A DNA stretch of 64,000 nt from an uncultured Bacteroidales bacterium. GTDB lineage: Bacteria; Bacteroidota; Bacteroidia; Bacteroidales; Paludibacteraceae. Positions 1-64,000 of this stretch are shown piece after piece. Numbering within the stretch: position 1 is the stretch's first letter; every line of letters starts with the position of its first letter. The DNA is taken from contig CAMHOY010000014.1 of assembly GCA_946186915.1 (NCBI GenBank), forward strand, positions 1,243 to 65,242, given 5' to 3'. The position numbers were made by a program, and so were the translations under genes. The notes under the pieces were generated by a model that was not told where the DNA came from, did not search any database, and saw nothing but the letters and a program-made list of their open reading frames with translations.

Positions 1-851
1 CTGCTCTCATGCAGAAAGGTCTCGAGTGCGCTGATTGCTCCGACGAACTCAAAGCAATGTTCAAAGAGTGGCTGGAGAACCAGAACTCCGCAGAGGTTAC
101 GAATCGTCTCTATGAGCCGATGGTGGCTGCTATGGAGAAATGCGGTTGCGACACCTGCAAGGAGATCCTCAAGCACAAAGATCATATCGTTAAACGCAGC
201 CAGTGGATCGTTGGTGGTGACGGTGCTTCCTATGATATCGGTTACGGCGGACTCGACCACGTCATCGCTTCCGGCGAAGATGTCAACATCCTCGTGCTCG
301 ATACCGAGGTGTACTCCAACACTGGTGGTCAGGCATCCAAGGCAACGCCGCTTGGCGCTATCGCTAAGTTCGCGGCTATGGGTAAGCGCGTTCGTAAGAA
401 AGACCTCGGTATGATTGCTACCACCTACGGATATGTTTACGTAGCACAGATCGCTATGGGCGCTGACCAGGCTCAGACCCTCAAGGCTATCCGTGAGGCG
501 GAAGCTTATCCCGGACCGTCGCTCGTCATCGCTTACGCTCCGTGTATCAACCACGGTCTGAAAGCAGGTATGGGCAAGTCCCAGGCTGAGGAAGCAAAAG
601 CTGTTGAGTGCGGTTACTGGCACCTCTGGCGTTACAACCCGCAGCTCGAGGCTGAAGGCAAGAACCCGTTCTCGCTCGACTCCAAAGAGCCGCAGTGGGA
701 TAAGTTCCAAGACTACCTCAAGGGTGAGGTTCGCTTCGCTTCGGTGGCTAAACAATTCCCGAACGAAGCTGCGGAATTGTTTGCAGCAGCGCAAGAAAAT
801 GCACAGTGGAGATATAAGAGTTATCTCCGTATGCTGGGTACAGCTTGGTAA
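1..851 (+). CDS. nifJ: pyruvate:ferredoxin (flavodoxin) oxidoreductase, C-terminal TPP-binding part (5' end lies outside the window)
   Basis: The frame is open to the window edge. It has the TPP-binding signature GGDGASYDIGYGGLDH...LVLDTEVYSNTGGQ and a typical PFOR C-terminus. Confidence 0.9.
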   Translation, partial: ALMQKGLECADCSDELKAMFKEWLENQNSAEVTNRLYEPMVAAMEKCGCDTCKEILKHKDHIVKRSQWIVGGDGASYDIGYGGLDHVIASGEDVNILVLDTEVYSNTGGQASKATPLGAIAKFAAMGKRVRKKDLGMIATTYGYVYVAQIAMGADQAQTLKAIREAEAYPGPSLVIAYAPCINHGLKAGMGKSQAEEAKAVECGYWHLWRYNPQLEAEGKNPFSLDSKEPQWDKFQDYLKGEVRFASVAKQFPNEAAELFAAAQENAQWRYKSYLRMLGTAW

Positions 852-884
852 CCGGAGAGGCTCCGGAGCCAAATAGCCATGCGG

Positions 885-937
885 GTACGCGCATGCGTAT
901 ATAATAAGGAGAGGCATCCATCCGGGTGCCTCTCTTT
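885..937. repeat. short hairpin-containing repeat, copy 1 (copy 2 at 17952-17996)
   Basis: The block GTACGCG..ATAATAAGGAGAGGCATCCAT(C/T)CGGGT(T)GC(C)TCTCTT is shared by both sites. Confidence 0.6.
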
Positions 938-940
938 GTG
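906..940 (+). terminator. stem-loop after nifJ
   Basis: AAGGAGAGGCA-N10-TGCCTCTCTTT followed by GTGTT. A second hairpin, CCGGAG-aggc-CTCCGG, lies at 852-866. Confidence 0.55.
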
Positions 941-1033
941 TTCCACCGAGCGACGACCGAGACACAAAACGGGCGTTTTTTCGCCCCAAAACGCCCCAAA
1001 ACCACATCCCCAAATTCAATTTCCGCCATAATA

Positions 1034-1065
1034 CTTGCATATGTCCGAAAAAAGTAGTAAATTTG
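1034..1065 (+). promoter_or_regulatory. Bacteroidetes-type promoter for the SLC13 gene
   Basis: -33 cTTG at 1034-1037 and -7 TAAATTTG at 1058-1065, 20 bp apart. It overlaps the 18-bp perfect palindrome AAATTTGCGCGCAAATTT at 1059-1076. Confidence 0.6.
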
Positions 1066-1258
1066 CGCGCAAATTTGTTTCGAAAAAGAAAATCTCGCAT
1101 GAGTTTGCACAAGCTTTTGCAGAGACGGAATTTGAGAAATACCGCGTCATCCAGGACCGTCTGTTTGAGTCGGATTTTGACAAGTTCACTCTGCCGACAT
1201 TGCCTTTTGAAGGAGCGGAAGATTAATGATTACCTGTCTGTAAAATAACGTATAAATA

Positions 1259-2773
1259 ATGGAAGAGTTTGTATTTTGGGGATTTAATCTGCATGCATGG
1301 ATTACTATTGTCACCGTGCTGGCGTTGTTTTCTATCTTGCTATTCACCAAAGTCCGTGCGGATGCAGTGTTTTTAGGTGCGATGGTGATCCTGTACGTCA
1401 CGGGTGTACTGGACGCCAAAGAGGCGTTCTCCGGTCTCAGCCAATCGTCTGTGGTAGTCGTGGGCGTGCTGTTTGTGGTAGTAGCCGGTCTAACCTATAC
1501 CGGTGTGCTGCAATGGATAGTGAAGAACCTGTTAGGTCAGCCCAAACGATGGAGCAATGCAGTCGTAAGGCTCATGTTACCGGTCGCGGGACTGAGTTCG
1601 TTCCTGAGCAATACTACGGTAGTGGCGCTGTTTATCGGGATTGTGAAGATGTGGTCGAAGAAACTTGGAATCGCCCCGTCGAAACTGTTGATTCCGCTTA
1701 GTTACGCCTCGGGAATGGGTGGTGTATGTACGTTGATAGGCACGCCGCCGAACCTGATTATCAGCGGGTTCTATGCCGAGGAGACGGGTATTCAGATGAA
1801 CGTGTTAGCAACAACTATTCCGGGTCTTTTCTGTCTGGCGGTAGGTGTGCTGTCCGTTATCGCCATGCGCCGTCTTTTGCCGGACCGTCAGGGGGTTGAT
1901 GATACGTATGAAGACACGACGGATTATACAGTGGAGATGGTGGTGCCGTCTTCCTGCAAATATATCGGCGAGACATTGGGTTATGCCGGGCTGATCAACG
2001 TAAACGGAGGCCGATTGATCAAGATGCACCATTTCGACGGAGTGGCAGTGCCGATAGATGAGAATGAGTTCATTATGGGCGGTGACAAACTGGTCTTTGC
2101 CGGAAATATCAAAAAGATCATGGAGTTGACCAAGACGTATGGCCTGGTGCCCGGCGACGAGGTGATCCATGTGGGTTTCAAGACGCTACTCTCTGCGCTG
2201 ATCATGATCGTGATGGTGGTACTGTCTGCTACGGGCGTCATGCCGCTGCTGATGAGTGCCTGTCTGGCGGCGTTAGCGATGGTAATCACTCGCTGCTGCA
2301 CACCCAACCAGGCCGTCAAATCCATAGACTGGAGTATTCTAGTCGTTTTCGCAGGCTCCGTAGTATTAGGATTGGCTATTCAGAAAACCGGTATTGCGGA
2401 GCGGATGGCAACTGGAATACTGGATATATGCGGCACGAATCCCATCGTCGTGATGACGGCGGTATGTTTGGTAGCCACTTTTATTACAGAGTTTATCTCC
2501 AATACGGCAGCCGGCGCGATGTTCTTTCCTATCATGTACCATGCAGCCGTCCAATTGGGCTACGAACCGATGACTTTCCTTATTGCCCTGATGATCAGCG
2601 TCAGCAGCAGTTTTGCTACGCCGATAGGCTCGCCGACCCATATGATGGTTTACGGTCCCGGAGGATACCGGTTTACAGACTTTCTGCGGATAGGTTTCTG
2701 GATGAACATTATCATACTTGCGGCGAATATATTCATTACGAATCTTATTTATCCGCTTACTCCGCTTGGGTAA
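1259..2773 (+). CDS. SLC13/DASS-family anion permease with an internal TrkA-C (RCK-C) domain
   Basis: 504 aa and polytopic. It has SNT(T/A) hairpin motifs (FLSNTTVVALF, FISNTAAGAMFFPI) and a soluble central insert resembling TrkA-C. Confidence 0.85.
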   Translation: MEEFVFWGFNLHAWITIVTVLALFSILLFTKVRADAVFLGAMVILYVTGVLDAKEAFSGLSQSSVVVVGVLFVVVAGLTYTGVLQWIVKNLLGQPKRWSNAVVRLMLPVAGLSSFLSNTTVVALFIGIVKMWSKKLGIAPSKLLIPLSYASGMGGVCTLIGTPPNLIISGFYAEETGIQMNVLATTIPGLFCLAVGVLSVIAMRRLLPDRQGVDDTYEDTTDYTVEMVVPSSCKYIGETLGYAGLINVNGGRLIKMHHFDGVAVPIDENEFIMGGDKLVFAGNIKKIMELTKTYGLVPGDEVIHVGFKTLLSALIMIVMVVLSATGVMPLLMSACLAALAMVITRCCTPNQAVKSIDWSILVVFAGSVVLGLAIQKTGIAERMATGILDICGTNPIVVMTAVCLVATFITEFISNTAAGAMFFPIMYHAAVQLGYEPMTFLIALMISVSSSFATPIGSPTHMMVYGPGGYRFTDFLRIGFWMNIIILAANIFITNLIYPLTPLG

Positions 2774-2799
2774 AATAATAACTAAAACAACAAAATACT

Positions 2800-3594
2800 A
2801 TGATGGATTTATTGATTCTTTTTGCGGTGGCGATGGCGGTTTCCGCAGTGGGGTGGAAATACTTTGTGTATTTCTTCAGTCTCGGTTACGGTTATGGCAT
2901 TGCCGCATTGGCAGTGACCATGGGCGTGCTATACCACGCGAATCTCTCGGTGCCGACAATTGCGATGTTGGTGCTGCTGCTGATTTTCGGAATCCGGCTT
3001 GGTACGTATCTTTTGGTGCGCGAACGCAAGGCAGTGGGGTACCGTAAGATTCTGTACGGCGAGGGACATTCGGAGAAGAAGCCTGCCGGCGTGATGATCA
3101 TGATATGGCTGTTCTGCGCGCTGCTGTACGTGGCGCAGGTGAGCCCTGTGGCTTTCCGGCTGGCGAACGGACCGCACGATAGCGAGCTGTGGGCATGGAT
3201 AGGTGCGGCGGTGGTGGCTTGCGGCATCTTGTTAGAGAGCATCAGCGACGCGCAGAAGAGTGCCGCCAAGAAAAAGAACCCGAAGCGGTTTGTGGATACC
3301 GGTCTGTACCGTATCGTCCGCTGCCCGAACTATCTGGGCGAAGTGACCATCTGGACGGGCGCGTTGCTCAGCGCGATTGGCGCAGGGCTGACTTGGTGGC
3401 AGTGGTTGATAGTAGGAATAGGGTACGCAGGTATCGTGTTTGTGATGTTCAGCGGCGCACGCCGGCTGGAGTTGCGTCAGAACGCCGCCTATGGCAATGA
3501 CCCCGAATATCAGGCGTACGTGAAGAAAACGCCTATCCTGATACCGTTCCTGCCTATTTATTCCGTAGCCCAATATGAATGGCTCAAGGCATGA
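2800..3594 (+). CDS. DUF1295 / steroid-5-alpha-reductase-like membrane protein
   Basis: 264 aa and multi-TM, with the C-terminal motif RIVRCPNYLGEVTIW typical of the DUF1295/ICMT-like fold. Confidence 0.8.
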   Translation: MMDLLILFAVAMAVSAVGWKYFVYFFSLGYGYGIAALAVTMGVLYHANLSVPTIAMLVLLLIFGIRLGTYLLVRERKAVGYRKILYGEGHSEKKPAGVMIMIWLFCALLYVAQVSPVAFRLANGPHDSELWAWIGAAVVACGILLESISDAQKSAAKKKNPKRFVDTGLYRIVRCPNYLGEVTIWTGALLSAIGAGLTWWQWLIVGIGYAGIVFVMFSGARRLELRQNAAYGNDPEYQAYVKKTPILIPFLPIYSVAQYEWLKA

Positions 3595-3595
3595 G
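3207..3595 (+). repeat. 389-bp direct repeat, copy 1 (copy 2 at 15662-16050)
   Basis: My manual alignment gives about 25 mismatches and no indels (~94% identity). Homology stops 1-2 nt after the stop codon. Confidence 0.9.
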
Positions 3596-3629
3596 GTTTT
3601 AATGTTTAGGGATTAGTGATTAGAGCAGT

Positions 3630-4880
3630 ATGAAAAGAGAATTGTTTTTCGTAGTGGCAGCGCTATGCACGGTGTGCATGGTGTCATGCAAGCCGGCACC
3701 CAAAGGCGAGATGGCATATCCGCAGGCCGAGTGGAGTGAGGCAGGTGAGATTCTAATGCACACACCCGGTGCGGAACTATTCAACGGAGTGATACATCCT
3801 TCGGCAGGCTTGTTTGAGCATTATTTTGATGTAGAGCAGGCCGCCGCGGAGCACCGCGAGTACATCCGTCTTTTGGAAAAAAACGGAATCCGCGTGCGTA
3901 CGGTTTACGAGATGTTGAATGAAACGGGGATAGATACGCTGCAGGCGTTAGCAGCCAAGGTGCTGAAATACGATATATCCGCCATCCCAGGTGAAGATGC
4001 AGAGGCGTCAGAGGCATACCGGGTACAGACGATTGAAGCGATGAGCCGGGGTGATCTGATCCGCTGTATTTTATTACAACCGACGGTCAAACTCAGCCGC
4101 ACGGACAATAATACCGGCTATGAGGCGCAGTATATCCAGAATCCGCTGATGAACCTCTATTTTACACGCGACCAGAGTATCACGACTCCGCGCGGACATG
4201 TGATTTGCAAGATGAATTCCTCACAGCGTGCGTCTGAGACAGATATCATCGAGGTTTGCTACGATCATTTAGGAGTGGATCCGGTGCTGCGTATAGAAGG
4301 TGAGGGACGGCTGGAGGGCGGCGATTATTTCCCTGCCGGCACCGTCTCGCTCATCGGCTGCGGCATGCGGACGAACCAAGAGGGCATCCGTCAAGTGATG
4401 GAGGCTGACGCGTTCGGACATGACACGGTTGTTGTCGTACGCGACCATAAGTTCTGGCAGATGCAGATGCACCTCGATACGTATTTCAATATCATCGACA
4501 GAAATCTGTGTACGATGGTGCGCAGCCGTCTGGAGGCAAAGCCGGATGAGCCGGAATACGCGACATGCGACATCTATGCCCGTGCAGCTGGAGAGAAGGA
4601 GTATCGCCTCATCACGGAAGATATGCCGTTTGTGGGTTTCCTGCGCGAACGGGGTATGCAGATTATCCCGATAGACCGTGAGGACGAAATGCACTATGCC
4701 AATAATTATCTCACCATTGCGCCACGTCATATCATGGCGGTGGGCGGTCAGAGTGCGGCATTGCAGCAACGGCTTCGCGATGCCGGAGTGAAAGTAGAGT
4801 GGGTGCCGTTGGAAAGCCTGATAGACGGTTACGGCGCCGCGCATTGCATGACGCAAGTAATGAACAGAATGAAACACTGA
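3630..4880 (+). CDS. arginine deiminase-family (amidinotransferase fold) protein with a lipoprotein signal peptide
   Basis: ADI signature blocks are present: FTRD, EGGD, MHLDTYFN and the C-terminal GAAHCMTQ with the catalytic Cys. The N-terminus MKRELFFVVAALCTVCMVSC is a lipobox-type signal. Confidence 0.8.
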   Translation: MKRELFFVVAALCTVCMVSCKPAPKGEMAYPQAEWSEAGEILMHTPGAELFNGVIHPSAGLFEHYFDVEQAAAEHREYIRLLEKNGIRVRTVYEMLNETGIDTLQALAAKVLKYDISAIPGEDAEASEAYRVQTIEAMSRGDLIRCILLQPTVKLSRTDNNTGYEAQYIQNPLMNLYFTRDQSITTPRGHVICKMNSSQRASETDIIEVCYDHLGVDPVLRIEGEGRLEGGDYFPAGTVSLIGCGMRTNQEGIRQVMEADAFGHDTVVVVRDHKFWQMQMHLDTYFNIIDRNLCTMVRSRLEAKPDEPEYATCDIYARAAGEKEYRLITEDMPFVGFLRERGMQIIPIDREDEMHYANNYLTIAPRHIMAVGGQSAALQQRLRDAGVKVEWVPLESLIDGYGAAHCMTQVMNRMKH

Positions 4881-4887
4881 CAGACTG

Positions 4888-4989
4888 ATGGAAGAGTTCA
4901 TTTTTTTTAGGTTTTAACATGCACGCATGGATCACGATAGTGACCGTGCTGGCATTGTTCGGCATTCTGCTGTTTACAAAGGTGCGCAC
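4888..4989 (+). pseudogene. 5' fragment of a second SLC13 permease gene (frameshifted and truncated)
   Basis: ATGGAAGAGTT... aligns with 1259-1363. It encodes ..FNMHAWITIVTVLALFGILLFTKVR against FNLHAWITIVTVLALFSILLFTKVR. A 1-nt indel creates a TAA stop, and homology ends at about 4989. Confidence 0.75.
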
Positions 4990-4990
4990 G

Positions 4991-5205
4991 TATTCCATGT
5001 TTTTATAGCATCGTTCCTGTTGGCGCGGATTGAGGTGCATCGCCGGATCATTGAAAAGCATCATCTGACCGCCCATGCCGTAATTGCTGAGCGGGGTGGA
5101 CATCTCTGTAAATTCAGGCGTTACGTAGATGGTTATGGTACGGAAATCGGGGCTGGCGTTTGTTATCTGCGCCAGCTCGCTGCGACGGATGATCAGGCAA
5201 TCACC
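4991..5205 (-). pseudogene. fragment resembling the N-terminal (non-HTH) half of a Bacteroides AraC-type regulator
   Basis: The reverse frame reads GDCLIIRRSELAQITNASPDFRTITIYVTPEF...LNPRQQERCYKNMEY. There is no HTH domain, a stop lies upstream, and the fragment is truncated at the 4990 junction. Confidence 0.3.
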
Positions 5206-5245
5206 AGCCTGCTTTTCGCCATTTTATTTTTGCTCGTCGGTCGGA

Positions 5246-5603
5246 TTAGCCTATTTCGCCCTTTTGTTGCTTTTGTGCGGATTTGGTGATGGTCTCGTGA
5301 TAGAAATAATTGACCACCACCGGTGGTTCGCCATGCTTGGCACGCACACTGTCATCATTACGCACATAAGGCAGATTCTCCGTCTCGCAGAAGGTGCGCA
5401 ACTGACCGTCCAACTCTGTCCAGTACGTGCGGTCTCTTTTTGAGTATATCTGGCGATACAAAGCATCCAATTCCGGGTGGTGTTCGTGCACCCAATTGGA
5501 TGTTGGCATTGTCCACTTGAACCGCAGCACGAATCTCAGCGTCGGTTGTGACGACGGTTTGCGACAAAGCAATCTGCACTCCTGCACACAGTAGAAATCT
5601 CAT
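5246..5603 (-). pseudogene. small ORF immediately after the NRPS stop, apparently frameshifted (possibly NTF2/SnoaL-like)
   Basis: A TAAATG junction links it to the NRPS. MRFLLCAGVQIALSQTVVTTDAEIRAAVQVDNANIQ (frame 1) continues as WVHEHHPELDALYRQIY...YFYHETI in a second frame, shifting near 5500. Confidence 0.3.
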
Positions 5604-8600
5604 TTACTCATCAAAGAATCCTAATTGGCTGATTGCGATTAGCATCCGATTGACATACGCGCTATCCGGTGCAGACCAATGGAAGCCCAAACGGAGCAGG
5701 ACTGCAGAGGTATAGCGGTTATCACGCTCGATAGTAACCGCCTTCTGTCCATGCGTCATGTCCTGGTATGCCAAGAGAGCGGACATGAGGCTGGCTTTCT
5801 TCGGGTCTTTGCTGGCCTCGAGAATCGCTTGCTGGAACTCGTCTTCCTCCACGTAACGGATGGACTTGCCTATCTTCTCAAAGCCCGCGAGGATATCGCC
5901 CAAGAGGTCGGTATGGTTATTGAAGGGTTGGAAGACGTTACACTCCTTCGGCGTAGAGGCAAGCAGTACGACTGCCTTTGCGGTCTCGTTCACCGGTGAG
6001 AACTCTGCCGGCGAGTCGTATTCGTCTATCGGACAGCAGCCAAGGGTTGAGAATACTTTGAGTCGTCCCATGTAACTATTCGTCTGGAAGTTCGCCTGGA
6101 ACTCACCGTCGTAGCTACGCGCAGCGAGGTTACCCACACGCATGATCTTAGCGTTCAGTCCATGACGAGCTACCGCTTCGAGAATGACACGTTCGGCAAG
6201 GAACTTCGACCGCATATAGCGGTTATCGAGGAACTGACCGAAATAGAGGAGACGCTCCGAGAGTTCGGGCACCGCTTTTCCATCGCCACGATCGACCCAA
6301 ATCTCTCCGACCGAAGTGGTGGATATATGTACGAGTCGTGTACCGGTCTTGAGACAGAACTCCACGCATCGCTCCGCGCCGCCGATATTCACCTGTTCGA
6401 TGTCGTCGGTCTTGGAGAAGTGCTTGACGTTCGCGGCGCAGTTAAAGACTGTCTGAATACTAATATCGGATAACTGATTACTGAAATCGTTTGTCACATC
6501 GCCGTTAACGACGAAGAGGCGGGAACCGAAGAGTTCATCAAAACGTCGGTCGAAATAGTAGAAGAGCAAGTTACGCAGACGTCGTTGCGCATCGTGCTGG
6601 TCTTTTCCGCGGACAAGACACGTGATGGTCTTGGCATCCGAGTCAATGAGTTCGCGCAAGACGTGGATACCGAGATAACCGGTAGCACCGGTGAGCAGTA
6701 CATTGCCTAACTCCTGACGCTCTCCGCGCAGGAACGTATTGAGATTATTGCGTTGCAGAATCGCATCAATGCCCGTATAATCGAAGGCTGCTGCTTCTTG
6801 GTCATTGGCCGTTTGTTCATCCGTGTCACCGGACAGGAACTGCGCCAAGAGACGCGGCGTCGGATGGGTGAAGATATCACCGTAAGCGACATGCTTGCCG
6901 GCTTTGTCCGCTTCGATGATGACACGGGTGACCATAAGAGATGTACCGCCGAGTTCGAAGAAGTTATCCGTAGCACCTATCTTATCCTGATTGAGGATGG
7001 AGGCGAATATGTCACAGAAGAGTTTCTCGTTGTCATTAGCCGGAGCTACGTAGTCGCGGTCGGTGTCGGTGAGTTGCGGAGCCGGAAGGGCACGTTTGTT
7101 CACTTTCTGGTTCTGGTTCAGTGGGATGACATCAATCTGCATGGTCGAAGCCGGTACCATGTACGGCGGTTTGCGATCACGGATGAAGGCATTGAGTGCC
7201 TGGATGTCAATCTTGCTGTCGCTGACGATATATGCCGCGATGAACTTACCTCCGTTGGGGTAATCAAAGGCCTGTACGGTAGCATCGTTGATGCCCGGGA
7301 ACTCACGGATGACCGCCTCAACCTCTTTGAGTTCGATACGGAAACCGCGGATCTTTACCTGACCATCCTGCCGTCCGACAAACTGAATATTGCTGTCTGC
7401 GAGATAGCGAACGACGTCACCGGTGCGGTAACAGCGAAGACCATTCCAGTCGATATAGGTCTCGGCGGTCTTGTCGGGACGGTTGAGGTAACCTCGGCTG
7501 ACTTGTGGACCGGAGACGAGCAGCTCGCCTGTAGCACCTACAGGCACACGGTGCAGGTCCTTATCAACGATGAAGAGCCGGAAGTTATCCAGCGGTTTGC
7601 CGATAGGGATATTCTTCTCCTGCTCGTGTATCGGATAGGTCGTCGTGAAGATCGTACACTCGGTCGGACCGTACGCGTTATGAAGCAGGTAGTTAGCCGG
7701 CGGCGCGATAGTCGCGAGTTTTTCTCCTCCCACAGACAAGTGCTTGAGGGAATGATTGTCGCAGTTCTGGGCAAACTGATAGCCGACCTGGGTCGTCATG
7801 AACGAATGGGTGATACCTTCGGCTTCGAAATAATGATTGAGATCCGGCAAGTTGAGTCGGATATCCTCGCCGATGATATAGACTGCTGCACCGCAAGTGA
7901 GCGCCGGGTACATATCCATCATGTTCGCATCGAAACCGTAGGAAGCGTACGCCGCCACTTTGTCTCCGGCATGGAGGTCATAATAGCGATGGTACCAATG
8001 ACAGAACGCCACAAGGTTGCGGTGCTCGAGTTGGCAGCCTTTGGGTACGCCGGTGGAGCCGGAGGTATAAAGGAGGATGAATAAATCCTGTGGATTTATA
8101 AGACCGCTATCGCTCAAAGTAGAAAGACCGCTATCGCTCAAAGTAGAAAGATCTTTTGTCAGGAGGACGGGGCCGGAGTATTCATTGACGATGGGACGGA
8201 GGTCGGTATCGGCGATGAGAAGGGACGCGTTGGCATCCTTCATCATGAAGTTCAGACGCTCTGCCGGATAAGACGGATCGAGCGGCTGGTACGCACAACC
8301 GGCTTTGAGGGCAGCCAAGGAAGCGACCACCATCCATTCGGAACGGTTGATGAGGATGGAAACGACTCGTTCGGATTTAATATCCGAACATTGGATATTG
8401 GTGATTGGTGATTGGTGATTGAGCACCTCATATATCTTCGCAGCGATGGTGTCCGTGCGTTCATCCACCTCTTTGTAGGTGAGGCGGACATCGTGATACA
8501 CGACCGCGAGATTATCGGGCGTCTCAGCCGCTTGCTTACGGAAGAGCGAGACGATGGTCTGGGTGTCGTCATAAGGCACCTCCGTCTGATTGAACGAGTC

Positions 8601-11519
8601 GAGCACCGCTGTCTGCGCTTTATTAAGAAGCGAGATAGCACGCAGAGGAGCGTTAGTGTTCGCCGCAAAAGCCAGCACGGCATTCGCTACCGACTGCGCG
8701 AGGTTGGTGATCAGCGCTTCGCTATACCATCCGTTGTCGTACTCGACCGCAATACTCGGCACGCCGTCCATCGGCATGATATAGAACGCGATCTTGAATT
8801 TCGGCACGTTCTGCTCCATGGTCTCGTCGGCGAAAACGGGTTTGCCAAAGACGCTATAGTTGCTCAGCACGCCCATCTGGTAAGCGAACATGATCTCCGC
8901 CTTCAAGTCATAATCCGCTGCTACGCGTGCAAACGGATAATCCTCGTGCGCGAGCGTTTGCTCGAAGGACTGCGCGTTCTCTTTAACAAACTCCTCTACC
9001 GTCTGGTTCGCTATCTTCGTAGTCAGCGCAAGGGTGTTGACGAACATTCCCATGGTGTTGTTCACCCGCAGGTTGCTTCGTCCGTTGGAGATGGTGGTGA
9101 TGCAGACATCATCTGTTCCTGCAAAACGTGCCAAGGAATAATAGACGGCGCTAAGGAGCACAGCTGCCGGCGTCACGCCTAATTGCGCTGCATATTTCTC
9201 CGCCGTAGGCATGTCGAAAGGTACGCAGACGCGTCCGTTCTCACCTTGCGGCAGGGCGTTGGTGAGGTCGGGTTGGATCTCGGTGACACTCTCTATTCCG
9301 GTGAGGCGCTCGGCGAAGAAGGCTTGCGCAGCCTTGAAGGACTCGCCTTCCTGCGCAGCTTTCTGCTCCGCCACGAACTGCGGATAGGAGCACATCTCGG
9401 GTTCGATCTCCTTGCCTTCCAGCAGGTCACAAATCTCATGGATGAAGAGGTCGTACGACGCGCCGTCGCACACGAGATGGTGGATGTCGCTCAACAGATA
9501 CAGATTCTTCTCCGTGCGCACGATGACGAAACGGAAAAGCAGGTCTTTCTGCAGGTTGAACGGATGTACGAACTCATGTTTGAAGGCATCCATCTGCGCC
9601 TCTTCGAGCGCTTTCTCGGGTACGTCGACAGCTGCTTCGTTCATCATCTGCTCGTCGATGGTCTGGATGACATCGGCTTCCTGAGTCGCAAAATGCACGA
9701 AGAGTTCGGAGTGGTTGAGCACCGCCTTGCGCACCGCTTGCCGTAATGCGTCGGCCTCTACGTCCAACGGCATCTGAATACAGATCGGCACGTTATAGAG
9801 CGTGGAGGTGGGGTTCTTCATGCATTCGAAATAGACGCCCATTTGAGCGAAGGAGAGAGGAGCTTCGCTCATTTGAGATTGGACATTTGAAATTTGAGAT
9901 TTTTCATTTTCGGTATCACGATGACCGCCTAACATCGCAGCGAGTATCTCATTCTCAATCGCTTGCAATGTGATGCCTTTGGTCATTTGTTTGGCATCGA
10001 GTTGGATGCCGAAACGCTTGAAGATCTGGGTTGCTAACTTGATGGCAGCGATAGAGGAGAGACCCATATAACGCAGGTCGGTCGTGATGCCGAACTCCTC
10101 CATATTGACAATCTTCGCGATGATGTCGTGTAGCTCCTGCTCGAGGACATTGAGGGGAGCCGCAGCCACAGCCTCCTCTACTTCGGGCTTGGGTGCTTCG
10201 GGCTTCGGCAGGGCACGTTTATCGACTTTCTGGTTCGGGTTGAGCGGTATAGCGTCAATCTGCATTGTTACCGCAGGCACCATGTAGGGCGGTTTGCTGT
10301 CACCAATAAAAGCATTGAGATCGTCGATATTGATCTTCTCGTCGCTTACTACGTACGCGGCGATGAACTTACCGCCATCCGGGTAGTCGAAGGCTTGCAC
10401 GGTAGCATCCTTGATACCGGGGAACTCACGAATGATGGCTTCTACCTCTTTGAGCTCGATACGGAAACCGCGGATCTTCACTTGTCCGTCCCGTCTGCCG
10501 ACAAACTCGATATTTCCGTCCTCGCGGTAGTGAACGATGTCGCCGGTTTTGTAGCAACGCAAGCCGTTCCAATCGACGAAGACTTCTGCGGTCTTCTCGG
10601 GTTGGTTGAGGTATCCGAGCGACACCTGCGGTCCGGCTACATAGAGTTCGCCGTCCGTGCCGGTCGGTACTTCTTGACCGTCCTGACCGACCACGATGAG
10701 TCGCGTACCGTTCGTATTGGCTTTGCCGATAGGTATATTGGGTTCGTTCTGCGTCACAAAGAAACTGCTGACATAGACGGTACACTCCGTCGGACCATAG
10801 CAGTTCATCAACTTATACGAAGGCGGATCGAGACTGATAAGTTTCTCGCCGCCCGTACCGAGCCACTGGAGGCCCGATATGTCGGGATAATTGAGCACGA
10901 GCTGCGTCGCCATCTGCGTCGTCATGAAGCAGTGGGTAATGTGCTCGTCCTGAATATATTGGTTGAGGCCCTCCAGGTCAAAACGGATCTCGTCGCCCAC
11001 GATGCAGATAGTAGCACCTGCCATGACGCAGCACCAGAGGTCCATCTGGAAGGCATCAAAACCGTAACCGGCATAAGTAGCGTACTTGCTTTGCGGAGTC
11101 AAGCCTATTGCCTGGACATGGAAATCAAGGAAGGCTAAGATATTCGCCTCGCTCAGCATAACACCTTTGGGAACACCGGTTGTACCGGAGGTATAGAGCA
11201 GCACGAATGCTTCATCACCATCGTACTTGGAGGCATCCTCCCGCATGAATTTCAGTCGTTCCTCGGGATAAGAGCCGTCGAGCGGCATAGCGGTCAAGCC
11301 TGCTTTCGCGATGGCGATAGGTGTCAGCACCATGAGTTCGTTACGGGGCACGATAAACGATGCCACTTTGTCACCGCAACGGGTGACGTACTGCGGATCG
11401 AGAGTGTCCGTCAAACGGTCTGCCTCTGCGAAGGTGATGCGTTTGTCCCCTGCGATGCAGAAGATATCATTCGGACGCTCGGCAACGTGTTTTTTGAAGT
11501 ATTCGATTAAGTGTTTCAT
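5604..11519 (-). CDS. bimodular non-ribosomal peptide synthetase, A-T-C-A-T-R (terminal thioester reductase)
   Basis: A1 core LLYTSGTTGVPKG lies at ~11165-11205 and the T1 motif MGLSSI at 10053-10058. The C-domain HHLVCDG is at 9462-9482. A2 core LLYTSGSTGVPKG is at 8038-8082 and the T2 motif FELGGTS at ~6937-6960. The R domain has LLTGATGYLG at ~6665-6705 and YMRSK. Confidence 0.95.
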   Translation of the reverse strand: MKHLIEYFKKHVAERPNDIFCIAGDKRITFAEADRLTDTLDPQYVTRCGDKVASFIVPRNELMVLTPIAIAKAGLTAMPLDGSYPEERLKFMREDASKYDGDEAFVLLYTSGTTGVPKGVMLSEANILAFLDFHVQAIGLTPQSKYATYAGYGFDAFQMDLWCCVMAGATICIVGDEIRFDLEGLNQYIQDEHITHCFMTTQMATQLVLNYPDISGLQWLGTGGEKLISLDPPSYKLMNCYGPTECTVYVSSFFVTQNEPNIPIGKANTNGTRLIVVGQDGQEVPTGTDGELYVAGPQVSLGYLNQPEKTAEVFVDWNGLRCYKTGDIVHYREDGNIEFVGRRDGQVKIRGFRIELKEVEAIIREFPGIKDATVQAFDYPDGGKFIAAYVVSDEKINIDDLNAFIGDSKPPYMVPAVTMQIDAIPLNPNQKVDKRALPKPEAPKPEVEEAVAAAPLNVLEQELHDIIAKIVNMEEFGITTDLRYMGLSSIAAIKLATQIFKRFGIQLDAKQMTKGITLQAIENEILAAMLGGHRDTENEKSQISNVQSQMSEAPLSFAQMGVYFECMKNPTSTLYNVPICIQMPLDVEADALRQAVRKAVLNHSELFVHFATQEADVIQTIDEQMMNEAAVDVPEKALEEAQMDAFKHEFVHPFNLQKDLLFRFVIVRTEKNLYLLSDIHHLVCDGASYDLFIHEICDLLEGKEIEPEMCSYPQFVAEQKAAQEGESFKAAQAFFAERLTGIESVTEIQPDLTNALPQGENGRVCVPFDMPTAEKYAAQLGVTPAAVLLSAVYYSLARFAGTDDVCITTISNGRSNLRVNNTMGMFVNTLALTTKIANQTVEEFVKENAQSFEQTLAHEDYPFARVAADYDLKAEIMFAYQMGVLSNYSVFGKPVFADETMEQNVPKFKIAFYIMPMDGVPSIAVEYDNGWYSEALITNLAQSVANAVLAFAANTNAPLRAISLLNKAQTAVLDSFNQTEVPYDDTQTIVSLFRKQAAETPDNLAVVYHDVRLTYKEVDERTDTIAAKIYEVLNHQSPITNIQCSDIKSERVVSILINRSEWMVVASLAALKAGCAYQPLDPSYPAERLNFMMKDANASLLIADTDLRPIVNEYSGPVLLTKDLSTLSDSGLSTLSDSGLINPQDLFILLYTSGSTGVPKGCQLEHRNLVAFCHWYHRYYDLHAGDKVAAYASYGFDANMMDMYPALTCGAAVYIIGEDIRLNLPDLNHYFEAEGITHSFMTTQVGYQFAQNCDNHSLKHLSVGGEKLATIAPPANYLLHNAYGPTECTIFTTTYPIHEQEKNIPIGKPLDNFRLFIVDKDLHRVPVGATGELLVSGPQVSRGYLNRPDKTAETYIDWNGLRCYRTGDVVRYLADSNIQFVGRQDGQVKIRGFRIELKEVEAVIREFPGINDATVQAFDYPNGGKFIAAYIVSDSKIDIQALNAFIRDRKPPYMVPASTMQIDVIPLNQNQKVNKRALPAPQLTDTDRDYVAPANDNEKLFCDIFASILNQDKIGATDNFFELGGTSLMVTRVIIEADKAGKHVAYGDIFTHPTPRLLAQFLSGDTDEQTANDQEAAAFDYTGIDAILQRNNLNTFLRGERQELGNVLLTGATGYLGIHVLRELIDSDAKTITCLVRGKDQHDAQRRLRNLLFYYFDRRFDELFGSRLFVVNGDVTNDFSNQLSDISIQTVFNCAANVKHFSKTDDIEQVNIGGAERCVEFCLKTGTRLVHISTTSVGEIWVDRGDGKAVPELSERLLYFGQFLDNRYMRSKFLAERVILEAVARHGLNAKIMRVGNLAARSYDGEFQANFQTNSYMGRLKVFSTLGCCPIDEYDSPAEFSPVNETAKAVVLLASTPKECNVFQPFNNHTDLLGDILAGFEKIGKSIRYVEEDEFQQAILEASKDPKKASLMSALLAYQDMTHGQKAVTIERDNRYTSAVLLRLGFHWSAPDSAYVNRMLIAISQLGFFDE
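8101..8148. repeat. perfect 24-bp tandem duplication inside the NRPS A2 domain
   Basis: AGACCGCTATCGCTCAAAGTAGAA occurs twice in tandem. It is in frame and encodes LSTLSDSG-LSTLSDSG just upstream of the A3 core. Confidence 0.95.
8397..8421. repeat. 7-bp x3 tandem repeat (GTGATTG) inside the NRPS
   Basis: ATTGGTGATTGGTGATTGGTGATTG spans 21 bp, is in frame, and encodes HQSPITN. Confidence 0.85.
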
Positions 11520-11520
11520 A

Positions 11521-11823
11521 TTATTCTATTGTAAAAAGGTTCTGGAAACCGCTCATGCGGAAGATGTCGCTCACGTCCTCATTGAGGTGGGTGATGCGAA
11601 TGGAGCCGCCTTTCGCCTCGGATTCTCGTTTGAGTTGCATGAAGAACCGCAAGCCGGCTGAAGAGATGTACTCGAGTTGCTCACAATCAATCTCCAGCGC
11701 TTTGTCGGCAAGTGCCAACACCTGATTCAGATCCTCTACTTGGGTTGTAGTAACTGTCGTGTCAAGTTCGCCGATAAAGCAAACACGCGTCTCTTGGTCA
11801 TTCGGAATAATGCTGATTTTCAT
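11521..11823 (-). CDS. STAS-domain anti-sigma-factor antagonist (SpoIIAA/RsbV-like)
   Basis: 100 aa with CEQLEYISSAGLRFF, the phosphorylatable-Ser context. Its stop lies 1 nt from the NRPS start codon. Confidence 0.85.
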   Translation of the reverse strand: MKISIIPNDQETRVCFIGELDTTVTTTQVEDLNQVLALADKALEIDCEQLEYISSAGLRFFMQLKRESEAKGGSIRITHLNEDVSDIFRMSGFQNLFTIE

Positions 11824-11856
11824 ATTGTATAAAAGTTTAATGTCGCTGCGCGACGT

Positions 11857-13872
11857 TTAAGAGTTTAAAAGTTTAATGAGCGTGAGGACGTTTTTATTCT
11901 CCTTCCGCTCGTAGTGCAGTTCATCAACGATTTGTCGGATGAGATGGATTCCCATTCCTCCCACCTGGCGTTCACCGGTTGCTTTCTCATTGGGCACATG
12001 CCCCGTGGGGTCAAAAGCGATGCCGTCGTCCTCCAACTGAATACTGACCGCTGATAACTGACAGCTAAGCTCTATTCTTATCTCCGTCGCTTGCGAATAA
12101 TGAAGAATATTCACGACAGCTTCTTCGGCCGCCACTTCGAGTTTTTTGAGTCCTTTCTTGTCCATGCCGTTGCATAATCCAAAGGTATGGATTGCCTTTC
12201 GCAGGACAGGCCACTGGTCTTTGTGGCAAGGCACGCGCAGCGTCACAGGCTGGACGGGGCTTGTCTTTCGAATCGTCATGAGGGTGATATCATCCGTTGG
12301 TTCGGCTTTTCCCATAAAAGCTTTAATAGCGCCGTACATATCCTCCTTGTTCGCTACGATCTCCGACCATCGCTTCATTCCTAACATCTCACGGGCGCTG
12401 TTCCGCGCTTCGGTCACGCCATCGGTGTAAAGAACGATTTTCTCTCCTTCGCCAATCATGCAGCCTTGCTCCACAAACGAATACCGGCCGTCATATCCCA
12501 ACGGGATATTCGGTTCAACGGTGAGGGGTGAGGGGTTACCGGTTACGGGTGAGGAGATGATCGGCGCACAGTGTCCGGCATTGCAGAAGAGCAGTTCGCC
12601 TGTAGGGATACACAGACTTCCCACAAAAGCCGTCACGAAAGTAAGGGAGGGGTTGTTCTCGCTAAGGACGGTATTGATTTCTTCCATGATCTGTTTGGGT
12701 GAGGTTGCTCTCACACCAGCTGCGCGGAAGAGGTTCACTGCAGCACTCATGAACATAGCGGCCGGAACGCCCTTGCCGCTCACATCTCCGATGATGAACC
12801 AGAGGACGTCTCCTTCGCGATGGAAGTCAAAGAAGTCGCCTCCTACTTCGCGCATCGGGACAAGGAAGGTATGGAGTTCAATATCTCCGTTCGCTTGGGC
12901 TTTGATCCGTTCCTTGTCGTCTTTCAGGATTCCCATTTGGATATCATGGGCGATTTGCAGTTCGTGCGACACCACCTCCCGTTCCGTCTCCAGACGGGCG
13001 TTCTCTTGTTCATCCCGTGTCATACGACGGATCAACAGGCCCACCACGAGGATACCTAACACGAACACGCCCAAAGGCAACAAGGTGCCCAAACGAAGAC
13101 TATCGATAACATGGCTGCGCGGAACGGCAGTGACCATTCGGATATTTATCGGCTGAAGAGTCTTGCGGGAAACGATCCATGAGCCATCGTCCAACTCTCC
13201 ATCTTTCGGCGCTCCGTCACTGGCGGCAAGGAGGGTCCCGTTGGAACTATAGAGCATACACTCTGCCTCCTCGAATGGCCGGAAATGGTCCAGCATATTG
13301 TGTATCCATTTCAAACTGAAATCAATACCTATGACGCAAATCAGATCGCCCTTCTCGTCCAGCACGTCATTCGAATAGGTATAGATCGGTTCGTCAAAAT
13401 CTTCATCTATATACGGGGTGCTCCAATAGCCTGCGTTGTTTTGCACGGCTCCTTTATACCACTCGCGTTCAAAATAATCATGCTCGGCATCCCCAAAAGG
13501 GCAGGAGACTATCGAATCCTTCGTACGATAGGAAGTCAAGCAGAACCACTTCCCTTTTTCCGGATAATAATACGGCGGGAAAGCTACATAGCAGGAATAA
13601 AAATTCGGATACCGTTTGATGAGTTCGTTGGTCTTGCTGTACAAATTCTCCGGGTGCGTCAGGTTCCTCTTCACCTCTTCTATCAGCTGAGCGTTGGCAT
13701 CCAGCGCGTCGTACAGTTCAAAACGCAGTTTCTCTTGGGCGATCTGCATCTCGAGTTCCATCTTCTCCTGAAAACGGAACCGCGACCTGCTATAGGACAC
13801 GTACGACTGTACTCCCATTCCGAGAAGAAGGAAAAGGGCCGCTAAAATATGTATGTACTTAAATCGTTTCAT
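11857..13872 (-). CDS. membrane sensor fusion: Cache-like periplasmic domain, TM, PP2C/SpoIIE phosphatase and RsbW-like HATPase kinase
   Basis: There is an N-terminal TM, a ~230-aa extracytoplasmic region and a second TM. The PP2C motifs are GGDFFDF...IIGDVSGKGVPAAMFMS...TDGVTEA...DDITL. The C-terminal kinase motifs are EEAVVNILHYS...EDDGIAFDP...GGMGIHLIR. Confidence 0.85.
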   Translation of the reverse strand: MKRFKYIHILAALFLLLGMGVQSYVSYSRSRFRFQEKMELEMQIAQEKLRFELYDALDANAQLIEEVKRNLTHPENLYSKTNELIKRYPNFYSCYVAFPPYYYPEKGKWFCLTSYRTKDSIVSCPFGDAEHDYFEREWYKGAVQNNAGYWSTPYIDEDFDEPIYTYSNDVLDEKGDLICVIGIDFSLKWIHNMLDHFRPFEEAECMLYSSNGTLLAASDGAPKDGELDDGSWIVSRKTLQPINIRMVTAVPRSHVIDSLRLGTLLPLGVFVLGILVVGLLIRRMTRDEQENARLETEREVVSHELQIAHDIQMGILKDDKERIKAQANGDIELHTFLVPMREVGGDFFDFHREGDVLWFIIGDVSGKGVPAAMFMSAAVNLFRAAGVRATSPKQIMEEINTVLSENNPSLTFVTAFVGSLCIPTGELLFCNAGHCAPIISSPVTGNPSPLTVEPNIPLGYDGRYSFVEQGCMIGEGEKIVLYTDGVTEARNSAREMLGMKRWSEIVANKEDMYGAIKAFMGKAEPTDDITLMTIRKTSPVQPVTLRVPCHKDQWPVLRKAIHTFGLCNGMDKKGLKKLEVAAEEAVVNILHYSQATEIRIELSCQLSAVSIQLEDDGIAFDPTGHVPNEKATGERQVGGMGIHLIRQIVDELHYERKENKNVLTLIKLLNS

Positions 13873-15233
13873 AAGTTAAAGATACCCAGCCCATTCAGGA
13901 AGATGAGCACGATAGCTATCGGTACGATCCAGCGGAGCGTGAAGATGAATAACGGGCGGAGCCATTGTTTGTACCGTTTCTGGCTGTACGGCACGAGGTC
14001 CTTGTCTTGTAACGGCATGAACCATCCTATGAACAGCGACATGGATAAGGCGCTAAGCGGCATCATGAATGTCGTGACGAGGGTGTCGCTCAAATCGAAA
14101 AGGCTGTGTCCGAAAAGTTTCAAACCGCTCCATACACCGGTCATGGAGAGTACATAGACTGCAACCGTTGCACAAATGACCGCGGTAGCAATCAACACGC
14201 TCTGATGGCGGTTCAGTTTACCATGGCTCAACTCCATGATGCTGACAACAATCACCTCCATCAACGAGATGGTTGAGGTGAGCGCAGCAATGAAGAGCAG
14301 GAGGAAGAAGAACACGCCGCTGATCCAGGCAAACGTCATGTGTTGCAAGACTGCCGGCAGCACGACGAAGACTAATTGCGGACCTTCAGCCGGGTTGAAA
14401 CCGAACGCGAACACCGCCGGAAAGATGATGATTCCCGCCAAGACAGCTACCAATGTGTCGAGGAGAATGACGATGAAGGACGTCTTGGTGGCGTCCTGGT
14501 CCTTCGGCATATAAGCGCCGTAAGTGATCATCAGACCAAGACCGACAGAGAGGCTGAAGAAACACTGACCTGCGGCAGTCATCACCACCGCGGGAGTGAT
14601 TTGTGAGAAATCAGGAGCAAGGAAGAAGCGCAGTCCCGTTCCGCTGCCCTCCAACAGCAGGACGCGGATCACCATCAAGGTCATCATGATGAACAAAAGA
14701 GGCATAAGGATCTTACTCAGCCGCTCGATACCGCTGCTCACTCCGAACCAAAGGATGGCGGCGGTGATAAGAACAGGGATGATGCCGCAAATGAGCATCT
14801 TGAGGGTATTGGAGGTATTGGCCGTAAAATGCGCGAGCAGTTCGTTCGTGCCCATGCCCGCGTACGAGTTGACCGTCGCTTCATACAAATAATCGACACA
14901 CCAGCCTGTCACCACGAAATAAAAGCCGGTGATGACAAACACCGTCAACGCGGACCACCACCCTAACCATTGCCAGTGGTTGTTGCCGCTGATAGCGCGG
15001 AATGCCGAGAAGGTTGATTTGCCCGCTTTTCTGCCTATCAGTATCTCCGTCATCAATAACGGCATACCGAACACGATCACACAAATAAGGTAAACAAGCA
15101 AAAAAGCACCACCGCCATTTTGACCTGCCTCATAAGGGAATTTCCATATATTGCCTAAACCGATAGCACTGCCCGCTGCGGCTAATATGACACCCAATTT
15201 GGAATTAAAACCCGATTTATTTGATTGTTCCAT
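13869..15233 (-). CDS. neurotransmitter:sodium symporter (NSS/SNF) family transporter
   Basis: GLGNIWKFPYEAGQNGGGAFL signature and 11-12 TMs. I moved the start to the ATG at 15233 because the tracked TTG at 15260 lies inside the -7 box. An ATGA overlap links it to the next gene. Confidence 0.9.
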   Translation of the reverse strand: MEQSNKSGFNSKLGVILAAAGSAIGLGNIWKFPYEAGQNGGGAFLLVYLICVIVFGMPLLMTEILIGRKAGKSTFSAFRAISGNNHWQWLGWWSALTVFVITGFYFVVTGWCVDYLYEATVNSYAGMGTNELLAHFTANTSNTLKMLICGIIPVLITAAILWFGVSSGIERLSKILMPLLFIMMTLMVIRVLLLEGSGTGLRFFLAPDFSQITPAVVMTAAGQCFFSLSVGLGLMITYGAYMPKDQDATKTSFIVILLDTLVAVLAGIIIFPAVFAFGFNPAEGPQLVFVVLPAVLQHMTFAWISGVFFFLLLFIAALTSTISLMEVIVVSIMELSHGKLNRHQSVLIATAVICATVAVYVLSMTGVWSGLKLFGHSLFDLSDTLVTTFMMPLSALSMSLFIGWFMPLQDKDLVPYSQKRYKQWLRPLFIFTLRWIVPIAIVLIFLNGLGIFNL

Positions 15234-15257
15234 AAGCTCGTCTCGTGAATTTGCGCG

Positions 15258-15289
15258 CAAAATTACTATTTTTTTTTCATATATGCAAG
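15258..15289 (-). promoter_or_regulatory. promoter of the NSS-PP2C-STAS-NRPS operon
   Basis: On the reverse strand: cTTG, 20 bp, then TAATTTTG. It overlaps the 12-bp palindrome TTTGCGCGCAAA at 15250-15261. Confidence 0.6.
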
Positions 15290-15337
15290 AGTAAATGGCA
15301 GAAATCGTTCAGAATCATCCGGTAGCGTTGCATTGGA

Positions 15338-15409
15338 TTAGTTTGTTACTTTCTTTACCAGCGTGAGGATGTTCTTGCCCTCCACGCGTTCGTAGCGGAT
15401 GATTCCGCT
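15338..15409 (-). pseudogene. C-terminal remnant of another PP2C/RsbW-type gene
   Basis: The reverse frame reads GIIRYERVEGKNILTLVKKVTN*, which aligns with the C-terminus DELHYERKENKNVLTLIKLLNS* of the 671-aa fusion protein. A stop lies upstream. Confidence 0.4.
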
Positions 15410-15661
15410 ATTTTACTCAAATTCTCCGTGCATTTCTGCCACGGGTACATATAACTTAACTTTTGTCAGAAGGTGGCACAGTTTTTGTGGTATATTTTAT
15501 AGTGTCAATCCGCCAAACTTGGCGGATACTTTCAGGCCCTCTTCCTCTCGTTTATGTTATACGAACGACGTGCTAATGACGCGGTAACCACCCGGTTATC
15601 ACGCGCTAATCACGCCCTTTTGGATGCTATTAACCCTTATAAAACCTCGATTTTAGGTCGA

Positions 15662-16049
15662 GGCGGTTGTGGCTTGCGGCATATTGCTGGAGAGCATCAG
15701 CGACGCGCAGAAGAGTGCCGCCAAGAAAAAGAACCCGAAGCGGTTTGTGGATACCGGTCTGTACCGTGTCGTCCGCTGCCCGAACTACCTGGGCGAAGTG
15801 ACCATCTGGACGGGCGCGTTGCTCAGCGCGATAGGTGCAGGGCTGACCTGGTGGCAGTGGCTGATAGTGGGAATAGGGTACGCAGGCATTGTGTTTGTGA
15901 TGTTCAGCGGCGCCCGCCGACTGGAGTTGCGTCAGAACGCCGCCTATGGCAATGACCCCGAATATCAGGCATACGTGAAGAAGACTCCGATTCTGATTCC
16001 GTTGCTACCTATTTATTCCGTAGCAAAATATGAATGGCTCAAGGCATGA
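15662..16049 (+). pseudogene. 3' fragment (126 codons) of a second DUF1295 gene; direct-repeat copy 2
   Basis: About 94% nt identity to 3207-3595, with only 3 aa differences. There is no 5' half. The hairpin CCTCGA-ttttag-GTCGAGG sits at the junction (15639-15659). Confidence 0.85.
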
Positions 16050-16067
16050 GTGTTATTTTATCATATA

Positions 16068-16742
16068 CTATATTTCGCTGGTGACAGGATTGTTTTTCAG
16101 TTTTGAAAGGCACCATGCGAATCCGCGGGCAAGGCGGAGATGGGGAGTGACGAAATGCCCGCCCTGCTCCATGACAAGCGTGCAGTGGTCGGCACCCAAC
16201 TGTTGCCGGAGCAAGTCATACTCCGTCCGGACGCAGTCTCCTACTACAGCAAAACGCCGGTTACGGGTTTTCTCTTCTTTGTCGCCCAGGCTGAGATAGA
16301 CCTTCCCGGTACGCACAGGATGAAGAGCGGCATACTCGTTCCAGCTATTCACCCAAAGGGACGGAGAGCAGGCGGCAACTGCGGCAAAAAGGTCTGATTG
16401 CGTGGCTGCCCATAACGCGAACAAACCGGCTAATGAGTACCCGCCGAGAATAATAGGCAGGCTGCCGTATTCATTCCGCAAATAAGGGATGAGGGACTCC
16501 GTTAAATAATTCAATGTTTCTCCGGCATGCAGACCAACCTCGGCATCTTTGGATACAAATGGATCCGCCCACGGCATCAGTTCTTTTTCCCAGTCGCGGA
16601 CAGGAACGCCGACAAAGACAAAAGGCGCGCATACGGCTTTGCGAATAGCACTTGTCTCATCATTGAGAGTCTCGTTCTCATGCTCGCCAGTCAACTGAAT
16701 AAGCAGTACTTGCGGTTGGGCGTCTGCGTACAGGATGCTCAT
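16068..16742 (-). CDS. alpha/beta-hydrolase, putative esterase family
   Basis: 224 aa with the nucleophile elbow GGYSLAGL and a distal His (GGHF). Confidence 0.7.
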
Positions 16743-17311
16743 CGTATTTCAATCATTTTAATTACTTTAGCCGGCACGCCGCCGACGATGCTATTAGCAG
16801 GCACATCTTTGGTGACTACGGCTCCGGCAGCAACGATGGCATTCTCGCCGATGGTCACACCCTGCAAAACAGTCACATTCGCCCCGAGCCACACTCGCTT
16901 GCCGATGTGTATCGGTTTGGCGGTCATACCTGCTCGCTGCGCCGGATCGGGAAGATGATTGAGCGTGCAGAGCGTAGCGTTATGCCCGATAAGCGCATCG
17001 TCATCAATGAAGATACCGCCTTGGTCTTGGAACTTACAGCCCATGTTGATGAACACCCGTTCGCCGATATGCGTGTTCTTGCCGCAGTCGGTATAGAACG
17101 GCGGAAACATACCGAACGACTCCGGCACATCTATCGCCCATAACTCACTTAGCAACCGTCGCAGTTCTTCGGGCGTGTGGTACGAGCCGTTGATCTCGGC
17201 GGTGATACGCAGGGCTTCCTGAGAATACTTATGGAACTCCATATGCAACTCCGAGCCGCCGATAATCGGCTCGTCCGTTGCCATTCGTTCACGAAATTGG
17301 TCTATTGTCAT
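16739..17311 (-). CDS. sugar O-acetyltransferase (Maa/LacA hexapeptide-repeat family)
   Basis: It has the Maa-type N-terminal helix followed by left-handed beta-helix hexapeptide repeats ([31 protein letters not shown]). A 4-nt overlap links it to the esterase. Confidence 0.85.
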
Positions 17312-17322
17312 GCTTATTTCTT

Positions 17323-17814
17323 TTACCCTAAGTCAGCAAAAATAATCCAGTATGGAGAATGGTAGGTCAACACACCTATGGTCAATATGCTGCACAATAT
17401 GAGCACAATCCATAGTCTCCAGTGATTCTGCACGAACGGCGCTGTCCGCCATCGTTTGGCAATGTGGATGGCGCCAAGCATACAAGCGATATAAATGGCG
17501 ATATCAAGCAGCATCAATTCATGCCGCACAAATACCCAATAAGAAAAAAACGCCATGACTATAAGCGGCATCACTGCCAGTCCTCCTAATACAGGTGCAC
17601 CTATTTCACGAATGTCGCGGCGACTAATAGTAAGATACAAACTCAGCAACAGCATTGGGTAAAAAACCATTTTCATGTGGGCCATCACACTCTCCGTCAC
17701 GGGGAAGATATAGCCCATAAAATGGTTGAAGAACGGCACGTGATGCACAAAATGCATGCTTGTACCAAAGACTATCAGCAATATAGCTGCTATGATTGTT
17801 TCTTTGCGGGTCAT
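17323..17814 (-). CDS. integral membrane protein of unknown function
   Basis: 163 aa with about 5 TM segments. I recognise no catalytic motif. Confidence 0.55.
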
Positions 17815-17951
17815 GATTCTCTTTTATGATTTAAAGCATTCAGTTTTATTCTTTTTGCTTTTCCCCTTTTTAATAAGGTGCTCTCTACGTACGCGGGTTG
17901 TTTAACAAGTCTTACCTCCGCATGCTCGGCACAGCGTGGTAATCCACGCGT

Positions 17952-17996
17952 GTACGCGTAATAATAAGGAGAGGCATCCATTCGGGTTGCTCTCTT
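17952..17996. repeat. short hairpin-containing repeat, copy 2
   Basis: It matches 885-937. The surrounding 117-bp segment is flanked by the 10-bp direct repeat ATAAGGTGCT (17873-17882 and 18000-18009). Confidence 0.6.
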
Positions 17997-18119
17997 ATTA
18001 TAAGGTGCTTTTTGCCAGAAGATGTATTCAAAACTAGCTTAAACCTTTAGTCGTCGATGCGGATGAAATAATTCAAAAATCATGCCAAATATTAACGCGT
18101 CCGATAAAAAAGCAAAAAA

Positions 18120-18150
18120 TTTGTGGGATTCAAAAAAAGTTGTACCTTTG
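18120..18150 (+). promoter_or_regulatory. promoter of the second sensor phosphatase gene
   Basis: TTTG at 18120-18123, 19 bp, then TACCTTTG at 18143-18150. Confidence 0.6.
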
Positions 18151-18190
18151 CACCCTGAATAAGAACCCCTGTCATGGCGTATAGTGATAT

Positions 18191-19816
18191 ATGAGATTCC
18201 GTACTTTACCCATAGTGGCTATTCTATTCGTTGCCGCGGCAATGGTTGTTCAGTTCGTCATCTCTTTTTCTTTGGAGAGAGAGCACGTGCGCGAGGTGGT
18301 TGAATACAAAATGCAGTTGGCGCAGAAGGACTTCTTCTACGTCTTGTTAGGTTTTCATAACGCGGCAGACGAGATACGGAAATATGTTCTGGAACATCCA
18401 GGCACTGAGCGCGAGTTATTAGAGGCGACCCGTTCGGAACTTGAGCGCTATCCGCATATAGACAATATTTTCGTTAAGTTTGCGCCTGGTGTCTATCAGG
18501 GCAAGGAGAGTAATTATTTCCCGCGTACATATCGTTCCCACGGTCAGACGATCACTACTGCGCATGGCTCGGATAGTTTGGATTACTACGTGCGCGACTG
18601 GTACACCGGTGCACTCCGATGCGACAGTAACGGTTATTGGTCAGAGCCGTATATAGGCGCAAGTACACAGACACTGATTGCATCCCATTCCATCAAAATA
18701 GAAGACGAACAAGGACGATTAGTAGGCGTAGTGGGAGATGATTTTAGGATCGAGTGGATGAAAGATATTCTCCAGGATATCAAGCCTCATGAAGAGGCGG
18801 TCTGTATTCTTCATGGAACGAACGGCAGCCTCATCGCTTCCTCTGACAATAGTACGCCGGAAAACGAGATGCGGTACAAGAACGATAAATGGCATTGGAT
18901 GGCCTATTCGCAGAGGATGTACCCGATCAACATGGAGTTGATGATCGCCGTGCCGAATCGTATCATTTGGCAGAGTATCCAAAAGAAGAGCCTTATTACG
19001 CTTTGTGTCCTGATTATCGGTATCGTTGTGCTCGTTCTGCTCTTTCGCCGGATTGAGAAAAACCAGAAAGCATACCTTCAGGTAGAGAATGAGCATAAAC
19101 TCATCCAAAATGAGATGCAGATTGCGCGGAATATCCAGAGAAGTATCTTGGTGCATGATTTCATAGATGACGAGCAGCTCTCTCTCCACGCGACATTAGT
19201 GCCTATGCAGAGCGTCGGAGGCGATCTGTATGATTTCTATCGTGACGGCGATTATGTGACCTTCATCATAGGCGACGTCAGCGGCAAAGGAATGCCTGCG
19301 GCGATGTTCATGTCCGCTACCGTGACGCTCTTTCGCGCTACTGTAAAACATCATTTGTCGCCCAATGTGATTATGGGGGAGATAAATTCCACACTCTCGT
19401 CGAACAACAGTTCGATGATGTTCGTGACCGCTTTTATCGGGCGGCTCCATCTACCGACAGGTCAACTGACGTACTGCAACGCCGGGCATCTGCCGCCTCT
19501 CATGGTGAAGGATGGACAGTGCCGCTGGTTCGATATGAAAGCGGCAAATGTCATTTTGGGGTTAGATGAGACCTACCATTTTACGGAGCAATCCACCACG
19601 CTCGATCATGGTGAGCAGGTCATCGTTTTTACCGATGGCGTTACAGAGGCGGAGAACGCCCGCAAAGAGTTGTTGGGTTTTGACCATCTGTTGGAGCAGT
19701 TGCAATCTGTTCAGCAGCCGATAGACGATCGGACGGTATTTGACGTAGTACGCCGGTTCAGCGCTGGTGCGGAACAATCGGATGACATTGCTATTATGAA
19801 CATAATGAGAAAATAA
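18191..19816 (+). CDS. membrane sensor PP2C/SpoIIE phosphatase (Cache-like domain, TM, PP2C; no kinase domain)
   Basis: The architecture and motifs are paralogous to 11857-13872 (GGDLYDF...IIGDVSGKGMPAAMFMS...TDGVTEA...SDDIAIM), but the protein ends after the PP2C domain. Confidence 0.85.
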   Translation: MRFRTLPIVAILFVAAAMVVQFVISFSLEREHVREVVEYKMQLAQKDFFYVLLGFHNAADEIRKYVLEHPGTERELLEATRSELERYPHIDNIFVKFAPGVYQGKESNYFPRTYRSHGQTITTAHGSDSLDYYVRDWYTGALRCDSNGYWSEPYIGASTQTLIASHSIKIEDEQGRLVGVVGDDFRIEWMKDILQDIKPHEEAVCILHGTNGSLIASSDNSTPENEMRYKNDKWHWMAYSQRMYPINMELMIAVPNRIIWQSIQKKSLITLCVLIIGIVVLVLLFRRIEKNQKAYLQVENEHKLIQNEMQIARNIQRSILVHDFIDDEQLSLHATLVPMQSVGGDLYDFYRDGDYVTFIIGDVSGKGMPAAMFMSATVTLFRATVKHHLSPNVIMGEINSTLSSNNSSMMFVTAFIGRLHLPTGQLTYCNAGHLPPLMVKDGQCRWFDMKAANVILGLDETYHFTEQSTTLDHGEQVIVFTDGVTEAENARKELLGFDHLLEQLQSVQQPIDDRTVFDVVRRFSAGAEQSDDIAIMNIMRK

Positions 19817-19830
19817 GGTCCTTGGACCCT

Positions 19831-21594
19831 TTAATCGTCAAGTCCGAATGCCTTGCCGGTGAGCATTTTGCCGTCACGGATTTCGCAATAACCGGAGAGG
19901 ATGTGATTGTGGTAATGGCGGTCTATTTTCCCAACAATGTTGATTTTCAGATGTTCACGCTCAAATCTATACCCTTCAATATGCAGTCCTGCCGGAAGAA
20001 ACTCTGACATGCTGCGCGTCAGCCGGCAGAGTATTTCTTCTTCTGTATCGTTGCTGTTTTCTTCCGGCACAATGTGCGCTACCAGCGGGCTGTTTCCTAT
20101 AGCTAACGGGCATACCAGTGCCTCTTTGACAGCCGGATCATCCCGCAGGCGGTTGGCTATATCAAAGAGATAAACTTTCTCCCCATCGGGAGCTTCTACA
20201 TATTGCGCCATGCGACCATAAATAAAGAGTTTGCCGTTATGGTCCAACTCGCCTAAGTCCTGGGTATGCAGCCATCCTCCCTGCAGTTTCGTCTTGTTCA
20301 GTTCCGGGTTGTTGATATAGCCGCCGGTGAGTGATTGCGTCTTCACTCGTATTTCTCCGCGTTGATTACAACCCAGTTCTTTGCCTTCTTCATCAAAGAT
20401 ACCTACAGTGACGCCCGGGAAAGGCGCGCCTACACACACGGCGTGGCGTGAGTAGTCTTTGTCGAAACCTGTCGGCTGGTAGTCCACCGTGCAGACTGAG
20501 AACGTCTCACTGAGTCCGTAGCCGGAGGTGAGCGCTACGGAACTGCCACAGGCTTCCATGACCTCGTTAATATGTTGCAGCGCCTGCGGTGTACATCCTT
20601 CACCACCCATGACGGGGAAACGGAAAAAACTCAGATCAGGACGTTTGCCGTTTTGGATAAGCCGATCAACATGATCTATGAGGTGTACCCATGAGGCACC
20701 GGTTGCCAGAGTTGTCTGAGGTCGGAGAGCAAGTATGTTCTTCGTGAAATGCCGAACGTCAGGACGCGGGTCGAGATAGACAGTCATGCCGCGGAAGAGA
20801 GGTGCCAGAACCAGCACAAAGAAGCCGGTACAGACAAAAGGCGGCAGTTGGCAATAAGAGGTTGTTCCCGCGCAGAAGGGGTTGCCATTCTCGTTGAAAG
20901 CCAAGGCATTGCGGAACATGGCAATCATCGCCTCGTCACTCATGCCGATTTGGCTCGCGACACCCTTACCGGATGTGCCGGAAGAACAGAAGATAAAGGC
21001 TGCTTTGCCTTTCTCAGCCGCTGCTTCCAGCGGACCATCGTAGTGCCCGAAATGGCGGATGGCGCTATCAGCTGTCAGGTATTTGGCTCTATGACGTTTT
21101 CTGAAATGTCTTATGCTGTTCAGTGGCGATGCCATCATCTTGAGCGGATACCCCATGGAGCGCGTTGCCGATACGATGACTACCTGCTCGAATTGCTCGC
21201 GTTGTAGTGTATTACGAATCATCTTTTCCATTCCGTCGAAGACGAAAGCAACGCGGCTTTTTCCTATCATGGTGTCCAGCGCCTGAGGCGATACCATCAA
21301 GTTGGGAAGGTTGGCTCTTACTCCCGTCATATCGGCGGCGAGCATGATATATATGAATTCCGGCAGAGAAGGCCCAAAGAGAAGCAATTCATCGCCCTCG
21401 GCCAATCCCATACCTTTGATGACGCGAGCCCAGAGGTGTACCTGCTTCACAAATGTCTGACGGCTGATACGGCGTCCGAAATATACAAGGGCGTCGTGGC
21501 GGTTTTCGTCAGCTAGGATACCGCGCTCCATAAATTTCCACAGGGTCTCATGAGAAGACTCGTTGTGTGGTGTGTTCTTCATCTCATTCTTCAT
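19831..21594 (-). CDS. AMP-dependent synthetase/ligase (acyl/aryl adenylate-forming enzyme)
   Basis: 587 aa with core motifs FCSSGTSGKGV, GYGLSET and TQDLG..D..G.L...GR. Confidence 0.8.
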   Translation of the reverse strand: MKNEMKNTPHNESSHETLWKFMERGILADENRHDALVYFGRRISRQTFVKQVHLWARVIKGMGLAEGDELLLFGPSLPEFIYIMLAADMTGVRANLPNLMVSPQALDTMIGKSRVAFVFDGMEKMIRNTLQREQFEQVVIVSATRSMGYPLKMMASPLNSIRHFRKRHRAKYLTADSAIRHFGHYDGPLEAAAEKGKAAFIFCSSGTSGKGVASQIGMSDEAMIAMFRNALAFNENGNPFCAGTTSYCQLPPFVCTGFFVLVLAPLFRGMTVYLDPRPDVRHFTKNILALRPQTTLATGASWVHLIDHVDRLIQNGKRPDLSFFRFPVMGGEGCTPQALQHINEVMEACGSSVALTSGYGLSETFSVCTVDYQPTGFDKDYSRHAVCVGAPFPGVTVGIFDEEGKELGCNQRGEIRVKTQSLTGGYINNPELNKTKLQGGWLHTQDLGELDHNGKLFIYGRMAQYVEAPDGEKVYLFDIANRLRDDPAVKEALVCPLAIGNSPLVAHIVPEENSNDTEEEILCRLTRSMSEFLPAGLHIEGYRFEREHLKINIVGKIDRHYHNHILSGYCEIRDGKMLTGKAFGLDD

Positions 21595-21596
21595 AT

Positions 21597-23009
21597 CTAT
21601 TTGACGGTTTTGTATAACCGTCGCATATCTTCAGGATTCTCTACAAAAGCCATCATCATCTGTCCCATAAAGGCGATGATAAAATGCGGATTCATACCTC
21701 CGTGCGGTACCAAACGCATAGAAGGTACGGCGAGCATGTGAACCAATGGGTTCTGTCCTTGATTGCTGATAGCACGGTATTGGTCGTATGCATATTTGTA
21801 AGGAAGCATGTCGTCCACCGGGCTATGGGCAATATAAACAGAATGCGCCGGAGTCCATCCGGACAGATCGTTATACTTGTTAAGGCATGCCAGCCATGCC
21901 TGTATCTTCGGGCAATCCAAATCGACCTGACCGTCTTCCAAGAGCATATCCGGTGCAACAAGACCCGCGAACGAATCAATTGTTGCGGAGACGGGGTCCA
22001 TAATCTCCGGGATGTAATGACAAACAGCCTCCAAGAAGGATATATTTCGTCCGTCCACTTGGTACTGGGGCTCGTTATACCATTGTGGAACAAGCTGTTC
22101 GGGCTTATATCCACCTAATTGTTCCTTTGTGAATGCTTTGAGATACCCCACCACTGTCACGGGCTTTAGATGAAAATCTTTCGCATCCCGGTATATGTAT
22201 TTCGTTAATTCCGGAACGATGGATACTCCTTCTACGATGAAGGAAGACCGTAATCGCAAGGTGTCTTTGAACCATTTCGGAGCCTCGGTGTCATACCATT
22301 TGTCGAAATACAGTGTAGGCATCGATCCTTGGGAACCGCCCCAGTTGGTGGTGTAGCCTTCCGGTGCCAGACTCACGCCATGTTGTTTCATGATTTCTAA
22401 TGCGGCTACGGTGCAATCAGCGAGCTGGCGGGTCGTGTGCATTGCCGATCCGCCGCCGTCAAACTCTATACCATGGGTAATGCCCCATTTTTGCAGGTCA
22501 GGCTCAATGATGACTGAATCCCAAAGTACTTTGAGCGGCACATACATCAGGCTCCGGGATGGAGCCCACTCCGGGTTGAAGAACGCTTGATGCGTATGGA
22601 GCGAGATAGTTTTCGCCTGATGAGGGATGCTTGCGTCTTTATGGTGAAGAAACGTGACTCGCCCGGAAAGGACGACATTGCGTTCATCGACAGTTTGGCT
22701 CCGGTAAGTAAATGTGTAACTCTGTATTTCCCAGCAGCGCTTGGAGAAAAAGCCCAGACCGCACTCTTTGGCAAAACGCCTGTTCAGTCGGGGTATATGC
22801 GAATAGACTTTGGCTCTAAAAAGAGCCTTCAGCCATGGAAGAGCACCGGATCGGATTCCCTTAAGCAGGGCCGTGAAAGAAGGAGAACCTAAAGATTCTG
22901 CAAATTCGCCTGGTGTATAATGATATTCCGAAAGGATGCTAACCAAGCTTTGCTTGGAGAGTTCCCATTGCTTGGCGGAGATTCCTCTGCTTGTCACTTT
23001 ATTAACCAT
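21597..23009 (-). CDS. putative serine hydrolase/lipase-like protein
   Basis: GGSQG matches the GxSxG pattern, and there is a C-terminal His. I moved the start to the ATG at 23009 because the tracked TTG at 23057 lies in the -7 box. It is 2 nt upstream of the AMP-ligase gene. Confidence 0.45.
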   Translation of the reverse strand: MVNKVTSRGISAKQWELSKQSLVSILSEYHYTPGEFAESLGSPSFTALLKGIRSGALPWLKALFRAKVYSHIPRLNRRFAKECGLGFFSKRCWEIQSYTFTYRSQTVDERNVVLSGRVTFLHHKDASIPHQAKTISLHTHQAFFNPEWAPSRSLMYVPLKVLWDSVIIEPDLQKWGITHGIEFDGGGSAMHTTRQLADCTVAALEIMKQHGVSLAPEGYTTNWGGSQGSMPTLYFDKWYDTEAPKWFKDTLRLRSSFIVEGVSIVPELTKYIYRDAKDFHLKPVTVVGYLKAFTKEQLGGYKPEQLVPQWYNEPQYQVDGRNISFLEAVCHYIPEIMDPVSATIDSFAGLVAPDMLLEDGQVDLDCPKIQAWLACLNKYNDLSGWTPAHSVYIAHSPVDDMLPYKYAYDQYRAISNQGQNPLVHMLAVPSMRLVPHGGMNPHFIIAFMGQMMMAFVENPEDMRRLYKTVK

Positions 23010-23054
23010 CTCGTGTCGTCTGGCTTTTAATTGAGTTTTGGCTCTTACAGCCTG

Positions 23055-23086
23055 CAAAGGTACTACTTTTTTTTGAAGTATGCAAG
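23055..23086 (-). promoter_or_regulatory. promoter of the hydrolase/AMP-ligase pair
   Basis: On the reverse strand: cTTG, 20 bp, then TACCTTTG. Confidence 0.6.
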
Positions 23087-23164
23087 TTAAATGCAGAATT
23101 TTCCTATAAATCGGTGGATTTATAGGCTTATATCAGCTTTTTCGTACCCAAGACTCAGGCCGAA

Positions 23165-24061
23165 CTATTCCAAATTGTTGAGATCAATAAGCCGGTTGAC
23201 GATGGCGTAGATGGTAAGACCTGCTGTCGAATGAATATTCAGCTTGCGGGTAATATGTTTGCGGTGTGAAACGACGGTGTGTTGGGAGATACATAACACA
23301 TCTGCAATCTCTTTGTTACTCAGTCCCCTTACGACTTGGATAAGCACATCCCGCTCGCGGCTACTCAGTTCTTCCGTCTCGTGCTGGGTATCTTGCTGTT
23401 TGGTCGTATGGCGATGTTTGGTAAGCATTGGATAGAGGATGTCGTCTTCAATCGCACAATGGTCGGCAAAGTCCTGCTCCGTGTGCCATAGATCACTCAT
23501 GACACTGATGAGCAGATAGGTGATGGTGTCATCTTGTTCAGAGACCGTTCCATCCGTTTGTCGGGTGGTCGTTCCGGGATAATACTTGATGATCAGGTTT
23601 TTAATCTCCGTCAGTTTGGAGGTAATACGCTCGTCATCATGCTCGTGCTCCTCGAACAACCCGGCGTTCTCATGCTCAATGTGCGTACGTATCTCATCGA
23701 CGAACTCGTCGTAGCATCGAAGAATAAGTCCCGGAATCTTCGTGGTCGGATCAGCCGGAATGATGGCTTCTATAAGTGCCCTGCGCAGACGTGGCAGGCG
23801 GAAATTCAGGAAATAGTTGTGTGCGTTCTGTAGGTAGCGTTGCAGGGTAGGGACGTCAATGTCTGCCGGCAGAGCTTTTTGCTTGAAGACTTTGTAATTC
23901 ACAATAGCCAGAAAAGTAGGCGTATGTACATTATGCGCAGAGCAGACCTGCTCTATGGTCTGTTCTCCCACTCCCATCTCCAGCCCGAAACGGCTGATGA
24001 TCTGTATAGCATCCTCCTCGCGCGACATCAAATCGCATATCTTGTCAGTCCCTTTATACAT
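23165..24061 (-). CDS. LuxR-type HTH transcriptional regulator with a non-receiver N-terminal domain
   Basis: The C-terminus LSSRERDVLIQVVRGLSNKEIADVLCISQHTVVSHRKHITRKL is a LuxR/GerE HTH. The N-terminal ~220 aa are rich in His/Glu helices (HIEHENAGLFEEHEHDDE). Confidence 0.75.
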   Translation of the reverse strand: MYKGTDKICDLMSREEDAIQIISRFGLEMGVGEQTIEQVCSAHNVHTPTFLAIVNYKVFKQKALPADIDVPTLQRYLQNAHNYFLNFRLPRLRRALIEAIIPADPTTKIPGLILRCYDEFVDEIRTHIEHENAGLFEEHEHDDERITSKLTEIKNLIIKYYPGTTTRQTDGTVSEQDDTITYLLISVMSDLWHTEQDFADHCAIEDDILYPMLTKHRHTTKQQDTQHETEELSSRERDVLIQVVRGLSNKEIADVLCISQHTVVSHRKHITRKLNIHSTAGLTIYAIVNRLIDLNNLE

Positions 24062-24084
24062 GGCGTTTTATTCAAAAAACGCTG

Positions 24085-24116
24085 CAAAATTACTGTTTTT
24101 TTGCGATATGGGCAAA
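24085..24116 (-). promoter_or_regulatory. promoter of the LuxR-type regulator gene
   Basis: On the reverse strand: TTTG, 20 bp, then TAATTTTG. Confidence 0.6.
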
Positions 24117-24151
24117 TCCATAGGCAAAAATCCCTAAAAATGGGGATGAAT

Positions 24152-24508
24152 TTAGAGTTGATGGTTTAACGGTTTAAGGTTTAGGATTTTGTTGTTCATT
24201 TCCTCTCTTTTGCGCTCGTAGTAGGCGTGTCGTTTCGGGTTTTCGGGAAACCACCCACGCAGGACGCGCTTCTCTTGCTTGATCACTTCGCCAATTCCCC
24301 AGAAACAGGAGAATGCAAACGCTCCTAAGATGGTAGAGATGATGTAGTTCTCAACCAGCAGCGAAGCCGTTGTAGAGATTAATCCTGTTACGAAGAACAC
24401 CCACCATCCTTTACGCCCGAAGTAATACTCCAGCTTGATGGTGACGGGATGACAGATGCCGATACTCAGAAAAACGACAGCGCCAATGATAAGTCCTGTA
24501 TAATTCAT
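24152..24508 (-). CDS. small membrane protein (3-4 TM), function unknown
   Basis: 118 aa with a hydrophobic N-terminal two-thirds and a basic C-terminal tail. Confidence 0.55.
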   Translation of the reverse strand: MNYTGLIIGAVVFLSIGICHPVTIKLEYYFGRKGWWVFFVTGLISTTASLLVENYIISTILGAFAFSCFWGIGEVIKQEKRVLRGWFPENPKRHAYYERKREEMNNKILNLKPLNHQL

Positions 24509-24533
24509 TTTAATTCTTAATTTTTAATTTGTC

Positions 24534-25184
24534 TTAATGACAAAACATAAATCCGAAGTAGAGCCTTGGACCTGTAGGCATGCATAGTACGGAACGATGG
24601 AATGCTAACATCCAGTCGAGCCGGAAGGTGATGTGCACTTTGCGCGTCAGGCAATAATCGCATCCCACGTAAGGCGTGACGTAGAAGAAGGACTGTTTGT
24701 GGAAGGTGCTGTTCTTGTCCGGTTCCCAACTGTCCTGATTGCCGTCCAGGATGTACAATCCCTTCATCGAACCTCCACCAATGACGCCGCCGATGTACGG
24801 CCATGCTTTGTCCAGCCGCCAGCAGCAGTCTGCCAAGACACCTCCGCATCCTACGCGAATATAACTTCCGCTTTTGAGCACGTCGCGGCAGTCGGTGGTA
24901 CCGCCGGGCATAGTGCTCACGAAGCCTTCAAAACCCGTGCGCAGATGTTTCCATAGATGTACGCGCAAGGCACCTCCGATGCCGAACAAGGCTCCCTGCG
25001 GACTGCATAAACGCCCATCGGGAGTCATAGGCGCGTTGCCGTCACGGCCGAACAGATAGCCGGTATGTAGCATCATACCACCCGAAAAACCTTGATAAAC
25101 CTTGTTTTTAGCAATGCCTTCATGCACCTGTGCACAGAGAGCGGTGGTCATCAAGAGGGACAAGAATAGTACTTTTGCTCGCAT
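24534..25184 (-). CDS. putative outer-membrane beta-barrel protein
   Basis: Signal peptide MRAKVLFLSLLMTTALCAQV, followed by a Gly/aromatic-rich alternating pattern. A -7 box TACTTTTG (reverse strand) lies at 25202-25209. Confidence 0.5.
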   Translation of the reverse strand: MRAKVLFLSLLMTTALCAQVHEGIAKNKVYQGFSGGMMLHTGYLFGRDGNAPMTPDGRLCSPQGALFGIGGALRVHLWKHLRTGFEGFVSTMPGGTTDCRDVLKSGSYIRVGCGGVLADCCWRLDKAWPYIGGVIGGGSMKGLYILDGNQDSWEPDKNSTFHKQSFFYVTPYVGCDYCLTRKVHITFRLDWMLAFHRSVLCMPTGPRLYFGFMFCH

Positions 25185-25283
25185 AGTTGAAAAATTTGCT
25201 GCAAAAGTACGATGATTTTCTTAAATAAAAATTAAGAATTTCTTAAGAAGCAATAAATTCCCTACAAATAGGGATAAAAGCAT

Positions 25284-25880
25284 TTATGCCAAGGGTACGA
25301 TTAACTCATTCCTTGTTCCGTTAATGTCGAGAGACAGGGAAAAATGGTGCATTGTGAGGCGCGAAGAGAGTCTCAACACACCGGGCTTGGCGCCGGGCAT
25401 GAGGGCGGCAAGTACGCCGTCTAATAATTTGCGAAGCGCTTTGGGCTCAATGGTCAGCTCGTTGACAAACGGTGTCAGGTTCATTTGCGGAACCAGTCCG
25501 GCGGAACGAATCTCCACTTCATGGCTTTTCAGCCATTCGGCTAAGAAGAGAGGCAGGTCGATGGTGTGTTGCATGACCACCTGCTCCATTTGGAAGATAA
25601 ACCCGATACCGCGGATGGCTTTTACGGGATGCTTGGCGTTCCAGCCCATTTTGCGGCGCAGCGCATTGAGATGTACGTCTATCGTACCGGTGTCGTACTG
25701 GAAGCGGTCACCCCATATATGGTCGAGCAGTTCCTGCCGCGTGCATATCCGGTTCGGATGCGCGGTAAGAAAGTCCAGCAAACCGTATTCCAGACCGGTC
25801 AGGTGTACCTCTTGCCCGTCTTTGTGTACACTCCGCTGTTCGCGGTCAATGGTAATATGTTCAGTAATGGTCGTCCACAT
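25284..25880 (-). CDS. orphan OmpR/PhoB-type winged-helix DNA-binding protein (no receiver domain)
   Basis: The N-terminal wHTH reads VHLTGLEYGLLDFLTAHPNRICTRQELLDHIWG...TIDVHLNALRRKM...IRGIGFIF. The C-terminal ~100 aa belong to no family I can name. Confidence 0.7.
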   Translation of the reverse strand: MWTTITEHITIDREQRSVHKDGQEVHLTGLEYGLLDFLTAHPNRICTRQELLDHIWGDRFQYDTGTIDVHLNALRRKMGWNAKHPVKAIRGIGFIFQMEQVVMQHTIDLPLFLAEWLKSHEVEIRSAGLVPQMNLTPFVNELTIEPKALRKLLDGVLAALMPGAKPGVLRLSSRLTMHHFSLSLDINGTRNELIVPLA

Positions 25881-25888
25881 TGGCGGTG

Positions 25889-25920
25889 CAAAGGTACGCT
25901 ATTTATTTGATATATGCAAA
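25889..25920 (-). promoter_or_regulatory. promoter of the wHTH gene
   Basis: On the reverse strand: TTTG, 20 bp, then TACCTTTG. Confidence 0.6.
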
Positions 25921-25951
25921 TAATTCCGTTATTTTTCACAATATTTGGTTA

Positions 25952-25982
25952 TTGCCTGTATGCGGAAAAAGCAGTAATTTTG
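25952..25982 (+). promoter_or_regulatory. promoter of the porin-imelysin-DUF1111-CcsA operon
   Basis: aTTG at 25952-25954, 20 bp, then TAATTTTG at 25975-25982. It is divergent from the wHTH promoter. Confidence 0.55.
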
Positions 25983-26025
25983 CACTATGAAAAATGAAAG
26001 CCGATAAGTGAAAGGCGAAAAGAAT

Positions 26026-27459
26026 ATGTATAGACAAACAATTGTTACTATTTTATTGATTTTAAGCGCTTTATGTGTGTGCGCGGAAGATAGCATCAAA
26101 GTGAGTGCCTCGGATCTGCAGGCGCTCATGCAACGTGTGGAACGCTTGGAACAAGCGCAGACGCATCCTCAAAAAGTGGGATACGCGGATAGTGTAGGCA
26201 GCGTTACGCGGCAACGCCGTTTTACGATCGGCGGTTACGGAGAGGTGACGGCGAAGCATTGTTTCTATTCCAACAACTACCTGCGTTACGGCAAGAATCC
26301 GGAGAAGTACGCGAATGACCATTATGGCGAGTTTGATCTGCCGCATGTAGTTATCTACATGGGATATGACTTCGGTCACGGCTGGAGTGTCGGTACGGAG
26401 ATCGAGTTCGAGCACGGCGGCACGGAGAGTGCCATCGAGATCGAGGAGGAAGAAGGCGGTGAATACGAGAGCGAGATAGAGCGAGGCGGTGAAGTGGCGT
26501 TGGAGCAGTTCTGGTTGCAGAAAGCGTTCAACCGCTATGCCATCCTGCGTGCGGGAATGCAGGTCATTCCGGTCGGCGGATTGAATGCGCACCATGAGTC
26601 AACGGAGTATTTTGGCGTTTATCGCAACGAGGGTTCATTCACAATTATCCCGAGTACCTGGCATGAGGTGGCATTGACGTTTATGGGCAGTACGCAGAAC
26701 GGCTGGCACTATCAGGCGATGTTCCTGCCGGGACTGGACAGCGACCGTTTTAACCGGAAGAACTGGATTAAGCCTGGGGCAGGAAGTCCGTATGAGTTCA
26801 AGTTGGCGAACGTCTTTGCCGGAATGGCGCGGGTTGATTATACAGGCGTCAAAGGCTTAAGACTGAGTTTGAGCGGTTATTGCGGCAACTCGTTCCGTAA
26901 CACGCTCAGTAAGAGCAATGCCGAACTGGACGCGAGTGCGTACAAGGATGTCAAGGGAACAGTTTCTATAGGTGCGTTTGACTTTGCATACAAGGACCAC
27001 GGAGCCATTGTACGCGGTGAGTTTCTCTATGGTCACTTGAGTGATGCCGCTGCTATCACGCAGTACAACATCTCAATGCGCAAGGGTAGTGTCAGTTCCA
27101 AGCAATGGGTGGCGTCTGACGCGTTGGCGGCTGGTATTGAGGCAGGCTATGATTTCTTCAGCCTGAATAGAAAACTGGTTGAGAAAAAGCAGGCCTTTTA
27201 CCTCTTTGCGCGGTACGACTACTATGACTCCATGTTCCGCTACGACAACAAGCCTACTGACATGTACGCTTGGTGCGGCAGGCATCGCTTGGCGGTGGGA
27301 ATCAACTATTTCCCCATCAAGCAGATCGGCGTAAAGGCGGAGTTCTCGTACGGCATCTTAAAACAAGGTACGCGCGCGGACGGTACGCGCGGCAAACTAT
27401 ATAACGACGAGCCGCAAATAGCAGTAGGCATCGTCTATGCAGGATTTTACCAATTATAA
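26026..27459 (+). CDS. outer-membrane porin-like beta-barrel protein
   Basis: Signal peptide MYRQTIVTILLILSALCVCA, an N-terminal coiled-coil segment, beta-strand periodicity and a C-terminal aromatic residue. I moved the start to the ATG at 26026. Confidence 0.55.
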   Translation: MYRQTIVTILLILSALCVCAEDSIKVSASDLQALMQRVERLEQAQTHPQKVGYADSVGSVTRQRRFTIGGYGEVTAKHCFYSNNYLRYGKNPEKYANDHYGEFDLPHVVIYMGYDFGHGWSVGTEIEFEHGGTESAIEIEEEEGGEYESEIERGGEVALEQFWLQKAFNRYAILRAGMQVIPVGGLNAHHESTEYFGVYRNEGSFTIIPSTWHEVALTFMGSTQNGWHYQAMFLPGLDSDRFNRKNWIKPGAGSPYEFKLANVFAGMARVDYTGVKGLRLSLSGYCGNSFRNTLSKSNAELDASAYKDVKGTVSIGAFDFAYKDHGAIVRGEFLYGHLSDAAAITQYNISMRKGSVSSKQWVASDALAAGIEAGYDFFSLNRKLVEKKQAFYLFARYDYYDSMFRYDNKPTDMYAWCGRHRLAVGINYFPIKQIGVKAEFSYGILKQGTRADGTRGKLYNDEPQIAVGIVYAGFYQL

Positions 27460-27471
27460 AATAGTTACATT

Positions 27472-28644
27472 ATGAGAAAGATTTTCAAGTTGGCACTGAG
27501 TGCCGCATGCGTCATGGGAATGGCGGCATGTAACAATGGAGGAACCGATGTCAAGTCGGACAAGGAAACGGCGTTGCAACAAGCAGTAACGCCGTACGTT
27601 AACAACACGGTCATTGCGACTTATAAGTATATGGCTGACGCCGGAGTGACGTTGCTGGAGCAGACACAAACGATTCTTGAGAAAGTGGAGAAAGGAGAGG
27701 ATTATACCCAGCAAATGAAAGATGCAGGTACATCGTGGCGTTTGATGCGTAAGTACTGGGAGCAGAGTGAGGCTTTCCTTTATGGTCCGGCTTTTCACCA
27801 CTCTATCGACCCGCATATCGACAGTTGGCCGTTGGATTTTAACCAGATGAATGCGCTGCTCAACGACCCCGTCCGCATGGCGCAGTTGGAAGAGGATGGC
27901 GGTCGGTATGTCGGCGATGTGCTCGGCTATGCCCTCAAGGGCTTCCATGCCTGCGAGTTCCTGCTGTTTGAGTCGGTTATGCAAGACGGTCGTGCGGTAG
28001 GTACCGGTCGTCCCCATGCGGCTAACCTCACCCATGCCGAGGCGGTTTATCTGAACGCTATCGTAGAGGACCTCGTTCAACAGGCCATCCTGCTCGAGTA
28101 CGCATGGGCAGGCGAAGTGAGTGATGAGAAGATGGCGTTGCTCGAAGAAGCCGAGATAGAGCCGTTTGAAGATCACTACGGAGAGCAGATGATCAACGCC
28201 GGTAAAGCGGGATCGATCTATGTGAGCTATCAGGATGTAGCCGAAGAGATTATCGCGGGTTGCGTGGACATAGCCGGCGAAGTGGCGGACCTGAAGATGG
28301 GTAACCCGTATATAAGCAGTACCGCGGAGGAACGCGATTATATCGAGAGCCCGTACAGTTGTACCTCCACTGAAGATTTTGCGGATAATATCCGTTCCAT
28401 CCAGCACGCTTACTGCGGTGCGCAGACGGGTGACCTATCCGTGTCCAATTATATTTATCGTCAGGATGCCGAACTGGATGCATCCGTGCGCAAAGCAATC
28501 CAAGAGGCAATAGAGGCGATTGAGAAGATTGACAACTTTGAGAACACCGCGCAGAACAACCCGCAGGTCAAAGCGGCGATAGACAAAGTGGCTGCGCTCG
28601 AAGACTTGCTCAATGACGAAGTCATGCCGCTATTGTCGAAATAA
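27472..28644 (+). CDS. imelysin (peptidase M75 / EfeO-like) family lipoprotein
   Basis: Lipoprotein signal ..GMAAC and the GxHxxE motif (KGFHACEFLLFE). Confidence 0.75.
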   Translation: MRKIFKLALSAACVMGMAACNNGGTDVKSDKETALQQAVTPYVNNTVIATYKYMADAGVTLLEQTQTILEKVEKGEDYTQQMKDAGTSWRLMRKYWEQSEAFLYGPAFHHSIDPHIDSWPLDFNQMNALLNDPVRMAQLEEDGGRYVGDVLGYALKGFHACEFLLFESVMQDGRAVGTGRPHAANLTHAEAVYLNAIVEDLVQQAILLEYAWAGEVSDEKMALLEEAEIEPFEDHYGEQMINAGKAGSIYVSYQDVAEEIIAGCVDIAGEVADLKMGNPYISSTAEERDYIESPYSCTSTEDFADNIRSIQHAYCGAQTGDLSVSNYIYRQDAELDASVRKAIQEAIEAIEKIDNFENTAQNNPQVKAAIDKVAALEDLLNDEVMPLLSK

Positions 28645-28682
28645 GAACAAGGATTAGAGTTTAGAGATTAAAGTTTAGAGAT

Positions 28683-30266
28683 ATGAAAAAAGAATTTTTA
28701 TTAATGGCTTTGTTTGCCGCTGTTATGGTTGGTTGCAGGCCGGGAGAAGGCGGTGGAGAAGAGCCGCAGACTGACATGCCGGACTGGTACTACACCGGTG
28801 GTAAGTTAGGAACGACGACGAACACCTCTTCCATGACGTTCCGTCAGCCCACACCGGCAACGGAACAGGCCGGATTGGGTGGTTTGTTCGCGCAAGGCGA
28901 TAATATCGCCGAGAAAGATTTCGTGACCAATACGACAGGTCGTCAGCATGGTTTGGGACCGGTTTATGTACGTGCATCGTGCCAGCATTGCCACCCGAAT
29001 TACTCGCATGGCACGTCTGTTCCGGAAGGAGTGTATAATGCCAAAGATCAAGGCAACGGAACGCTCCTCGTGGTCATTAATCCCCAGACACAGGCTTATG
29101 TGCCGTGGTTAGCCGGCATGCCGCAACTCTTCGGAGCAAAGCCCTTCAAGGCTCCGTTAGATCCCGACCAGATTACCGTCACATGGAAGACCGCGACGGA
29201 CGAGCACGGCAATAAGTTCGCTGATGGCGAGACGTATGAGTTGCGTTACCCGGAGGTGAAGATGCCCAAGACGGCTGTCTATGTCTATAACCAAGGTTAC
29301 CGCGATCCGGACGGCTTGCTGGAGAGCGAGGGATATGAGGTGAAGTTAGAGAACACAATCGGTGTATATGGTTCCGGTCTGTTGGACGCTATTCCTGATC
29401 AGGACATCATCGACCAGTACGCCAAAGAGGCAGCTGACGGCAAGTTGAAGAATGGTCTCAACCCTGCTTTCTGGGACGGCACTTTCCAAACGACCGGTTA
29501 TTACAAGAACGATCCGCAGTGGGGGCCTAAGCGCTTCACGTACGCCCTGACACGTGGTCCTATCATGGATGCCGCAGGTGCGAATGCTATCTGGAATATC
29601 ACTAACGTCACCCGTAGCGACCGCAAGTATCACTACCTGGATCTCAACGGAAAGATTTATGCCGAGTATGCATCGAAAGATCCGGAAGTGCAGGCAGAGT
29701 TCGGTACGCAGGAAGAGATATATAACTATCTGACGAGCAAAGAACTGCCGGTAGAGATGACCGACGAGGAGTTTACGCAAGTCATGGTATGGCACCGCGG
29801 ACTGGCTGTTCCCGCAGCGCGTAACGTGACCGACCCCAAAGTGCTGAAAGGTAAGGAGTTGTTCACCCAGATCGGGTGCGATTACTGTCATCGTCCTACA
29901 TGGACTACCGGACCGGACGAGGTGCGTGACCCGAACAATTTCCCGGTTACCGCTCAGATGCCGCGTTACCCGAATCAGAAGATATGGTCATATACCGACA
30001 TGGTGCAGCATAAGCTGTGTATGGAGAATGATATCCGAACCGGATGGTGCCGTACAACACCGCTCTGGGGACGTGGCCTGCATAAAAAAGCAACGGGTGA
30101 CAAATACGAGGCGCGTATGCATGACACTCGTGCGCGCAACGTCATCGAAGCAATCATGTGGCATGGGTACAGTCAGGAGAGTGATGCGTACTACCCGACA
30201 CAGCAGTTCTATAAACTGAATAAAGAAGACAGAGATGCAATCGTGGCTTTCATCAATGCGATCTAA
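28683..30266 (+). CDS. di-haem cytochrome c enzyme, DUF1111 family (peroxidase-like)
   Basis: Two CxxCH haem sites (CQHCHP, CDYCHRP) and a lipoprotein signal ..MVGC. Confidence 0.8.
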   Translation: MKKEFLLMALFAAVMVGCRPGEGGGEEPQTDMPDWYYTGGKLGTTTNTSSMTFRQPTPATEQAGLGGLFAQGDNIAEKDFVTNTTGRQHGLGPVYVRASCQHCHPNYSHGTSVPEGVYNAKDQGNGTLLVVINPQTQAYVPWLAGMPQLFGAKPFKAPLDPDQITVTWKTATDEHGNKFADGETYELRYPEVKMPKTAVYVYNQGYRDPDGLLESEGYEVKLENTIGVYGSGLLDAIPDQDIIDQYAKEAADGKLKNGLNPAFWDGTFQTTGYYKNDPQWGPKRFTYALTRGPIMDAAGANAIWNITNVTRSDRKYHYLDLNGKIYAEYASKDPEVQAEFGTQEEIYNYLTSKELPVEMTDEEFTQVMVWHRGLAVPAARNVTDPKVLKGKELFTQIGCDYCHRPTWTTGPDEVRDPNNFPVTAQMPRYPNQKIWSYTDMVQHKLCMENDIRTGWCRTTPLWGRGLHKKATGDKYEARMHDTRARNVIEAIMWHGYSQESDAYYPTQQFYKLNKEDRDAIVAFINAI

Positions 30267-31353
30267 ACCCGCGACTTGGTTGCTGCACATTGCTCTGGGG
30301 ACAATCGTCCTCGGAGCGTGTGTGACGCATTTCTTTGGTGTGCAAGGAGAAATACACCTTCGTGCAGATAAGGCCGAGACGCTGACCGTTAACCCGTTCA
30401 ACAGGACACATTCCCTTTCTCTCTTCCTATGGGATTTTCAAGTGGTCTATGATGCTTCCGATAACCCTGTGGATTTCGTTTCGGACTTGCGGTTGTTGGA
30501 TAGAGGAAAATCACAAAGCGCCAATGACAAATCACAAATAACAGTGGATGAGGGGACTGTGCAGATGAACAAACCGCTCAAGTATCATGGTTTTCGTTTC
30601 TGTCAGTCGGATTATGATAGCGACCTGCAGGGCGTGGTCTTTTCGTATAACTACGACCCGTGGGGTATTGGCATCACATATGCCGGCTATGCTCTGCTGC
30701 TGTTGGGAATGTTGGTGTTTTTCTTTCAGAGACATAGCCGTTTCCGGGCATTGCTGAATCAGTCTGTATTCCGTCAGCACAGCGGTCTTTATGCAGTCAG
30801 TGCAGTGGTTCTGATTATCGTGCTTGCGGTCATCATGACGCGTGTCGTCACTCCCAAACCGCCTCTGGAACCGGTTCTGCAGACGCCTCTGTTGGGTATT
30901 CATGTCTCGGTGATTATGTTGTCATATACGCTTTTTGCCATCATGATGGTGAATGGTATACTCGGCATCTATGCGGTTATAGCTCAGAAAAAAGCAACGG
31001 GGTTGCGAAAAGAAAAACTTTCAACTTTTAACTTTCAACTTTCAACGGTATCGCAGATACTTCTTTACCCTGCGGTGTTCTGCCTGGCTGCAGGCATCTT
31101 CATTGGTGCGGTTTGGGCGAATCTGTCATGGGGAAGGTATTGGGGCTGGGACCCGAAAGAAACATGGGCCCTGATTACCCTGCTGGTCTATGCCTTACTC
31201 CTTCATTGGCCGTGGATTAAGAAGTATTCAGCCGTCAGCAGGCAGCATTCAGACATCCTCTACCATGTCTTGTGCGTAGTAGCTTTTCTGTTTGTCCTCT
31301 TCACGTATTTCGGAGTGTCTTACCTCCTCGGAGGACTTCATTCGTATGCTTGA
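30235..31353 (+). CDS. cytochrome c assembly protein, CcsA/ResC-like with a short ResB-like N-terminus
   Basis: Trp-rich haem-handling motif WGRYWGWDPKETWALITLLVY and multiple TMs. The start is uncertain (30235 or 30256). Confidence 0.75.
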   Translation: MQSWLSSMRSKPATWLLHIALGTIVLGACVTHFFGVQGEIHLRADKAETLTVNPFNRTHSLSLFLWDFQVVYDASDNPVDFVSDLRLLDRGKSQSANDKSQITVDEGTVQMNKPLKYHGFRFCQSDYDSDLQGVVFSYNYDPWGIGITYAGYALLLLGMLVFFFQRHSRFRALLNQSVFRQHSGLYAVSAVVLIIVLAVIMTRVVTPKPPLEPVLQTPLLGIHVSVIMLSYTLFAIMMVNGILGIYAVIAQKKATGLRKEKLSTFNFQLSTVSQILLYPAVFCLAAGIFIGAVWANLSWGRYWGWDPKETWALITLLVYALLLHWPWIKKYSAVSRQHSDILYHVLCVVAFLFVLFTYFGVSYLLGGLHSYA

Positions 31354-31396
31354 TTACATGATGCCACCCAAAATATAGAGAAAAATGTCATAATAA

Positions 31397-31428
31397 TTTG
31401 CGTATATCAGATAATTGTCGTACATTTG
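31397..31428 (+). promoter_or_regulatory. promoter of the GH97 gene
   Basis: TTTG at 31397-31400, 20 bp, then TACATTTG at 31421-31428. Confidence 0.6.
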
Positions 31429-31448
31429 CAACGAAAATTACAATTACC

Positions 31449-33443
31449 ATGAGACGAGTTGTTTTTCTCTTGCTATGTACGCTGTTGATGTTGTCTTGCG
31501 GCACGAAGCATGTCAGTTCGCCGGATGGCGGTATAGAAGTGTTTTTCCGTCTGACGGATGAAGGTGTTCCCCAATACCGTGCAATGCAAGACGGTGCGCC
31601 GGTGATAGAATGGTCCGCGATGGGACTGGTGACTGCGGAACAGGACCTGACGCAGGGTTTTCGCGTGTTGCGGACAGAGCGTTCTTCTTTCAGCGACCGT
31701 TGGGAAACGGTATGGGGCGAAGAGCGTTGGATCACGGACAATCACCGCGAGTGGCGCGTGGCATTGCAGCATACCTCCGGCCGGCGGATGGATATACTCT
31801 TCCGTGTGTTCGATGACGGTTTTGCTTTCCGTTATGTTTTCCCGGATGCTGATGGCCCGATGATTGTCATGGATGAAGCGACGGAGTACCGTTTTGCGCG
31901 GAATCATGAAGCTTGGTCTATCCCATGGCGCACGGAATATTATGAAGGGATATGGAGAAAGTCGCCTGTCAGCAATCAGCCTTCGCCCATCAGCGGGGAC
32001 ACACTTTGTTCTCCGGTAACCATTGAGCGTTCCGATGGAGGGTATATATTCATTCATGAAGCGGCGTTGACCGATTATCCGGCGCAAAATCTCTATACGC
32101 AGGATGGCGCATTACGAACCTATCTCACGCCATGGATGGAGAAGGGAAAAACCACCGGTATAAAGGCCTATGTAACAGCTCCTTTTGCTACTCCCTGGCG
32201 CATGGTTATCATGGCCCATGACTTGCAGGAGATGGTGGCAAGCCGAATCATGCTCAACCTGAACGAACCATGCCGGATAGACGACACATCGTGGATCAAA
32301 CCGATGAAGTTCATGGGTATATGGTGGGGCATGCACATGAAGTCGATGACTTGGGAACAGGGCCCTCTTCATGGTGCTACCACGGAGAACATGACGCGAT
32401 ATATGCGTTTTGCGAAAGCCCATGGTATAGATGCTGTGCTGGCAGAAGGATGGAACAAAGGGTGGGAGGACTGGAAGCATTTCTCCTTCACCGAACCGTA
32501 TGATGACTGGGACATGGACTACCTGAGTCGTTTGGCTGACAGTCTGGGAGTGCAGATCATCGGGCATAACGAGACAGGAGGCAACGCTGCTGATTATGAG
32601 GAGGTATTGGATGAAGCGTATGCGTATCATCAGGCGCATGGTATCCATGTCATCAAGACGGGTTACGTAGCCCCCATCATTCGTACGAAGGATGGACTGC
32701 AATGGAATAAAGGGCAGTCGGGCGTTCGCCACTACCGCAAGGTGATTGAGACGGCGGCAAAATACCGTATATGCATCGATAACCACGAACCCGTCATGCC
32801 GACAGGTCTGCAACGCACCTATCCGAATCTGATGTCGCAGGAAGGAGTGCGCGGACAGGAGTGGAACGCATGGAGTGCCGATGGCGGCAGTCCTTGCGAG
32901 CATGTGACGGTGCTGCCTTTCACGCGTATCATGGCCGGGCCGGTGGATTATACGCCGGGAGTGTTTGCCTTCGAAAACCCCGCAATGCCTCAGACGCGTG
33001 TTCACTCGACTTTGGCGAATCAGTTGGGCCTGTTCGTCTGCTTGTACAGTCCGCTGCAGATGGCTTGTGACCTGCCTGAAAACTACAGCAAGCACCCTCA
33101 GGCGTTCGCCTTCATTGAGACAGTGCCGTGCGACTGGGAGCGCTCAATGCTATTGGACGGCAAGATAGGAGACTTCTGTGTCTTTGCCCGTCAGGAGCGT
33201 GGAAGTGCGCGTTGGTTCATAGGCGGTATAACCGATGAGCAAGCCCGCGAAGTGACGATTCCGCTGGCGATGTTAGAGGCAGGAAAAACGTATCTGGCTA
33301 CCATCTATCACGATAGTGACGATGCCGATTGGCAGACAAATCCGTATGGATTGACAATCGAACAACGTGAGGTGTGCAGTACCGACACGCTTCGTCTGCG
33401 TATGGCCTCCGGCGGCGGTCTGGCAATAGCCATCCGCCTATAG
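31449..33443 (+). CDS. glycoside hydrolase family 97 (alpha-glucosidase/alpha-galactosidase type)
   Basis: Lipoprotein signal MRRVVFLLLCTLLMLSC and GH97 blocks (IKTGYV, NHEPVMPTGLQRTYPNLMSQEGVRGQE). I moved the start to the ATG at 31449, downstream of the promoter. Confidence 0.85.
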   Translation: MRRVVFLLLCTLLMLSCGTKHVSSPDGGIEVFFRLTDEGVPQYRAMQDGAPVIEWSAMGLVTAEQDLTQGFRVLRTERSSFSDRWETVWGEERWITDNHREWRVALQHTSGRRMDILFRVFDDGFAFRYVFPDADGPMIVMDEATEYRFARNHEAWSIPWRTEYYEGIWRKSPVSNQPSPISGDTLCSPVTIERSDGGYIFIHEAALTDYPAQNLYTQDGALRTYLTPWMEKGKTTGIKAYVTAPFATPWRMVIMAHDLQEMVASRIMLNLNEPCRIDDTSWIKPMKFMGIWWGMHMKSMTWEQGPLHGATTENMTRYMRFAKAHGIDAVLAEGWNKGWEDWKHFSFTEPYDDWDMDYLSRLADSLGVQIIGHNETGGNAADYEEVLDEAYAYHQAHGIHVIKTGYVAPIIRTKDGLQWNKGQSGVRHYRKVIETAAKYRICIDNHEPVMPTGLQRTYPNLMSQEGVRGQEWNAWSADGGSPCEHVTVLPFTRIMAGPVDYTPGVFAFENPAMPQTRVHSTLANQLGLFVCLYSPLQMACDLPENYSKHPQAFAFIETVPCDWERSMLLDGKIGDFCVFARQERGSARWFIGGITDEQAREVTIPLAMLEAGKTYLATIYHDSDDADWQTNPYGLTIEQREVCSTDTLRLRMASGGGLAIAIRL

Positions 33444-33470
33444 CAGAAAAGTGATTTTTTTGCTCAAAAA

Positions 33471-33502
33471 TTTGCACATGTCAAAAAAAAGCAGTACCTT
33501 TG
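33471..33502 (+). promoter_or_regulatory. promoter of yceD-rpmF
   Basis: TTTG at 33471-33474, 20 bp, then TACCTTTG at 33495-33502. Confidence 0.6.
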
Positions 33503-33519
33503 CAGCCGATTTTGCACCT

Positions 33520-33969
33520 ATGAGCGAGCAGAACCACTATATCGTCGATCTGAAACGCCTGCCTTTAGGCACGCATCTATTTGATTTTCAGTTAGATAGC
33601 GATTTCTTTTCTTCTCTTGAGAAGACGGAGATAATCAGCGGTGACGTGGCATGCAAAGCGGTGCTTAATCTCCGGGAGGAGGATTATCAGCTCAATATTA
33701 CGGTTCATGGAACTGTGTTTGTTGTGTGTGACAGATGCCTTGACCCGATGCCCCTTGAAATAGACGATGAGCAGGAGATATTTTCGGAAGACGAAGAAAT
33801 GTCAAATGACAAATCTCAAATGTCAACTATTGATCTCTCCTGGCTTGCATATGAAATAGTAAGTATCAATATTCCGATCGTTCACAGTCACCAAGCGGGT
33901 GAGTGCAACAAGCAGATGGAACTTCTCCTCCATGATCACCTTTGTGATGAACCGGATCCCGAAAATTGA
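33520..33969 (+). CDS. DUF177 (YceD-like) protein
   Basis: It has the conserved position upstream of rpmF and a CDRC...metal-site motif. I moved the start to the ATG at 33520. Confidence 0.7.
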   Translation: MSEQNHYIVDLKRLPLGTHLFDFQLDSDFFSSLEKTEIISGDVACKAVLNLREEDYQLNITVHGTVFVVCDRCLDPMPLEIDDEQEIFSEDEEMSNDKSQMSTIDLSWLAYEIVSINIPIVHSHQAGECNKQMELLLHDHLCDEPDPEN

Positions 33970-34152
33970 TCAATATAGAATAAACGTATTGTAAAATAAT
34001 TAATTCCTCTTCACTGGTTAAGAGGCGCCCTTTAACCTACGGACGGAAACCAAGGAACGTAGTGACTGTTTGCGGACGTAAGCGCGAGGGCATGATGTAG
34101 CGCTATCACGAGGGCTTTGCCCGAAGTCGCGCGAGTCATAGCCAGCAGCGCA

Positions 34153-34335
34153 ATGGCACATCCTAAAAGAAGACAATCGCACACCCGCCAAGCGAAACGT
34201 CGTACCCATGACGTAGTGAAGGCTCCGACATTGGCAACATGTCCGAACTGCGGTGCACTTCACATTTACCACACTGTCTGCCCGTCCTGTGGCTATTACC
34301 GTGGCAAATTGGCAGTCGAGAAAGCAGAGGCTTAA
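34153..34335 (+). CDS. rpmF: 50S ribosomal protein L32
   Basis: MAHPKRRQSHTRQAKRRTHD..CPNCG....H.VCPSCGYY. I trimmed the start to the conserved MAHPKR. Confidence 0.9.
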   Translation: MAHPKRRQSHTRQAKRRTHDVVKAPTLATCPNCGALHIYHTVCPSCGYYRGKLAVEKAEA

Positions 34336-34360
34336 TCGAGGTGAGAAGTGAAAAGTGAAA

Positions 34361-34407
34361 GGTGAAAGGTGGTTGTCCCCCTTTTGCCTTTTCACCTTAT
34401 TTTATTT
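34361..34407 (+). terminator. rho-independent terminator after rpmF
   Basis: GGTGAAAGG-N17-CCTTTTCACC followed by TTATTTTATTT. Confidence 0.6.
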
Positions 34408-34487
34408 AACGCGTGCGTGAGCACGTATGTGACCCGTGAGAGTCACTTGGGAAAATGTTTAATGTTTAATGTTAATGTGTAAAGAAC

Positions 34488-35474
34488 ATGTTTGACAACC
34501 ATTCCAACAATGAGGGAGAACGTCGGCCTCGTCCGCGCTTTCATCGTGACGGAGAACAGCCGTCCCGTCCTCGTTTCCAGCGCGACGGAGACTATCAGTC
34601 CCGCCCGCGGTTTCAACGCGAAGGCGATGAGCAACGCCCTCGTTTTCATCATGACGGCGAGCGCCGTCCGAACCGTCCGTTCGGCAAACCTAAACGTAAC
34701 GACGGACTCTATTCCGAGCGTAAACAACTGAACTATCGTCAGCAGCACGAGGATCCGACGAAGCCGATTCGTCTGAATAAATATCTGGCCAATGCCGGTA
34801 TCTGTTCCCGTCGCGAAGCCGATGATTTTATTCAGGCCGGCGTAATCACCGTGAATGGCCAGGTAGTGGATAATCTGGGTGTGAAGGTGCTCCCGACCGA
34901 TGAAGTGCGTTTTCATGACCAGCCTGTACGCCGCGAGCGCAAGGTGTATATTTTGCTTAATAAACCCAAGAACACGGTAACAACAACCGATGATCCGCAA
35001 GAGCGTCACACGGTGATTGATATCGTTCGCAATGCCTGTGCGGAGCGAATCTATCCGGTGGGTCGCCTGGACCGTAACACAACCGGCGTACTGTTGCTTA
35101 CTAATGATGGTGATCTGGCCGCCAAACTGACCCATCCGAAATTTCATAAGAAAAAGATCTATGCCGTGACGCTGGATAAGGAGTTGGATGAAGTGGATGA
35201 GGCAATCATCCGTACCGGAGTGGTGCTGGATGATGAGCGAATCACTCCCGATGCACTGGAGTTTCCGAAAGGTGACCGCAAACATATCGGTCTGGAGATT
35301 CACTCGGGCCAGAATCGTGTAGTGCGCCGTATCTTTGAGAAAGTAGGATATAAGGTGGTTAACCTTGATCGCGTCTCTTTCGCCGGCCTGACGAAGAAGA
35401 ACGTAGGCCGTGGCAAATGGCGTTTCCTGACGCCCAAAGAGGTCGCTTTCCTGCAAATGGGTAATTTTGACTAA
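34488..35474 (+). CDS. RluB/RsuA-family pseudouridine synthase with an Arg-rich repeat N-terminus
   Basis: S4 domain IRLNKYLANAGICSRREAD and the catalytic motif VGRLDRNTTGVLLLTNDG. The N-terminus has RPRF(H/Q)RDG repeated four times. Confidence 0.85.
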   Translation: MFDNHSNNEGERRPRPRFHRDGEQPSRPRFQRDGDYQSRPRFQREGDEQRPRFHHDGERRPNRPFGKPKRNDGLYSERKQLNYRQQHEDPTKPIRLNKYLANAGICSRREADDFIQAGVITVNGQVVDNLGVKVLPTDEVRFHDQPVRRERKVYILLNKPKNTVTTTDDPQERHTVIDIVRNACAERIYPVGRLDRNTTGVLLLTNDGDLAAKLTHPKFHKKKIYAVTLDKELDEVDEAIIRTGVVLDDERITPDALEFPKGDRKHIGLEIHSGQNRVVRRIFEKVGYKVVNLDRVSFAGLTKKNVGRGKWRFLTPKEVAFLQMGNFD

Positions 35475-35573
35475 CCACACCGAAACTTACCACGCCGAAG
35501 GCGTAACAAAAAATCGTGCCCTCGTGGCTAAGAAAAAATCGTGCCCTTGTGGCTAAGAATTAGAAATTAGAAA

Positions 35574-38500
35574 TTGAAGCGTAGCTTCCATTACATATTA
35601 TTCGCCATCACGGTAGCGCTGTCGGTCGTTGCCGGCATAATGATGTTCCATGTGAATGTCAATGCCGACATGACGAAATACCTGCCGGATAACTCGCAGA
35701 TGAAGCGGGGATTGGAGATCGTTACTTCCGAGTTCGGTTCTTCCGCCCAGATGTCCGGCGCGGATGTCCATGTGATGTTCGAAGGTGTTCGCCCAAAGGA
35801 GATTCCGGGAATACGGACGCTTCTGGAGGCTTATCCGGATGTGCAGGGCGTGACCTATCGCTATTCGTCCGACAGTACGCACACGGTCTTTGATCTCGAT
35901 GTGCCGAAGTCGGTGGACCAGAAGGAGTTAGGCAAACAGATCAGCACCCGTTTTGGAGGAAACTGCGTAGTGGAGACCAGCCAGGACGGTGCGACACCGC
36001 CGATGTCGGTGATGATCTTTGCCGCCGTGCTGATCATGGTGGTGCTCTTCGTGATGGCGCAGAGTTGGTTTGAACCGATCGTCATTCTGGCAACGGCTCT
36101 GCTGGCAATCGTGCTGAATATGGGTACAAATGCCTTGCTGCCTTCGGTATCTATCACGACGAACTTCATCGGTTCGATCCTGCAGGCTGTCCTCTCGCTC
36201 GATTATTGTATCGTGCTGCTGAACCGTTATCGTCAGGAGCAGGATGAGCATACCGACCGCCGTACAGCTGTCATTGCAGCCAACAGGGCCGTTCGTAAGG
36301 CAGCACCGTCCATCCTCTCGTCGGCCCTCACAACCGTCGTAGGACTGCTGATGCTCTGTTTCATGCGATTGAAGATAGGTGCGGACATGGGTATTGTACT
36401 GGCTAAGGGTGTGGTCTGCTCGCTGATATGTACCTTTACGGCTATGCCGTCACTGATGCTCCTCTTCCGCCGGACGATCAACGCGACCGCGAAGAAAGCA
36501 TATGTTCCTCCGACGGACGGGTTGGCGAGGTTTGTGGCACGGCATAAACTGCCGATGGCAGTGGGTGCCATCCTGCTATTCCTCGTCTCATGGTTCTTCG
36601 CCGGCCGCACAACGATCTTCTTCTCCGCAGAGGCTGAGTCGCAGATAGAGAAAATCTTCCCTGCGCCGAATCCGGTCGTACTCGTGTATGATACGCAGGA
36701 TGAGGACTCGGTGTACGGCCTGGTGGACAGTCTGATGGCGCAGCCCGGTATCCAGTCGGTCATCAGTTATCCGACGTTGATGAGCCAACCGCTCACGCCG
36801 CAGGAGATGACGAGCCATGTGCGGAGCCTGATGATCAATTTCAAGGATATGATGCCGGAAGGAACGAATGTCCCCCCGGAGGCACTCAATGTGCTGACGC
36901 CCGAGATGGTTCAGATCGTCTATTACATGCGCACCAAAGACTCGACGGAGACGCAATATACCTTCCCGGATATAGCCCGCTTCCTGCATACCCATGTGGC
37001 ATCCAATCCGCTTTTCTCGGCGTATCTGGATGATGAGATGAAGTCGCAGATAGCACTCCTGCAGTCCATGCTCGATGTCCCGCAAGCGAAAGAAACCTCT
37101 CCCCAGCCCTCCCCAGAAGGGAAGGGTGTGGCAAAGGAGTCTCCCAAAGATTCTCTTCCCCTCAGGGAGGAGGTAGAGGTAGGCTCCCTTCCCCGCGAGA
37201 CCATCGCACCCCTAACCCCTAATCCTCTAACCTCTAATCCCTTAACTCCCGACACACTCGAGATCCCGCAGATAGAGATAGACCGCATAGCCGTCGTACC
37301 GTTCATCGAGCGTCTGAATGCAACGCAGACCTCCGCTATTACGGTGGAGATGCGCAAACTGACGGACACCATGGCGATACGTCTGCCTATGTCGGTCAAC
37401 GAGATGTCTATCTTTATCGGTTCTACGCAGATACAGACGCGTCTGGTATATGGCTATGCCCCCGGACATGTGAAGAAGATGAGCCCGTTGCAGTACGTGC
37501 ATCTGCTGGTCGATGACCTGTTCAAACGCCCCGGCTTGGCAGGAATGATCTCGGAAGAGCAGCGTACGCAGTTAGGTCAGCGGGCGCACTTGATGGATCT
37601 GGCGGATGAGAATGCATCGTTGACGCCTTCCGACCTGAATATTCTGCTTCGTGCGTTCGGTATCGATGGTTTCTCGGATGAGGAACTGATGGCGATTGCT
37701 TATCCGCCGAAGAAAGAAGAACCGGTGATTCCTGTTAGTTCACCGGAGGAGATCGTCAACTCGCTGGCGGTCATCCAGTCGGCGCTGCATAGTACCGACA
37801 CCGCTCGCGCTATCGATGCAGAGACATATAACCGCTCGAGGAACATTGCGAATGAGACCAAGAAACATCATGGTCCTTCCCGCGCGGACCAGCAGGCGGA
37901 ACTGTTTACCGAACTGGTCTTCGGCGGCAAGTCCTATACAGCTGATGAGATGGCCGTCAGACTGGCGCGTCTGATGAAATTGTCGGATGTCAAGTCCGAA
38001 CCCGTCACACCGGCACAGATGTCGCTGTTGTACGATTATTACGGTTCTACCATCGGTCGTTGTGACACGCTTCGTATGGGTTTCGGACCGTTGCTGACCT
38101 ATCTGTGCGACACGTTGGTATACGACCCGCGACTGGCGGAGATATTGCCGGATTCGATACAACTGAAGGCGAAGGATATCCATGCGCAGATAACCACCGG
38201 ATTAGGCCAGTTGCGCAAGGAGAACTTCTCGCTGTTAGTCGTCCTGTCGTCCTTGCCGCCTGAGTCTCCCGAGACATACGAATTCGTGGATACGCTTACC
38301 GCACTCGCAGATGCCCGCATGCCGCACGAACACTATTATGTAGGTGAATCGGTGATGTACGCGGAGATGAGAGACGGGTTTGACCATGAGATGGAGGTCG
38401 TCACATGGCTGACTATCCTTTCTATCTTCCTTATCGTCGCTCTCACGTTCCGTTCGGTCATCGTGCCGACAATTCTGGTGCTGACGGTCATGACTGCCGT

Positions 38501-38924
38501 ATATGTCAATGTAGTGGTGGCCGGAATCGTTTCCGGACAGATGCTATACCTCGCGTACCTCATTGTGCAAGCCATCCTTATGGGTGCCACCATCGATTAT
38601 GGTATCCTCTTCGCGAACTACTACCGCGAGAGCCGCAAGACTATGTTACCGGTAGATGCTGTATGCGCGGCATACAGGGGGTCGATACGAACCATCCTCA
38701 CTTCGGGACTGATCATGGTTATCGGTCCGGGGGCGATGGCGTTGGCTATAGATGATCTGATGATCAGTAATATCGTCGGATGTCTGGCTGTCGGTGCGTT
38801 TGTGGCCGTGGTGCTGACGCTTACCGTCCTGCCTGCCGTACTGATAGCACTCGACAAGTGGGTCGTGTACGGCAAACAAAACCGCTATACCGGCGAAGAA
38901 GAAAAGCTAATACCTAACAACTAA
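35574..38924 (+). CDS. MMPL/RND-superfamily (HAE3-like) membrane transporter with a long central soluble region
   Basis: 1116 aa with two 5-6 TM bundles (~aa 140-300 and ~950-1100), each preceded by a soluble domain. The TTG start keeps the N-terminal TM. Confidence 0.7.
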   Translation: MKRSFHYILFAITVALSVVAGIMMFHVNVNADMTKYLPDNSQMKRGLEIVTSEFGSSAQMSGADVHVMFEGVRPKEIPGIRTLLEAYPDVQGVTYRYSSDSTHTVFDLDVPKSVDQKELGKQISTRFGGNCVVETSQDGATPPMSVMIFAAVLIMVVLFVMAQSWFEPIVILATALLAIVLNMGTNALLPSVSITTNFIGSILQAVLSLDYCIVLLNRYRQEQDEHTDRRTAVIAANRAVRKAAPSILSSALTTVVGLLMLCFMRLKIGADMGIVLAKGVVCSLICTFTAMPSLMLLFRRTINATAKKAYVPPTDGLARFVARHKLPMAVGAILLFLVSWFFAGRTTIFFSAEAESQIEKIFPAPNPVVLVYDTQDEDSVYGLVDSLMAQPGIQSVISYPTLMSQPLTPQEMTSHVRSLMINFKDMMPEGTNVPPEALNVLTPEMVQIVYYMRTKDSTETQYTFPDIARFLHTHVASNPLFSAYLDDEMKSQIALLQSMLDVPQAKETSPQPSPEGKGVAKESPKDSLPLREEVEVGSLPRETIAPLTPNPLTSNPLTPDTLEIPQIEIDRIAVVPFIERLNATQTSAITVEMRKLTDTMAIRLPMSVNEMSIFIGSTQIQTRLVYGYAPGHVKKMSPLQYVHLLVDDLFKRPGLAGMISEEQRTQLGQRAHLMDLADENASLTPSDLNILLRAFGIDGFSDEELMAIAYPPKKEEPVIPVSSPEEIVNSLAVIQSALHSTDTARAIDAETYNRSRNIANETKKHHGPSRADQQAELFTELVFGGKSYTADEMAVRLARLMKLSDVKSEPVTPAQMSLLYDYYGSTIGRCDTLRMGFGPLLTYLCDTLVYDPRLAEILPDSIQLKAKDIHAQITTGLGQLRKENFSLLVVLSSLPPESPETYEFVDTLTALADARMPHEHYYVGESVMYAEMRDGFDHEMEVVTWLTILSIFLIVALTFRSVIVPTILVLTVMTAVYVNVVVAGIVSGQMLYLAYLIVQAILMGATIDYGILFANYYRESRKTMLPVDAVCAAYRGSIRTILTSGLIMVIGPGAMALAIDDLMISNIVGCLAVGAFVAVVLTLTVLPAVLIALDKWVVYGKQNRYTGEEEKLIPNN

Positions 38925-38937
38925 CTGCTAACAACTT

Positions 38938-39789
38938 TTGATCAGCGATCAAAAATATGACACTGTCATCACGCCGCGAGACAAACTGCTGGCGATAGAC
39001 TGGAAGGAACTATGGCGTTACCGTGATATGTTCGTTCTTTTCGTGCAGCGTAACTTCCGCACGGCCTACAAGCAGACCATCCTTGGTCCGCTGTGGTTCC
39101 TCATCACGCCGGTCCTCTCCGTAATCGTCTATGTGACGGTCTTCGGCGGGATCGCAAACATTCCTACGGATGGTGTGCCTCCGATCTTGTTTTACTTGCT
39201 CGGTATATCTGTCTGGGGCTATTTTGCCAGCTGTCTGAGTGCTACGTCCAACTCGTTTGTATCGAACGCGGACATCTTCGGCAAGGTCTATTTCCCGCGC
39301 ATCATCATGCCGCTGGTAGCCGTCACGACCAACCTCTTGTCGTTTGCTATCCAGTTGGCGATCTTTACGGTGTTCTACATCTATTATGTAGCTACCGGAA
39401 CGGAACTGGTCATTCATTGGCAGATCGTTCTTTTCCCTGTGCTCATCATCCTCTTGGCGCTGATGGCAGTGGGTTTCGGAATGATCTTCTCTTCCATGAC
39501 CACCAAGTATCGCGACCTGCAGATCATGCTCAATAAAGTCATCTCGCTATGGGTGTATGTCACGCCGGTGATCTATCCGTTGAGTATGGTGACCAATCCC
39601 AAACTGCATCTGGCGATGAGTCTGAATCCCGTCACGCCGGTGATGGAAGCGATGAAGTTCTCGCTGCTCGGTGCCGGCCAGTTCTCATGGCTTTGGCTCG
39701 CGTACAGCGCAGGCTTCACCCTGTTGCTGCTCATCTTCGGATTGATGCTGTTTAATAAAGTACAAAAATCCTTCATGGATACCGTCTGA
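38938..39789 (+). CDS. ABC-2 type polysaccharide/O-antigen export permease (Wzm/TagG-like), copy 1
   Basis: WRYRDMFVLFVQRNFRTAYKQTILGPLWF, six TMs and GKVYFPR. It uses a TTG start. Confidence 0.8.
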   Translation: MISDQKYDTVITPRDKLLAIDWKELWRYRDMFVLFVQRNFRTAYKQTILGPLWFLITPVLSVIVYVTVFGGIANIPTDGVPPILFYLLGISVWGYFASCLSATSNSFVSNADIFGKVYFPRIIMPLVAVTTNLLSFAIQLAIFTVFYIYYVATGTELVIHWQIVLFPVLIILLALMAVGFGMIFSSMTTKYRDLQIMLNKVISLWVYVTPVIYPLSMVTNPKLHLAMSLNPVTPVMEAMKFSLLGAGQFSWLWLAYSAGFTLLLLIFGLMLFNKVQKSFMDTV

Positions 39790-39796
39790 ATACTGA

Positions 39797-40657
39797 ATGC
39801 TGAATACTGAGAACTCCACATATTGGACGACAGAAATAAGCCCAACGACTTTTTCGAAGGGCTTGGGACTGCGTGAACTATGGCAGAAGAAGTACCTGAT
39901 ATGGCTCTTTATCAAGCGCGATATCACGGTGCAGTTCAAGCAGACCATTTTCGGAATGGGCTGGTATTTCATCTCGCCGCTTTTCACGATGTTTATGTAT
40001 ATCGTGGTTTTCGGTCGCGTGGCCGGTATTCCGACGGATGATATCCCGCAACCGGTATTCTATTTGTCGGGTATCTGTCTCTGGGAGTATTTCTCGGAAT
40101 GTCTCACTGCGGTATCGGGTACTTTCCAGAAGAACGCTTCGCTGTATGGTAAAGTGTATTTCCCCCGACTGGTATCGCCGGTGTCGGTAGTCATCTCGAA
40201 GTTGTTCCGCTTCTCGTTGCAACTCGCTACGTTTGTCGCTGTTTATCTGTTCTATGTGATAAAAGGTGTGGACCTGCATCCGAACGCTTATCTGTTGCTC
40301 TTCCCGGTACTGCTGTTGTTGATCCAATGCTTAGCACTGGGTCTCGGACTGGTCATCTCGTCGCTAACCACCAAATATCGCGATTTGACCAATTTCTTCG
40401 GTGTCTTTGTCTCGCTCTGGATGTACGCTACGCCGATAGTCTATCCGCTCAGTTATGTCACGAATCCGACGCTGCATAAGATCATGTTGCTCAATCCCAT
40501 GACGGCGATCATCGAGACCTTCAAATACGGCGCATACGGAGCCGGTCAGTTCTCCTGGACTGCCCTTGGTTACAGTGCCGTCTTTACGTTTGTGTTGCTC
40601 TTCATCGGTATCGCGATGTTCAACCGCAAGCAGAAGTTCTTCATTGATACGATATAA
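39797..40657 (+). CDS. ABC-2 type polysaccharide/O-antigen export permease (Wzm/TagG-like), copy 2
   Basis: Paralogue of the preceding gene, about 45% aa identity by eye (FIKRDITVQFKQTIFGMGWY, GKVYFPR). Confidence 0.8.
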   Translation: MLNTENSTYWTTEISPTTFSKGLGLRELWQKKYLIWLFIKRDITVQFKQTIFGMGWYFISPLFTMFMYIVVFGRVAGIPTDDIPQPVFYLSGICLWEYFSECLTAVSGTFQKNASLYGKVYFPRLVSPVSVVISKLFRFSLQLATFVAVYLFYVIKGVDLHPNAYLLLFPVLLLLIQCLALGLGLVISSLTTKYRDLTNFFGVFVSLWMYATPIVYPLSYVTNPTLHKIMLLNPMTAIIETFKYGAYGAGQFSWTALGYSAVFTFVLLFIGIAMFNRKQKFFIDTI

Positions 40658-40705
40658 CCAAAGGTTATAAGATATTAGCAGTTAGTAATTAGCCATTAGC
40701 CTACC

Positions 40706-41065
40706 ATGAGAGATTTTCATAAAATAGATGTGTGGAAACGCAGTCATCAGTTGACTGTAGCAATATATAAGATAACGGAAACTTTCCCTAAGGATGAAAT
40801 ATTCGGTTTGACATCCCAAATTCGTAGAGCGATATCGTCAGTCCCTACTAATATCGCAGAAGGATGTGGGCGGAATAGTGATGCAGAATTATTTAATTTT
40901 CTTAATATCGCATCTGGCTCGGCTGCGGAAGTAGAATATCAAATAGTATTATCAAAGGAACTTGGCTATATTGCTGAACCTGTGGCAACTGAGTTGGCAA
41001 ATGAGATTGCCGAAATTAGAAAAATGCTCGGCTCATATATGAGAAAACTAAAAGCTAACAACTAA
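40706..41065 (+). CDS. four-helix-bundle protein (23S rRNA intervening-sequence protein family)
   Basis: 119 aa with family-typical blocks (W.....L...IY..T..FPK.E.FGL.SQ.RRA..S...NIAEG). Confidence 0.8.
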   Translation: MRDFHKIDVWKRSHQLTVAIYKITETFPKDEIFGLTSQIRRAISSVPTNIAEGCGRNSDAELFNFLNIASGSAAEVEYQIVLSKELGYIAEPVATELANEIAEIRKMLGSYMRKLKANN

Positions 41066-41097
41066 AAGCTAACAACTAATAGCTAAATTTTTAAGCC

Positions 41098-42678
41098 ATG
41101 CTAATAAAAATTTACTCCGCTGCTCCCGTCGGAATAGATGCCGTTCCGGTGACGATAGAGGTACATGCAGTGCCGGGGTTCGATTTTACGCTCGTCGGCT
41201 TGCCGGATAATGCCGTGAAAGAATCGCACGAACGTATCCTCGCGGCGCTGACGGTGAACAACCAGGAGACCCTTCACCGTGCTTATACCATCAATATGGC
41301 GCCGGCAGATATCAAGAAAGAAGGGGCTGCGTTCGATCTGCCGCTGGCTGTCGGCATGCTCGCCGGTGCGGAGAAACTGAAGACGAAAGAATTGGCACAC
41401 TATATGATTGTGGGCGAATTGTCGCTGGACGGTTCGCTGCAGCCTATTCGCGGCGCACTGCCCATCGCGCTCTGTGCACGCAAAGCAGGTTTCAAAGGGC
41501 TCATCCTTCCTGTCGAGAACGCAGAGGAAGCAGCGGTGGTGGAGGGATTGGATGTGTATGGACTCAATGACCTGATGGAGGTGGTTCGTTTCCTGAACGG
41601 AGAACCCAAAGATGAACTCAATCCCGAGGATAAGTTTGAACCGGTGCATGTCAATACGCAGGCGCTGTTTGACGAACTGGCTTTTCCTTCTGATATGGAT
41701 TTTGCAGACGTGCGCGGTCAGTTCAAAGTGCGGCGGGCGGTGGAGATTGCTGCCGCGGGAGGACATAATATGATCATGGTAGGACCTCCGGGTGCCGGTA
41801 AGTCGATGATCGCCAAGCGTATCCCTTCCATCCTGCCGCCACTCACACTCGAAGAGGCACTCGAGACCACAAAGATACATTCCATCGCCGGCCTGACCAA
41901 TAAACGGCGTGGGGCGCGCGGATCGCTCATCGTACAGCGTCCTTTCCGTTCCCCTCATCATACGATCACCGATGTTGCCCTCGTGGGCGGAGGACAGAAC
42001 CCGCATCCCGGAGAGATATCTCTGGCCCATAACGGCGTGCTCTTCCTCGATGAACTACCGGAATACAAACGCTCGGCATTGGAGGTGATGCGACAACCGC
42101 TCGAGGACAGAAAAATCACCGTGGCGCGTGCCAAGGACACCGTCGAATATCCGGCATCGTTCATGCTCGTAGCGGCGATGAACCCTTGTCCCTGCGGACA
42201 TTACGGGGAGAATAACCCCGCCCATCCTTGTACGTGTACTCCTGCGCAAGTGCATCGGTATTTATCGAAGATAAGCGGACCGTTGCTCGACCGTATAGAT
42301 ATACAATGCGAGATCGAAGCGGTGCCTTACGAGCAACTGCGGGATACGCAACCCGGAGAATCATCCGCCGCCATCCGCGAACGGGTGCTTAAAGCACGCG
42401 CCATCCAGAACGAGCGGTTCAAGCACAGCCGCCTCGTGCATTGTAACGCAATGATGAATTCGAAGATGGTGCGCCAGTATTGCGCGCTGGATACAGACTG
42501 CGATAAACTCTTGGAGTTTACCATGACCAAACTCGGCCTCTCTGCGCGGGCTTACGACCGCATCTTGAAAGTAGCACGAACTATCGCCGACATAGAAGGT
42601 GCGCAGGATATTCAGAAAAATCACCTGCTGGAAGCCATCTCCTATCGCTCTCTTGACCGCTCCACGTGGGCGGGGTAG
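41098..42678 (+). CDS. comM: YifB/ComM-family Mg-chelatase-like AAA+ ATPase
   Basis: N-terminal Lon-like domain, Walker [10 protein letters not shown], Walker B LFLDELPE and a Cys cluster CPCGHYG...CTC. Confidence 0.9.
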
Positions 42679-42790
42679 ATTATAGAATCTGCGCAGCGTG
42701 ATTTTGATTTCCTCTCCCCTCCCGGGGAGGAGGTCGAAGGTACAACAAAAATTGCAAATATGCAAGTTTTCGAGCGAAAAATATAGTATT

Positions 42791-43303
42791 AAATCAAAAA
42801 CGCGGCGGTACGACCTTTCGGTCTAATGTTTATCGTCTATTAGTCGCTCGTGAGCAAGCTCCCAGCGCCTAATACCCGCTAATCATTTTGTCCGGCTTGA
42901 TAGCCGTCCTACCGCCTTACAAAAATACGCTTCGCTCACAAAAATGTCCAAAAATTGCTTCGCAATGCGGGTGTAACAATCCCTACGTGCCGAATGGATT
43001 TTTGAAAGTGAAACGCAGTGCAACGCTTTTTTGTGAGTCATGGAATGACGTGTTTTTCGTAAGCAGCCGTCCAAAACACTATAAAATTTTATTTATGTTT
43101 ATGGCTGGCACGCAGAATAGTTTAGTATGTAGCAGCTTGCGCTGCAGCGGATTAGACTATTATGAGGCGCTGGGAGCTCGCTCACAAGCGTGCATAAGAG
43201 GCAGATACGCTCAAGGCCGCGTCGGCCGGGATAATGAACTATTCTAAGTGACAGTGTTTATATAGGTTTATTTTCCTCTTTTGACGGCTGCGTGTTTTTG
43301 ATT
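42791..43303. repeat. nested-palindrome element, copy A (513 bp)
   Basis: The termini are AATCAAAAACGCG.../...CGTGTTTTTGATT. Internal arm pairs include GTGAGCAAGCTCCCAGCGCC with GGCGCTGGGAGCTCGCTCAC, and CTCACAAAAA with TTTTTTGTGAG. Confidence 0.75.
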
Positions 43304-43363
43304 ACATATAATTTCTATTTTCTCTCGCTCAAAAAATATTTTTACTATAATTTTCAAGATTTA

Positions 43364-43395
43364 TTTGCATAATTCGATAGAAAAGTGTATCTTTG
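43364..43395 (+). promoter_or_regulatory. promoter of rubrerythrin
   Basis: TTTG at 43364-43367, 20 bp, then TATCTTTG at 43388-43395. Confidence 0.6.
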
Positions 43396-43430
43396 CAGCG
43401 AAAATTATTAACCCTTAAATTTACAAGATT

Positions 43431-43973
43431 ATGAAAGATTTAAAAGGAACAAAGACCGAGAAAAACCTCATGGAGGCTTTCGCCGGAGAGTCAATGGCGC
43501 GTAACAAATACACCTTCTTTGCTTCGAAGGCGAAGAAAGACGGATACGTGCAGATCAGCAAGATTTTTGAAGAGACTGCTGCTAACGAGAAAGAGCATGC
43601 AGAGCTCTGGTATAAATATCTCAATGGAGGCAAGATCAGCGGTACGACGGATAACTTGGCGGATGCAGCTGCCGGTGAGAATGCCGAGTGGACCGACATG
43701 TATGCCCGTATGGCGAAAGAGGCGGAGGAAGAAGGATTTACGGAGATCGCCGCTAAGTTCGCGATGGTAGCTGCAATCGAGAAGCACCATGAAGAGCGCT
43801 ATCGCAAACTGCTGAAAAATATCGAGGACAAGGTGGTCTTCTCCCGCGAAGGGGATTGTATCTGGCAGTGCTCCAACTGCGGTCATATCGTAGTCGGCAA
43901 AGCCGCTCCGGAAGAGTGCCCTGTCTGCCATCACGCCCAGGCCTATTTCCAACTCTTAGCGGAAAACTATTAA
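43431..43973 (+). CDS. rbr: rubrerythrin
   Basis: Di-iron ExxH helices ([19 protein letters not shown]) plus a C-terminal rubredoxin CxxC...CPVC. Confidence 0.9.
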
Positions 43974-44101
43974 CCGTTCACCCGTTCATCCGTTAACCCG
44001 TTCAACCGTTAACCCGTTCATCCGTTAACCCGTTAACCCGTTCATCCGTTCATCCGTTAACCCGTTCATCCATTAACCCGTTAACCCGTTAACCCGTTCA
44101 A
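43974..44101. repeat. 16 tandem copies of an 8-bp unit CCGTTMAN
   Basis: Two main variants, CCGTTAAC and CCGTTCAT, are interleaved. The array fills the rbr/kinase intergenic space exactly, from the rbr stop to 13 nt before the next ATG. Confidence 0.95.
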
Positions 44102-44114
44102 CTTTCAACATCAT

Positions 44115-45008
44115 ATGACTCCGAAACTAATTGATCTCGCCGAATACGAGCGAGTAGGCGAGGGCGCGAATGGCGCCAGTTATAATCATCGCCAGGATCC
44201 TAACATCATGCTCAAACTCTATTTCCGTAACTATGAAGCTGCGGAACTGGAGTTGGAACTGGCGCGTAAAGTGTATAACGCAGGTATCCCGACGCCCGAA
44301 CCGGGTGACCTCGTGACGGACGGCAAACAGGTCGGTATCCGTTTCCGCCGTCTGGTGGATAAGAAGTCCTTCTCCCGCGCTTGCGGAGATAATCCCGAGA
44401 AGACCGAACTCTACGGACAGCAGTTCGCTCAGATGTGTCTCGCGCTGCATAACACCCATGTGGATACGACCCTTTTTGAGAACGTCAAGGATCGTCTGTA
44501 TGCCATGCTGGAAGCCAACCCGGACTTCACGCCGGATCAGAAGCAGAAGATCCACGACTATATCGCTGCCGCACCGGATGCGGACACCGCTATCCACGGC
44601 GACCTCCAGTTCGGTAACGGTATCTTCATCCCTTCCGGTGAGAAATTCTTCATCGATCTGGGCGATTTCTGCTATGGTTTCCCGTTCTTCGATCTGGGCA
44701 TGGTCTATCTCTGCTGCTGCCTTAATGACGAGGCATGGACGATGGAGGTGAACCATATGTCCAATGCTACCGCGCGCCGTTTCTGGGATGCCTTTGCGGA
44801 TGCGTACTTCCATTCGCCGGAATGCCCGCTCATCCCTTATGGTTTCAAGGATAAGAACGGCAAACCGCTCTTCGGACCCGGAGCAGACCTGGAGCAAGTG
44901 GAAGATCTCGTGAAAATCTACGCCGGACTCAAGACCCTTATCGTCGAGCGCGACACCCATTGCCCCATGCCGCAGTTCCGAGCTATGCTCGAAGGAACGG
45001 TTTATTGA
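44115..45008 (+). CDS. APH/choline-kinase-like phosphotransferase
   Basis: Gly-rich loop GEGANGASY, catalytic loop IHGDLQFGN and DLGDF. Confidence 0.7.
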   Translation: MTPKLIDLAEYERVGEGANGASYNHRQDPNIMLKLYFRNYEAAELELELARKVYNAGIPTPEPGDLVTDGKQVGIRFRRLVDKKSFSRACGDNPEKTELYGQQFAQMCLALHNTHVDTTLFENVKDRLYAMLEANPDFTPDQKQKIHDYIAAAPDADTAIHGDLQFGNGIFIPSGEKFFIDLGDFCYGFPFFDLGMVYLCCCLNDEAWTMEVNHMSNATARRFWDAFADAYFHSPECPLIPYGFKDKNGKPLFGPGADLEQVEDLVKIYAGLKTLIVERDTHCPMPQFRAMLEGTVY

Positions 45009-45060
45009 TACGCGAAAAGGCGATTTTTCGTACAAAAAGCACTTTTTTCGTACTTTTCTT

Positions 45061-45091
45061 CCCATATATTTGGATATATGGGATTTTTTTT
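45061..45091 (+). terminator. rho-independent terminator
   Basis: CCCATATAT-ttgg-ATATATGGG followed by ATTTTTTTT. Confidence 0.65.
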
Positions 45092-45100
45092 GTACCTTTG
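45069..45100 (+). promoter_or_regulatory. promoter of the rfb operon, nested in the terminator hairpin
   Basis: TTTG at 45069-45072 lies in the hairpin loop. TACCTTTG at 45093-45100 follows 20 bp later. Confidence 0.6.
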
Positions 45101-45138
45101 CCGCCCGAATAATTACCGCATAAATCGGAGACGAAAGA

Positions 45139-45912
45139 ATGAAAGTAGTATTATTAGCCGGAGGGTTTGGTACCCGCATTAGCGAGGAGAGCCATTTGAA
45201 ACCCAAACCAATGATTGAAATTGGCGGAAAGCCTATCTTGTGGCATATCATGAAATGGTACAGCCGCTTTGGTATCAATGAGTTTATCATTTGTGCTGGG
45301 TACAAGCAGGATGTTATCAAGGAATGGTTCGCCAATTATTTCATCCACTCGAGTGATGTGACGTTTGATTTTACCAATGGCAACGAAGTCATCGTCCATA
45401 GCCAGCACGCGGAGCCGTGGAAGGTGACGGTAGTCGATACCGGATTGAATACCATGACCGGCGGACGTGTCAAGCGCATCAAGGACTACGTCGGCAATGA
45501 GCCCTTTATGCTGACCTACGGAGATGCCGTGGGCGATATTGATATCGATGCGTTGCTGGCGTATCACAAGAAGAGCGGACGTATTGGTACCGTGTCGGTG
45601 TATAATTTCGGTCAGAACAAAGGTGTGCTGGAGGTACAGGACGGCGAAGTGAAAGCCTTCCGCGAAAAGTCCGATCTGGACGGAGACCTGATCAATATCG
45701 GTTTCATGGTCTTCGAGCCGCAGTTCTTCGATATGATTGATGGCGACGATACGATTCTGGAGCGTGACCCGATGGAGCGTCTGTTGGAGCAGAAACAACT
45801 CATGGCTTATACCCATCATGGCTTCTGGCAGTGCATGGATACCATGCGTGAAAAGGAGAAACTGGAGAAACTGATTGCGGACAAGAAAGCTCCTTGGATT
45901 TATTGGAAATAA
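45139..45912 (+). CDS. rfbF: glucose-1-phosphate cytidylyltransferase
   Basis: MKVVLLAGGFGTRISEESHLKPKPMIEIGGKPILWHIM, 257 aa. Confidence 0.9.
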   Translation: MKVVLLAGGFGTRISEESHLKPKPMIEIGGKPILWHIMKWYSRFGINEFIICAGYKQDVIKEWFANYFIHSSDVTFDFTNGNEVIVHSQHAEPWKVTVVDTGLNTMTGGRVKRIKDYVGNEPFMLTYGDAVGDIDIDALLAYHKKSGRIGTVSVYNFGQNKGVLEVQDGEVKAFREKSDLDGDLINIGFMVFEPQFFDMIDGDDTILERDPMERLLEQKQLMAYTHHGFWQCMDTMREKEKLEKLIADKKAPWIYWK

Positions 45913-45936
45913 TAACCTGCAAATATATTCATTCTT

Positions 45937-47280
45937 ATGAGTAAAAAAGAAGAGTTAAAACAGCAAATATTGGATCTCACGCGTGAGTATTACCGTGAGG
46001 TGCATGGTCAGAAGAAAGAGTTCAAACCCGGAGAGACGTTTGTTAACTATGGCGGACGTTATTTCGACGATCAGGAAGTCGTTAATCTCGTGGACTCGTC
46101 GTTGGATTTCTGGCTGACAGCCGGACCGTGGGCGCATAAGTTCGAGACACGTCTGGCGAAATGGCTGGGTGTCAAATACTGCGCCGTATGTAACTCCGGC
46201 AGTAGTGCCAACCTCTTGGCGTTCTTTACGCTGACATCCCCTAAACTGGGAGAGAGAGCGATCAAACGCGGCGATGAGGTGATTACGGTCGCTGCGGGCT
46301 TCCCGACAACCGTCAATCCGATCATCCAGTTCGGCGCTGTCCCGGTGTTCGTGGATGTGGCGCTGCCGGGCTTCGATATCGACGTGACGAAGTTGGAAGC
46401 GGCGTATAGCCCGAAAGTGAAAGCTGTCATGATCGCGCACTCGCTGGGCAATCCGTTTAATATCAAAGCCGTGAAGGCGTTCTGCGACAAGCATCACCTC
46501 TGGCTGATAGAGGATAACTGCGATTCCCTGGGCTCGGAATATACGATTGACGGCGTGACGAAGAAAACCGGCACATGGGGAGATCTCGGTACGAGCAGTT
46601 TCTATCCTCCTCATCATATGACGATGGGCGAAGGCGGAGCGGTCTATACCAATGATCCGTTGCTGGATAAGATCGTCCGTTCGTTCCGCGATTGGGGACG
46701 CGACTGCTGGTGCGTCGGCGGTGTGGATAACACCTGTAAGATGCGCTTCACCGGCCAGTTCGGCGAACTGCCGCAAGGATATGATCATAAATATGTCTAT
46801 AGCCATTTCGGTTTCAATCTGAAGATCACCGACATGCAGGCGGCTATCGGCTGCGCGCAGTTGGAGAAACTGGATACGATTGTAGCGGCGCGTCGTAAGA
46901 ACTGGACGAGACTGCATGAAGGGCTGAAGGATCTCCCGCAGTTGATTCTTCCGGAAGCGGAGACCAACAGCAATCCGTCGTGGTTCGGTTTCCTGGTCGC
47001 TGTGAAGGAAGATGCAGGCTTCACCCGTAATGACTTGACCGGTTTCCTGGAGAGCCGTAAGATCCAGACGCGTAACCTCTTTGCCGGCAACCTGATCAAG
47101 CATCCTGCTTTTGACGAACTGCGCAAGAGCGGCGAAGGCTATCGTGTGGTGGGTGAACTGAAGATGACCGATTTCGTGATGACGAACGGCTTCTGGATTG
47201 GCGTCTATCCCGGCATGACCGACGACATGCTTGATTGGATGATAACGAGTATTAGAGAATTTTGCGATGGCAAACATTGA
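45937..47280 (+). CDS. rfbH: CDP-6-deoxy-D-xylo-4-hexulose 3-dehydrase (E1; DegT/RfbH family)
   Basis: The SSLDFWLTAGPW block, NSGSSANL and a PLP/PMP-fold length of 447 aa. Confidence 0.85.
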   Translation: MSKKEELKQQILDLTREYYREVHGQKKEFKPGETFVNYGGRYFDDQEVVNLVDSSLDFWLTAGPWAHKFETRLAKWLGVKYCAVCNSGSSANLLAFFTLTSPKLGERAIKRGDEVITVAAGFPTTVNPIIQFGAVPVFVDVALPGFDIDVTKLEAAYSPKVKAVMIAHSLGNPFNIKAVKAFCDKHHLWLIEDNCDSLGSEYTIDGVTKKTGTWGDLGTSSFYPPHHMTMGEGGAVYTNDPLLDKIVRSFRDWGRDCWCVGGVDNTCKMRFTGQFGELPQGYDHKYVYSHFGFNLKITDMQAAIGCAQLEKLDTIVAARRKNWTRLHEGLKDLPQLILPEAETNSNPSWFGFLVAVKEDAGFTRNDLTGFLESRKIQTRNLFAGNLIKHPAFDELRKSGEGYRVVGELKMTDFVMTNGFWIGVYPGMTDDMLDWMITSIREFCDGKH

Positions 47281-48349
47281 TATGTATAAAGATTTCTACC
47301 GAGGCAAGCGTGTCCTGGTGACAGGACAAACGGGCTTCAAAGGCTCGTGGCTTGCCATCTGGCTGCACGAGCTGGGAGCGGAAGTGATCGGCGTGGCGCT
47401 GGATCCGCAAACGGACAAAGATAACTTCGTGCTGTCCGGAATAGGCAAGAAGATCACAGCCGACCTGCGTGCAGACATCCGCGACGGAGAAGCGATGAAG
47501 CGTATCTTCCGCGAGTATCAACCGGAGATAGTGTTCCACTTGGCTGCGCAACCTCTGGTGCGTCTCAGTTATGACGAACCGGTGGAGACCTGGCAAGCGA
47601 ACGTGATGGGCACCATCAACGTGATGGAGGCTTTCCGCCAGTGCCCGTCGGCGAAAGTGGCGGTGATGATCACTACCGACAAATGCTATGAGAACCGCGA
47701 GCAGAACCATGCCTATACGGAAGATGAACCGATGGGTGGTTATGATCCGTACAGCAGCAGCAAGGGTGCTTGCGAGATCGCTATCAGCAGCTGGCGCCGC
47801 TCCTTCATGAATCCGGCGGATTATGCTAAGCACGGCAAGTCTATTGCCTCAGTGCGCGCGGGAAATGTAATAGGTGGCGGCGATTGGGCAAAAGACCGTA
47901 TCATCCCGGATTGCATCCGCGCTATTGAAGCCGGACAACCTATCGCTATCCGTAACCGTCATTCCGTACGTCCGTGGCAGCATGTACTGGAGCCGTTGAG
48001 CGGCTATATGCTCCTTGCGCAGAAGATGTGGGACAACCCCACAGCGTATTGCGAGGGATGGAACTTCGGCCCGAAGATGGATGCAGTGGTGCCGGTATGG
48101 GATGTGGCGACGATGTTGACGCGCGAATACGGAGAAGGCACACTCCTGGATCAGACCGAACCCAATGCTCCGCATGAGGCGAACCTGCTGATGCTGGATA
48201 TCACCAAGGCGCAGACGCGTCTGGACTGGCAACCTCGTCTGACTACGGCTGAGGCTATCGCGCTCACTGCTGATTGGTACAAACGCTACCGGACGGAAGA
48301 TGTGTATGCCCTGTGTGTGGAGGAGATAGAGAAATTTATAAAGAGATGA
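47267..48349 (+). CDS. rfbG: CDP-glucose 4,6-dehydratase
   Basis: GKRVLVTGQTGFKGSWLAIWL and an SDR YxxxK (YSSSK). It overlaps rfbH by 14 nt. Confidence 0.9.
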   Translation: MANIDMYKDFYRGKRVLVTGQTGFKGSWLAIWLHELGAEVIGVALDPQTDKDNFVLSGIGKKITADLRADIRDGEAMKRIFREYQPEIVFHLAAQPLVRLSYDEPVETWQANVMGTINVMEAFRQCPSAKVAVMITTDKCYENREQNHAYTEDEPMGGYDPYSSSKGACEIAISSWRRSFMNPADYAKHGKSIASVRAGNVIGGGDWAKDRIIPDCIRAIEAGQPIAIRNRHSVRPWQHVLEPLSGYMLLAQKMWDNPTAYCEGWNFGPKMDAVVPVWDVATMLTREYGEGTLLDQTEPNAPHEANLLMLDITKAQTRLDWQPRLTTAEAIALTADWYKRYRTEDVYALCVEEIEKFIKR

Positions 48350-48882
48350 CGATAGAGAAAACACCCATAGAAGGACTGCTGATCCTGCAGACTGAGAACC
48401 ATGAAGATAATCGTGGCTCGTTCCAGAAATTGTTCAATCGTGACTTCTTCCTGGAGCATGGCTTGGCTACGGATTTCTGCGAGTTCTATTACTCGCTCAA
48501 CCGCAAGGATGTAGTGCGCGGTATGCATTTCCAGACCCCTCCGGCTGACCATGTGAAGATGGTTTATGTCAGTCATGGCCGTATCATGGATGCGGTGGTG
48601 GATATCCGCAAAGGTTCCGCTACGTATGGCAAGTGCTTTACCATCGAGTTGGATGACAAACAGGGCAGATACCTGTATATCCCGAAGGGATTGGCGCATG
48701 GCTTCGTGTCCTTGGCCGATGAGACGATCGTCAATTATGCCCAGACCAGTTGTTACGACCGCGACCATGACTGCGGCGTGGACAGCATGTCGGTAGGCGT
48801 GGATTGGGGAGTGGCTGATCCTATCCGTTCGGGACGTGATCTGACTTTCCCGGCATTGGAAAACTTTGAATCACCGTTTTGA
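48346..48882 (+). CDS. RmlC-like cupin sugar-nucleotide 3,5-(or 5-)epimerase
   Basis: DNRGSFQKLF...VRGMHFQ...KMVYVSHGRIMDAVVDIR...YIPKGLAHGF. An ATGA overlap links it to rfbG. I moved the start to 48346. Confidence 0.8.
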   Translation: MTIEKTPIEGLLILQTENHEDNRGSFQKLFNRDFFLEHGLATDFCEFYYSLNRKDVVRGMHFQTPPADHVKMVYVSHGRIMDAVVDIRKGSATYGKCFTIELDDKQGRYLYIPKGLAHGFVSLADETIVNYAQTSCYDRDHDCGVDSMSVGVDWGVADPIRSGRDLTFPALENFESPF

Positions 48883-48884
48883 GT

Positions 48885-49739
48885 ATGAATATATTGGTAA
48901 CAGGCAGTAGCGGTTTCGTAGGTTCTCATCTGTGTGCACGTCTGAGACAAGAGCATAAGGTGTTCTATCTCGCTCGTCCGCATAACCCTGCACAGCAACC
49001 GGGAGCTGACGGAAACACGTTCTTCTTTGCGGATAATAACATCGGAGCCTTGACGCTTTTCCTTCGCCAGAATCAGATAGAGGGCATCATCCATTTGGCT
49101 TCCTTGTATCTGCAGACGCATCAGGAGAAAGATATCCCGAGTCTGATACAGTCCAATGTGTACTTGGGTACGGCGATATTGGAAGCGGCAAGCAAGGCGG
49201 GTGTCCAATGGTTTATCAACACCGGTACTATCTGGCAGAACTTCAATGCACCCGATGGCTCGGATCGCTATTGCCCGGTCAATCTGTATGCGGCTACCAA
49301 GCAGGCATTCATGGACCTGGCTAAGTTCTATTCCGAGACAACGGATATGAGGATTTGTACGCTTAAGCTGTGCGATACGTACGGTCCGAACGATACGCGT
49401 CGTAAGATTTATGCGTTGTTTGAGGAGAATGCGCGTACAGGCGAGTTGCTGCAGATGTCTGCCGGCGAACAGAAGATGGATATCCTGCATATCGATGATG
49501 TGGTGGAGGGTTTTGTCCATCTGGCTCAGATGATGCATGACGGAGAGAAACTGCAGGATGAGTATGTCCTCTCTTCCGGCAACCAACTGTCGTTGCGCGA
49601 GTTGGCAGCCAGATATGAGCAGGAGCATCATGTGCATTTGAATATAGAGTGGGGAGCCCGTCCTTACCGTCCGCGCGAGGTCATGACGCCCTACAAAGGC
49701 AACCTCCTCCCCGCCTGGCAACCGCAAAAAAGAGAGTAA
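48885..49739 (+). CDS. NAD(P)-dependent SDR sugar-nucleotide reductase/epimerase
   Basis: ILVTGSSGFVGSHL Rossmann motif and YAATK. The ATG at 48885 is preferred over the tracked TTG at 48879. Confidence 0.75.
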   Translation: MNILVTGSSGFVGSHLCARLRQEHKVFYLARPHNPAQQPGADGNTFFFADNNIGALTLFLRQNQIEGIIHLASLYLQTHQEKDIPSLIQSNVYLGTAILEAASKAGVQWFINTGTIWQNFNAPDGSDRYCPVNLYAATKQAFMDLAKFYSETTDMRICTLKLCDTYGPNDTRRKIYALFEENARTGELLQMSAGEQKMDILHIDDVVEGFVHLAQMMHDGEKLQDEYVLSSGNQLSLRELAARYEQEHHVHLNIEWGARPYRPREVMTPYKGNLLPAWQPQKRE

Positions 49740-49806
49740 AAAAAAGTTTATAAAGTTTAAAAGGTGTATTTGCCCTAAAGGGCGTTTAATGAACATTGAC
49801 ATAGTT

Positions 49807-50338
49807 AATCAAAAACACGGAATCAACAACGCTATCGCGTCTTACGTAATAGTTCCTTAATCTACTTGTGAGCAAGCTCCCAGATAGTTTAATGACCTAT
49901 TCCGCTAAGCACCAACGGTAAATCATTGTTGCTTGATTCCTCACAAAAACGCACTATGTTTACAAAAAATCGGGTTCTACAAACCCTTTCAAAAACCCAT
50001 GCGGTGTGTAGATATAAAAATGTTACGCCATGCATTGATGAGGTTTTTGATAGTGGAATGCAATGAAACGCTTTTTTGTGAGTGCAACGAATTTTTGTAA
50101 GCAGCTGACAGTGCACATGTGGGCAATGTCGAAGCAGAAATGACAATTAGGCTGTCTAGGAGTCTTGCTCACAAGCGCGAATTAATGGGGTCCCCGGCAA
50201 ATTTTAATTTGTGGGGAGAATGCGTAGCGCAATACGTAGCACTCTATAAGAGCTGTGCTCGTAATCGTGCGAGTATTAGCGTAAGCAAAAGGCGCGTGGG
50301 CCGTAGGCATAGCGGACGTAAGCTGCGCGTTTTTGATT
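49807..50338. repeat. nested-palindrome element, copy B (532 bp)
   Basis: The termini are AATCAAAAACACGG.../...CTGCGCGTTTTTGATT. Internal pairs include CTTGTGAGCAAGCTCCCAGATAG with CTGTCTAGGAGTCTTGCTCACAAG. Confidence 0.75.
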
Positions 50339-50365
50339 GACTAATTAACTAACAATACAACTGTA

Positions 50366-50812
50366 ATGCCTGACAAAACAACGATACATATGGCTCCGGA
50401 ACCTCGCAAAACGGAACTTGTTAATGCCACCTACGGCATTGTCGGTGCGATGATAGAAGTATATAAGAACCTCGGGGGTGGTTTGCCGGAGTATATCTAC
50501 CAAGAGGCTCTCTTTACGGAGCTGCAAACCAACGGCTTTATGGTACACAAAGAGTTGGAGTATCATCCCATTTACAAGGGCAAACCTCTTAATGCCTATC
50601 TAAAAATGGATTTGGTGGTAGAGACGCCTATCGGCAATGTGATAGTGGAATGCAAGGCTTTGACGGCGCTTACCGAACGGGAGCATTATCAAACCTTTGG
50701 GTACCTGCGCGGAACGGGATGGCCTGTGGCGATACTTGTCAACTTTGGTGCCAGCCCACGTGCACAGATAGAGCGATTTTATAATGACAATAACACCATC
50801 GCGGTGTTTTAA
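50366..50812 (+). CDS. GxxExxY-family protein (PD-(D/E)xK-like small protein)
   Basis: The family signature GGGLPEYIYQEAL is present, as is E.K in VIVECKAL. 148 aa. Confidence 0.8.
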   Translation: MPDKTTIHMAPEPRKTELVNATYGIVGAMIEVYKNLGGGLPEYIYQEALFTELQTNGFMVHKELEYHPIYKGKPLNAYLKMDLVVETPIGNVIVECKALTALTEREHYQTFGYLRGTGWPVAILVNFGASPRAQIERFYNDNNTIAVF

Positions 50813-50826
50813 ACAGAAAGGAGATA

Positions 50827-51090
50827 AATCAAAAACCCATGCGGCGTGTGGATATTAAAAATGTACACTATGAATTGAAAAGTTTTTGATAGTGGAATGT
50901 AATGGAACGCTTTTTTGTGAGTGAAACGAGTTTTTGTAAGCAGCTGACAGTGCACATGATTGGGCAATGTCGAAGCAGAAATGACAATTAGGCTGTCTAG
51001 GAGTCTTGCTCATAAGCAGACTAAATGGCATTTACGCTCAAGGCCGCGTAGGCCAATAGCCATGCGGACGTAGGCTGCGCGTTTTTGATT
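50827..51090. repeat. nested-palindrome element, copy C (right arm only, 264 bp)
   Basis: About 90% identical by eye to the right arm of copy B (49989-50170), with the same right terminus. Confidence 0.75.
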
Positions 51091-51117
51091 TAAAAATAAA
51101 CAGAAAAATATATAACA

Positions 51118-52410
51118 ATGAGTACAGCGATTGAATTCAATCATGTAAGCAAGCAATACCGCCTCGGCCTGGTCTCAACCAAGACCTTGTCCCATGACAT
51201 CCGCCGCTTCTGGATCACGAACGTCCTCGGCAAGGAGGACCCGTATCTCAAGATCGGCGAGACCAACGACCGTGCCTCCAAAGGCAACTCCGAGTACGTC
51301 TGGGCGCTGCGCGACATCGATTTCAAGGTCGAGCAAGGCGACGTCGTCGGCATCATCGGCAAGAACGGTGCCGGCAAATCTACACTTCTTAAACTACTCT
51401 CCAGAGTAACTGGACCTACTACAGGTACCATCAAAGCACGTGGCCGAATAGGTTCTCTCCTGGAGGTCGGCACAGGTTTCCATCCGGAACTGACGGGCCG
51501 CGAGAATATCTTCATGAACGGCGCTATCCTCGGCATGAGCCGTAGTGAGATTCAGGCCAAACTCGACGAGATTATCGACTTCTCCGGCTGCGAACGCTAT
51601 ATTGACACCCCGGTGAAACGCTATTCGAGTGGTATGACCGTCCGTCTGGGCTTCGCCGTGGCTGCTTTCCTCGAACCCGAGATTCTCGTTGTGGACGAAG
51701 TCCTTGCCGTCGGCGATGCCGAGTTCCAAAAGAAAGCCATCGGCAAGATGAAAGACGTCTCCACCGGCGAAGGCCGCACCGTCCTTTTTGTGAGTCATAA
51801 TATGGCTTCTATCCGAAGCCTTTGTAAGACAGGTGTGGTGCTTGACAAAGGAAGTGTTGCTTATATGGGGAATGTATTTAATGCAGTTGATTTTTATTTG
51901 TCACAAAATGCTTTTGTGCAAACAGCGACGCATGTAGATATTGAGGAGTCTCAGCACGATAAGAATCGTAGTATGGATGCGAAGATTATTATGGCTGAGT
52001 TTGTGGATGATAAATCTGTCTTTGCATCCGATGAAGATATTCGCATTCGTGTCAAAGTGCAATCTAGAGTTAATATCAATGAATGCCGGGTAAATATTGG
52101 TATATACAATGCAGATGAGACGCCAATAGGGTCATATTCATCTGATGCATTCTTTAAACTTAAAGTTGGAGAACTTAAATTACTAGAATATACATTGCAT
52201 CGTCCTAATCTTGCATTGGGCTCATACTCCCTAGCTTTCTCTGTGGGGATGGGAAATGCGCAAACAGGGGAAACCAATTTGGATGTGGTTCATCATGTGC
52301 TGACTTTCGATATAGATAGAATGTCTAAAGATGAAAAGAAGTTTTTCGTAAAGTGGGATAAGAGTTGGGGAACCATGCGTTTTGAAGCCTCGGTGAAAGA
52401 AATTGCGTAA
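51118..52410 (+). CDS. polysaccharide/O-antigen ABC transporter ATP-binding protein (Wzt/TagH-like) with a C-terminal extension domain
   Basis: Walker A GKNGAGKST, signature YSSGM, Walker B ILVVDE and H-loop FVSHN. A ~180-aa beta-rich C-terminal domain follows. Confidence 0.85.
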   Translation: MSTAIEFNHVSKQYRLGLVSTKTLSHDIRRFWITNVLGKEDPYLKIGETNDRASKGNSEYVWALRDIDFKVEQGDVVGIIGKNGAGKSTLLKLLSRVTGPTTGTIKARGRIGSLLEVGTGFHPELTGRENIFMNGAILGMSRSEIQAKLDEIIDFSGCERYIDTPVKRYSSGMTVRLGFAVAAFLEPEILVVDEVLAVGDAEFQKKAIGKMKDVSTGEGRTVLFVSHNMASIRSLCKTGVVLDKGSVAYMGNVFNAVDFYLSQNAFVQTATHVDIEESQHDKNRSMDAKIIMAEFVDDKSVFASDEDIRIRVKVQSRVNINECRVNIGIYNADETPIGSYSSDAFFKLKVGELKLLEYTLHRPNLALGSYSLAFSVGMGNAQTGETNLDVVHHVLTFDIDRMSKDEKKFFVKWDKSWGTMRFEASVKEIA

Positions 52411-52469
52411 TTGCTTCAGAAAAAGGAAACATCCAGTCAGGTTGGACACCATATAAACACATTTAGTAT

Positions 52470-53366
52470 ATGCTTTTTTCGATACTAATACCAACATATA
52501 ATAACGAGCAAACTATTGCAAAAGCAATTAATTCGGCATTAAATCAGAATTATGCAGATGAATATGAGATTATAGTCGTTAATAATGCATCTACAGATTC
52601 AACACTGCAGAAGATACAATCCTTTTCAGATTCCCGAGTGAAAGTATTTTCGAATGATCATACAGTACATATGTACGAGAATCATAATCTATGCATTCAG
52701 CATGCCCAAGGGGATTATGTAATCTTTTGCCATGCGGATGACGAATTATGCCCAAGTTCGTTAACCATATTATCGGAGGAGTTAAAAAAAAGATATTTTC
52801 CTTCAAAATGTATGATGTGGGGGTATAGTATGATTCGCGATTTTTCTCGGCACAAGAATGATTTTAAAATCAATCAAATGTTTAGTGGTGAGATTGCAAA
52901 GCGTGTATTTGTACAAGGTGGTTTAACTCCTTCGGGCACATGCTTTTCTCGGGAGGCTATGGTTTTGATAGGTGGATTTCCAATTGTGAGAGATACATAT
53001 GATATAGACTGGATTTTTGAAACAATTGCTGCTTTTAATGGATGGGAATTTGAGATGATTGACCGTTTATTATATAGAAGAGAATATGCCTCTACATATA
53101 CGGATGATCTTGCTCCTGAAATTCGTCAAAAACAGGTTAAAATAGCAGCAAACTCCATTTACTCTCATTTAAATTCCAAGCAGCAATATGAATTAAAATG
53201 CATGTGGTGGGAAGGAATAGCAGGCAACTTTGACCATATATTTGCAACGTCGCCTCCTACCAAAGAAGAACGGTTGGAAGCGTTAATGCAACGATATAAA
53301 AACGCTCCTTGGAAAGTATGGAAACTCCTCAAGTGGGTTCTTGTAAAGTACGAAATTTGGAAGTAA
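52470..53366 (+). CDS. family 2 glycosyltransferase
   Basis: FSILIPTYNNEQTIAKAINSALNQ...IIVVNNASTDST...CHADDEL. Confidence 0.85.
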   Translation: MLFSILIPTYNNEQTIAKAINSALNQNYADEYEIIVVNNASTDSTLQKIQSFSDSRVKVFSNDHTVHMYENHNLCIQHAQGDYVIFCHADDELCPSSLTILSEELKKRYFPSKCMMWGYSMIRDFSRHKNDFKINQMFSGEIAKRVFVQGGLTPSGTCFSREAMVLIGGFPIVRDTYDIDWIFETIAAFNGWEFEMIDRLLYRREYASTYTDDLAPEIRQKQVKIAANSIYSHLNSKQQYELKCMWWEGIAGNFDHIFATSPPTKEERLEALMQRYKNAPWKVWKLLKWVLVKYEIWK

Positions 53367-53436
53367 AGATTCGAATTGTTCCGCAAACTCCTAACCGGTA
53401 GACCAATACAACTATAAATGAAATTGAACAAATAAC

Positions 53437-54456
53437 ATGGATAATCCATTTAAAGAATATATTGAGACAGTACAAGAATTAGTCGCTTTGGAAGAAAAAA
53501 GCGAGCTTGCCTCGTATATATCAGAATCTAATATTGAAGCGGTTTTTGTCAGGTATGACAACTGGAATGGAGGAACAGAGTTCTATGATATAGCGATTAG
53601 TGTTCCAATCAAGGTGTTCGCGAGGATTAGATCAAAAATATCTGACGAGGAACAAACTATACGTAATGCTTTTAATGACGCAATGCATGGTGCAAATGAT
53701 TCCGTAAGGCTTAATGAAGTGAAGATTGTTCCGAGTAAATCAGCATCTGTCTCAAATATATCAATCACAGATGACGAGTCTATGTGGAAATATAATTATT
53801 ATCGATTATTCATTAGCCATCTCACGAAAGATAAAATAAGGGCGTCATATATTAAAGAAATTTTATTGCGATATGGAATAGATTGTTTTGTGGCCCATGA
53901 AGATATTTCTCCATCGAAAGAATGGCAGACAGTTATCGAAAATGCTTTATCTTCCACGGATGCACTCTGTGCTATTTTATCTCCAAATTTTATCAAGAGC
54001 CAATGGTGCGATCAAGAAGTAGGGTTCGCTTTAGGACGTCGTAAACTGGTTATACCAATCAGCTGCGGCGTAATTCCCTATGGCTTTATTGGGAAGTGGC
54101 AGGCAATTAAATCTGATGGCAAATCAAGGAATCAAGTTGCAAATGATGTGTTTAAGGCTATATGTACCAATGAGATTACGCGAAGCGGATATCTTGAGAA
54201 GCTGTTAAACCTAATAGTGGGCGCAAAATCGAAAGATGAAGCTTTGCAATTCTTAAACGTTTTTAAAGATATTAATGAAGTTGAAAAAAGATATGTAGAT
54301 ATCCTATATTCCCATTATGCAGATAATCACATATTAATGGAAAATGAATGCGTGAAAATAGCAAATCCCATATTTGAGCAGAATGGTCTTGAGACAATCA
54401 AGAAGAAGTCGCCCATAGAAACTCCAGTACCTCAAAATATAGATTTACCATTCTAA
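53437..54456 (+). CDS. TIR-domain protein with unknown N- and C-terminal domains
   Basis: Central TIR signature: LFISHLTKD...CFVAHEDISPSKEW...AILSPNFIKSQWCDQEVGFALG. The Glu after the WC motif is conserved. Confidence 0.75.
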   Translation: MDNPFKEYIETVQELVALEEKSELASYISESNIEAVFVRYDNWNGGTEFYDIAISVPIKVFARIRSKISDEEQTIRNAFNDAMHGANDSVRLNEVKIVPSKSASVSNISITDDESMWKYNYYRLFISHLTKDKIRASYIKEILLRYGIDCFVAHEDISPSKEWQTVIENALSSTDALCAILSPNFIKSQWCDQEVGFALGRRKLVIPISCGVIPYGFIGKWQAIKSDGKSRNQVANDVFKAICTNEITRSGYLEKLLNLIVGAKSKDEALQFLNVFKDINEVEKRYVDILYSHYADNHILMENECVKIANPIFEQNGLETIKKKSPIETPVPQNIDLPF

Positions 54457-54461
54457 ACATA

Positions 54462-55163
54462 ATGACTGAAACAAATTTAATAGAGTTTTTTTGTCAACCA
54501 ATGAATTTCGTGCAAGGGATTATTTTATTAACTCTATCTATAGGGTTATATTGGTTAATTGCATATTTTAGAAAATCAGGAAGCAATACTGCCGACAAGA
54601 AGGATAAGCGTGGGATTTCTTATGAGGGCAAAAAAGGCGAGAATATAGCAGATGAAGAAGATCAGGTTTCTCAAACGCAAAAAGAAAGGTTAATAAAAAT
54701 CTTATATATTGCAGAAAAGATTAACCAAGCGCAAAACAAATATTTTCTATACTTGTACGATCTTTCAAACAGAACGAGGTTAGATAAGTTAGTAGAAGAT
54801 ATCAATGAACTATTAACTGATTTATATCACGAGCAAAGATTAGCAAATATTTTTCTACCAGATGAACAGCAAAAGATGATGGATGAATTAGTTACAAATG
54901 CTAGTGGTATCGTGGTCGAGTTGTCAACAAACTCTTCAAATGCTGGTAATTGTATATCTGCCTTTAATCATTTTATGGATTATGCCAATATTCATAAAGA
55001 AGAGCAAAGCACATATTGGGAACATTCTAAAAAATGTATGGGGCAAATTGAAGAAATGAAAAAGAAAAAACTGATGTTTAAGGAAGAATATCAGCAATCA
55101 ATACAGAAATATGCAAGTTGGTTAGGTGAGTACATTAGACAGAATATAAAAGTAATGGAGTGA
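54462..55163 (+). CDS. single-pass membrane protein with an all-helical C-terminal region
   Basis: TM segment GIILLTLSIGLYWLIAYF, a Lys-rich linker and then ~150 aa of predicted helix. It begins 5 nt after the TIR stop. Confidence 0.5.
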   Translation: MTETNLIEFFCQPMNFVQGIILLTLSIGLYWLIAYFRKSGSNTADKKDKRGISYEGKKGENIADEEDQVSQTQKERLIKILYIAEKINQAQNKYFLYLYDLSNRTRLDKLVEDINELLTDLYHEQRLANIFLPDEQQKMMDELVTNASGIVVELSTNSSNAGNCISAFNHFMDYANIHKEEQSTYWEHSKKCMGQIEEMKKKKLMFKEEYQQSIQKYASWLGEYIRQNIKVME

Positions 55164-55263
55164 AGTCATAGTGGCGTGGGTTGTGATTGTCGGACTAAAC
55201 TCTAATAGTCTAATACTACATTTCTTTTCTAAGATGTGAAATAAAGAAAAGTTTAGCAATACC

Positions 55264-57042
55264 ATGGTTGAAATATGTTATTTCTTTATACAAAGTTTTC
55301 GTTCTCTACATGAAATAGGAATCAGTCTGGATGCGCATTATTTGTATTCAATCGATAAGGAGAAAAGAGAGATAATGATAAGACCGAATCCTACTTATGT
55401 GAAAGGGTTCTGGTCTGAAGGTATATCATCTATTTCTGCTATTGTCGGGAATAACGGAGCAGGAAAAACATCTGCCTTACTATATATGATTCAAGCATTA
55501 GAGGAAGGAAATGGAGAGGATGAAGTGATGGCAATTATCATATATAGGCAGAATGGAGTATTATATGCTTATATGCCGGAGAGTTATAGTTATGGCTATA
55601 GTTTAATATGTGATATCTCAGAACCAATTCATTTGGTAAAACAAAGGCCAAGATTGAATATATTTTATTATTCGTCATATTTCCGACCATATCAAAATTG
55701 GTTCGAACCGGGCGAAGGAGAATTTAGCGGTGTATATAATGCATCTGATACATGGCGATTGATAAAAGACTATCAAGATTATGCTAATATAGATACGATG
55801 CATCGGACAGAATCTGTCGGCGAGCATATGGACGCCCTACATATTCAAGACAACAACAGAATAGTGCAGCTAATTTGTGACAGGGAGTTGCGTGAACTTC
55901 TGCCAAAGAATACAATCCCACAATATATTATCATTAGTCCGAATATGTCAGGTTACGACCGACTGAACTACGAGCGAAGAAAAAAGGATCCTCGGGGGGA
56001 CGGGATTTCTTTACCTTTATTCGAATCGTCAGAGGAGAAAGGCCTGGCTGATATAGTAACTGCGAGTTTGTGCAGTATCGGAGTTGAGCACGCAATGTTA
56101 TCTGACTATGTCCAAAATATTCTTGATAAATGGGCAGACTTATTCAAAGAAAAAAAGAATGTGCAAACAGCATTGGCAGAATTAGCGGATGAGTTTATTG
56201 AAGTGCATGAGCATATTCAAGAGTTGCAGGAGGTTGTTCTTTTTTTGAAAGATACATGCGAGAAAGGTGATGATATCGATGTGTTGTATATCGATTCCAA
56301 TAAGCCGGACAGTTACGAATGTATTAATAAACTGAAGGAATATTTCTCGATGCGCTCCTTTGTTGTGGCGCATTATTTTGATTTGTATTTTTCTCATGTC
56401 CCTTATTCTACTTCTCGATTGAGTTCTGGAGAATATGACATGCTCAAATTTTTCTCTCGGTTATATGATGCAGTCTGCATACAGCCGAGTCGCTTTGACA
56501 ATCTGACCAGCCCGCAATTATTATTGATTGATGAGGCAGAGAATAGCTATCATCCAGAATGGCAAAGAAAGTTTGTAAGTCTGTTAGTGAAGTTCACGCA
56601 AGCACTTTATGGCAGAACCGGAAATCATAGAGCATTTCAGATTATATTGACCACCCATTCCCCTATTCTATTGTCGGATATTCCCCGAATGTTTGTCAAT
56701 TATCTCGAAAAAGATGAAGAAACAGGACTAGTGTCAGTATCAAGTCGACAACCAGAGACCTTTGGCACGAATGTTTTTGAATTGTATAAGCATGCGTTCT
56801 TTATGGATAAAGGGCTGATTGGGGAGTTTGCTCAAGATAAAATAAGGGGTGTCCAATATGCGATAGAGCATCGCACTCTTTCCAGAGATGAAATCTTGCA
56901 AACGATAGAGTTAATAGGAGATAAAGCGATAAAAATTTATTTTTATTCGTTATTGGAAAGAGATGGCGAGGAAGAAATGCTGTCATATTATGAGCATAAA
57001 GTATTAGAACTAAAGGATAATATACATGCAGCAGATAAATAA
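55264..57042 (+). CDS. ABC-like AAA ATPase (AAA_15/21 type; Septu PtuA-like)
   Basis: Walker A GNNGAGKTS, Walker B LLLIDEAENSYHP and TTHSPILL. Confidence 0.75.
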   Translation: MVEICYFFIQSFRSLHEIGISLDAHYLYSIDKEKREIMIRPNPTYVKGFWSEGISSISAIVGNNGAGKTSALLYMIQALEEGNGEDEVMAIIIYRQNGVLYAYMPESYSYGYSLICDISEPIHLVKQRPRLNIFYYSSYFRPYQNWFEPGEGEFSGVYNASDTWRLIKDYQDYANIDTMHRTESVGEHMDALHIQDNNRIVQLICDRELRELLPKNTIPQYIIISPNMSGYDRLNYERRKKDPRGDGISLPLFESSEEKGLADIVTASLCSIGVEHAMLSDYVQNILDKWADLFKEKKNVQTALAELADEFIEVHEHIQELQEVVLFLKDTCEKGDDIDVLYIDSNKPDSYECINKLKEYFSMRSFVVAHYFDLYFSHVPYSTSRLSSGEYDMLKFFSRLYDAVCIQPSRFDNLTSPQLLLIDEAENSYHPEWQRKFVSLLVKFTQALYGRTGNHRAFQIILTTHSPILLSDIPRMFVNYLEKDEETGLVSVSSRQPETFGTNVFELYKHAFFMDKGLIGEFAQDKIRGVQYAIEHRTLSRDEILQTIELIGDKAIKIYFYSLLERDGEEEMLSYYEHKVLELKDNIHAADK

Positions 57043-57967
57043 AAATAGTGGGCGATTGGGTTTTGACGGACAGTTTCGGAAATGGGAAACAATAGAAGAT
57101 GAATTCAAAACGAGATTCCTATCTGGAATAATAACCGAGTTACAAACTATGCAGCAATCTTCAGACCCGAAATTTCACGGATTGTTGCGATGGTGTATTG
57201 ATAATACTGTAGATTGGATTGTAGCTAAGCCACTTGCATTGAAAACGGCGAAAGAAACAGCTGATAGATTGGGATATACGGAGTTGCTAAAAGGAGATAA
57301 GATATTCCGCGACCAATTAAAAAATGCATACGGATATGACCATGATAAATTGTTGTTTTTAGCAAATTGGTTAAATGTGAAGACTTGTCCGTATTGCAAT
57401 ATGCATTACACGCTTTATGCAGAGGACTATATAAAGAAAAGAACGATTCATAAAATGGCGAAATTCCAGTTTGACCATTTCTATAGCAAAGCAGAATATC
57501 CGATGTTTGGCATGTCGATGTATAACTTGATTCCATCGTGTGCATCTTGTAATCAAGGCAAATCGAAAGGTGAACTCAGTTTGGATTTTCATCCATATTA
57601 TACGGATATAGGAAGGAATTTTAAATTTGAGGTAAAGAATCCAATACCGCTTTTGATTGGGAAAGATGAAGATGATTTGGATGTCCATTTAATGCCCATA
57701 AATGGGGCGAATCTGACTGACTTTAAGAATAAATTCCATATAGAAGGATTATACCAGCGTCATAAAGATGTGGCACGAGAGGTGTTTGCTAGAGCATATG
57801 TTGATGCATATTATGGTAATTGGATGAACTTTGCTTTTCTGGAAGATCAAAAATTAGCAGAAAGGATAAGTAAAGGATTTTATTATAGCGAGGATGAAAT
57901 TGAATTGCGCCCTATGACTAAATTCCAACAAGACCTGTGGAAACAGGCGAAAGGAATAATTGGGTAA
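57026..57967 (+). CDS. HNH endonuclease (Septu PtuB-like)
   Basis: CPYCN...FDHF...YNLIPSCASCNQGK (CxxC-DH-N-CxxC). It overlaps the ATPase gene by 17 nt. Confidence 0.7.
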   Translation: MQQINKNSGRLGFDGQFRKWETIEDEFKTRFLSGIITELQTMQQSSDPKFHGLLRWCIDNTVDWIVAKPLALKTAKETADRLGYTELLKGDKIFRDQLKNAYGYDHDKLLFLANWLNVKTCPYCNMHYTLYAEDYIKKRTIHKMAKFQFDHFYSKAEYPMFGMSMYNLIPSCASCNQGKSKGELSLDFHPYYTDIGRNFKFEVKNPIPLLIGKDEDDLDVHLMPINGANLTDFKNKFHIEGLYQRHKDVAREVFARAYVDAYYGNWMNFAFLEDQKLAERISKGFYYSEDEIELRPMTKFQQDLWKQAKGIIG

Positions 57968-59203
57968 TTGTTGGGTGTGAAGAGTAACGAAGGACTGAAC
58001 ATATCATCCAAAGAGTTATCTCCTGAAGGGCGTAAACAACTGTGTGCCACGTTAGGGCTAAATATGCTTGCTTATCGAGTGCAAGCAAATTGGTTATTTG
58101 CGCGCCTTCAAGAGAAACAAGAAACAAATCAGGATTTACTATTTCGAATAACCATCATCAGTATGGATTTGTGTGCGTCTATTCGTGCATGTCTGCGATA
58201 TGAGAACTCTTATGAGCGAAGGTATCATATCAAGTATATGATAGTTAATCTATACGAAGCATACAGCGCATTTTATAATGAGGCTTCGGATAGAAAATCG
58301 TATATAGCCAAATGGGAAAGTAGAAATCCTTCCATAAAGGATGATGAAGTGTATGTAGCATTATGCAAAGAGTTAGAAGGATTGAGAGTACAATTACATG
58401 ATGATATCAAAGATTCGCGTAATAGTTTTGCGCATTATGATGACGATCCTATAGAGACTGCAAAATTCATACTCGGCATAGATAGCGAAGAAAAACCAAC
58501 GAGATGGAGTTGCGATTTGCTTAAGGTTTTTCATATGATGAAGAAGGTGTGTGAAACGCGACATAAATTCGTTATTGATGCGTCGGTACAGTCTATCTCG
58601 TTAGAGACAATTATAGTGGGATTGGTTCGTAAACAGTTGAGAAGCAATAAGGATTTGATAGAATGTGTAATGGAGGTGTCGGGGACAGCAGAGAAAGATT
58701 TGCGAGAAGACATTTGCTCGTTTGAGTTTATCAAAAAGTATGGCGATAATAGTCAAGAGATAGTTTTGCTACTCATGAGAATCAATGTCTTGATTCAAAT
58801 CATGCGTGCTGATTTGGCATCGGCAGTAAAGGCTTGTATTTATTCGGATTCAGATATGGAATGTGTGATGCAAATCCGTAGATTAGTTATCATCCGGCAG
58901 GAAGGAATTGGACATTTGCAAGATTTGTGGAGTCAGATGCCGGAAACGCTTATTGATAAGGAGGATAATGCGCATATAGAAGCGATAAAGAATGAGATTC
59001 TAAACGGAGAACGGAACAAATTGCTTCACTATCGTTACAGGAGTAGCGATTATATAAAGTTCTGCTATGCATATTGCTCTAATAGTCTTAATATGATTAA
59101 TGGATTGATTGATGTGCCACCATTGCTGAATGAGTTAACTGCTCTGGAACAAAGCCTGACACGAAAATTGCTGAGAGTTAGAGACGAAAATCTCCATAAT
59201 TAG
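57968..59203 (+). CDS. helical protein with two Rx4H motifs (tandem HEPN-like)
   Basis: RNSFAH lies in the first half and RNKLLH in the second, each at the end of a ~190-aa helical unit. It starts directly after the HNH stop. The start codon is uncertain (TTG at 57968, first ATG at 58064). Confidence 0.5.
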   Translation: MLGVKSNEGLNISSKELSPEGRKQLCATLGLNMLAYRVQANWLFARLQEKQETNQDLLFRITIISMDLCASIRACLRYENSYERRYHIKYMIVNLYEAYSAFYNEASDRKSYIAKWESRNPSIKDDEVYVALCKELEGLRVQLHDDIKDSRNSFAHYDDDPIETAKFILGIDSEEKPTRWSCDLLKVFHMMKKVCETRHKFVIDASVQSISLETIIVGLVRKQLRSNKDLIECVMEVSGTAEKDLREDICSFEFIKKYGDNSQEIVLLLMRINVLIQIMRADLASAVKACIYSDSDMECVMQIRRLVIIRQEGIGHLQDLWSQMPETLIDKEDNAHIEAIKNEILNGERNKLLHYRYRSSDYIKFCYAYCSNSLNMINGLIDVPPLLNELTALEQSLTRKLLRVRDENLHN

Positions 59204-59267
59204 AGCTATTAATAGGTGAAAAAATACTTGTTTTGATTACAAAATAAAGAAAAAAAACATTTTTGTG

Positions 59268-59298
59268 TCCATATACTTGTGTATATGGATTATTTTTT
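59268..59298 (+). terminator. rho-independent terminator
   Basis: TCCATATAC-ttgt-GTATATGGA followed by TTATTTTTT. Confidence 0.75.
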
Positions 59299-59307
59299 GT
59301 AATTTTG
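59276..59307 (+). promoter_or_regulatory. promoter of the second GT2 gene, nested in the terminator hairpin
   Basis: cTTG at 59276-59279 lies in the hairpin loop. TAATTTTG at 59300-59307 follows 20 bp later. Confidence 0.55.
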
Positions 59308-59333
59308 TACGCTAAATTGTGATATAAAATCAA

Positions 59334-60191
59334 ATGAAAACCAACCAACCATTATTTTCGGTACTGATTGCCAATTATAATAATGGCAAATATCTGATGG
59401 ATGCGGTAGAGAGTGTCCGTCAGCAGACGTATGCGAACTGGGAGATTGTTCTGGTGGATGATGCATCTACGGATAACTCCAAAGAATTATACAAGGAGTT
59501 AGAAAAAGACGAACGTATCCATATCTATCGCAATGATAAGAATATGGGCTGCGGCTATACGAAGCGTCGATGTGCTGAGTTGGCAAAAGGAGACTTGTGT
59601 GGTTTTTTAGATCCGGATGATGTGTTATTACCAAATGCGATAGGGGATAGTGTGAGGAATCTGGAAGCACATCCGGATTGTGTGCTGAGTTTTTCAAGGT
59701 TCTATACTTGTGATGAGAAATTGAACAAGACGGGTGAGTGCCGATTATTAGAACTGAATGGCAAGAGTTATTTCGAGAATCGTGATTATTGTCCCGAGCA
59801 CTTCGTCGCATTCCGTAAAGAGGCGTATGATAAATCGGGGGGAATAGATGCAACTCTGAAAGCTGGAGTAGACCAAGATTTGTATTTTCGGTTGGAAGAG
59901 GTAGGCGAGGCAGTGGTCCTTAATAAATTCACGTATCTGTATCGACAGAACACGAATGCATTGACATCGAATCCATATTGGTGCTATTATTGGAATACAA
60001 TTGTGCGGCATAATACTTGTCAACGTCGCGGCTTGCCGGATAAGGACTATGCGTATGCGGACTTCTTGCAGATAGTGACAGAGAATGAAAAATATGCACA
60101 AGAACAAGTAGTGAAGATGCAACAATCCAAAGCCTACCGCCTAGGTAAATTGTTGCTCAAACCATTTGGATGGATGAAGAGAAAGAAATGA
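59334..60191 (+). CDS. family 2 glycosyltransferase
   Basis: FSVLIANYNNGKYLMDAVESVRQQ...IVLVDDASTDNS...LDPDDVL. Confidence 0.85.
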   Translation: MKTNQPLFSVLIANYNNGKYLMDAVESVRQQTYANWEIVLVDDASTDNSKELYKELEKDERIHIYRNDKNMGCGYTKRRCAELAKGDLCGFLDPDDVLLPNAIGDSVRNLEAHPDCVLSFSRFYTCDEKLNKTGECRLLELNGKSYFENRDYCPEHFVAFRKEAYDKSGGIDATLKAGVDQDLYFRLEEVGEAVVLNKFTYLYRQNTNALTSNPYWCYYWNTIVRHNTCQRRGLPDKDYAYADFLQIVTENEKYAQEQVVKMQQSKAYRLGKLLLKPFGWMKRKK

Positions 60192-60216
60192 TAAATTATT
60201 AAAACAAATTTGAATC

Positions 60217-60627
60217 ATGGCATCTAAAACTTACACCTTGAATTTTATTGGTTATAAATGGGAGAAAGATTTGCCTAATGAGACAGGTATCTATCTCACG
60301 TATACAGTAAAATACAATGAAAACGAACAAAAGTATTATCTAGATAAACTAGTTTATATTGGGGAATCTGAGGATATAAAAGAGCGCCAGGCTGAACATT
60401 TTGCAGATGGAGACTATCCTCGGGGTACGAAATTAGCATATGCATATGCTTTGTTATCAGGTGATGAGAATCATCGTAAACGATGTGAAGCTGCTTTGAT
60501 ATTCAAAGTAAAACCCGAATGGAATACAGCAAACAAACAGTCATTCAACTATGAATCAACTACTGTAGATTCAGTTGGAGAGCACTTTGGCATCCCCGAA
60601 GAATTCATCGTGAGTAGATTGATTTAG
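60217..60627 (+). CDS. stand-alone GIY-YIG-like nuclease domain protein
   Basis: GIYLTY...LVYIGESEDIKERQAEH...CEAALI...WN. The GIY, YIG, R, E and N positions are in the expected order. Confidence 0.55.
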   Translation: MASKTYTLNFIGYKWEKDLPNETGIYLTYTVKYNENEQKYYLDKLVYIGESEDIKERQAEHFADGDYPRGTKLAYAYALLSGDENHRKRCEAALIFKVKPEWNTANKQSFNYESTTVDSVGEHFGIPEEFIVSRLI

Positions 60628-60687
60628 AAAAGCATAGAAGGCATATCAACTTGGTAAAGCGTTGTTGCGGTTGAGAAGGAAATAGTT

Positions 60688-61869
60688 ATGTTTGAATCTA
60701 TAGTCATAAAATATAATAAACACTATCATACTCTCGGTAATATAATCGAGTGCTTGTTGTTTTATGACGACGTGAATCTTATTGTCGACAAAATAGAGGA
60801 TTTGCCATCCTTGTGGGCAAAAATTGGAATAGATGGATTAATCCGACTTAAAAACTATGGACTACATCTATTTATGTCGACAAGCACAATTGGATGTGGA
60901 GATGTAACAGGGAATGGAGAAGATGTATACTATTTTCATTTATGTGAAGAAAGTATGCGACATCGTATTTGCGAAAAAGCGGTTAAGGAATTTTATGAGA
61001 CAGAGACATTAGATTCGAAAAAACAAAAAATCGTGCAACTCTATCATGATGCATCCGAGGATTTCTCATACCCAGAACGTGCGAGAGAGGCAATGCATGA
61101 TGATATATACCAGCATTTCGTACATAAAGAAATACTTCAAGCTCAACTAAAGGAGATAAACTCACCGCTTTCTATGTTTGATCCGCATAATAAGTATGAG
61201 TTTAAAAAAGTATCTAATGGCTTTGTCTTTAACACTACATTGTTGACCGGAGAGTTAGAAGAACAAGCACGTAGGGAAGGCTATGTAGATATGCAATTCA
61301 GACATGCTACATTTTTGATTAAGCTTACTGAAATGTATGGAGTAATGGATTTTGCTGCAGAAAAAGATAGTGCTCTGTGTGTTACACCTGCTGAGTCTAT
61401 TATTGTTTCATGTAAGCAAAAGGATATACTACAGAGATATTCAGAAGAGCATACTCAAATAGAGAATTTCGAGAAATTAGAGGTGTCTTCGTTTGCGAGC
61501 ATAGCAGAGGTTGTGGATTCAGGAGAAAAGTCCATTGATGAAATATGCGAATTGCTTGATTGTGCACAAGAATTTAAGGATTGGAAAAGAAGTTTGTCCA
61601 ATGAAAGTGATTTCTTGGTAGAATATCAAAAAGCACTGCAATCTAATTTGCCGTGGGTGCAGAGATTACCTATTAAATGGACTCGTCTAATACTCACATC
61701 CGGAATAGGCCTTATTCCTCTAGTAGGAAGTGTATTAGGCCCTGTTGCAAGCGGACTGGATACCTTCTTGATTGACAAGTGGCAAGCAGGTGGTTGGAAA
61801 CCGGCACAGTTTGTAAATGGTGAACTGAAGCGGTTTGTGAGCGAAATGAAAAAGGATGAGACACGATAA
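60688..61869 (+). CDS. hypothetical protein with a C-terminal hydrophobic/Gly-rich segment
   Basis: 393 aa with no recognisable catalytic motif. The C-terminus ILTSGIGLIPLVGSVLGPVASGL is probably membrane-inserting. Confidence 0.45.
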   Translation: MFESIVIKYNKHYHTLGNIIECLLFYDDVNLIVDKIEDLPSLWAKIGIDGLIRLKNYGLHLFMSTSTIGCGDVTGNGEDVYYFHLCEESMRHRICEKAVKEFYETETLDSKKQKIVQLYHDASEDFSYPERAREAMHDDIYQHFVHKEILQAQLKEINSPLSMFDPHNKYEFKKVSNGFVFNTTLLTGELEEQARREGYVDMQFRHATFLIKLTEMYGVMDFAAEKDSALCVTPAESIIVSCKQKDILQRYSEEHTQIENFEKLEVSSFASIAEVVDSGEKSIDEICELLDCAQEFKDWKRSLSNESDFLVEYQKALQSNLPWVQRLPIKWTRLILTSGIGLIPLVGSVLGPVASGLDTFLIDKWQAGGWKPAQFVNGELKRFVSEMKKDETR

Positions 61870-61898
61870 TCGAAAATGGAAAAACTAAAACAATACAA

Positions 61899-61906
61899 TA
61901 TATTTG
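61899..61906 (+). promoter_or_regulatory. possible -7 box for the DUF262 operon
   Basis: TATATTTG lies 25 nt upstream of the ATG. There is no good -33 element. Confidence 0.4.
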
Positions 61907-61930
61907 TCAAATTTTTAATAGTTTAATATT

Positions 61931-63100
61931 ATGGAAGAACTAGATGAAAAAATGTATGATGGTGACTACGATGTGAATGAGGATGACGTTAATGTTACCG
62001 AATACAACATATCTGTAGCGCCTAATGATTTTAACATTAAGACAATTTTTGACTTTATAGAGCATGGTGTTGTTAAAATCCCAGCATTTCAAAGGAATTA
62101 TGTCTGGGATATTAAACACGCATCAAAATTAATAGAGTCTCTACTCATTGGCGTACCCATTCCGCAAGTATTCTTGTATGAAGAGAAGAAGAATAGTTTT
62201 TTAGTAATAGATGGACAGCAACGCTTGATGACTATTTATTATTTTATGAAAAAGCGTTTCCCTCGTAAGGATAAGCGTGTGGAATTGAGACAAATATTTG
62301 ATCAGAAACATACAATACCGGATGAAATTCTTCATGATAATCAATATTTTAGTGACTTTAACTTAGTGCTTCCTGAAAATTTACCAGATAAAAAAAACAG
62401 GTTTAACAAGAAAAATTATGCCACATTAAATGACGAAGATAGAATATCCTTTGAACTAAAGACGCTAAGAAATATTATAGTCAAGCAAGCAGTAGTTGAA
62501 GAGGATGACTCTGTGGTATTTGAGATATTTAATCGTCTTAATTCCGGAGGCGTCAACTTAAAACCGCAAGAGATACGCACTAGTTTATTTCATTCGGCTT
62601 TCTATGATATGCTTTATCGCATAAACCTAATAGAACAATGGAGGTACTTGCTGACGAATGAGACACCAAATATTAATATGAAAGATGTCGAAATCTTACT
62701 TCGGGGATTTGCTATGTTAGTTCTTCATGGGGAGTATAAACCAAGCATGAATAAATTTTTAAATGTATTCTCTAGAAAAGCACAGAGTTTTAAAGAAGGG
62801 GATATTGCGTTTTACGAAGGTTTATTTGTCCGGTTTTGTGAAATGATGTCGGCATTAGAAGACAATTCGATATTTTTAACAAACAAGAATCGATTTAATA
62901 TATCTGTTTACGAGGCGGTGTTCACTGCGTTATGCGAAGAGGCATATATTGCTAAAGACGTGTCTCTTATTAAGGAGACAACCATAGAAAAGATTAAAGC
63001 ACTTAAAGAGGATCCTGCATTTTTAAACGCTTCCTTGCAAAGCACAGCTAGCTCTAATAATGTAACGATTCGTATTAAGAAGGCGAAAGAAATGTTATGA
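61931..63100 (+). CDS. DUF262 (ParB/GmrSD N-terminal-like) protein without a DUF1524 nuclease domain
   Basis: IPAFQRNYVW and VIDGQQRLMT motifs. Confidence 0.85.
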   Translation: MEELDEKMYDGDYDVNEDDVNVTEYNISVAPNDFNIKTIFDFIEHGVVKIPAFQRNYVWDIKHASKLIESLLIGVPIPQVFLYEEKKNSFLVIDGQQRLMTIYYFMKKRFPRKDKRVELRQIFDQKHTIPDEILHDNQYFSDFNLVLPENLPDKKNRFNKKNYATLNDEDRISFELKTLRNIIVKQAVVEEDDSVVFEIFNRLNSGGVNLKPQEIRTSLFHSAFYDMLYRINLIEQWRYLLTNETPNINMKDVEILLRGFAMLVLHGEYKPSMNKFLNVFSRKAQSFKEGDIAFYEGLFVRFCEMMSALEDNSIFLTNKNRFNISVYEAVFTALCEEAYIAKDVSLIKETTIEKIKALKEDPAFLNASLQSTASSNNVTIRIKKAKEML

Positions 63101-63645
63101 GTACGGCGGTAGATAACATATGGCAAGAGTATGTGTCTGTGCGCGACCTTTTAACCGAATTGAAAGAAGTTTCTGCATTGAGCGATTACACAAATACTAT
63201 GCGTAAGGTAATAATTTTATCTTGCGGTAGTTATTTTGAGCATGAAATGACAGAAATGTTGAAGGGTTATGTGTTAGAAGCAAGTAATGGTAATGAACTT
63301 ATTGCATCATTTCTTGAAAAACAAGCTATACAGCAGCGGTATCATACCCTATTTGATTGGGGTAAGCAAGACGAACCGGGTCAACCAAGTACGTCCGCGA
63401 AAAAATTCTGGAAACTATTTGGGAATGATTTTTGCACGAATGTGGAGATAATAATCAAAGAGAAGCCAGATGTTAAAGAATCGCAAGAGGCATTTCTGGA
63501 ATTAGGACATTTGCGTAATATATTAGTACATAGCAATTTCGCTGACTATATTTATGCAGATAAGACACCGGAAGAGATTTTTTCGTTATATCAGAAAGCA
63601 AGTAAGTTTATTCCTTTTATTAAGGAAAAGTTAAACGAGCAATAG
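63097..63645 (+). CDS. small HEPN-like protein
   Basis: Rx4H motif in ELGHLRNILVHSNF within an all-helical 182-aa protein. An ATGA overlap links it to the DUF262 gene. Confidence 0.55.
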   Translation: MSTAVDNIWQEYVSVRDLLTELKEVSALSDYTNTMRKVIILSCGSYFEHEMTEMLKGYVLEASNGNELIASFLEKQAIQQRYHTLFDWGKQDEPGQPSTSAKKFWKLFGNDFCTNVEIIIKEKPDVKESQEAFLELGHLRNILVHSNFADYIYADKTPEEIFSLYQKASKFIPFIKEKLNEQ

Positions 63646-63744
63646 CAGGACAATAATCAAGAGCGGAGTATGGAGGAAAGATGATGTCGAGATTTGGGCA
63701 AAGAATGGGGAGCAGATATTGAATTAATAATACAAAAATTATAT

Positions 63745-64000
63745 ATGGGAGCAATATTACATAAACTTATTTCAATACACGGGATTGGCAAATTCTGTAA
63801 GTATGATTTAGTAAAACCAGGATGGAATGGAATCTTTTCGGATTGTAATGCAATCTATGCAGACAACGGCAGTGGGAAGACGACATTTACGCAGATTTTA
63901 AAATCGCTGAGTAAAGAGTCTGACATCAAAACTTTGCAGAAAAGGAAATCCTTTGATTATAGTGAAGATGTTTTGATTGACATGTTGGCATCAAATGGTA
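63745..64000 (+). CDS. AAA_13-type (RloC/PrrC-like) ATPase, N-terminal part (runs off the window)
   Basis: ISIHGIGKFCKYD....IYADNGSGKTTFTQILKSL. This N-terminal layout is typical of the family. Confidence 0.55.
   Translation, partial: MGAILHKLISIHGIGKFCKYDLVKPGWNGIFSDCNAIYADNGSGKTTFTQILKSLSKESDIKTLQKRKSFDYSEDVLIDMLASNG

Follow-up and report, generated by a model that had tools for sequence, protein, structure and literature searches.

Thoeris systems, described as types I-XI, combine a TIR protein (ThsB) with an effector, and in several types the effector is a transmembrane protein. Defence genes are also found embedded in or attached to other modules: PrrC, in the prr locus, is an abortive-infection gene lodged in a type I restriction-modification (R-M) locus, and exclusion or moron membrane genes of the lactococcal Sie2009 and lambda Rex types are expressed together with the repressor in prophages. 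TIR proteins can also act alone, and single-protein TIR systems have been experimentally validated as defences in E. coli (PMC11350192).

The 64,000-nucleotide stretch of Bacteroidales DNA analysed here (the window) carries a TIR gene followed closely by a gene for a small protein with a single transmembrane (TM) helix. A preliminary description had proposed that the two constitute a two-gene abortive-infection module, either as a dedicated Thoeris-like sensor/effector pair or with the TIR protein itself acting as the NAD-depleting effector. Comparison of the two families and their neighbourhoods indicates instead that the genes are probably two independent single-gene defence cassettes, juxtaposed in a defence-rich polysaccharide locus.

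Layout and setting of the gene pair

Both ORFs have the lengths and coordinates first given for them (Table 1), and homologue searches place them in conserved protein families, ruling out chance ORFs. The TIR stop codon and the TM start codon are separated by 5 nt on one strand, most other gene junctions in the window measuring 70-130 nt. A promoter/terminator scan returned no terminator between the two genes; its counts were close to chance, and its sigma-70 model is inapplicable to Bacteroidota.

The surroundings of the pair are the low-GC glycosyltransferase (GT) part of a Bacteroidales polysaccharide locus, a variable region with its genes on one strand. A defence-rich setting is indicated by the PDC-M62A and PDC-M62B genes directly downstream, which form a separate neighbouring candidate system, and by an NsnA-like gene and a HEPN gene farther on. 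PDC-M62 is missing from L001, a locus otherwise syntenic with the window, in which the TM gene is followed by one small reverse ORF and then by the GT2 gene that occupies positions 59270-59899 of the window. Cassette-boundary repeats were sought across positions 50000-64000, and none flanks the TIR or the TM gene. A literature search found no papers on defence genes within Bacteroidales polysaccharide loci.

Table 1. Coordinates of the two genes, their encoded domains and adjoining features in the window.
Feature	Position	Strand	Basis
Left edge of TIR cassette, intergenic leader behind GT2 stop codon	53367..53436	+	similarity to L001 from 53367
TIR gene	53437..54456	+	ORF, 339 aa; stop codon 54454-54456
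N-terminal alpha/beta domain, residues 1-115, HDNWNGG motif	53437..53781	+	AF2 pLDDT 80-92, H-H-E-E-H-E topology
TIR domain, residues ~118-225	53788..54111	+	Pfam, AbTIR profile alignment, Foldseek
Putative catalytic Glu E194, codon GAA, in W-C-D-Q-E	54016-54018	+	profile alignment to AbTIR NADase W..E motif
Helical C-terminal domain, residues ~230-316	54124..54384	+	AF2 helices 231-315, pLDDT about 90
C-terminal tail N-I-D-L-P-F, residues 334-339	54436..54453	+	conservation in TIR-family relatives
TM-protein gene	54462..55163	+	ORF, 233 aa; ATG at 54462
Transmembrane helix, residues 15-36, predicted N-out/C-in	54504..54569	+	hydropathy and K/R distribution
Recombination breakpoint inside TM gene	54555..54615	+	identity to L001, 60-nt windows; shared block to left
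PDC-M62 candidate defence system, separate neighbour	55264..57967	+	PADLOC PDC-M62A 5.1e-70, PDC-M62B 1.4e-40
PDC-M62 ATPase gene	55264-57042	+	PADLOC
PDC-M62 HNH protein gene	57026-57967	+	PADLOC

The TIR protein has a conserved catalytic motif and unassigned flanking domains

The 339-aa protein is built from an alpha/beta N-terminal domain, a TIR domain, a helical C-terminal domain, a variable linker and an acidic LPF tail. Pfam TIR_2 matches residues 125-224 (E = 4.9e-17) and Pfam TIR also matches (1.3e-08), and a Foldseek search with the AF2 model retrieves AbTIR, BtpA and the SPARTA TIR. Among Thoeris profiles, Pfam ThsB_TIR (PF08937) scores 16.6 bits, under its 21.2-bit cut-off, the PADLOC ThsB matches are weak (1.4e-07) and the NCBIfam ThcB4 match lies far under its cut-off. 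PADLOC PDC-S66 gives a weak, partial match confined to residues 65-195 (E = 8.9e-07, 26.6 bits). Such weak partial matches to the TIR protein are all that PADLOC yields for the pair, with none to the TM protein, and the pair corresponds to no catalogued system.

The NADase-type Glu reported in the preliminary description is upheld by alignment: E194, within S-Q-W-C-D-Q-E, is invariant in a 36-sequence alignment (A2), and 119 of 120 relatives carry the motif W[CT].QE. E155, the Glu of FVAHEDI, is likewise invariant in A2 but is not the catalytic Glu. Judged from these sequence features, the protein is a putative NADase.

The regions to either side of the TIR domain, which had earlier resisted assignment, continue to do so, as neither the N-terminal (about 115 aa) nor the C-terminal (about 110 aa) part could be placed in a family by Pfam, NCBIfam, profile or PDB searches. 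W43 and G46 of the N-terminal domain are invariant in A2; the domain has no significant match among PDB sequences and, used alone as a homologue-search query, returned zero matches even though full-length homologues exist. Foldseek resemblances of this domain to an Era KH domain and to an integron-cassette protein were distrusted (TM-score ≤0.35, E ≥0.03). In L064-L066, in L068 and in a protein from a Klebsiella plasmid, an unrelated N-terminus has been swapped in, with the TIR domain and tail retained, and we propose that the N-terminal domain is a swappable sensor or specificity module. The helical C-terminal domain stays alongside the TIR domain in distant relatives and is missing in L068.

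An acidic C-terminal tail in the TIR family resembles that of SSB

Conservation extends to the extreme C-terminus of the TIR family, where P-F ends all 120 relatives, L occupies position -3 in 118 and D or E position -4 in 102. The linker preceding this tail is variable, and residues 327-333 are modelled with pLDDT below 50. The window and the loci compared at that stage contain 1,315 ORFs that are 90 aa or longer; 24 of these end in [IL]PF, every one a member of the TIR family. More distant TIR relatives, from Actinomycetota and Rickettsiales, lack the tail. The C-terminal peptide of SSB (SSB-Ct) reads DDDIPF in E. coli and Klebsiella and DDDLPF in S. aureus and B. subtilis (PMC5531588, PMC5872125). 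The TIR tail is similar in placing one or more acidic residues and [IL]-P-F at a free C-terminus behind a variable, low-confidence linker, as illustrated in Klebsiella, where the plasmid-borne TIR relative ends in SDDIPF and SSB in DDDIPF. It differs in being borne by a TIR protein, not by an OB-fold ssDNA binder, and in that strong conservation is confined to positions -4 to -1. A beta-clamp-binding motif was set aside as a weaker reading of the tail, position -5 being mostly polar or acidic and not hydrophobic. A literature search turned up no paper that describes an SSB-like tail in a TIR protein.

Going by this resemblance, we tentatively raise the rather unlikely idea that the tail mimics that of SSB as a bait or address label, which would tie NAD+ depletion to events at the replication fork. 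The putative NADase may be docked on the replication and repair proteins that interact with SSB, or, in another version, phage proteins that hijack SSB tails may bind the decoy and so trigger it.

The membrane protein is a predicted helical bundle on a single anchor

The outline first given for the downstream protein, one N-terminal TM segment and a helical body, agrees with hydropathy and structure prediction. The only hydrophobic segment is the N-terminal helix (Kyte-Doolittle mean 1.99). It is preceded by no K or R and followed by six within 20 residues, and the combination of single helix and charge pattern is present in 55 of 57 relatives. This K/R distribution predicts the orientation listed in Table 1 and hence a cytoplasmic helical bundle. 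The AF2 model shows the body as an all-helical, five-helix bundle, with pLDDT above 90 at residues 70-230 and 78.8 for the model. A shorter, 220-aa product would result if translation began at M14.

The TM protein and 35 relatives have no meaningful match in Pfam, PADLOC, NCBIfam or PHROGs, and none of these proteins contains a SLOG, Macro, SLATT, DUF2270 or DUF6650 domain, as expected from the earlier report that the protein has no signal-binding motif. Foldseek comparison of the model with PDB and BFVD retrieved generic helical bundles only (E ≥0.15), a PDB profile search with the TM alignment (A3) produced nothing significant, and no pore-forming or ligand-binding signature was recognised in the protein.

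The two genes keep different company

The two families differ greatly in size. The ~338-aa TIR family, common in gut and rumen Bacteroidota, yielded 1,574 homologue matches, and its full-length clusters (40-100% identity) number more than 120. The TM family is tiny, with 20 homologue clusters at 50-91% identity, two loci in a scan of GTDB genomes and three fragments in a scan of JGI metagenomes. Neighbourhoods were compared in a small sample, skewed to long contigs, of about nine TIR and 11 TM lineages.

Co-occurrence in other genomes, which had been put forward as the check on a dedicated pair, is largely absent from these loci: the TIR and TM genes are adjacent only in the lineage of the window and in one close relative, L001-4. 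Outside the window/L001 lineage, all seven TIR contexts are without a TM gene and all nine TM contexts are without a TIR gene, a distribution that tells against the proposed Thoeris-like pair. The TIR relatives sampled without a TM partner (30-76% identity) contribute to a total of eight distinct downstream neighbours for the family. In a mobilisable element of Parabacteroides goldsteinii, within a type I R-M operon, the TIR relative is followed by RhuM; elsewhere the next gene encodes a UDP-GlcNAc 2-epimerase, an HNH_5 protein beside MmeI/DEAD, or, in two lineages (72-76% identity), Olokun OloA/OloB. Further relatives lie beside phage genes (L062) or beside hsdR (L067), and on a Klebsiella IncF plasmid no same-strand gene follows immediately. 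Qualitatively, the defence and mobile neighbours of the family take in type I R-M, MmeI/DEAD, Olokun, AbiEii, putAbiC, CAP12-TIR, PDC-M62, phage and plasmid.

Upstream of the TM gene there are at least five different genes, or none. Besides the TIR gene (window and L001-4), these are a Ymh-HEPN gene in three lineages, an AriA-like ATPase gene in L006 (full-length match to PADLOC AriA, 2.3e-29), a pair of 173-aa and 164-aa ORFs of no known family at one locus, and a 340-aa ORF in L012; L009, L010 and L029 have no gene within 110-160 nt upstream. The TM gene lies 5-15 nt behind a co-oriented gene in six of the 11 lineages, closer than most local junctions, the gaps behind the TIR, Ymh and AriA-like genes being 5, 5, 6, 13, 13 and 15 nt. 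Adjacency of the Ymh and TM genes has persisted despite divergence (Ymh 48-71% identical, TM 63-75%), a hint that some upstream genes may have the TM protein as a genuine partner; one Ymh relative (L032) is without a TM gene. Nine of the 11 TM lineages are found amid glycosyltransferase, epimerase or acyltransferase genes, L010 and L034 being the loci outside sugar-gene surroundings, and other defence systems in TM-family loci include CBASS, AbiEii, Olokun and PDC-M62.

A set of 62 remote TM relatives was collected, and relatives of this kind (25-31% identity) were detected in 25 viral contigs; a tblastn search of GenBank phages with one of them gave no match. The five phage-contig units inspected are short and begin with a Cro/CI-type HTH gene, with companions that vary; in L041, and in four contigs whose match statistics are identical, the HTH gene has no companion but the TM gene. 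This repressor-proximal slot was seen only for remote relatives in gut phage contigs, the subfamily of the window being chromosomal.

The pair is a mosaic

Alignment of the window with L001 shows that the TIR and TM genes of the window have discordant histories, the TIR proteins being 91% identical and the TM proteins 61%. In 60-nt windows, DNA identity is 80-100% over positions 53415-54554, including 95-100% across the gene junction (54375-54554), and drops to the right of 54554 to 83% and then to 50-77%, which marks a breakpoint inside the TM gene (Table 1). A second locus, L017, which has the TIR gene only, is similar to the window over positions 53407-54454, that is, the TIR gene and 30 nt upstream. 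Because similarity to L017 is limited to this interval, the unit that moves is the single TIR gene.

Weighing the explanations

The many other neighbours of each gene point to two independent cassettes rather than to a dedicated sensor-effector pair, and they equally undercut the proposed two-gene abortive-infection module. The reading we consider probable is therefore that of separate TIR and TM cassettes in one locus, and of the possibilities raised initially it is the TIR protein as NAD-depleting effector in its own right that fits best. The TIR gene would then encode a stand-alone member of the large, uncharacterised ~338-aa family. Infection would relieve autoinhibition of the TIR domain through the N-terminal alpha/beta domain, the acidic LPF tail or both; the TIR domains would assemble, the E194 active site would hydrolyse NAD+, and the resulting NAD+ loss would lead to abortive infection, with no call for a dedicated partner. 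The TM protein would work on its own, excluding phage or aborting infection from the membrane's inner face, an autonomy that we infer from context only, because sequence and fold gave no function. The genes would lie 5 nt apart because they are co-transcribed in a compact operon on one strand, and not because their pairing is obligate.

A different design, which we regard as possible though rather unlikely, would make the TM protein a promiscuous second component, a membrane effector or anchoring regulator that serves any upstream defence protein. A variable enzyme (TIR, Ymh-HEPN RNase, AriA-like ATPase or others) would be combined with a constant TM protein, the window pair being one such combination, and the TM protein may thus be a universal plug-in partner of unrelated abortive-infection enzymes. 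The TM gene is indeed always downstream and co-oriented, and its distance from the TIR, Ymh or AriA-like gene is short, as given above; in three lineages the Ymh and TM genes have diverged together; in L006 it sits behind an AriA-like ATPase, in the place that AriB has in PARIS; and the breakpoint falls in the conserved linker of the TM gene, so that upstream cassettes could be swapped onto a constant TM body. However, the TIR family and the Ymh relative in L032 are found without a TM gene, the TM genes of L009, L010 and L029 have no nearby defence partner, and the remote TM relatives stand alone behind a phage repressor-type gene. Moreover, TM bodies only 61% identical follow near-identical TIR proteins, which gives no sign of co-adaptation, and a single TM helix with no pore-forming or ligand-binding signature offers little to such a role. 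A toxin-antitoxin arrangement in which the TM protein would neutralise the TIR protein was rejected, most TIR relatives having no TM gene.

Two further accounts fare worse. That the TM protein is an accessory of polysaccharide biosynthesis or export, or of phage serotype conversion, with the TIR gene merely inserted beside it, would explain the presence of its gene both in polysaccharide loci (the nine of 11 lineages amid sugar-enzyme or acyltransferase genes) and in a lysogenic-conversion slot of phages; repressor-proximal phage slots also carry surface-modification genes. We nevertheless consider it very improbable, in that the predicted bundle is cytoplasmic, unlike chain-length regulators, the immediate neighbours of TM genes are usually defence genes and not sugar enzymes, L010 and L034 lack the sugar-gene surroundings, TM loci are full of the unrelated defence systems listed above, and the GC content of the TM gene, 0.31, is below even that of the flanking GT genes. 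Very improbable too, in our judgement, is a Thoeris-like pair in which the TIR protein makes a cADPR-type signal that the TM bundle binds in order to damage the membrane. The catalytic Glu, the tight linkage and the weak ThsB and sub-cut-off ThcB4 matches are compatible with it, and a recent preprint adds many Thoeris types that include TM effectors of unknown fold (bioRxiv 10.64898/2025.12.03.692087). Yet the co-occurrence of TIR and effector that defines such systems is absent, seven TIR contexts having no TM gene and nine TM contexts no TIR gene, the TM family is also found behind a HEPN RNase and an ATPase, neither of them a signal synthase, none of the five effector-type domains sought is present, ThsB_TIR stays below its cut-off, and the large extra domains of the TIR protein are typical of stand-alone proteins. 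FVAHED and WCDQE do not occur among the Thoeris TIRs in the part of Table S1 of the same preprint that was compared, which counts as weak evidence.

The tempting designation of a new Thoeris type is thus struck off as unsupported, and the locus illustrates how tight spacing in the one-strand polysaccharide operons of Bacteroidales can mimic a two-gene system. The comparison also defines a large family of stand-alone TIR proteins in which the catalytic site is clear, the N-terminal module swappable and the SSB-like tail conserved, features that open the possible sensing of infection by a lone TIR protein to concrete tests. It further brings out a new family of membrane-tethered helix bundles, with members both in chromosomal loci rich in defence genes and in the repressor-proximal slot of phages from the gut, and it suggests that defence cassettes have hot spots in the variable glycosyltransferase parts of polysaccharide loci in Bacteroidales.

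Comparison with known systems

Like Thoeris, the window pair consists of a TIR gene followed by a gene for a membrane protein in a defence context. It departs from Thoeris in that the partnership is not conserved, the same TM family pairing with non-TIR genes, and in that the membrane protein, with its single TM helix, carries no signal-binding domain of a known kind. The placement of PrrC is paralleled by the TIR relatives that lie between hsdM/hsdS and hsdR in Parabacteroides goldsteinii, and also by that in L067, whereas the copy in the window lies outside an R-M operon, and the putative effector is a TIR domain, not an anticodon nuclease. With the Sie- and Rex-type genes the TM gene shares a small, N-terminally anchored product and, in its remote relatives, a position in HTH-headed phage units. 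The TM protein has no sequence or fold relation to described Sie or Rex proteins, is predicted to be mostly cytoplasmic and, in the subfamily of the window, belongs to chromosomal polysaccharide loci.

Stand-alone TIR defence proteins and NADases have the W..E motif in common with the TIR protein, AbTIR and BtpA being its best structural and sequence matches, and their genes likewise occur as single mobile genes in defence islands, R-M operons, plasmids and phage contigs. No experimentally tested member was identified in the ~338-aa family, which is set apart from these proteins by its own unassigned alpha/beta N-terminal domain, its helical C-terminal domain and its near-invariant acidic LPF tail.

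Genomic setting of the two genes

The co-oriented TIR and membrane-protein ORFs, whose positions, lengths and 5-nt spacing are as first described (Table), lie in a region where GC content, ~0.51 across the first 50 kb, drops to 0.34-0.38 between ~52,000 and the window end (TIR gene, 0.36; membrane-protein gene, 0.31). From 51,118 onward every gene is on the + strand, in the order Wzt-type ABC ATPase, GT2 glycosyltransferase, TIR, membrane protein, PDC-M62 (a PADLOC candidate system; ATPase, 5.1e-70; HNH protein, 1.4e-40), a 411-aa ORF, a second GT2, a weak GIY-YIG-like ORF, a 393-aa ORF, an NsnA/GmrSD_N protein (4.3e-57) and a RiboL-PSP HEPN protein; sugar-nucleotide genes, identified by eye only, lie upstream. 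These neighbors place the pair in a polysaccharide locus interleaved with defence genes, within its variable glycosyltransferase portion.

Inspection of the surroundings revealed several further features. The PDC-M62A ATPase and PDC-M62B HNH genes overlap by 17 nt, and the 411-aa ORF, which begins at a TTG with zero gap after PDC-M62B and has no family match, could be a third component; the block is missing from the otherwise syntenic L001, a locus of a close relative lineage, such that the window gains PDC-M62 and the 411-aa ORF between the membrane-protein gene and the next GT2. Direct repeats that look like a duplication or insertion scar flank a PD-(D/E)XK (PDDEXK_3) gene immediately before the Wzt gene. 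A conserved element with a 10-bp hairpin and a T-run after it lies just upstream of the second GT2 gene and may be a terminator or cassette boundary; it recurs in L001 and, ahead of a DUF1016 gene, in L005. Defence genes also stand between co-oriented glycosyltransferase, epimerase and acyltransferase genes in L001, L005, L006, L017, L023, L026 and L029; such Bacteroidales loci hold CBASS with SAVED and E2, AbiEii, HipA, ThsB-type TIRs, AAA_15+DUF4276, GmrSD, Ymh-HEPN and PDC-M62. Across many unrelated contigs, the low-GC variable regions of these polysaccharide loci seem to be hot spots for defence cassettes, a subject on which a literature search found no paper.

Table. Coordinates of features in the window and in relative loci
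Feature	Locus	Coordinates	Strand	Remarks
TIR ORF, 339 aa	window	53437-54456	+	ORF call
Membrane-protein ORF, 233 aa	window	54462-55163	+	ORF call
TIR C-terminal tail	window	54436-54453	+	near-invariant acidic [DE]-[IL]-P-F
PDC-M62A/B and 411-aa ORF	window	55264-59203
PDDEXK_3 gene	window	50366-50812
Direct repeats	window	50043-50349, 50882-51101		~200 nt, 76-98% identical, three segments
Conserved element	window	59267-59344		~78 nt
Hairpin and T-run	window	59267-59300
Conserved element	L001	~8939-9010
Conserved element	L005	4162-4237
Interleaved defence genes	window	52000-64000
Ymh upstream of membrane-protein gene	L005	7257-8660
Ymh upstream of membrane-protein gene	L023	5251-6663
Ymh upstream of membrane-protein gene	L026	5256-6663
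Ymh downstream of membrane-protein gene	L009	7968-9760
AriA-like ATPase, then membrane-protein gene	L006	4415-6602		also L007, L008
TIR in type I R-M operon	L014	4231-13017		P. goldsteinii-type
TIR in type I R-M operon	L067	3379-10206
Repressor-headed phage unit	L039	4219-6765

A TIR family with an SSB-like tail

Pfam confirmed the TIR domain (TIR_2 at residues 125-224, E 4.9e-17; TIR, 1.3e-08) and assigned nothing to the first ~115 or last ~110 residues, while NCBIfam matches fell far under their cut-offs. The best 120 of 1,574 database matches are nearly all ~338-aa proteins matching over their full length at 40-100% identity, and include a Parabacteroides goldsteinii protein found on 880 contigs. 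In a 36-sequence alignment, conservation spans the whole length, taking in an N-domain with HDNWNGG, the TIR-domain motifs F-I-S-H, F-V-A-H-E-D and W-C-D-Q-E-V-G, a helical C-domain and an invariant C-terminal L-P-F. A PDB profile search placed W190...E194 on the catalytic W...E motif of AbTIR, an Acinetobacter NADase, marking E194 as the predicted catalytic glutamate; the motif W[CT].QE is kept in 119/120 relatives, in keeping with the Glu originally noted as expected for NADase chemistry. In the AF2 model (pLDDT 73.5) the alpha/beta N-domain and the helical C-domain are confidently predicted and parts of the TIR domain are uncertain; Foldseek returned weak matches to AbTIR, BtpA and SPARTA TIR domains, with no convincing match for either flanking domain. 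The N-domain is swappable, since L064-66, L068 and a Klebsiella plasmid protein have another sequence in its place and yet keep the TIR domain and tail.

All 120 family representatives end in P-F, preceded by L at position -3 in 118/120 and by D or E at -4 in 102/120, with a mean of 2.4 acidic residues at positions -8 to -3. A set of 1,315 ORFs no shorter than 90 aa, taken from the window and the loci retrieved by that stage, contains 24 that end in [IL]-P-F, all of them TIR-family; the acidic form also closes the TIR genes of L001, L014, L017, L020, L030, L032, L062-L068 and L069. The tail follows a variable linker of low model confidence and is retained through N-domain replacement, even with the C-domain lost in L068. 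The Klebsiella protein terminates in S-D-D-I-P-F; more distant relatives from Rhodococcus and Pseudarthrobacter (Actinomycetota) and a Rickettsiales endosymbiont have no such tail. SSB has a matching C-terminal tail, which reads DDDIPF in E. coli and Klebsiella and, in S. aureus and B. subtilis, DDDLPF (PMC5531588; PMC5872125). The TIR tail may dock on SSB-interacting proteins, act as bait for phage proteins or function within a TIR oligomer. A literature search found no paper describing an SSB-like tail on a TIR protein.

A rare membrane-protein family with relatives in phages

Pfam, PADLOC and NCBIfam gave zero matches for the membrane protein, in which no known signal-binding motif had been noted initially. 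Its family comprises only 20 clusters (50-91% identity, all metagenomic) among 5.8 billion proteins searched. A scan of 185,579 GTDB species genomes gave two matches, each in a Paludibacteraceae MAG, and JGI metagenomes yielded three fragments. The AF2 model (pLDDT 78.8; residues 70-230 >90) has an N-terminal helix joined by a disordered basic/acidic linker (residues 38-60) to a five-helix bundle; Foldseek matched it to nothing but generic bundles in PDB and BFVD. Nearly all members have a single hydrophobic helix with no K/R before it and 3-6 after, a charge pattern that predicts an N-out/C-in topology with a cytoplasmic bundle.

A profile search of 1.84 billion representatives found 62 remote relatives; most are ~250 aa and contain the membrane helix, a K-G-x-N-x-A-T-K-E-D motif and the bundle, and none of them is assigned to a Pfam, PADLOC or PHROG family. 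Remote relatives are encoded on 25 viral contigs (18-57 kb, mostly one gut dataset); in five inspected cases the gene belongs to a short unit that runs rightward from a Cro/CI-type HTH gene (HTH_3, HTH_26 or Phage_CI_repr) and is flanked, where checked, by leftward PHROG-assigned phage genes. Companions differ by unit (a dCTP-deaminase-like gene, a P63C-domain gene, other unknowns), and in L041 and four contigs with identical match statistics the membrane-protein gene is the sole other gene. Such a unit is the classic site of prophage accessory or exclusion genes, which argues that the fold can act alone.

Other likely defence or accessory genes occur in the repressor-headed units of these viral contigs (L037-L061), with a 191-229-aa unknown recurring, which points to an accessory-gene slot of variable content in gut phages of this group.

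Neighbors and history of the two genes

The preliminary description had proposed a two-gene abortive-infection module. Within our sampling of about 9 TIR and 11 membrane-protein lineages, the two adjoin, 5 nt apart, in the window and in L001-4. Elsewhere the membrane-protein gene follows Ymh (PF09509, with an R-N-P-K-[AS]-H HEPN-type motif; gaps of 6, 15 and 13 nt in L005, L023 and L026), an AriA-like ATPase (13 nt; L006-8), 173-aa and 164-aa unknowns beside a KAP NTPase (65 nt; L034-36), a 340-aa ORF at a short gap (L012; its relative lies 2 kb downstream in L010), or no close gene (110-160 nt; L009, L010, L029). The TIR gene is followed by RhuM inside hsdM...hsdS...hsdR on a mobilisable element (L014-16), an epimerase (L017-19, 65% identity), HNH_5 (L020-22), Olokun OloA/OloB (L030-33, 76% and 72% identity; PADLOC OloB 3.3e-110), phage genes (L062) or hsdR (L067), and on a Klebsiella IncF plasmid by no same-strand gene immediately downstream. 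Across the sampled lineages, this variety limits TIR-membrane protein adjacency to one shallow lineage.

Comparison with L001 speaks against the module as well, in that the TIR proteins are 91% identical and the membrane proteins only 61%. Over 60-nt sliding windows, identity is 80-100% across 53415-54554, including 95-100% at the junction (54375-54554), and falls to 50-77% in the remainder of the membrane-protein gene, indicating a recombination breakpoint inside that gene. DNA similarity to L017, which has the TIR gene alone, spans 53407-54454 only, indicating that the mobile cassette is the TIR gene by itself.

Some of these contexts deserve separate description. L014 has hsdM, a small ORF, TIR, RhuM, an unknown gene, hsdS, T5orf172 and hsdR in that order, and in L067 the TIR gene directly precedes hsdR; both call to mind the PrrC-type abortive-infection genes that R-M enzymes guard. 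The Ymh-membrane protein pairs come from three diverged lineages and look like the oldest association of the membrane-protein family; in L009, Ymh lies 370 nt downstream instead. The AriA-like ATPase (PADLOC AriA 2.3e-29, full-length match) precedes the membrane-protein gene where PARIS has an AriB-type TOPRIM nuclease, and L006-8 may represent a PARIS-like variant in which a membrane protein fills the effector slot, or a chance juxtaposition.

Interpretation and comparison with known systems

We consider it probable, though well short of assured, that the locus consists of two independent cassettes. The TIR protein would be a stand-alone abortive-infection enzyme in which the swappable N-domain, the tail or both sense a trigger that releases TIR self-association and then NAD+ hydrolysis at E194; experiments in E. 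coli have established that a single TIR protein can provide defence (PMC11350192). The membrane protein would be a membrane-tethered cytoplasmic bundle, most probably one that acts autonomously in exclusion or abortive infection, and the 5-nt gap would reflect co-transcription in a compact operon. The main rival, that the membrane protein is a promiscuous partner of whichever enzyme is encoded upstream, draws on the consistently short gaps before its gene, on the persistence of Ymh pairs through divergence (Ymh 48-71%, membrane protein 63-75% identical) and on its taking the AriB position after the AriA-like ATPase; we regard it as possible but rather unlikely. A polysaccharide-related role for the membrane protein, disfavored by its predicted topology and immediate neighbors, is very improbable, and the originally suggested Thoeris-like signaling pair, which fails two defining features of Thoeris (a signal-binding effector domain and conserved TIR-effector co-occurrence), is about equally improbable.

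PADLOC recognized no catalogued pair, giving only weak and partial ThsB and PDC-S66 matches for the TIR protein. Three points merit targeted follow-up: the tail, the way the membrane-protein gene is shuffled among abortive-infection enzymes, and the polysaccharide loci laden with defence genes. The TIR-membrane protein pair lies outside Thoeris and every catalogued system, and the TIR gene represents a new family within the stand-alone TIR defence proteins, from which it differs by its distinctive flanking domains and tail.
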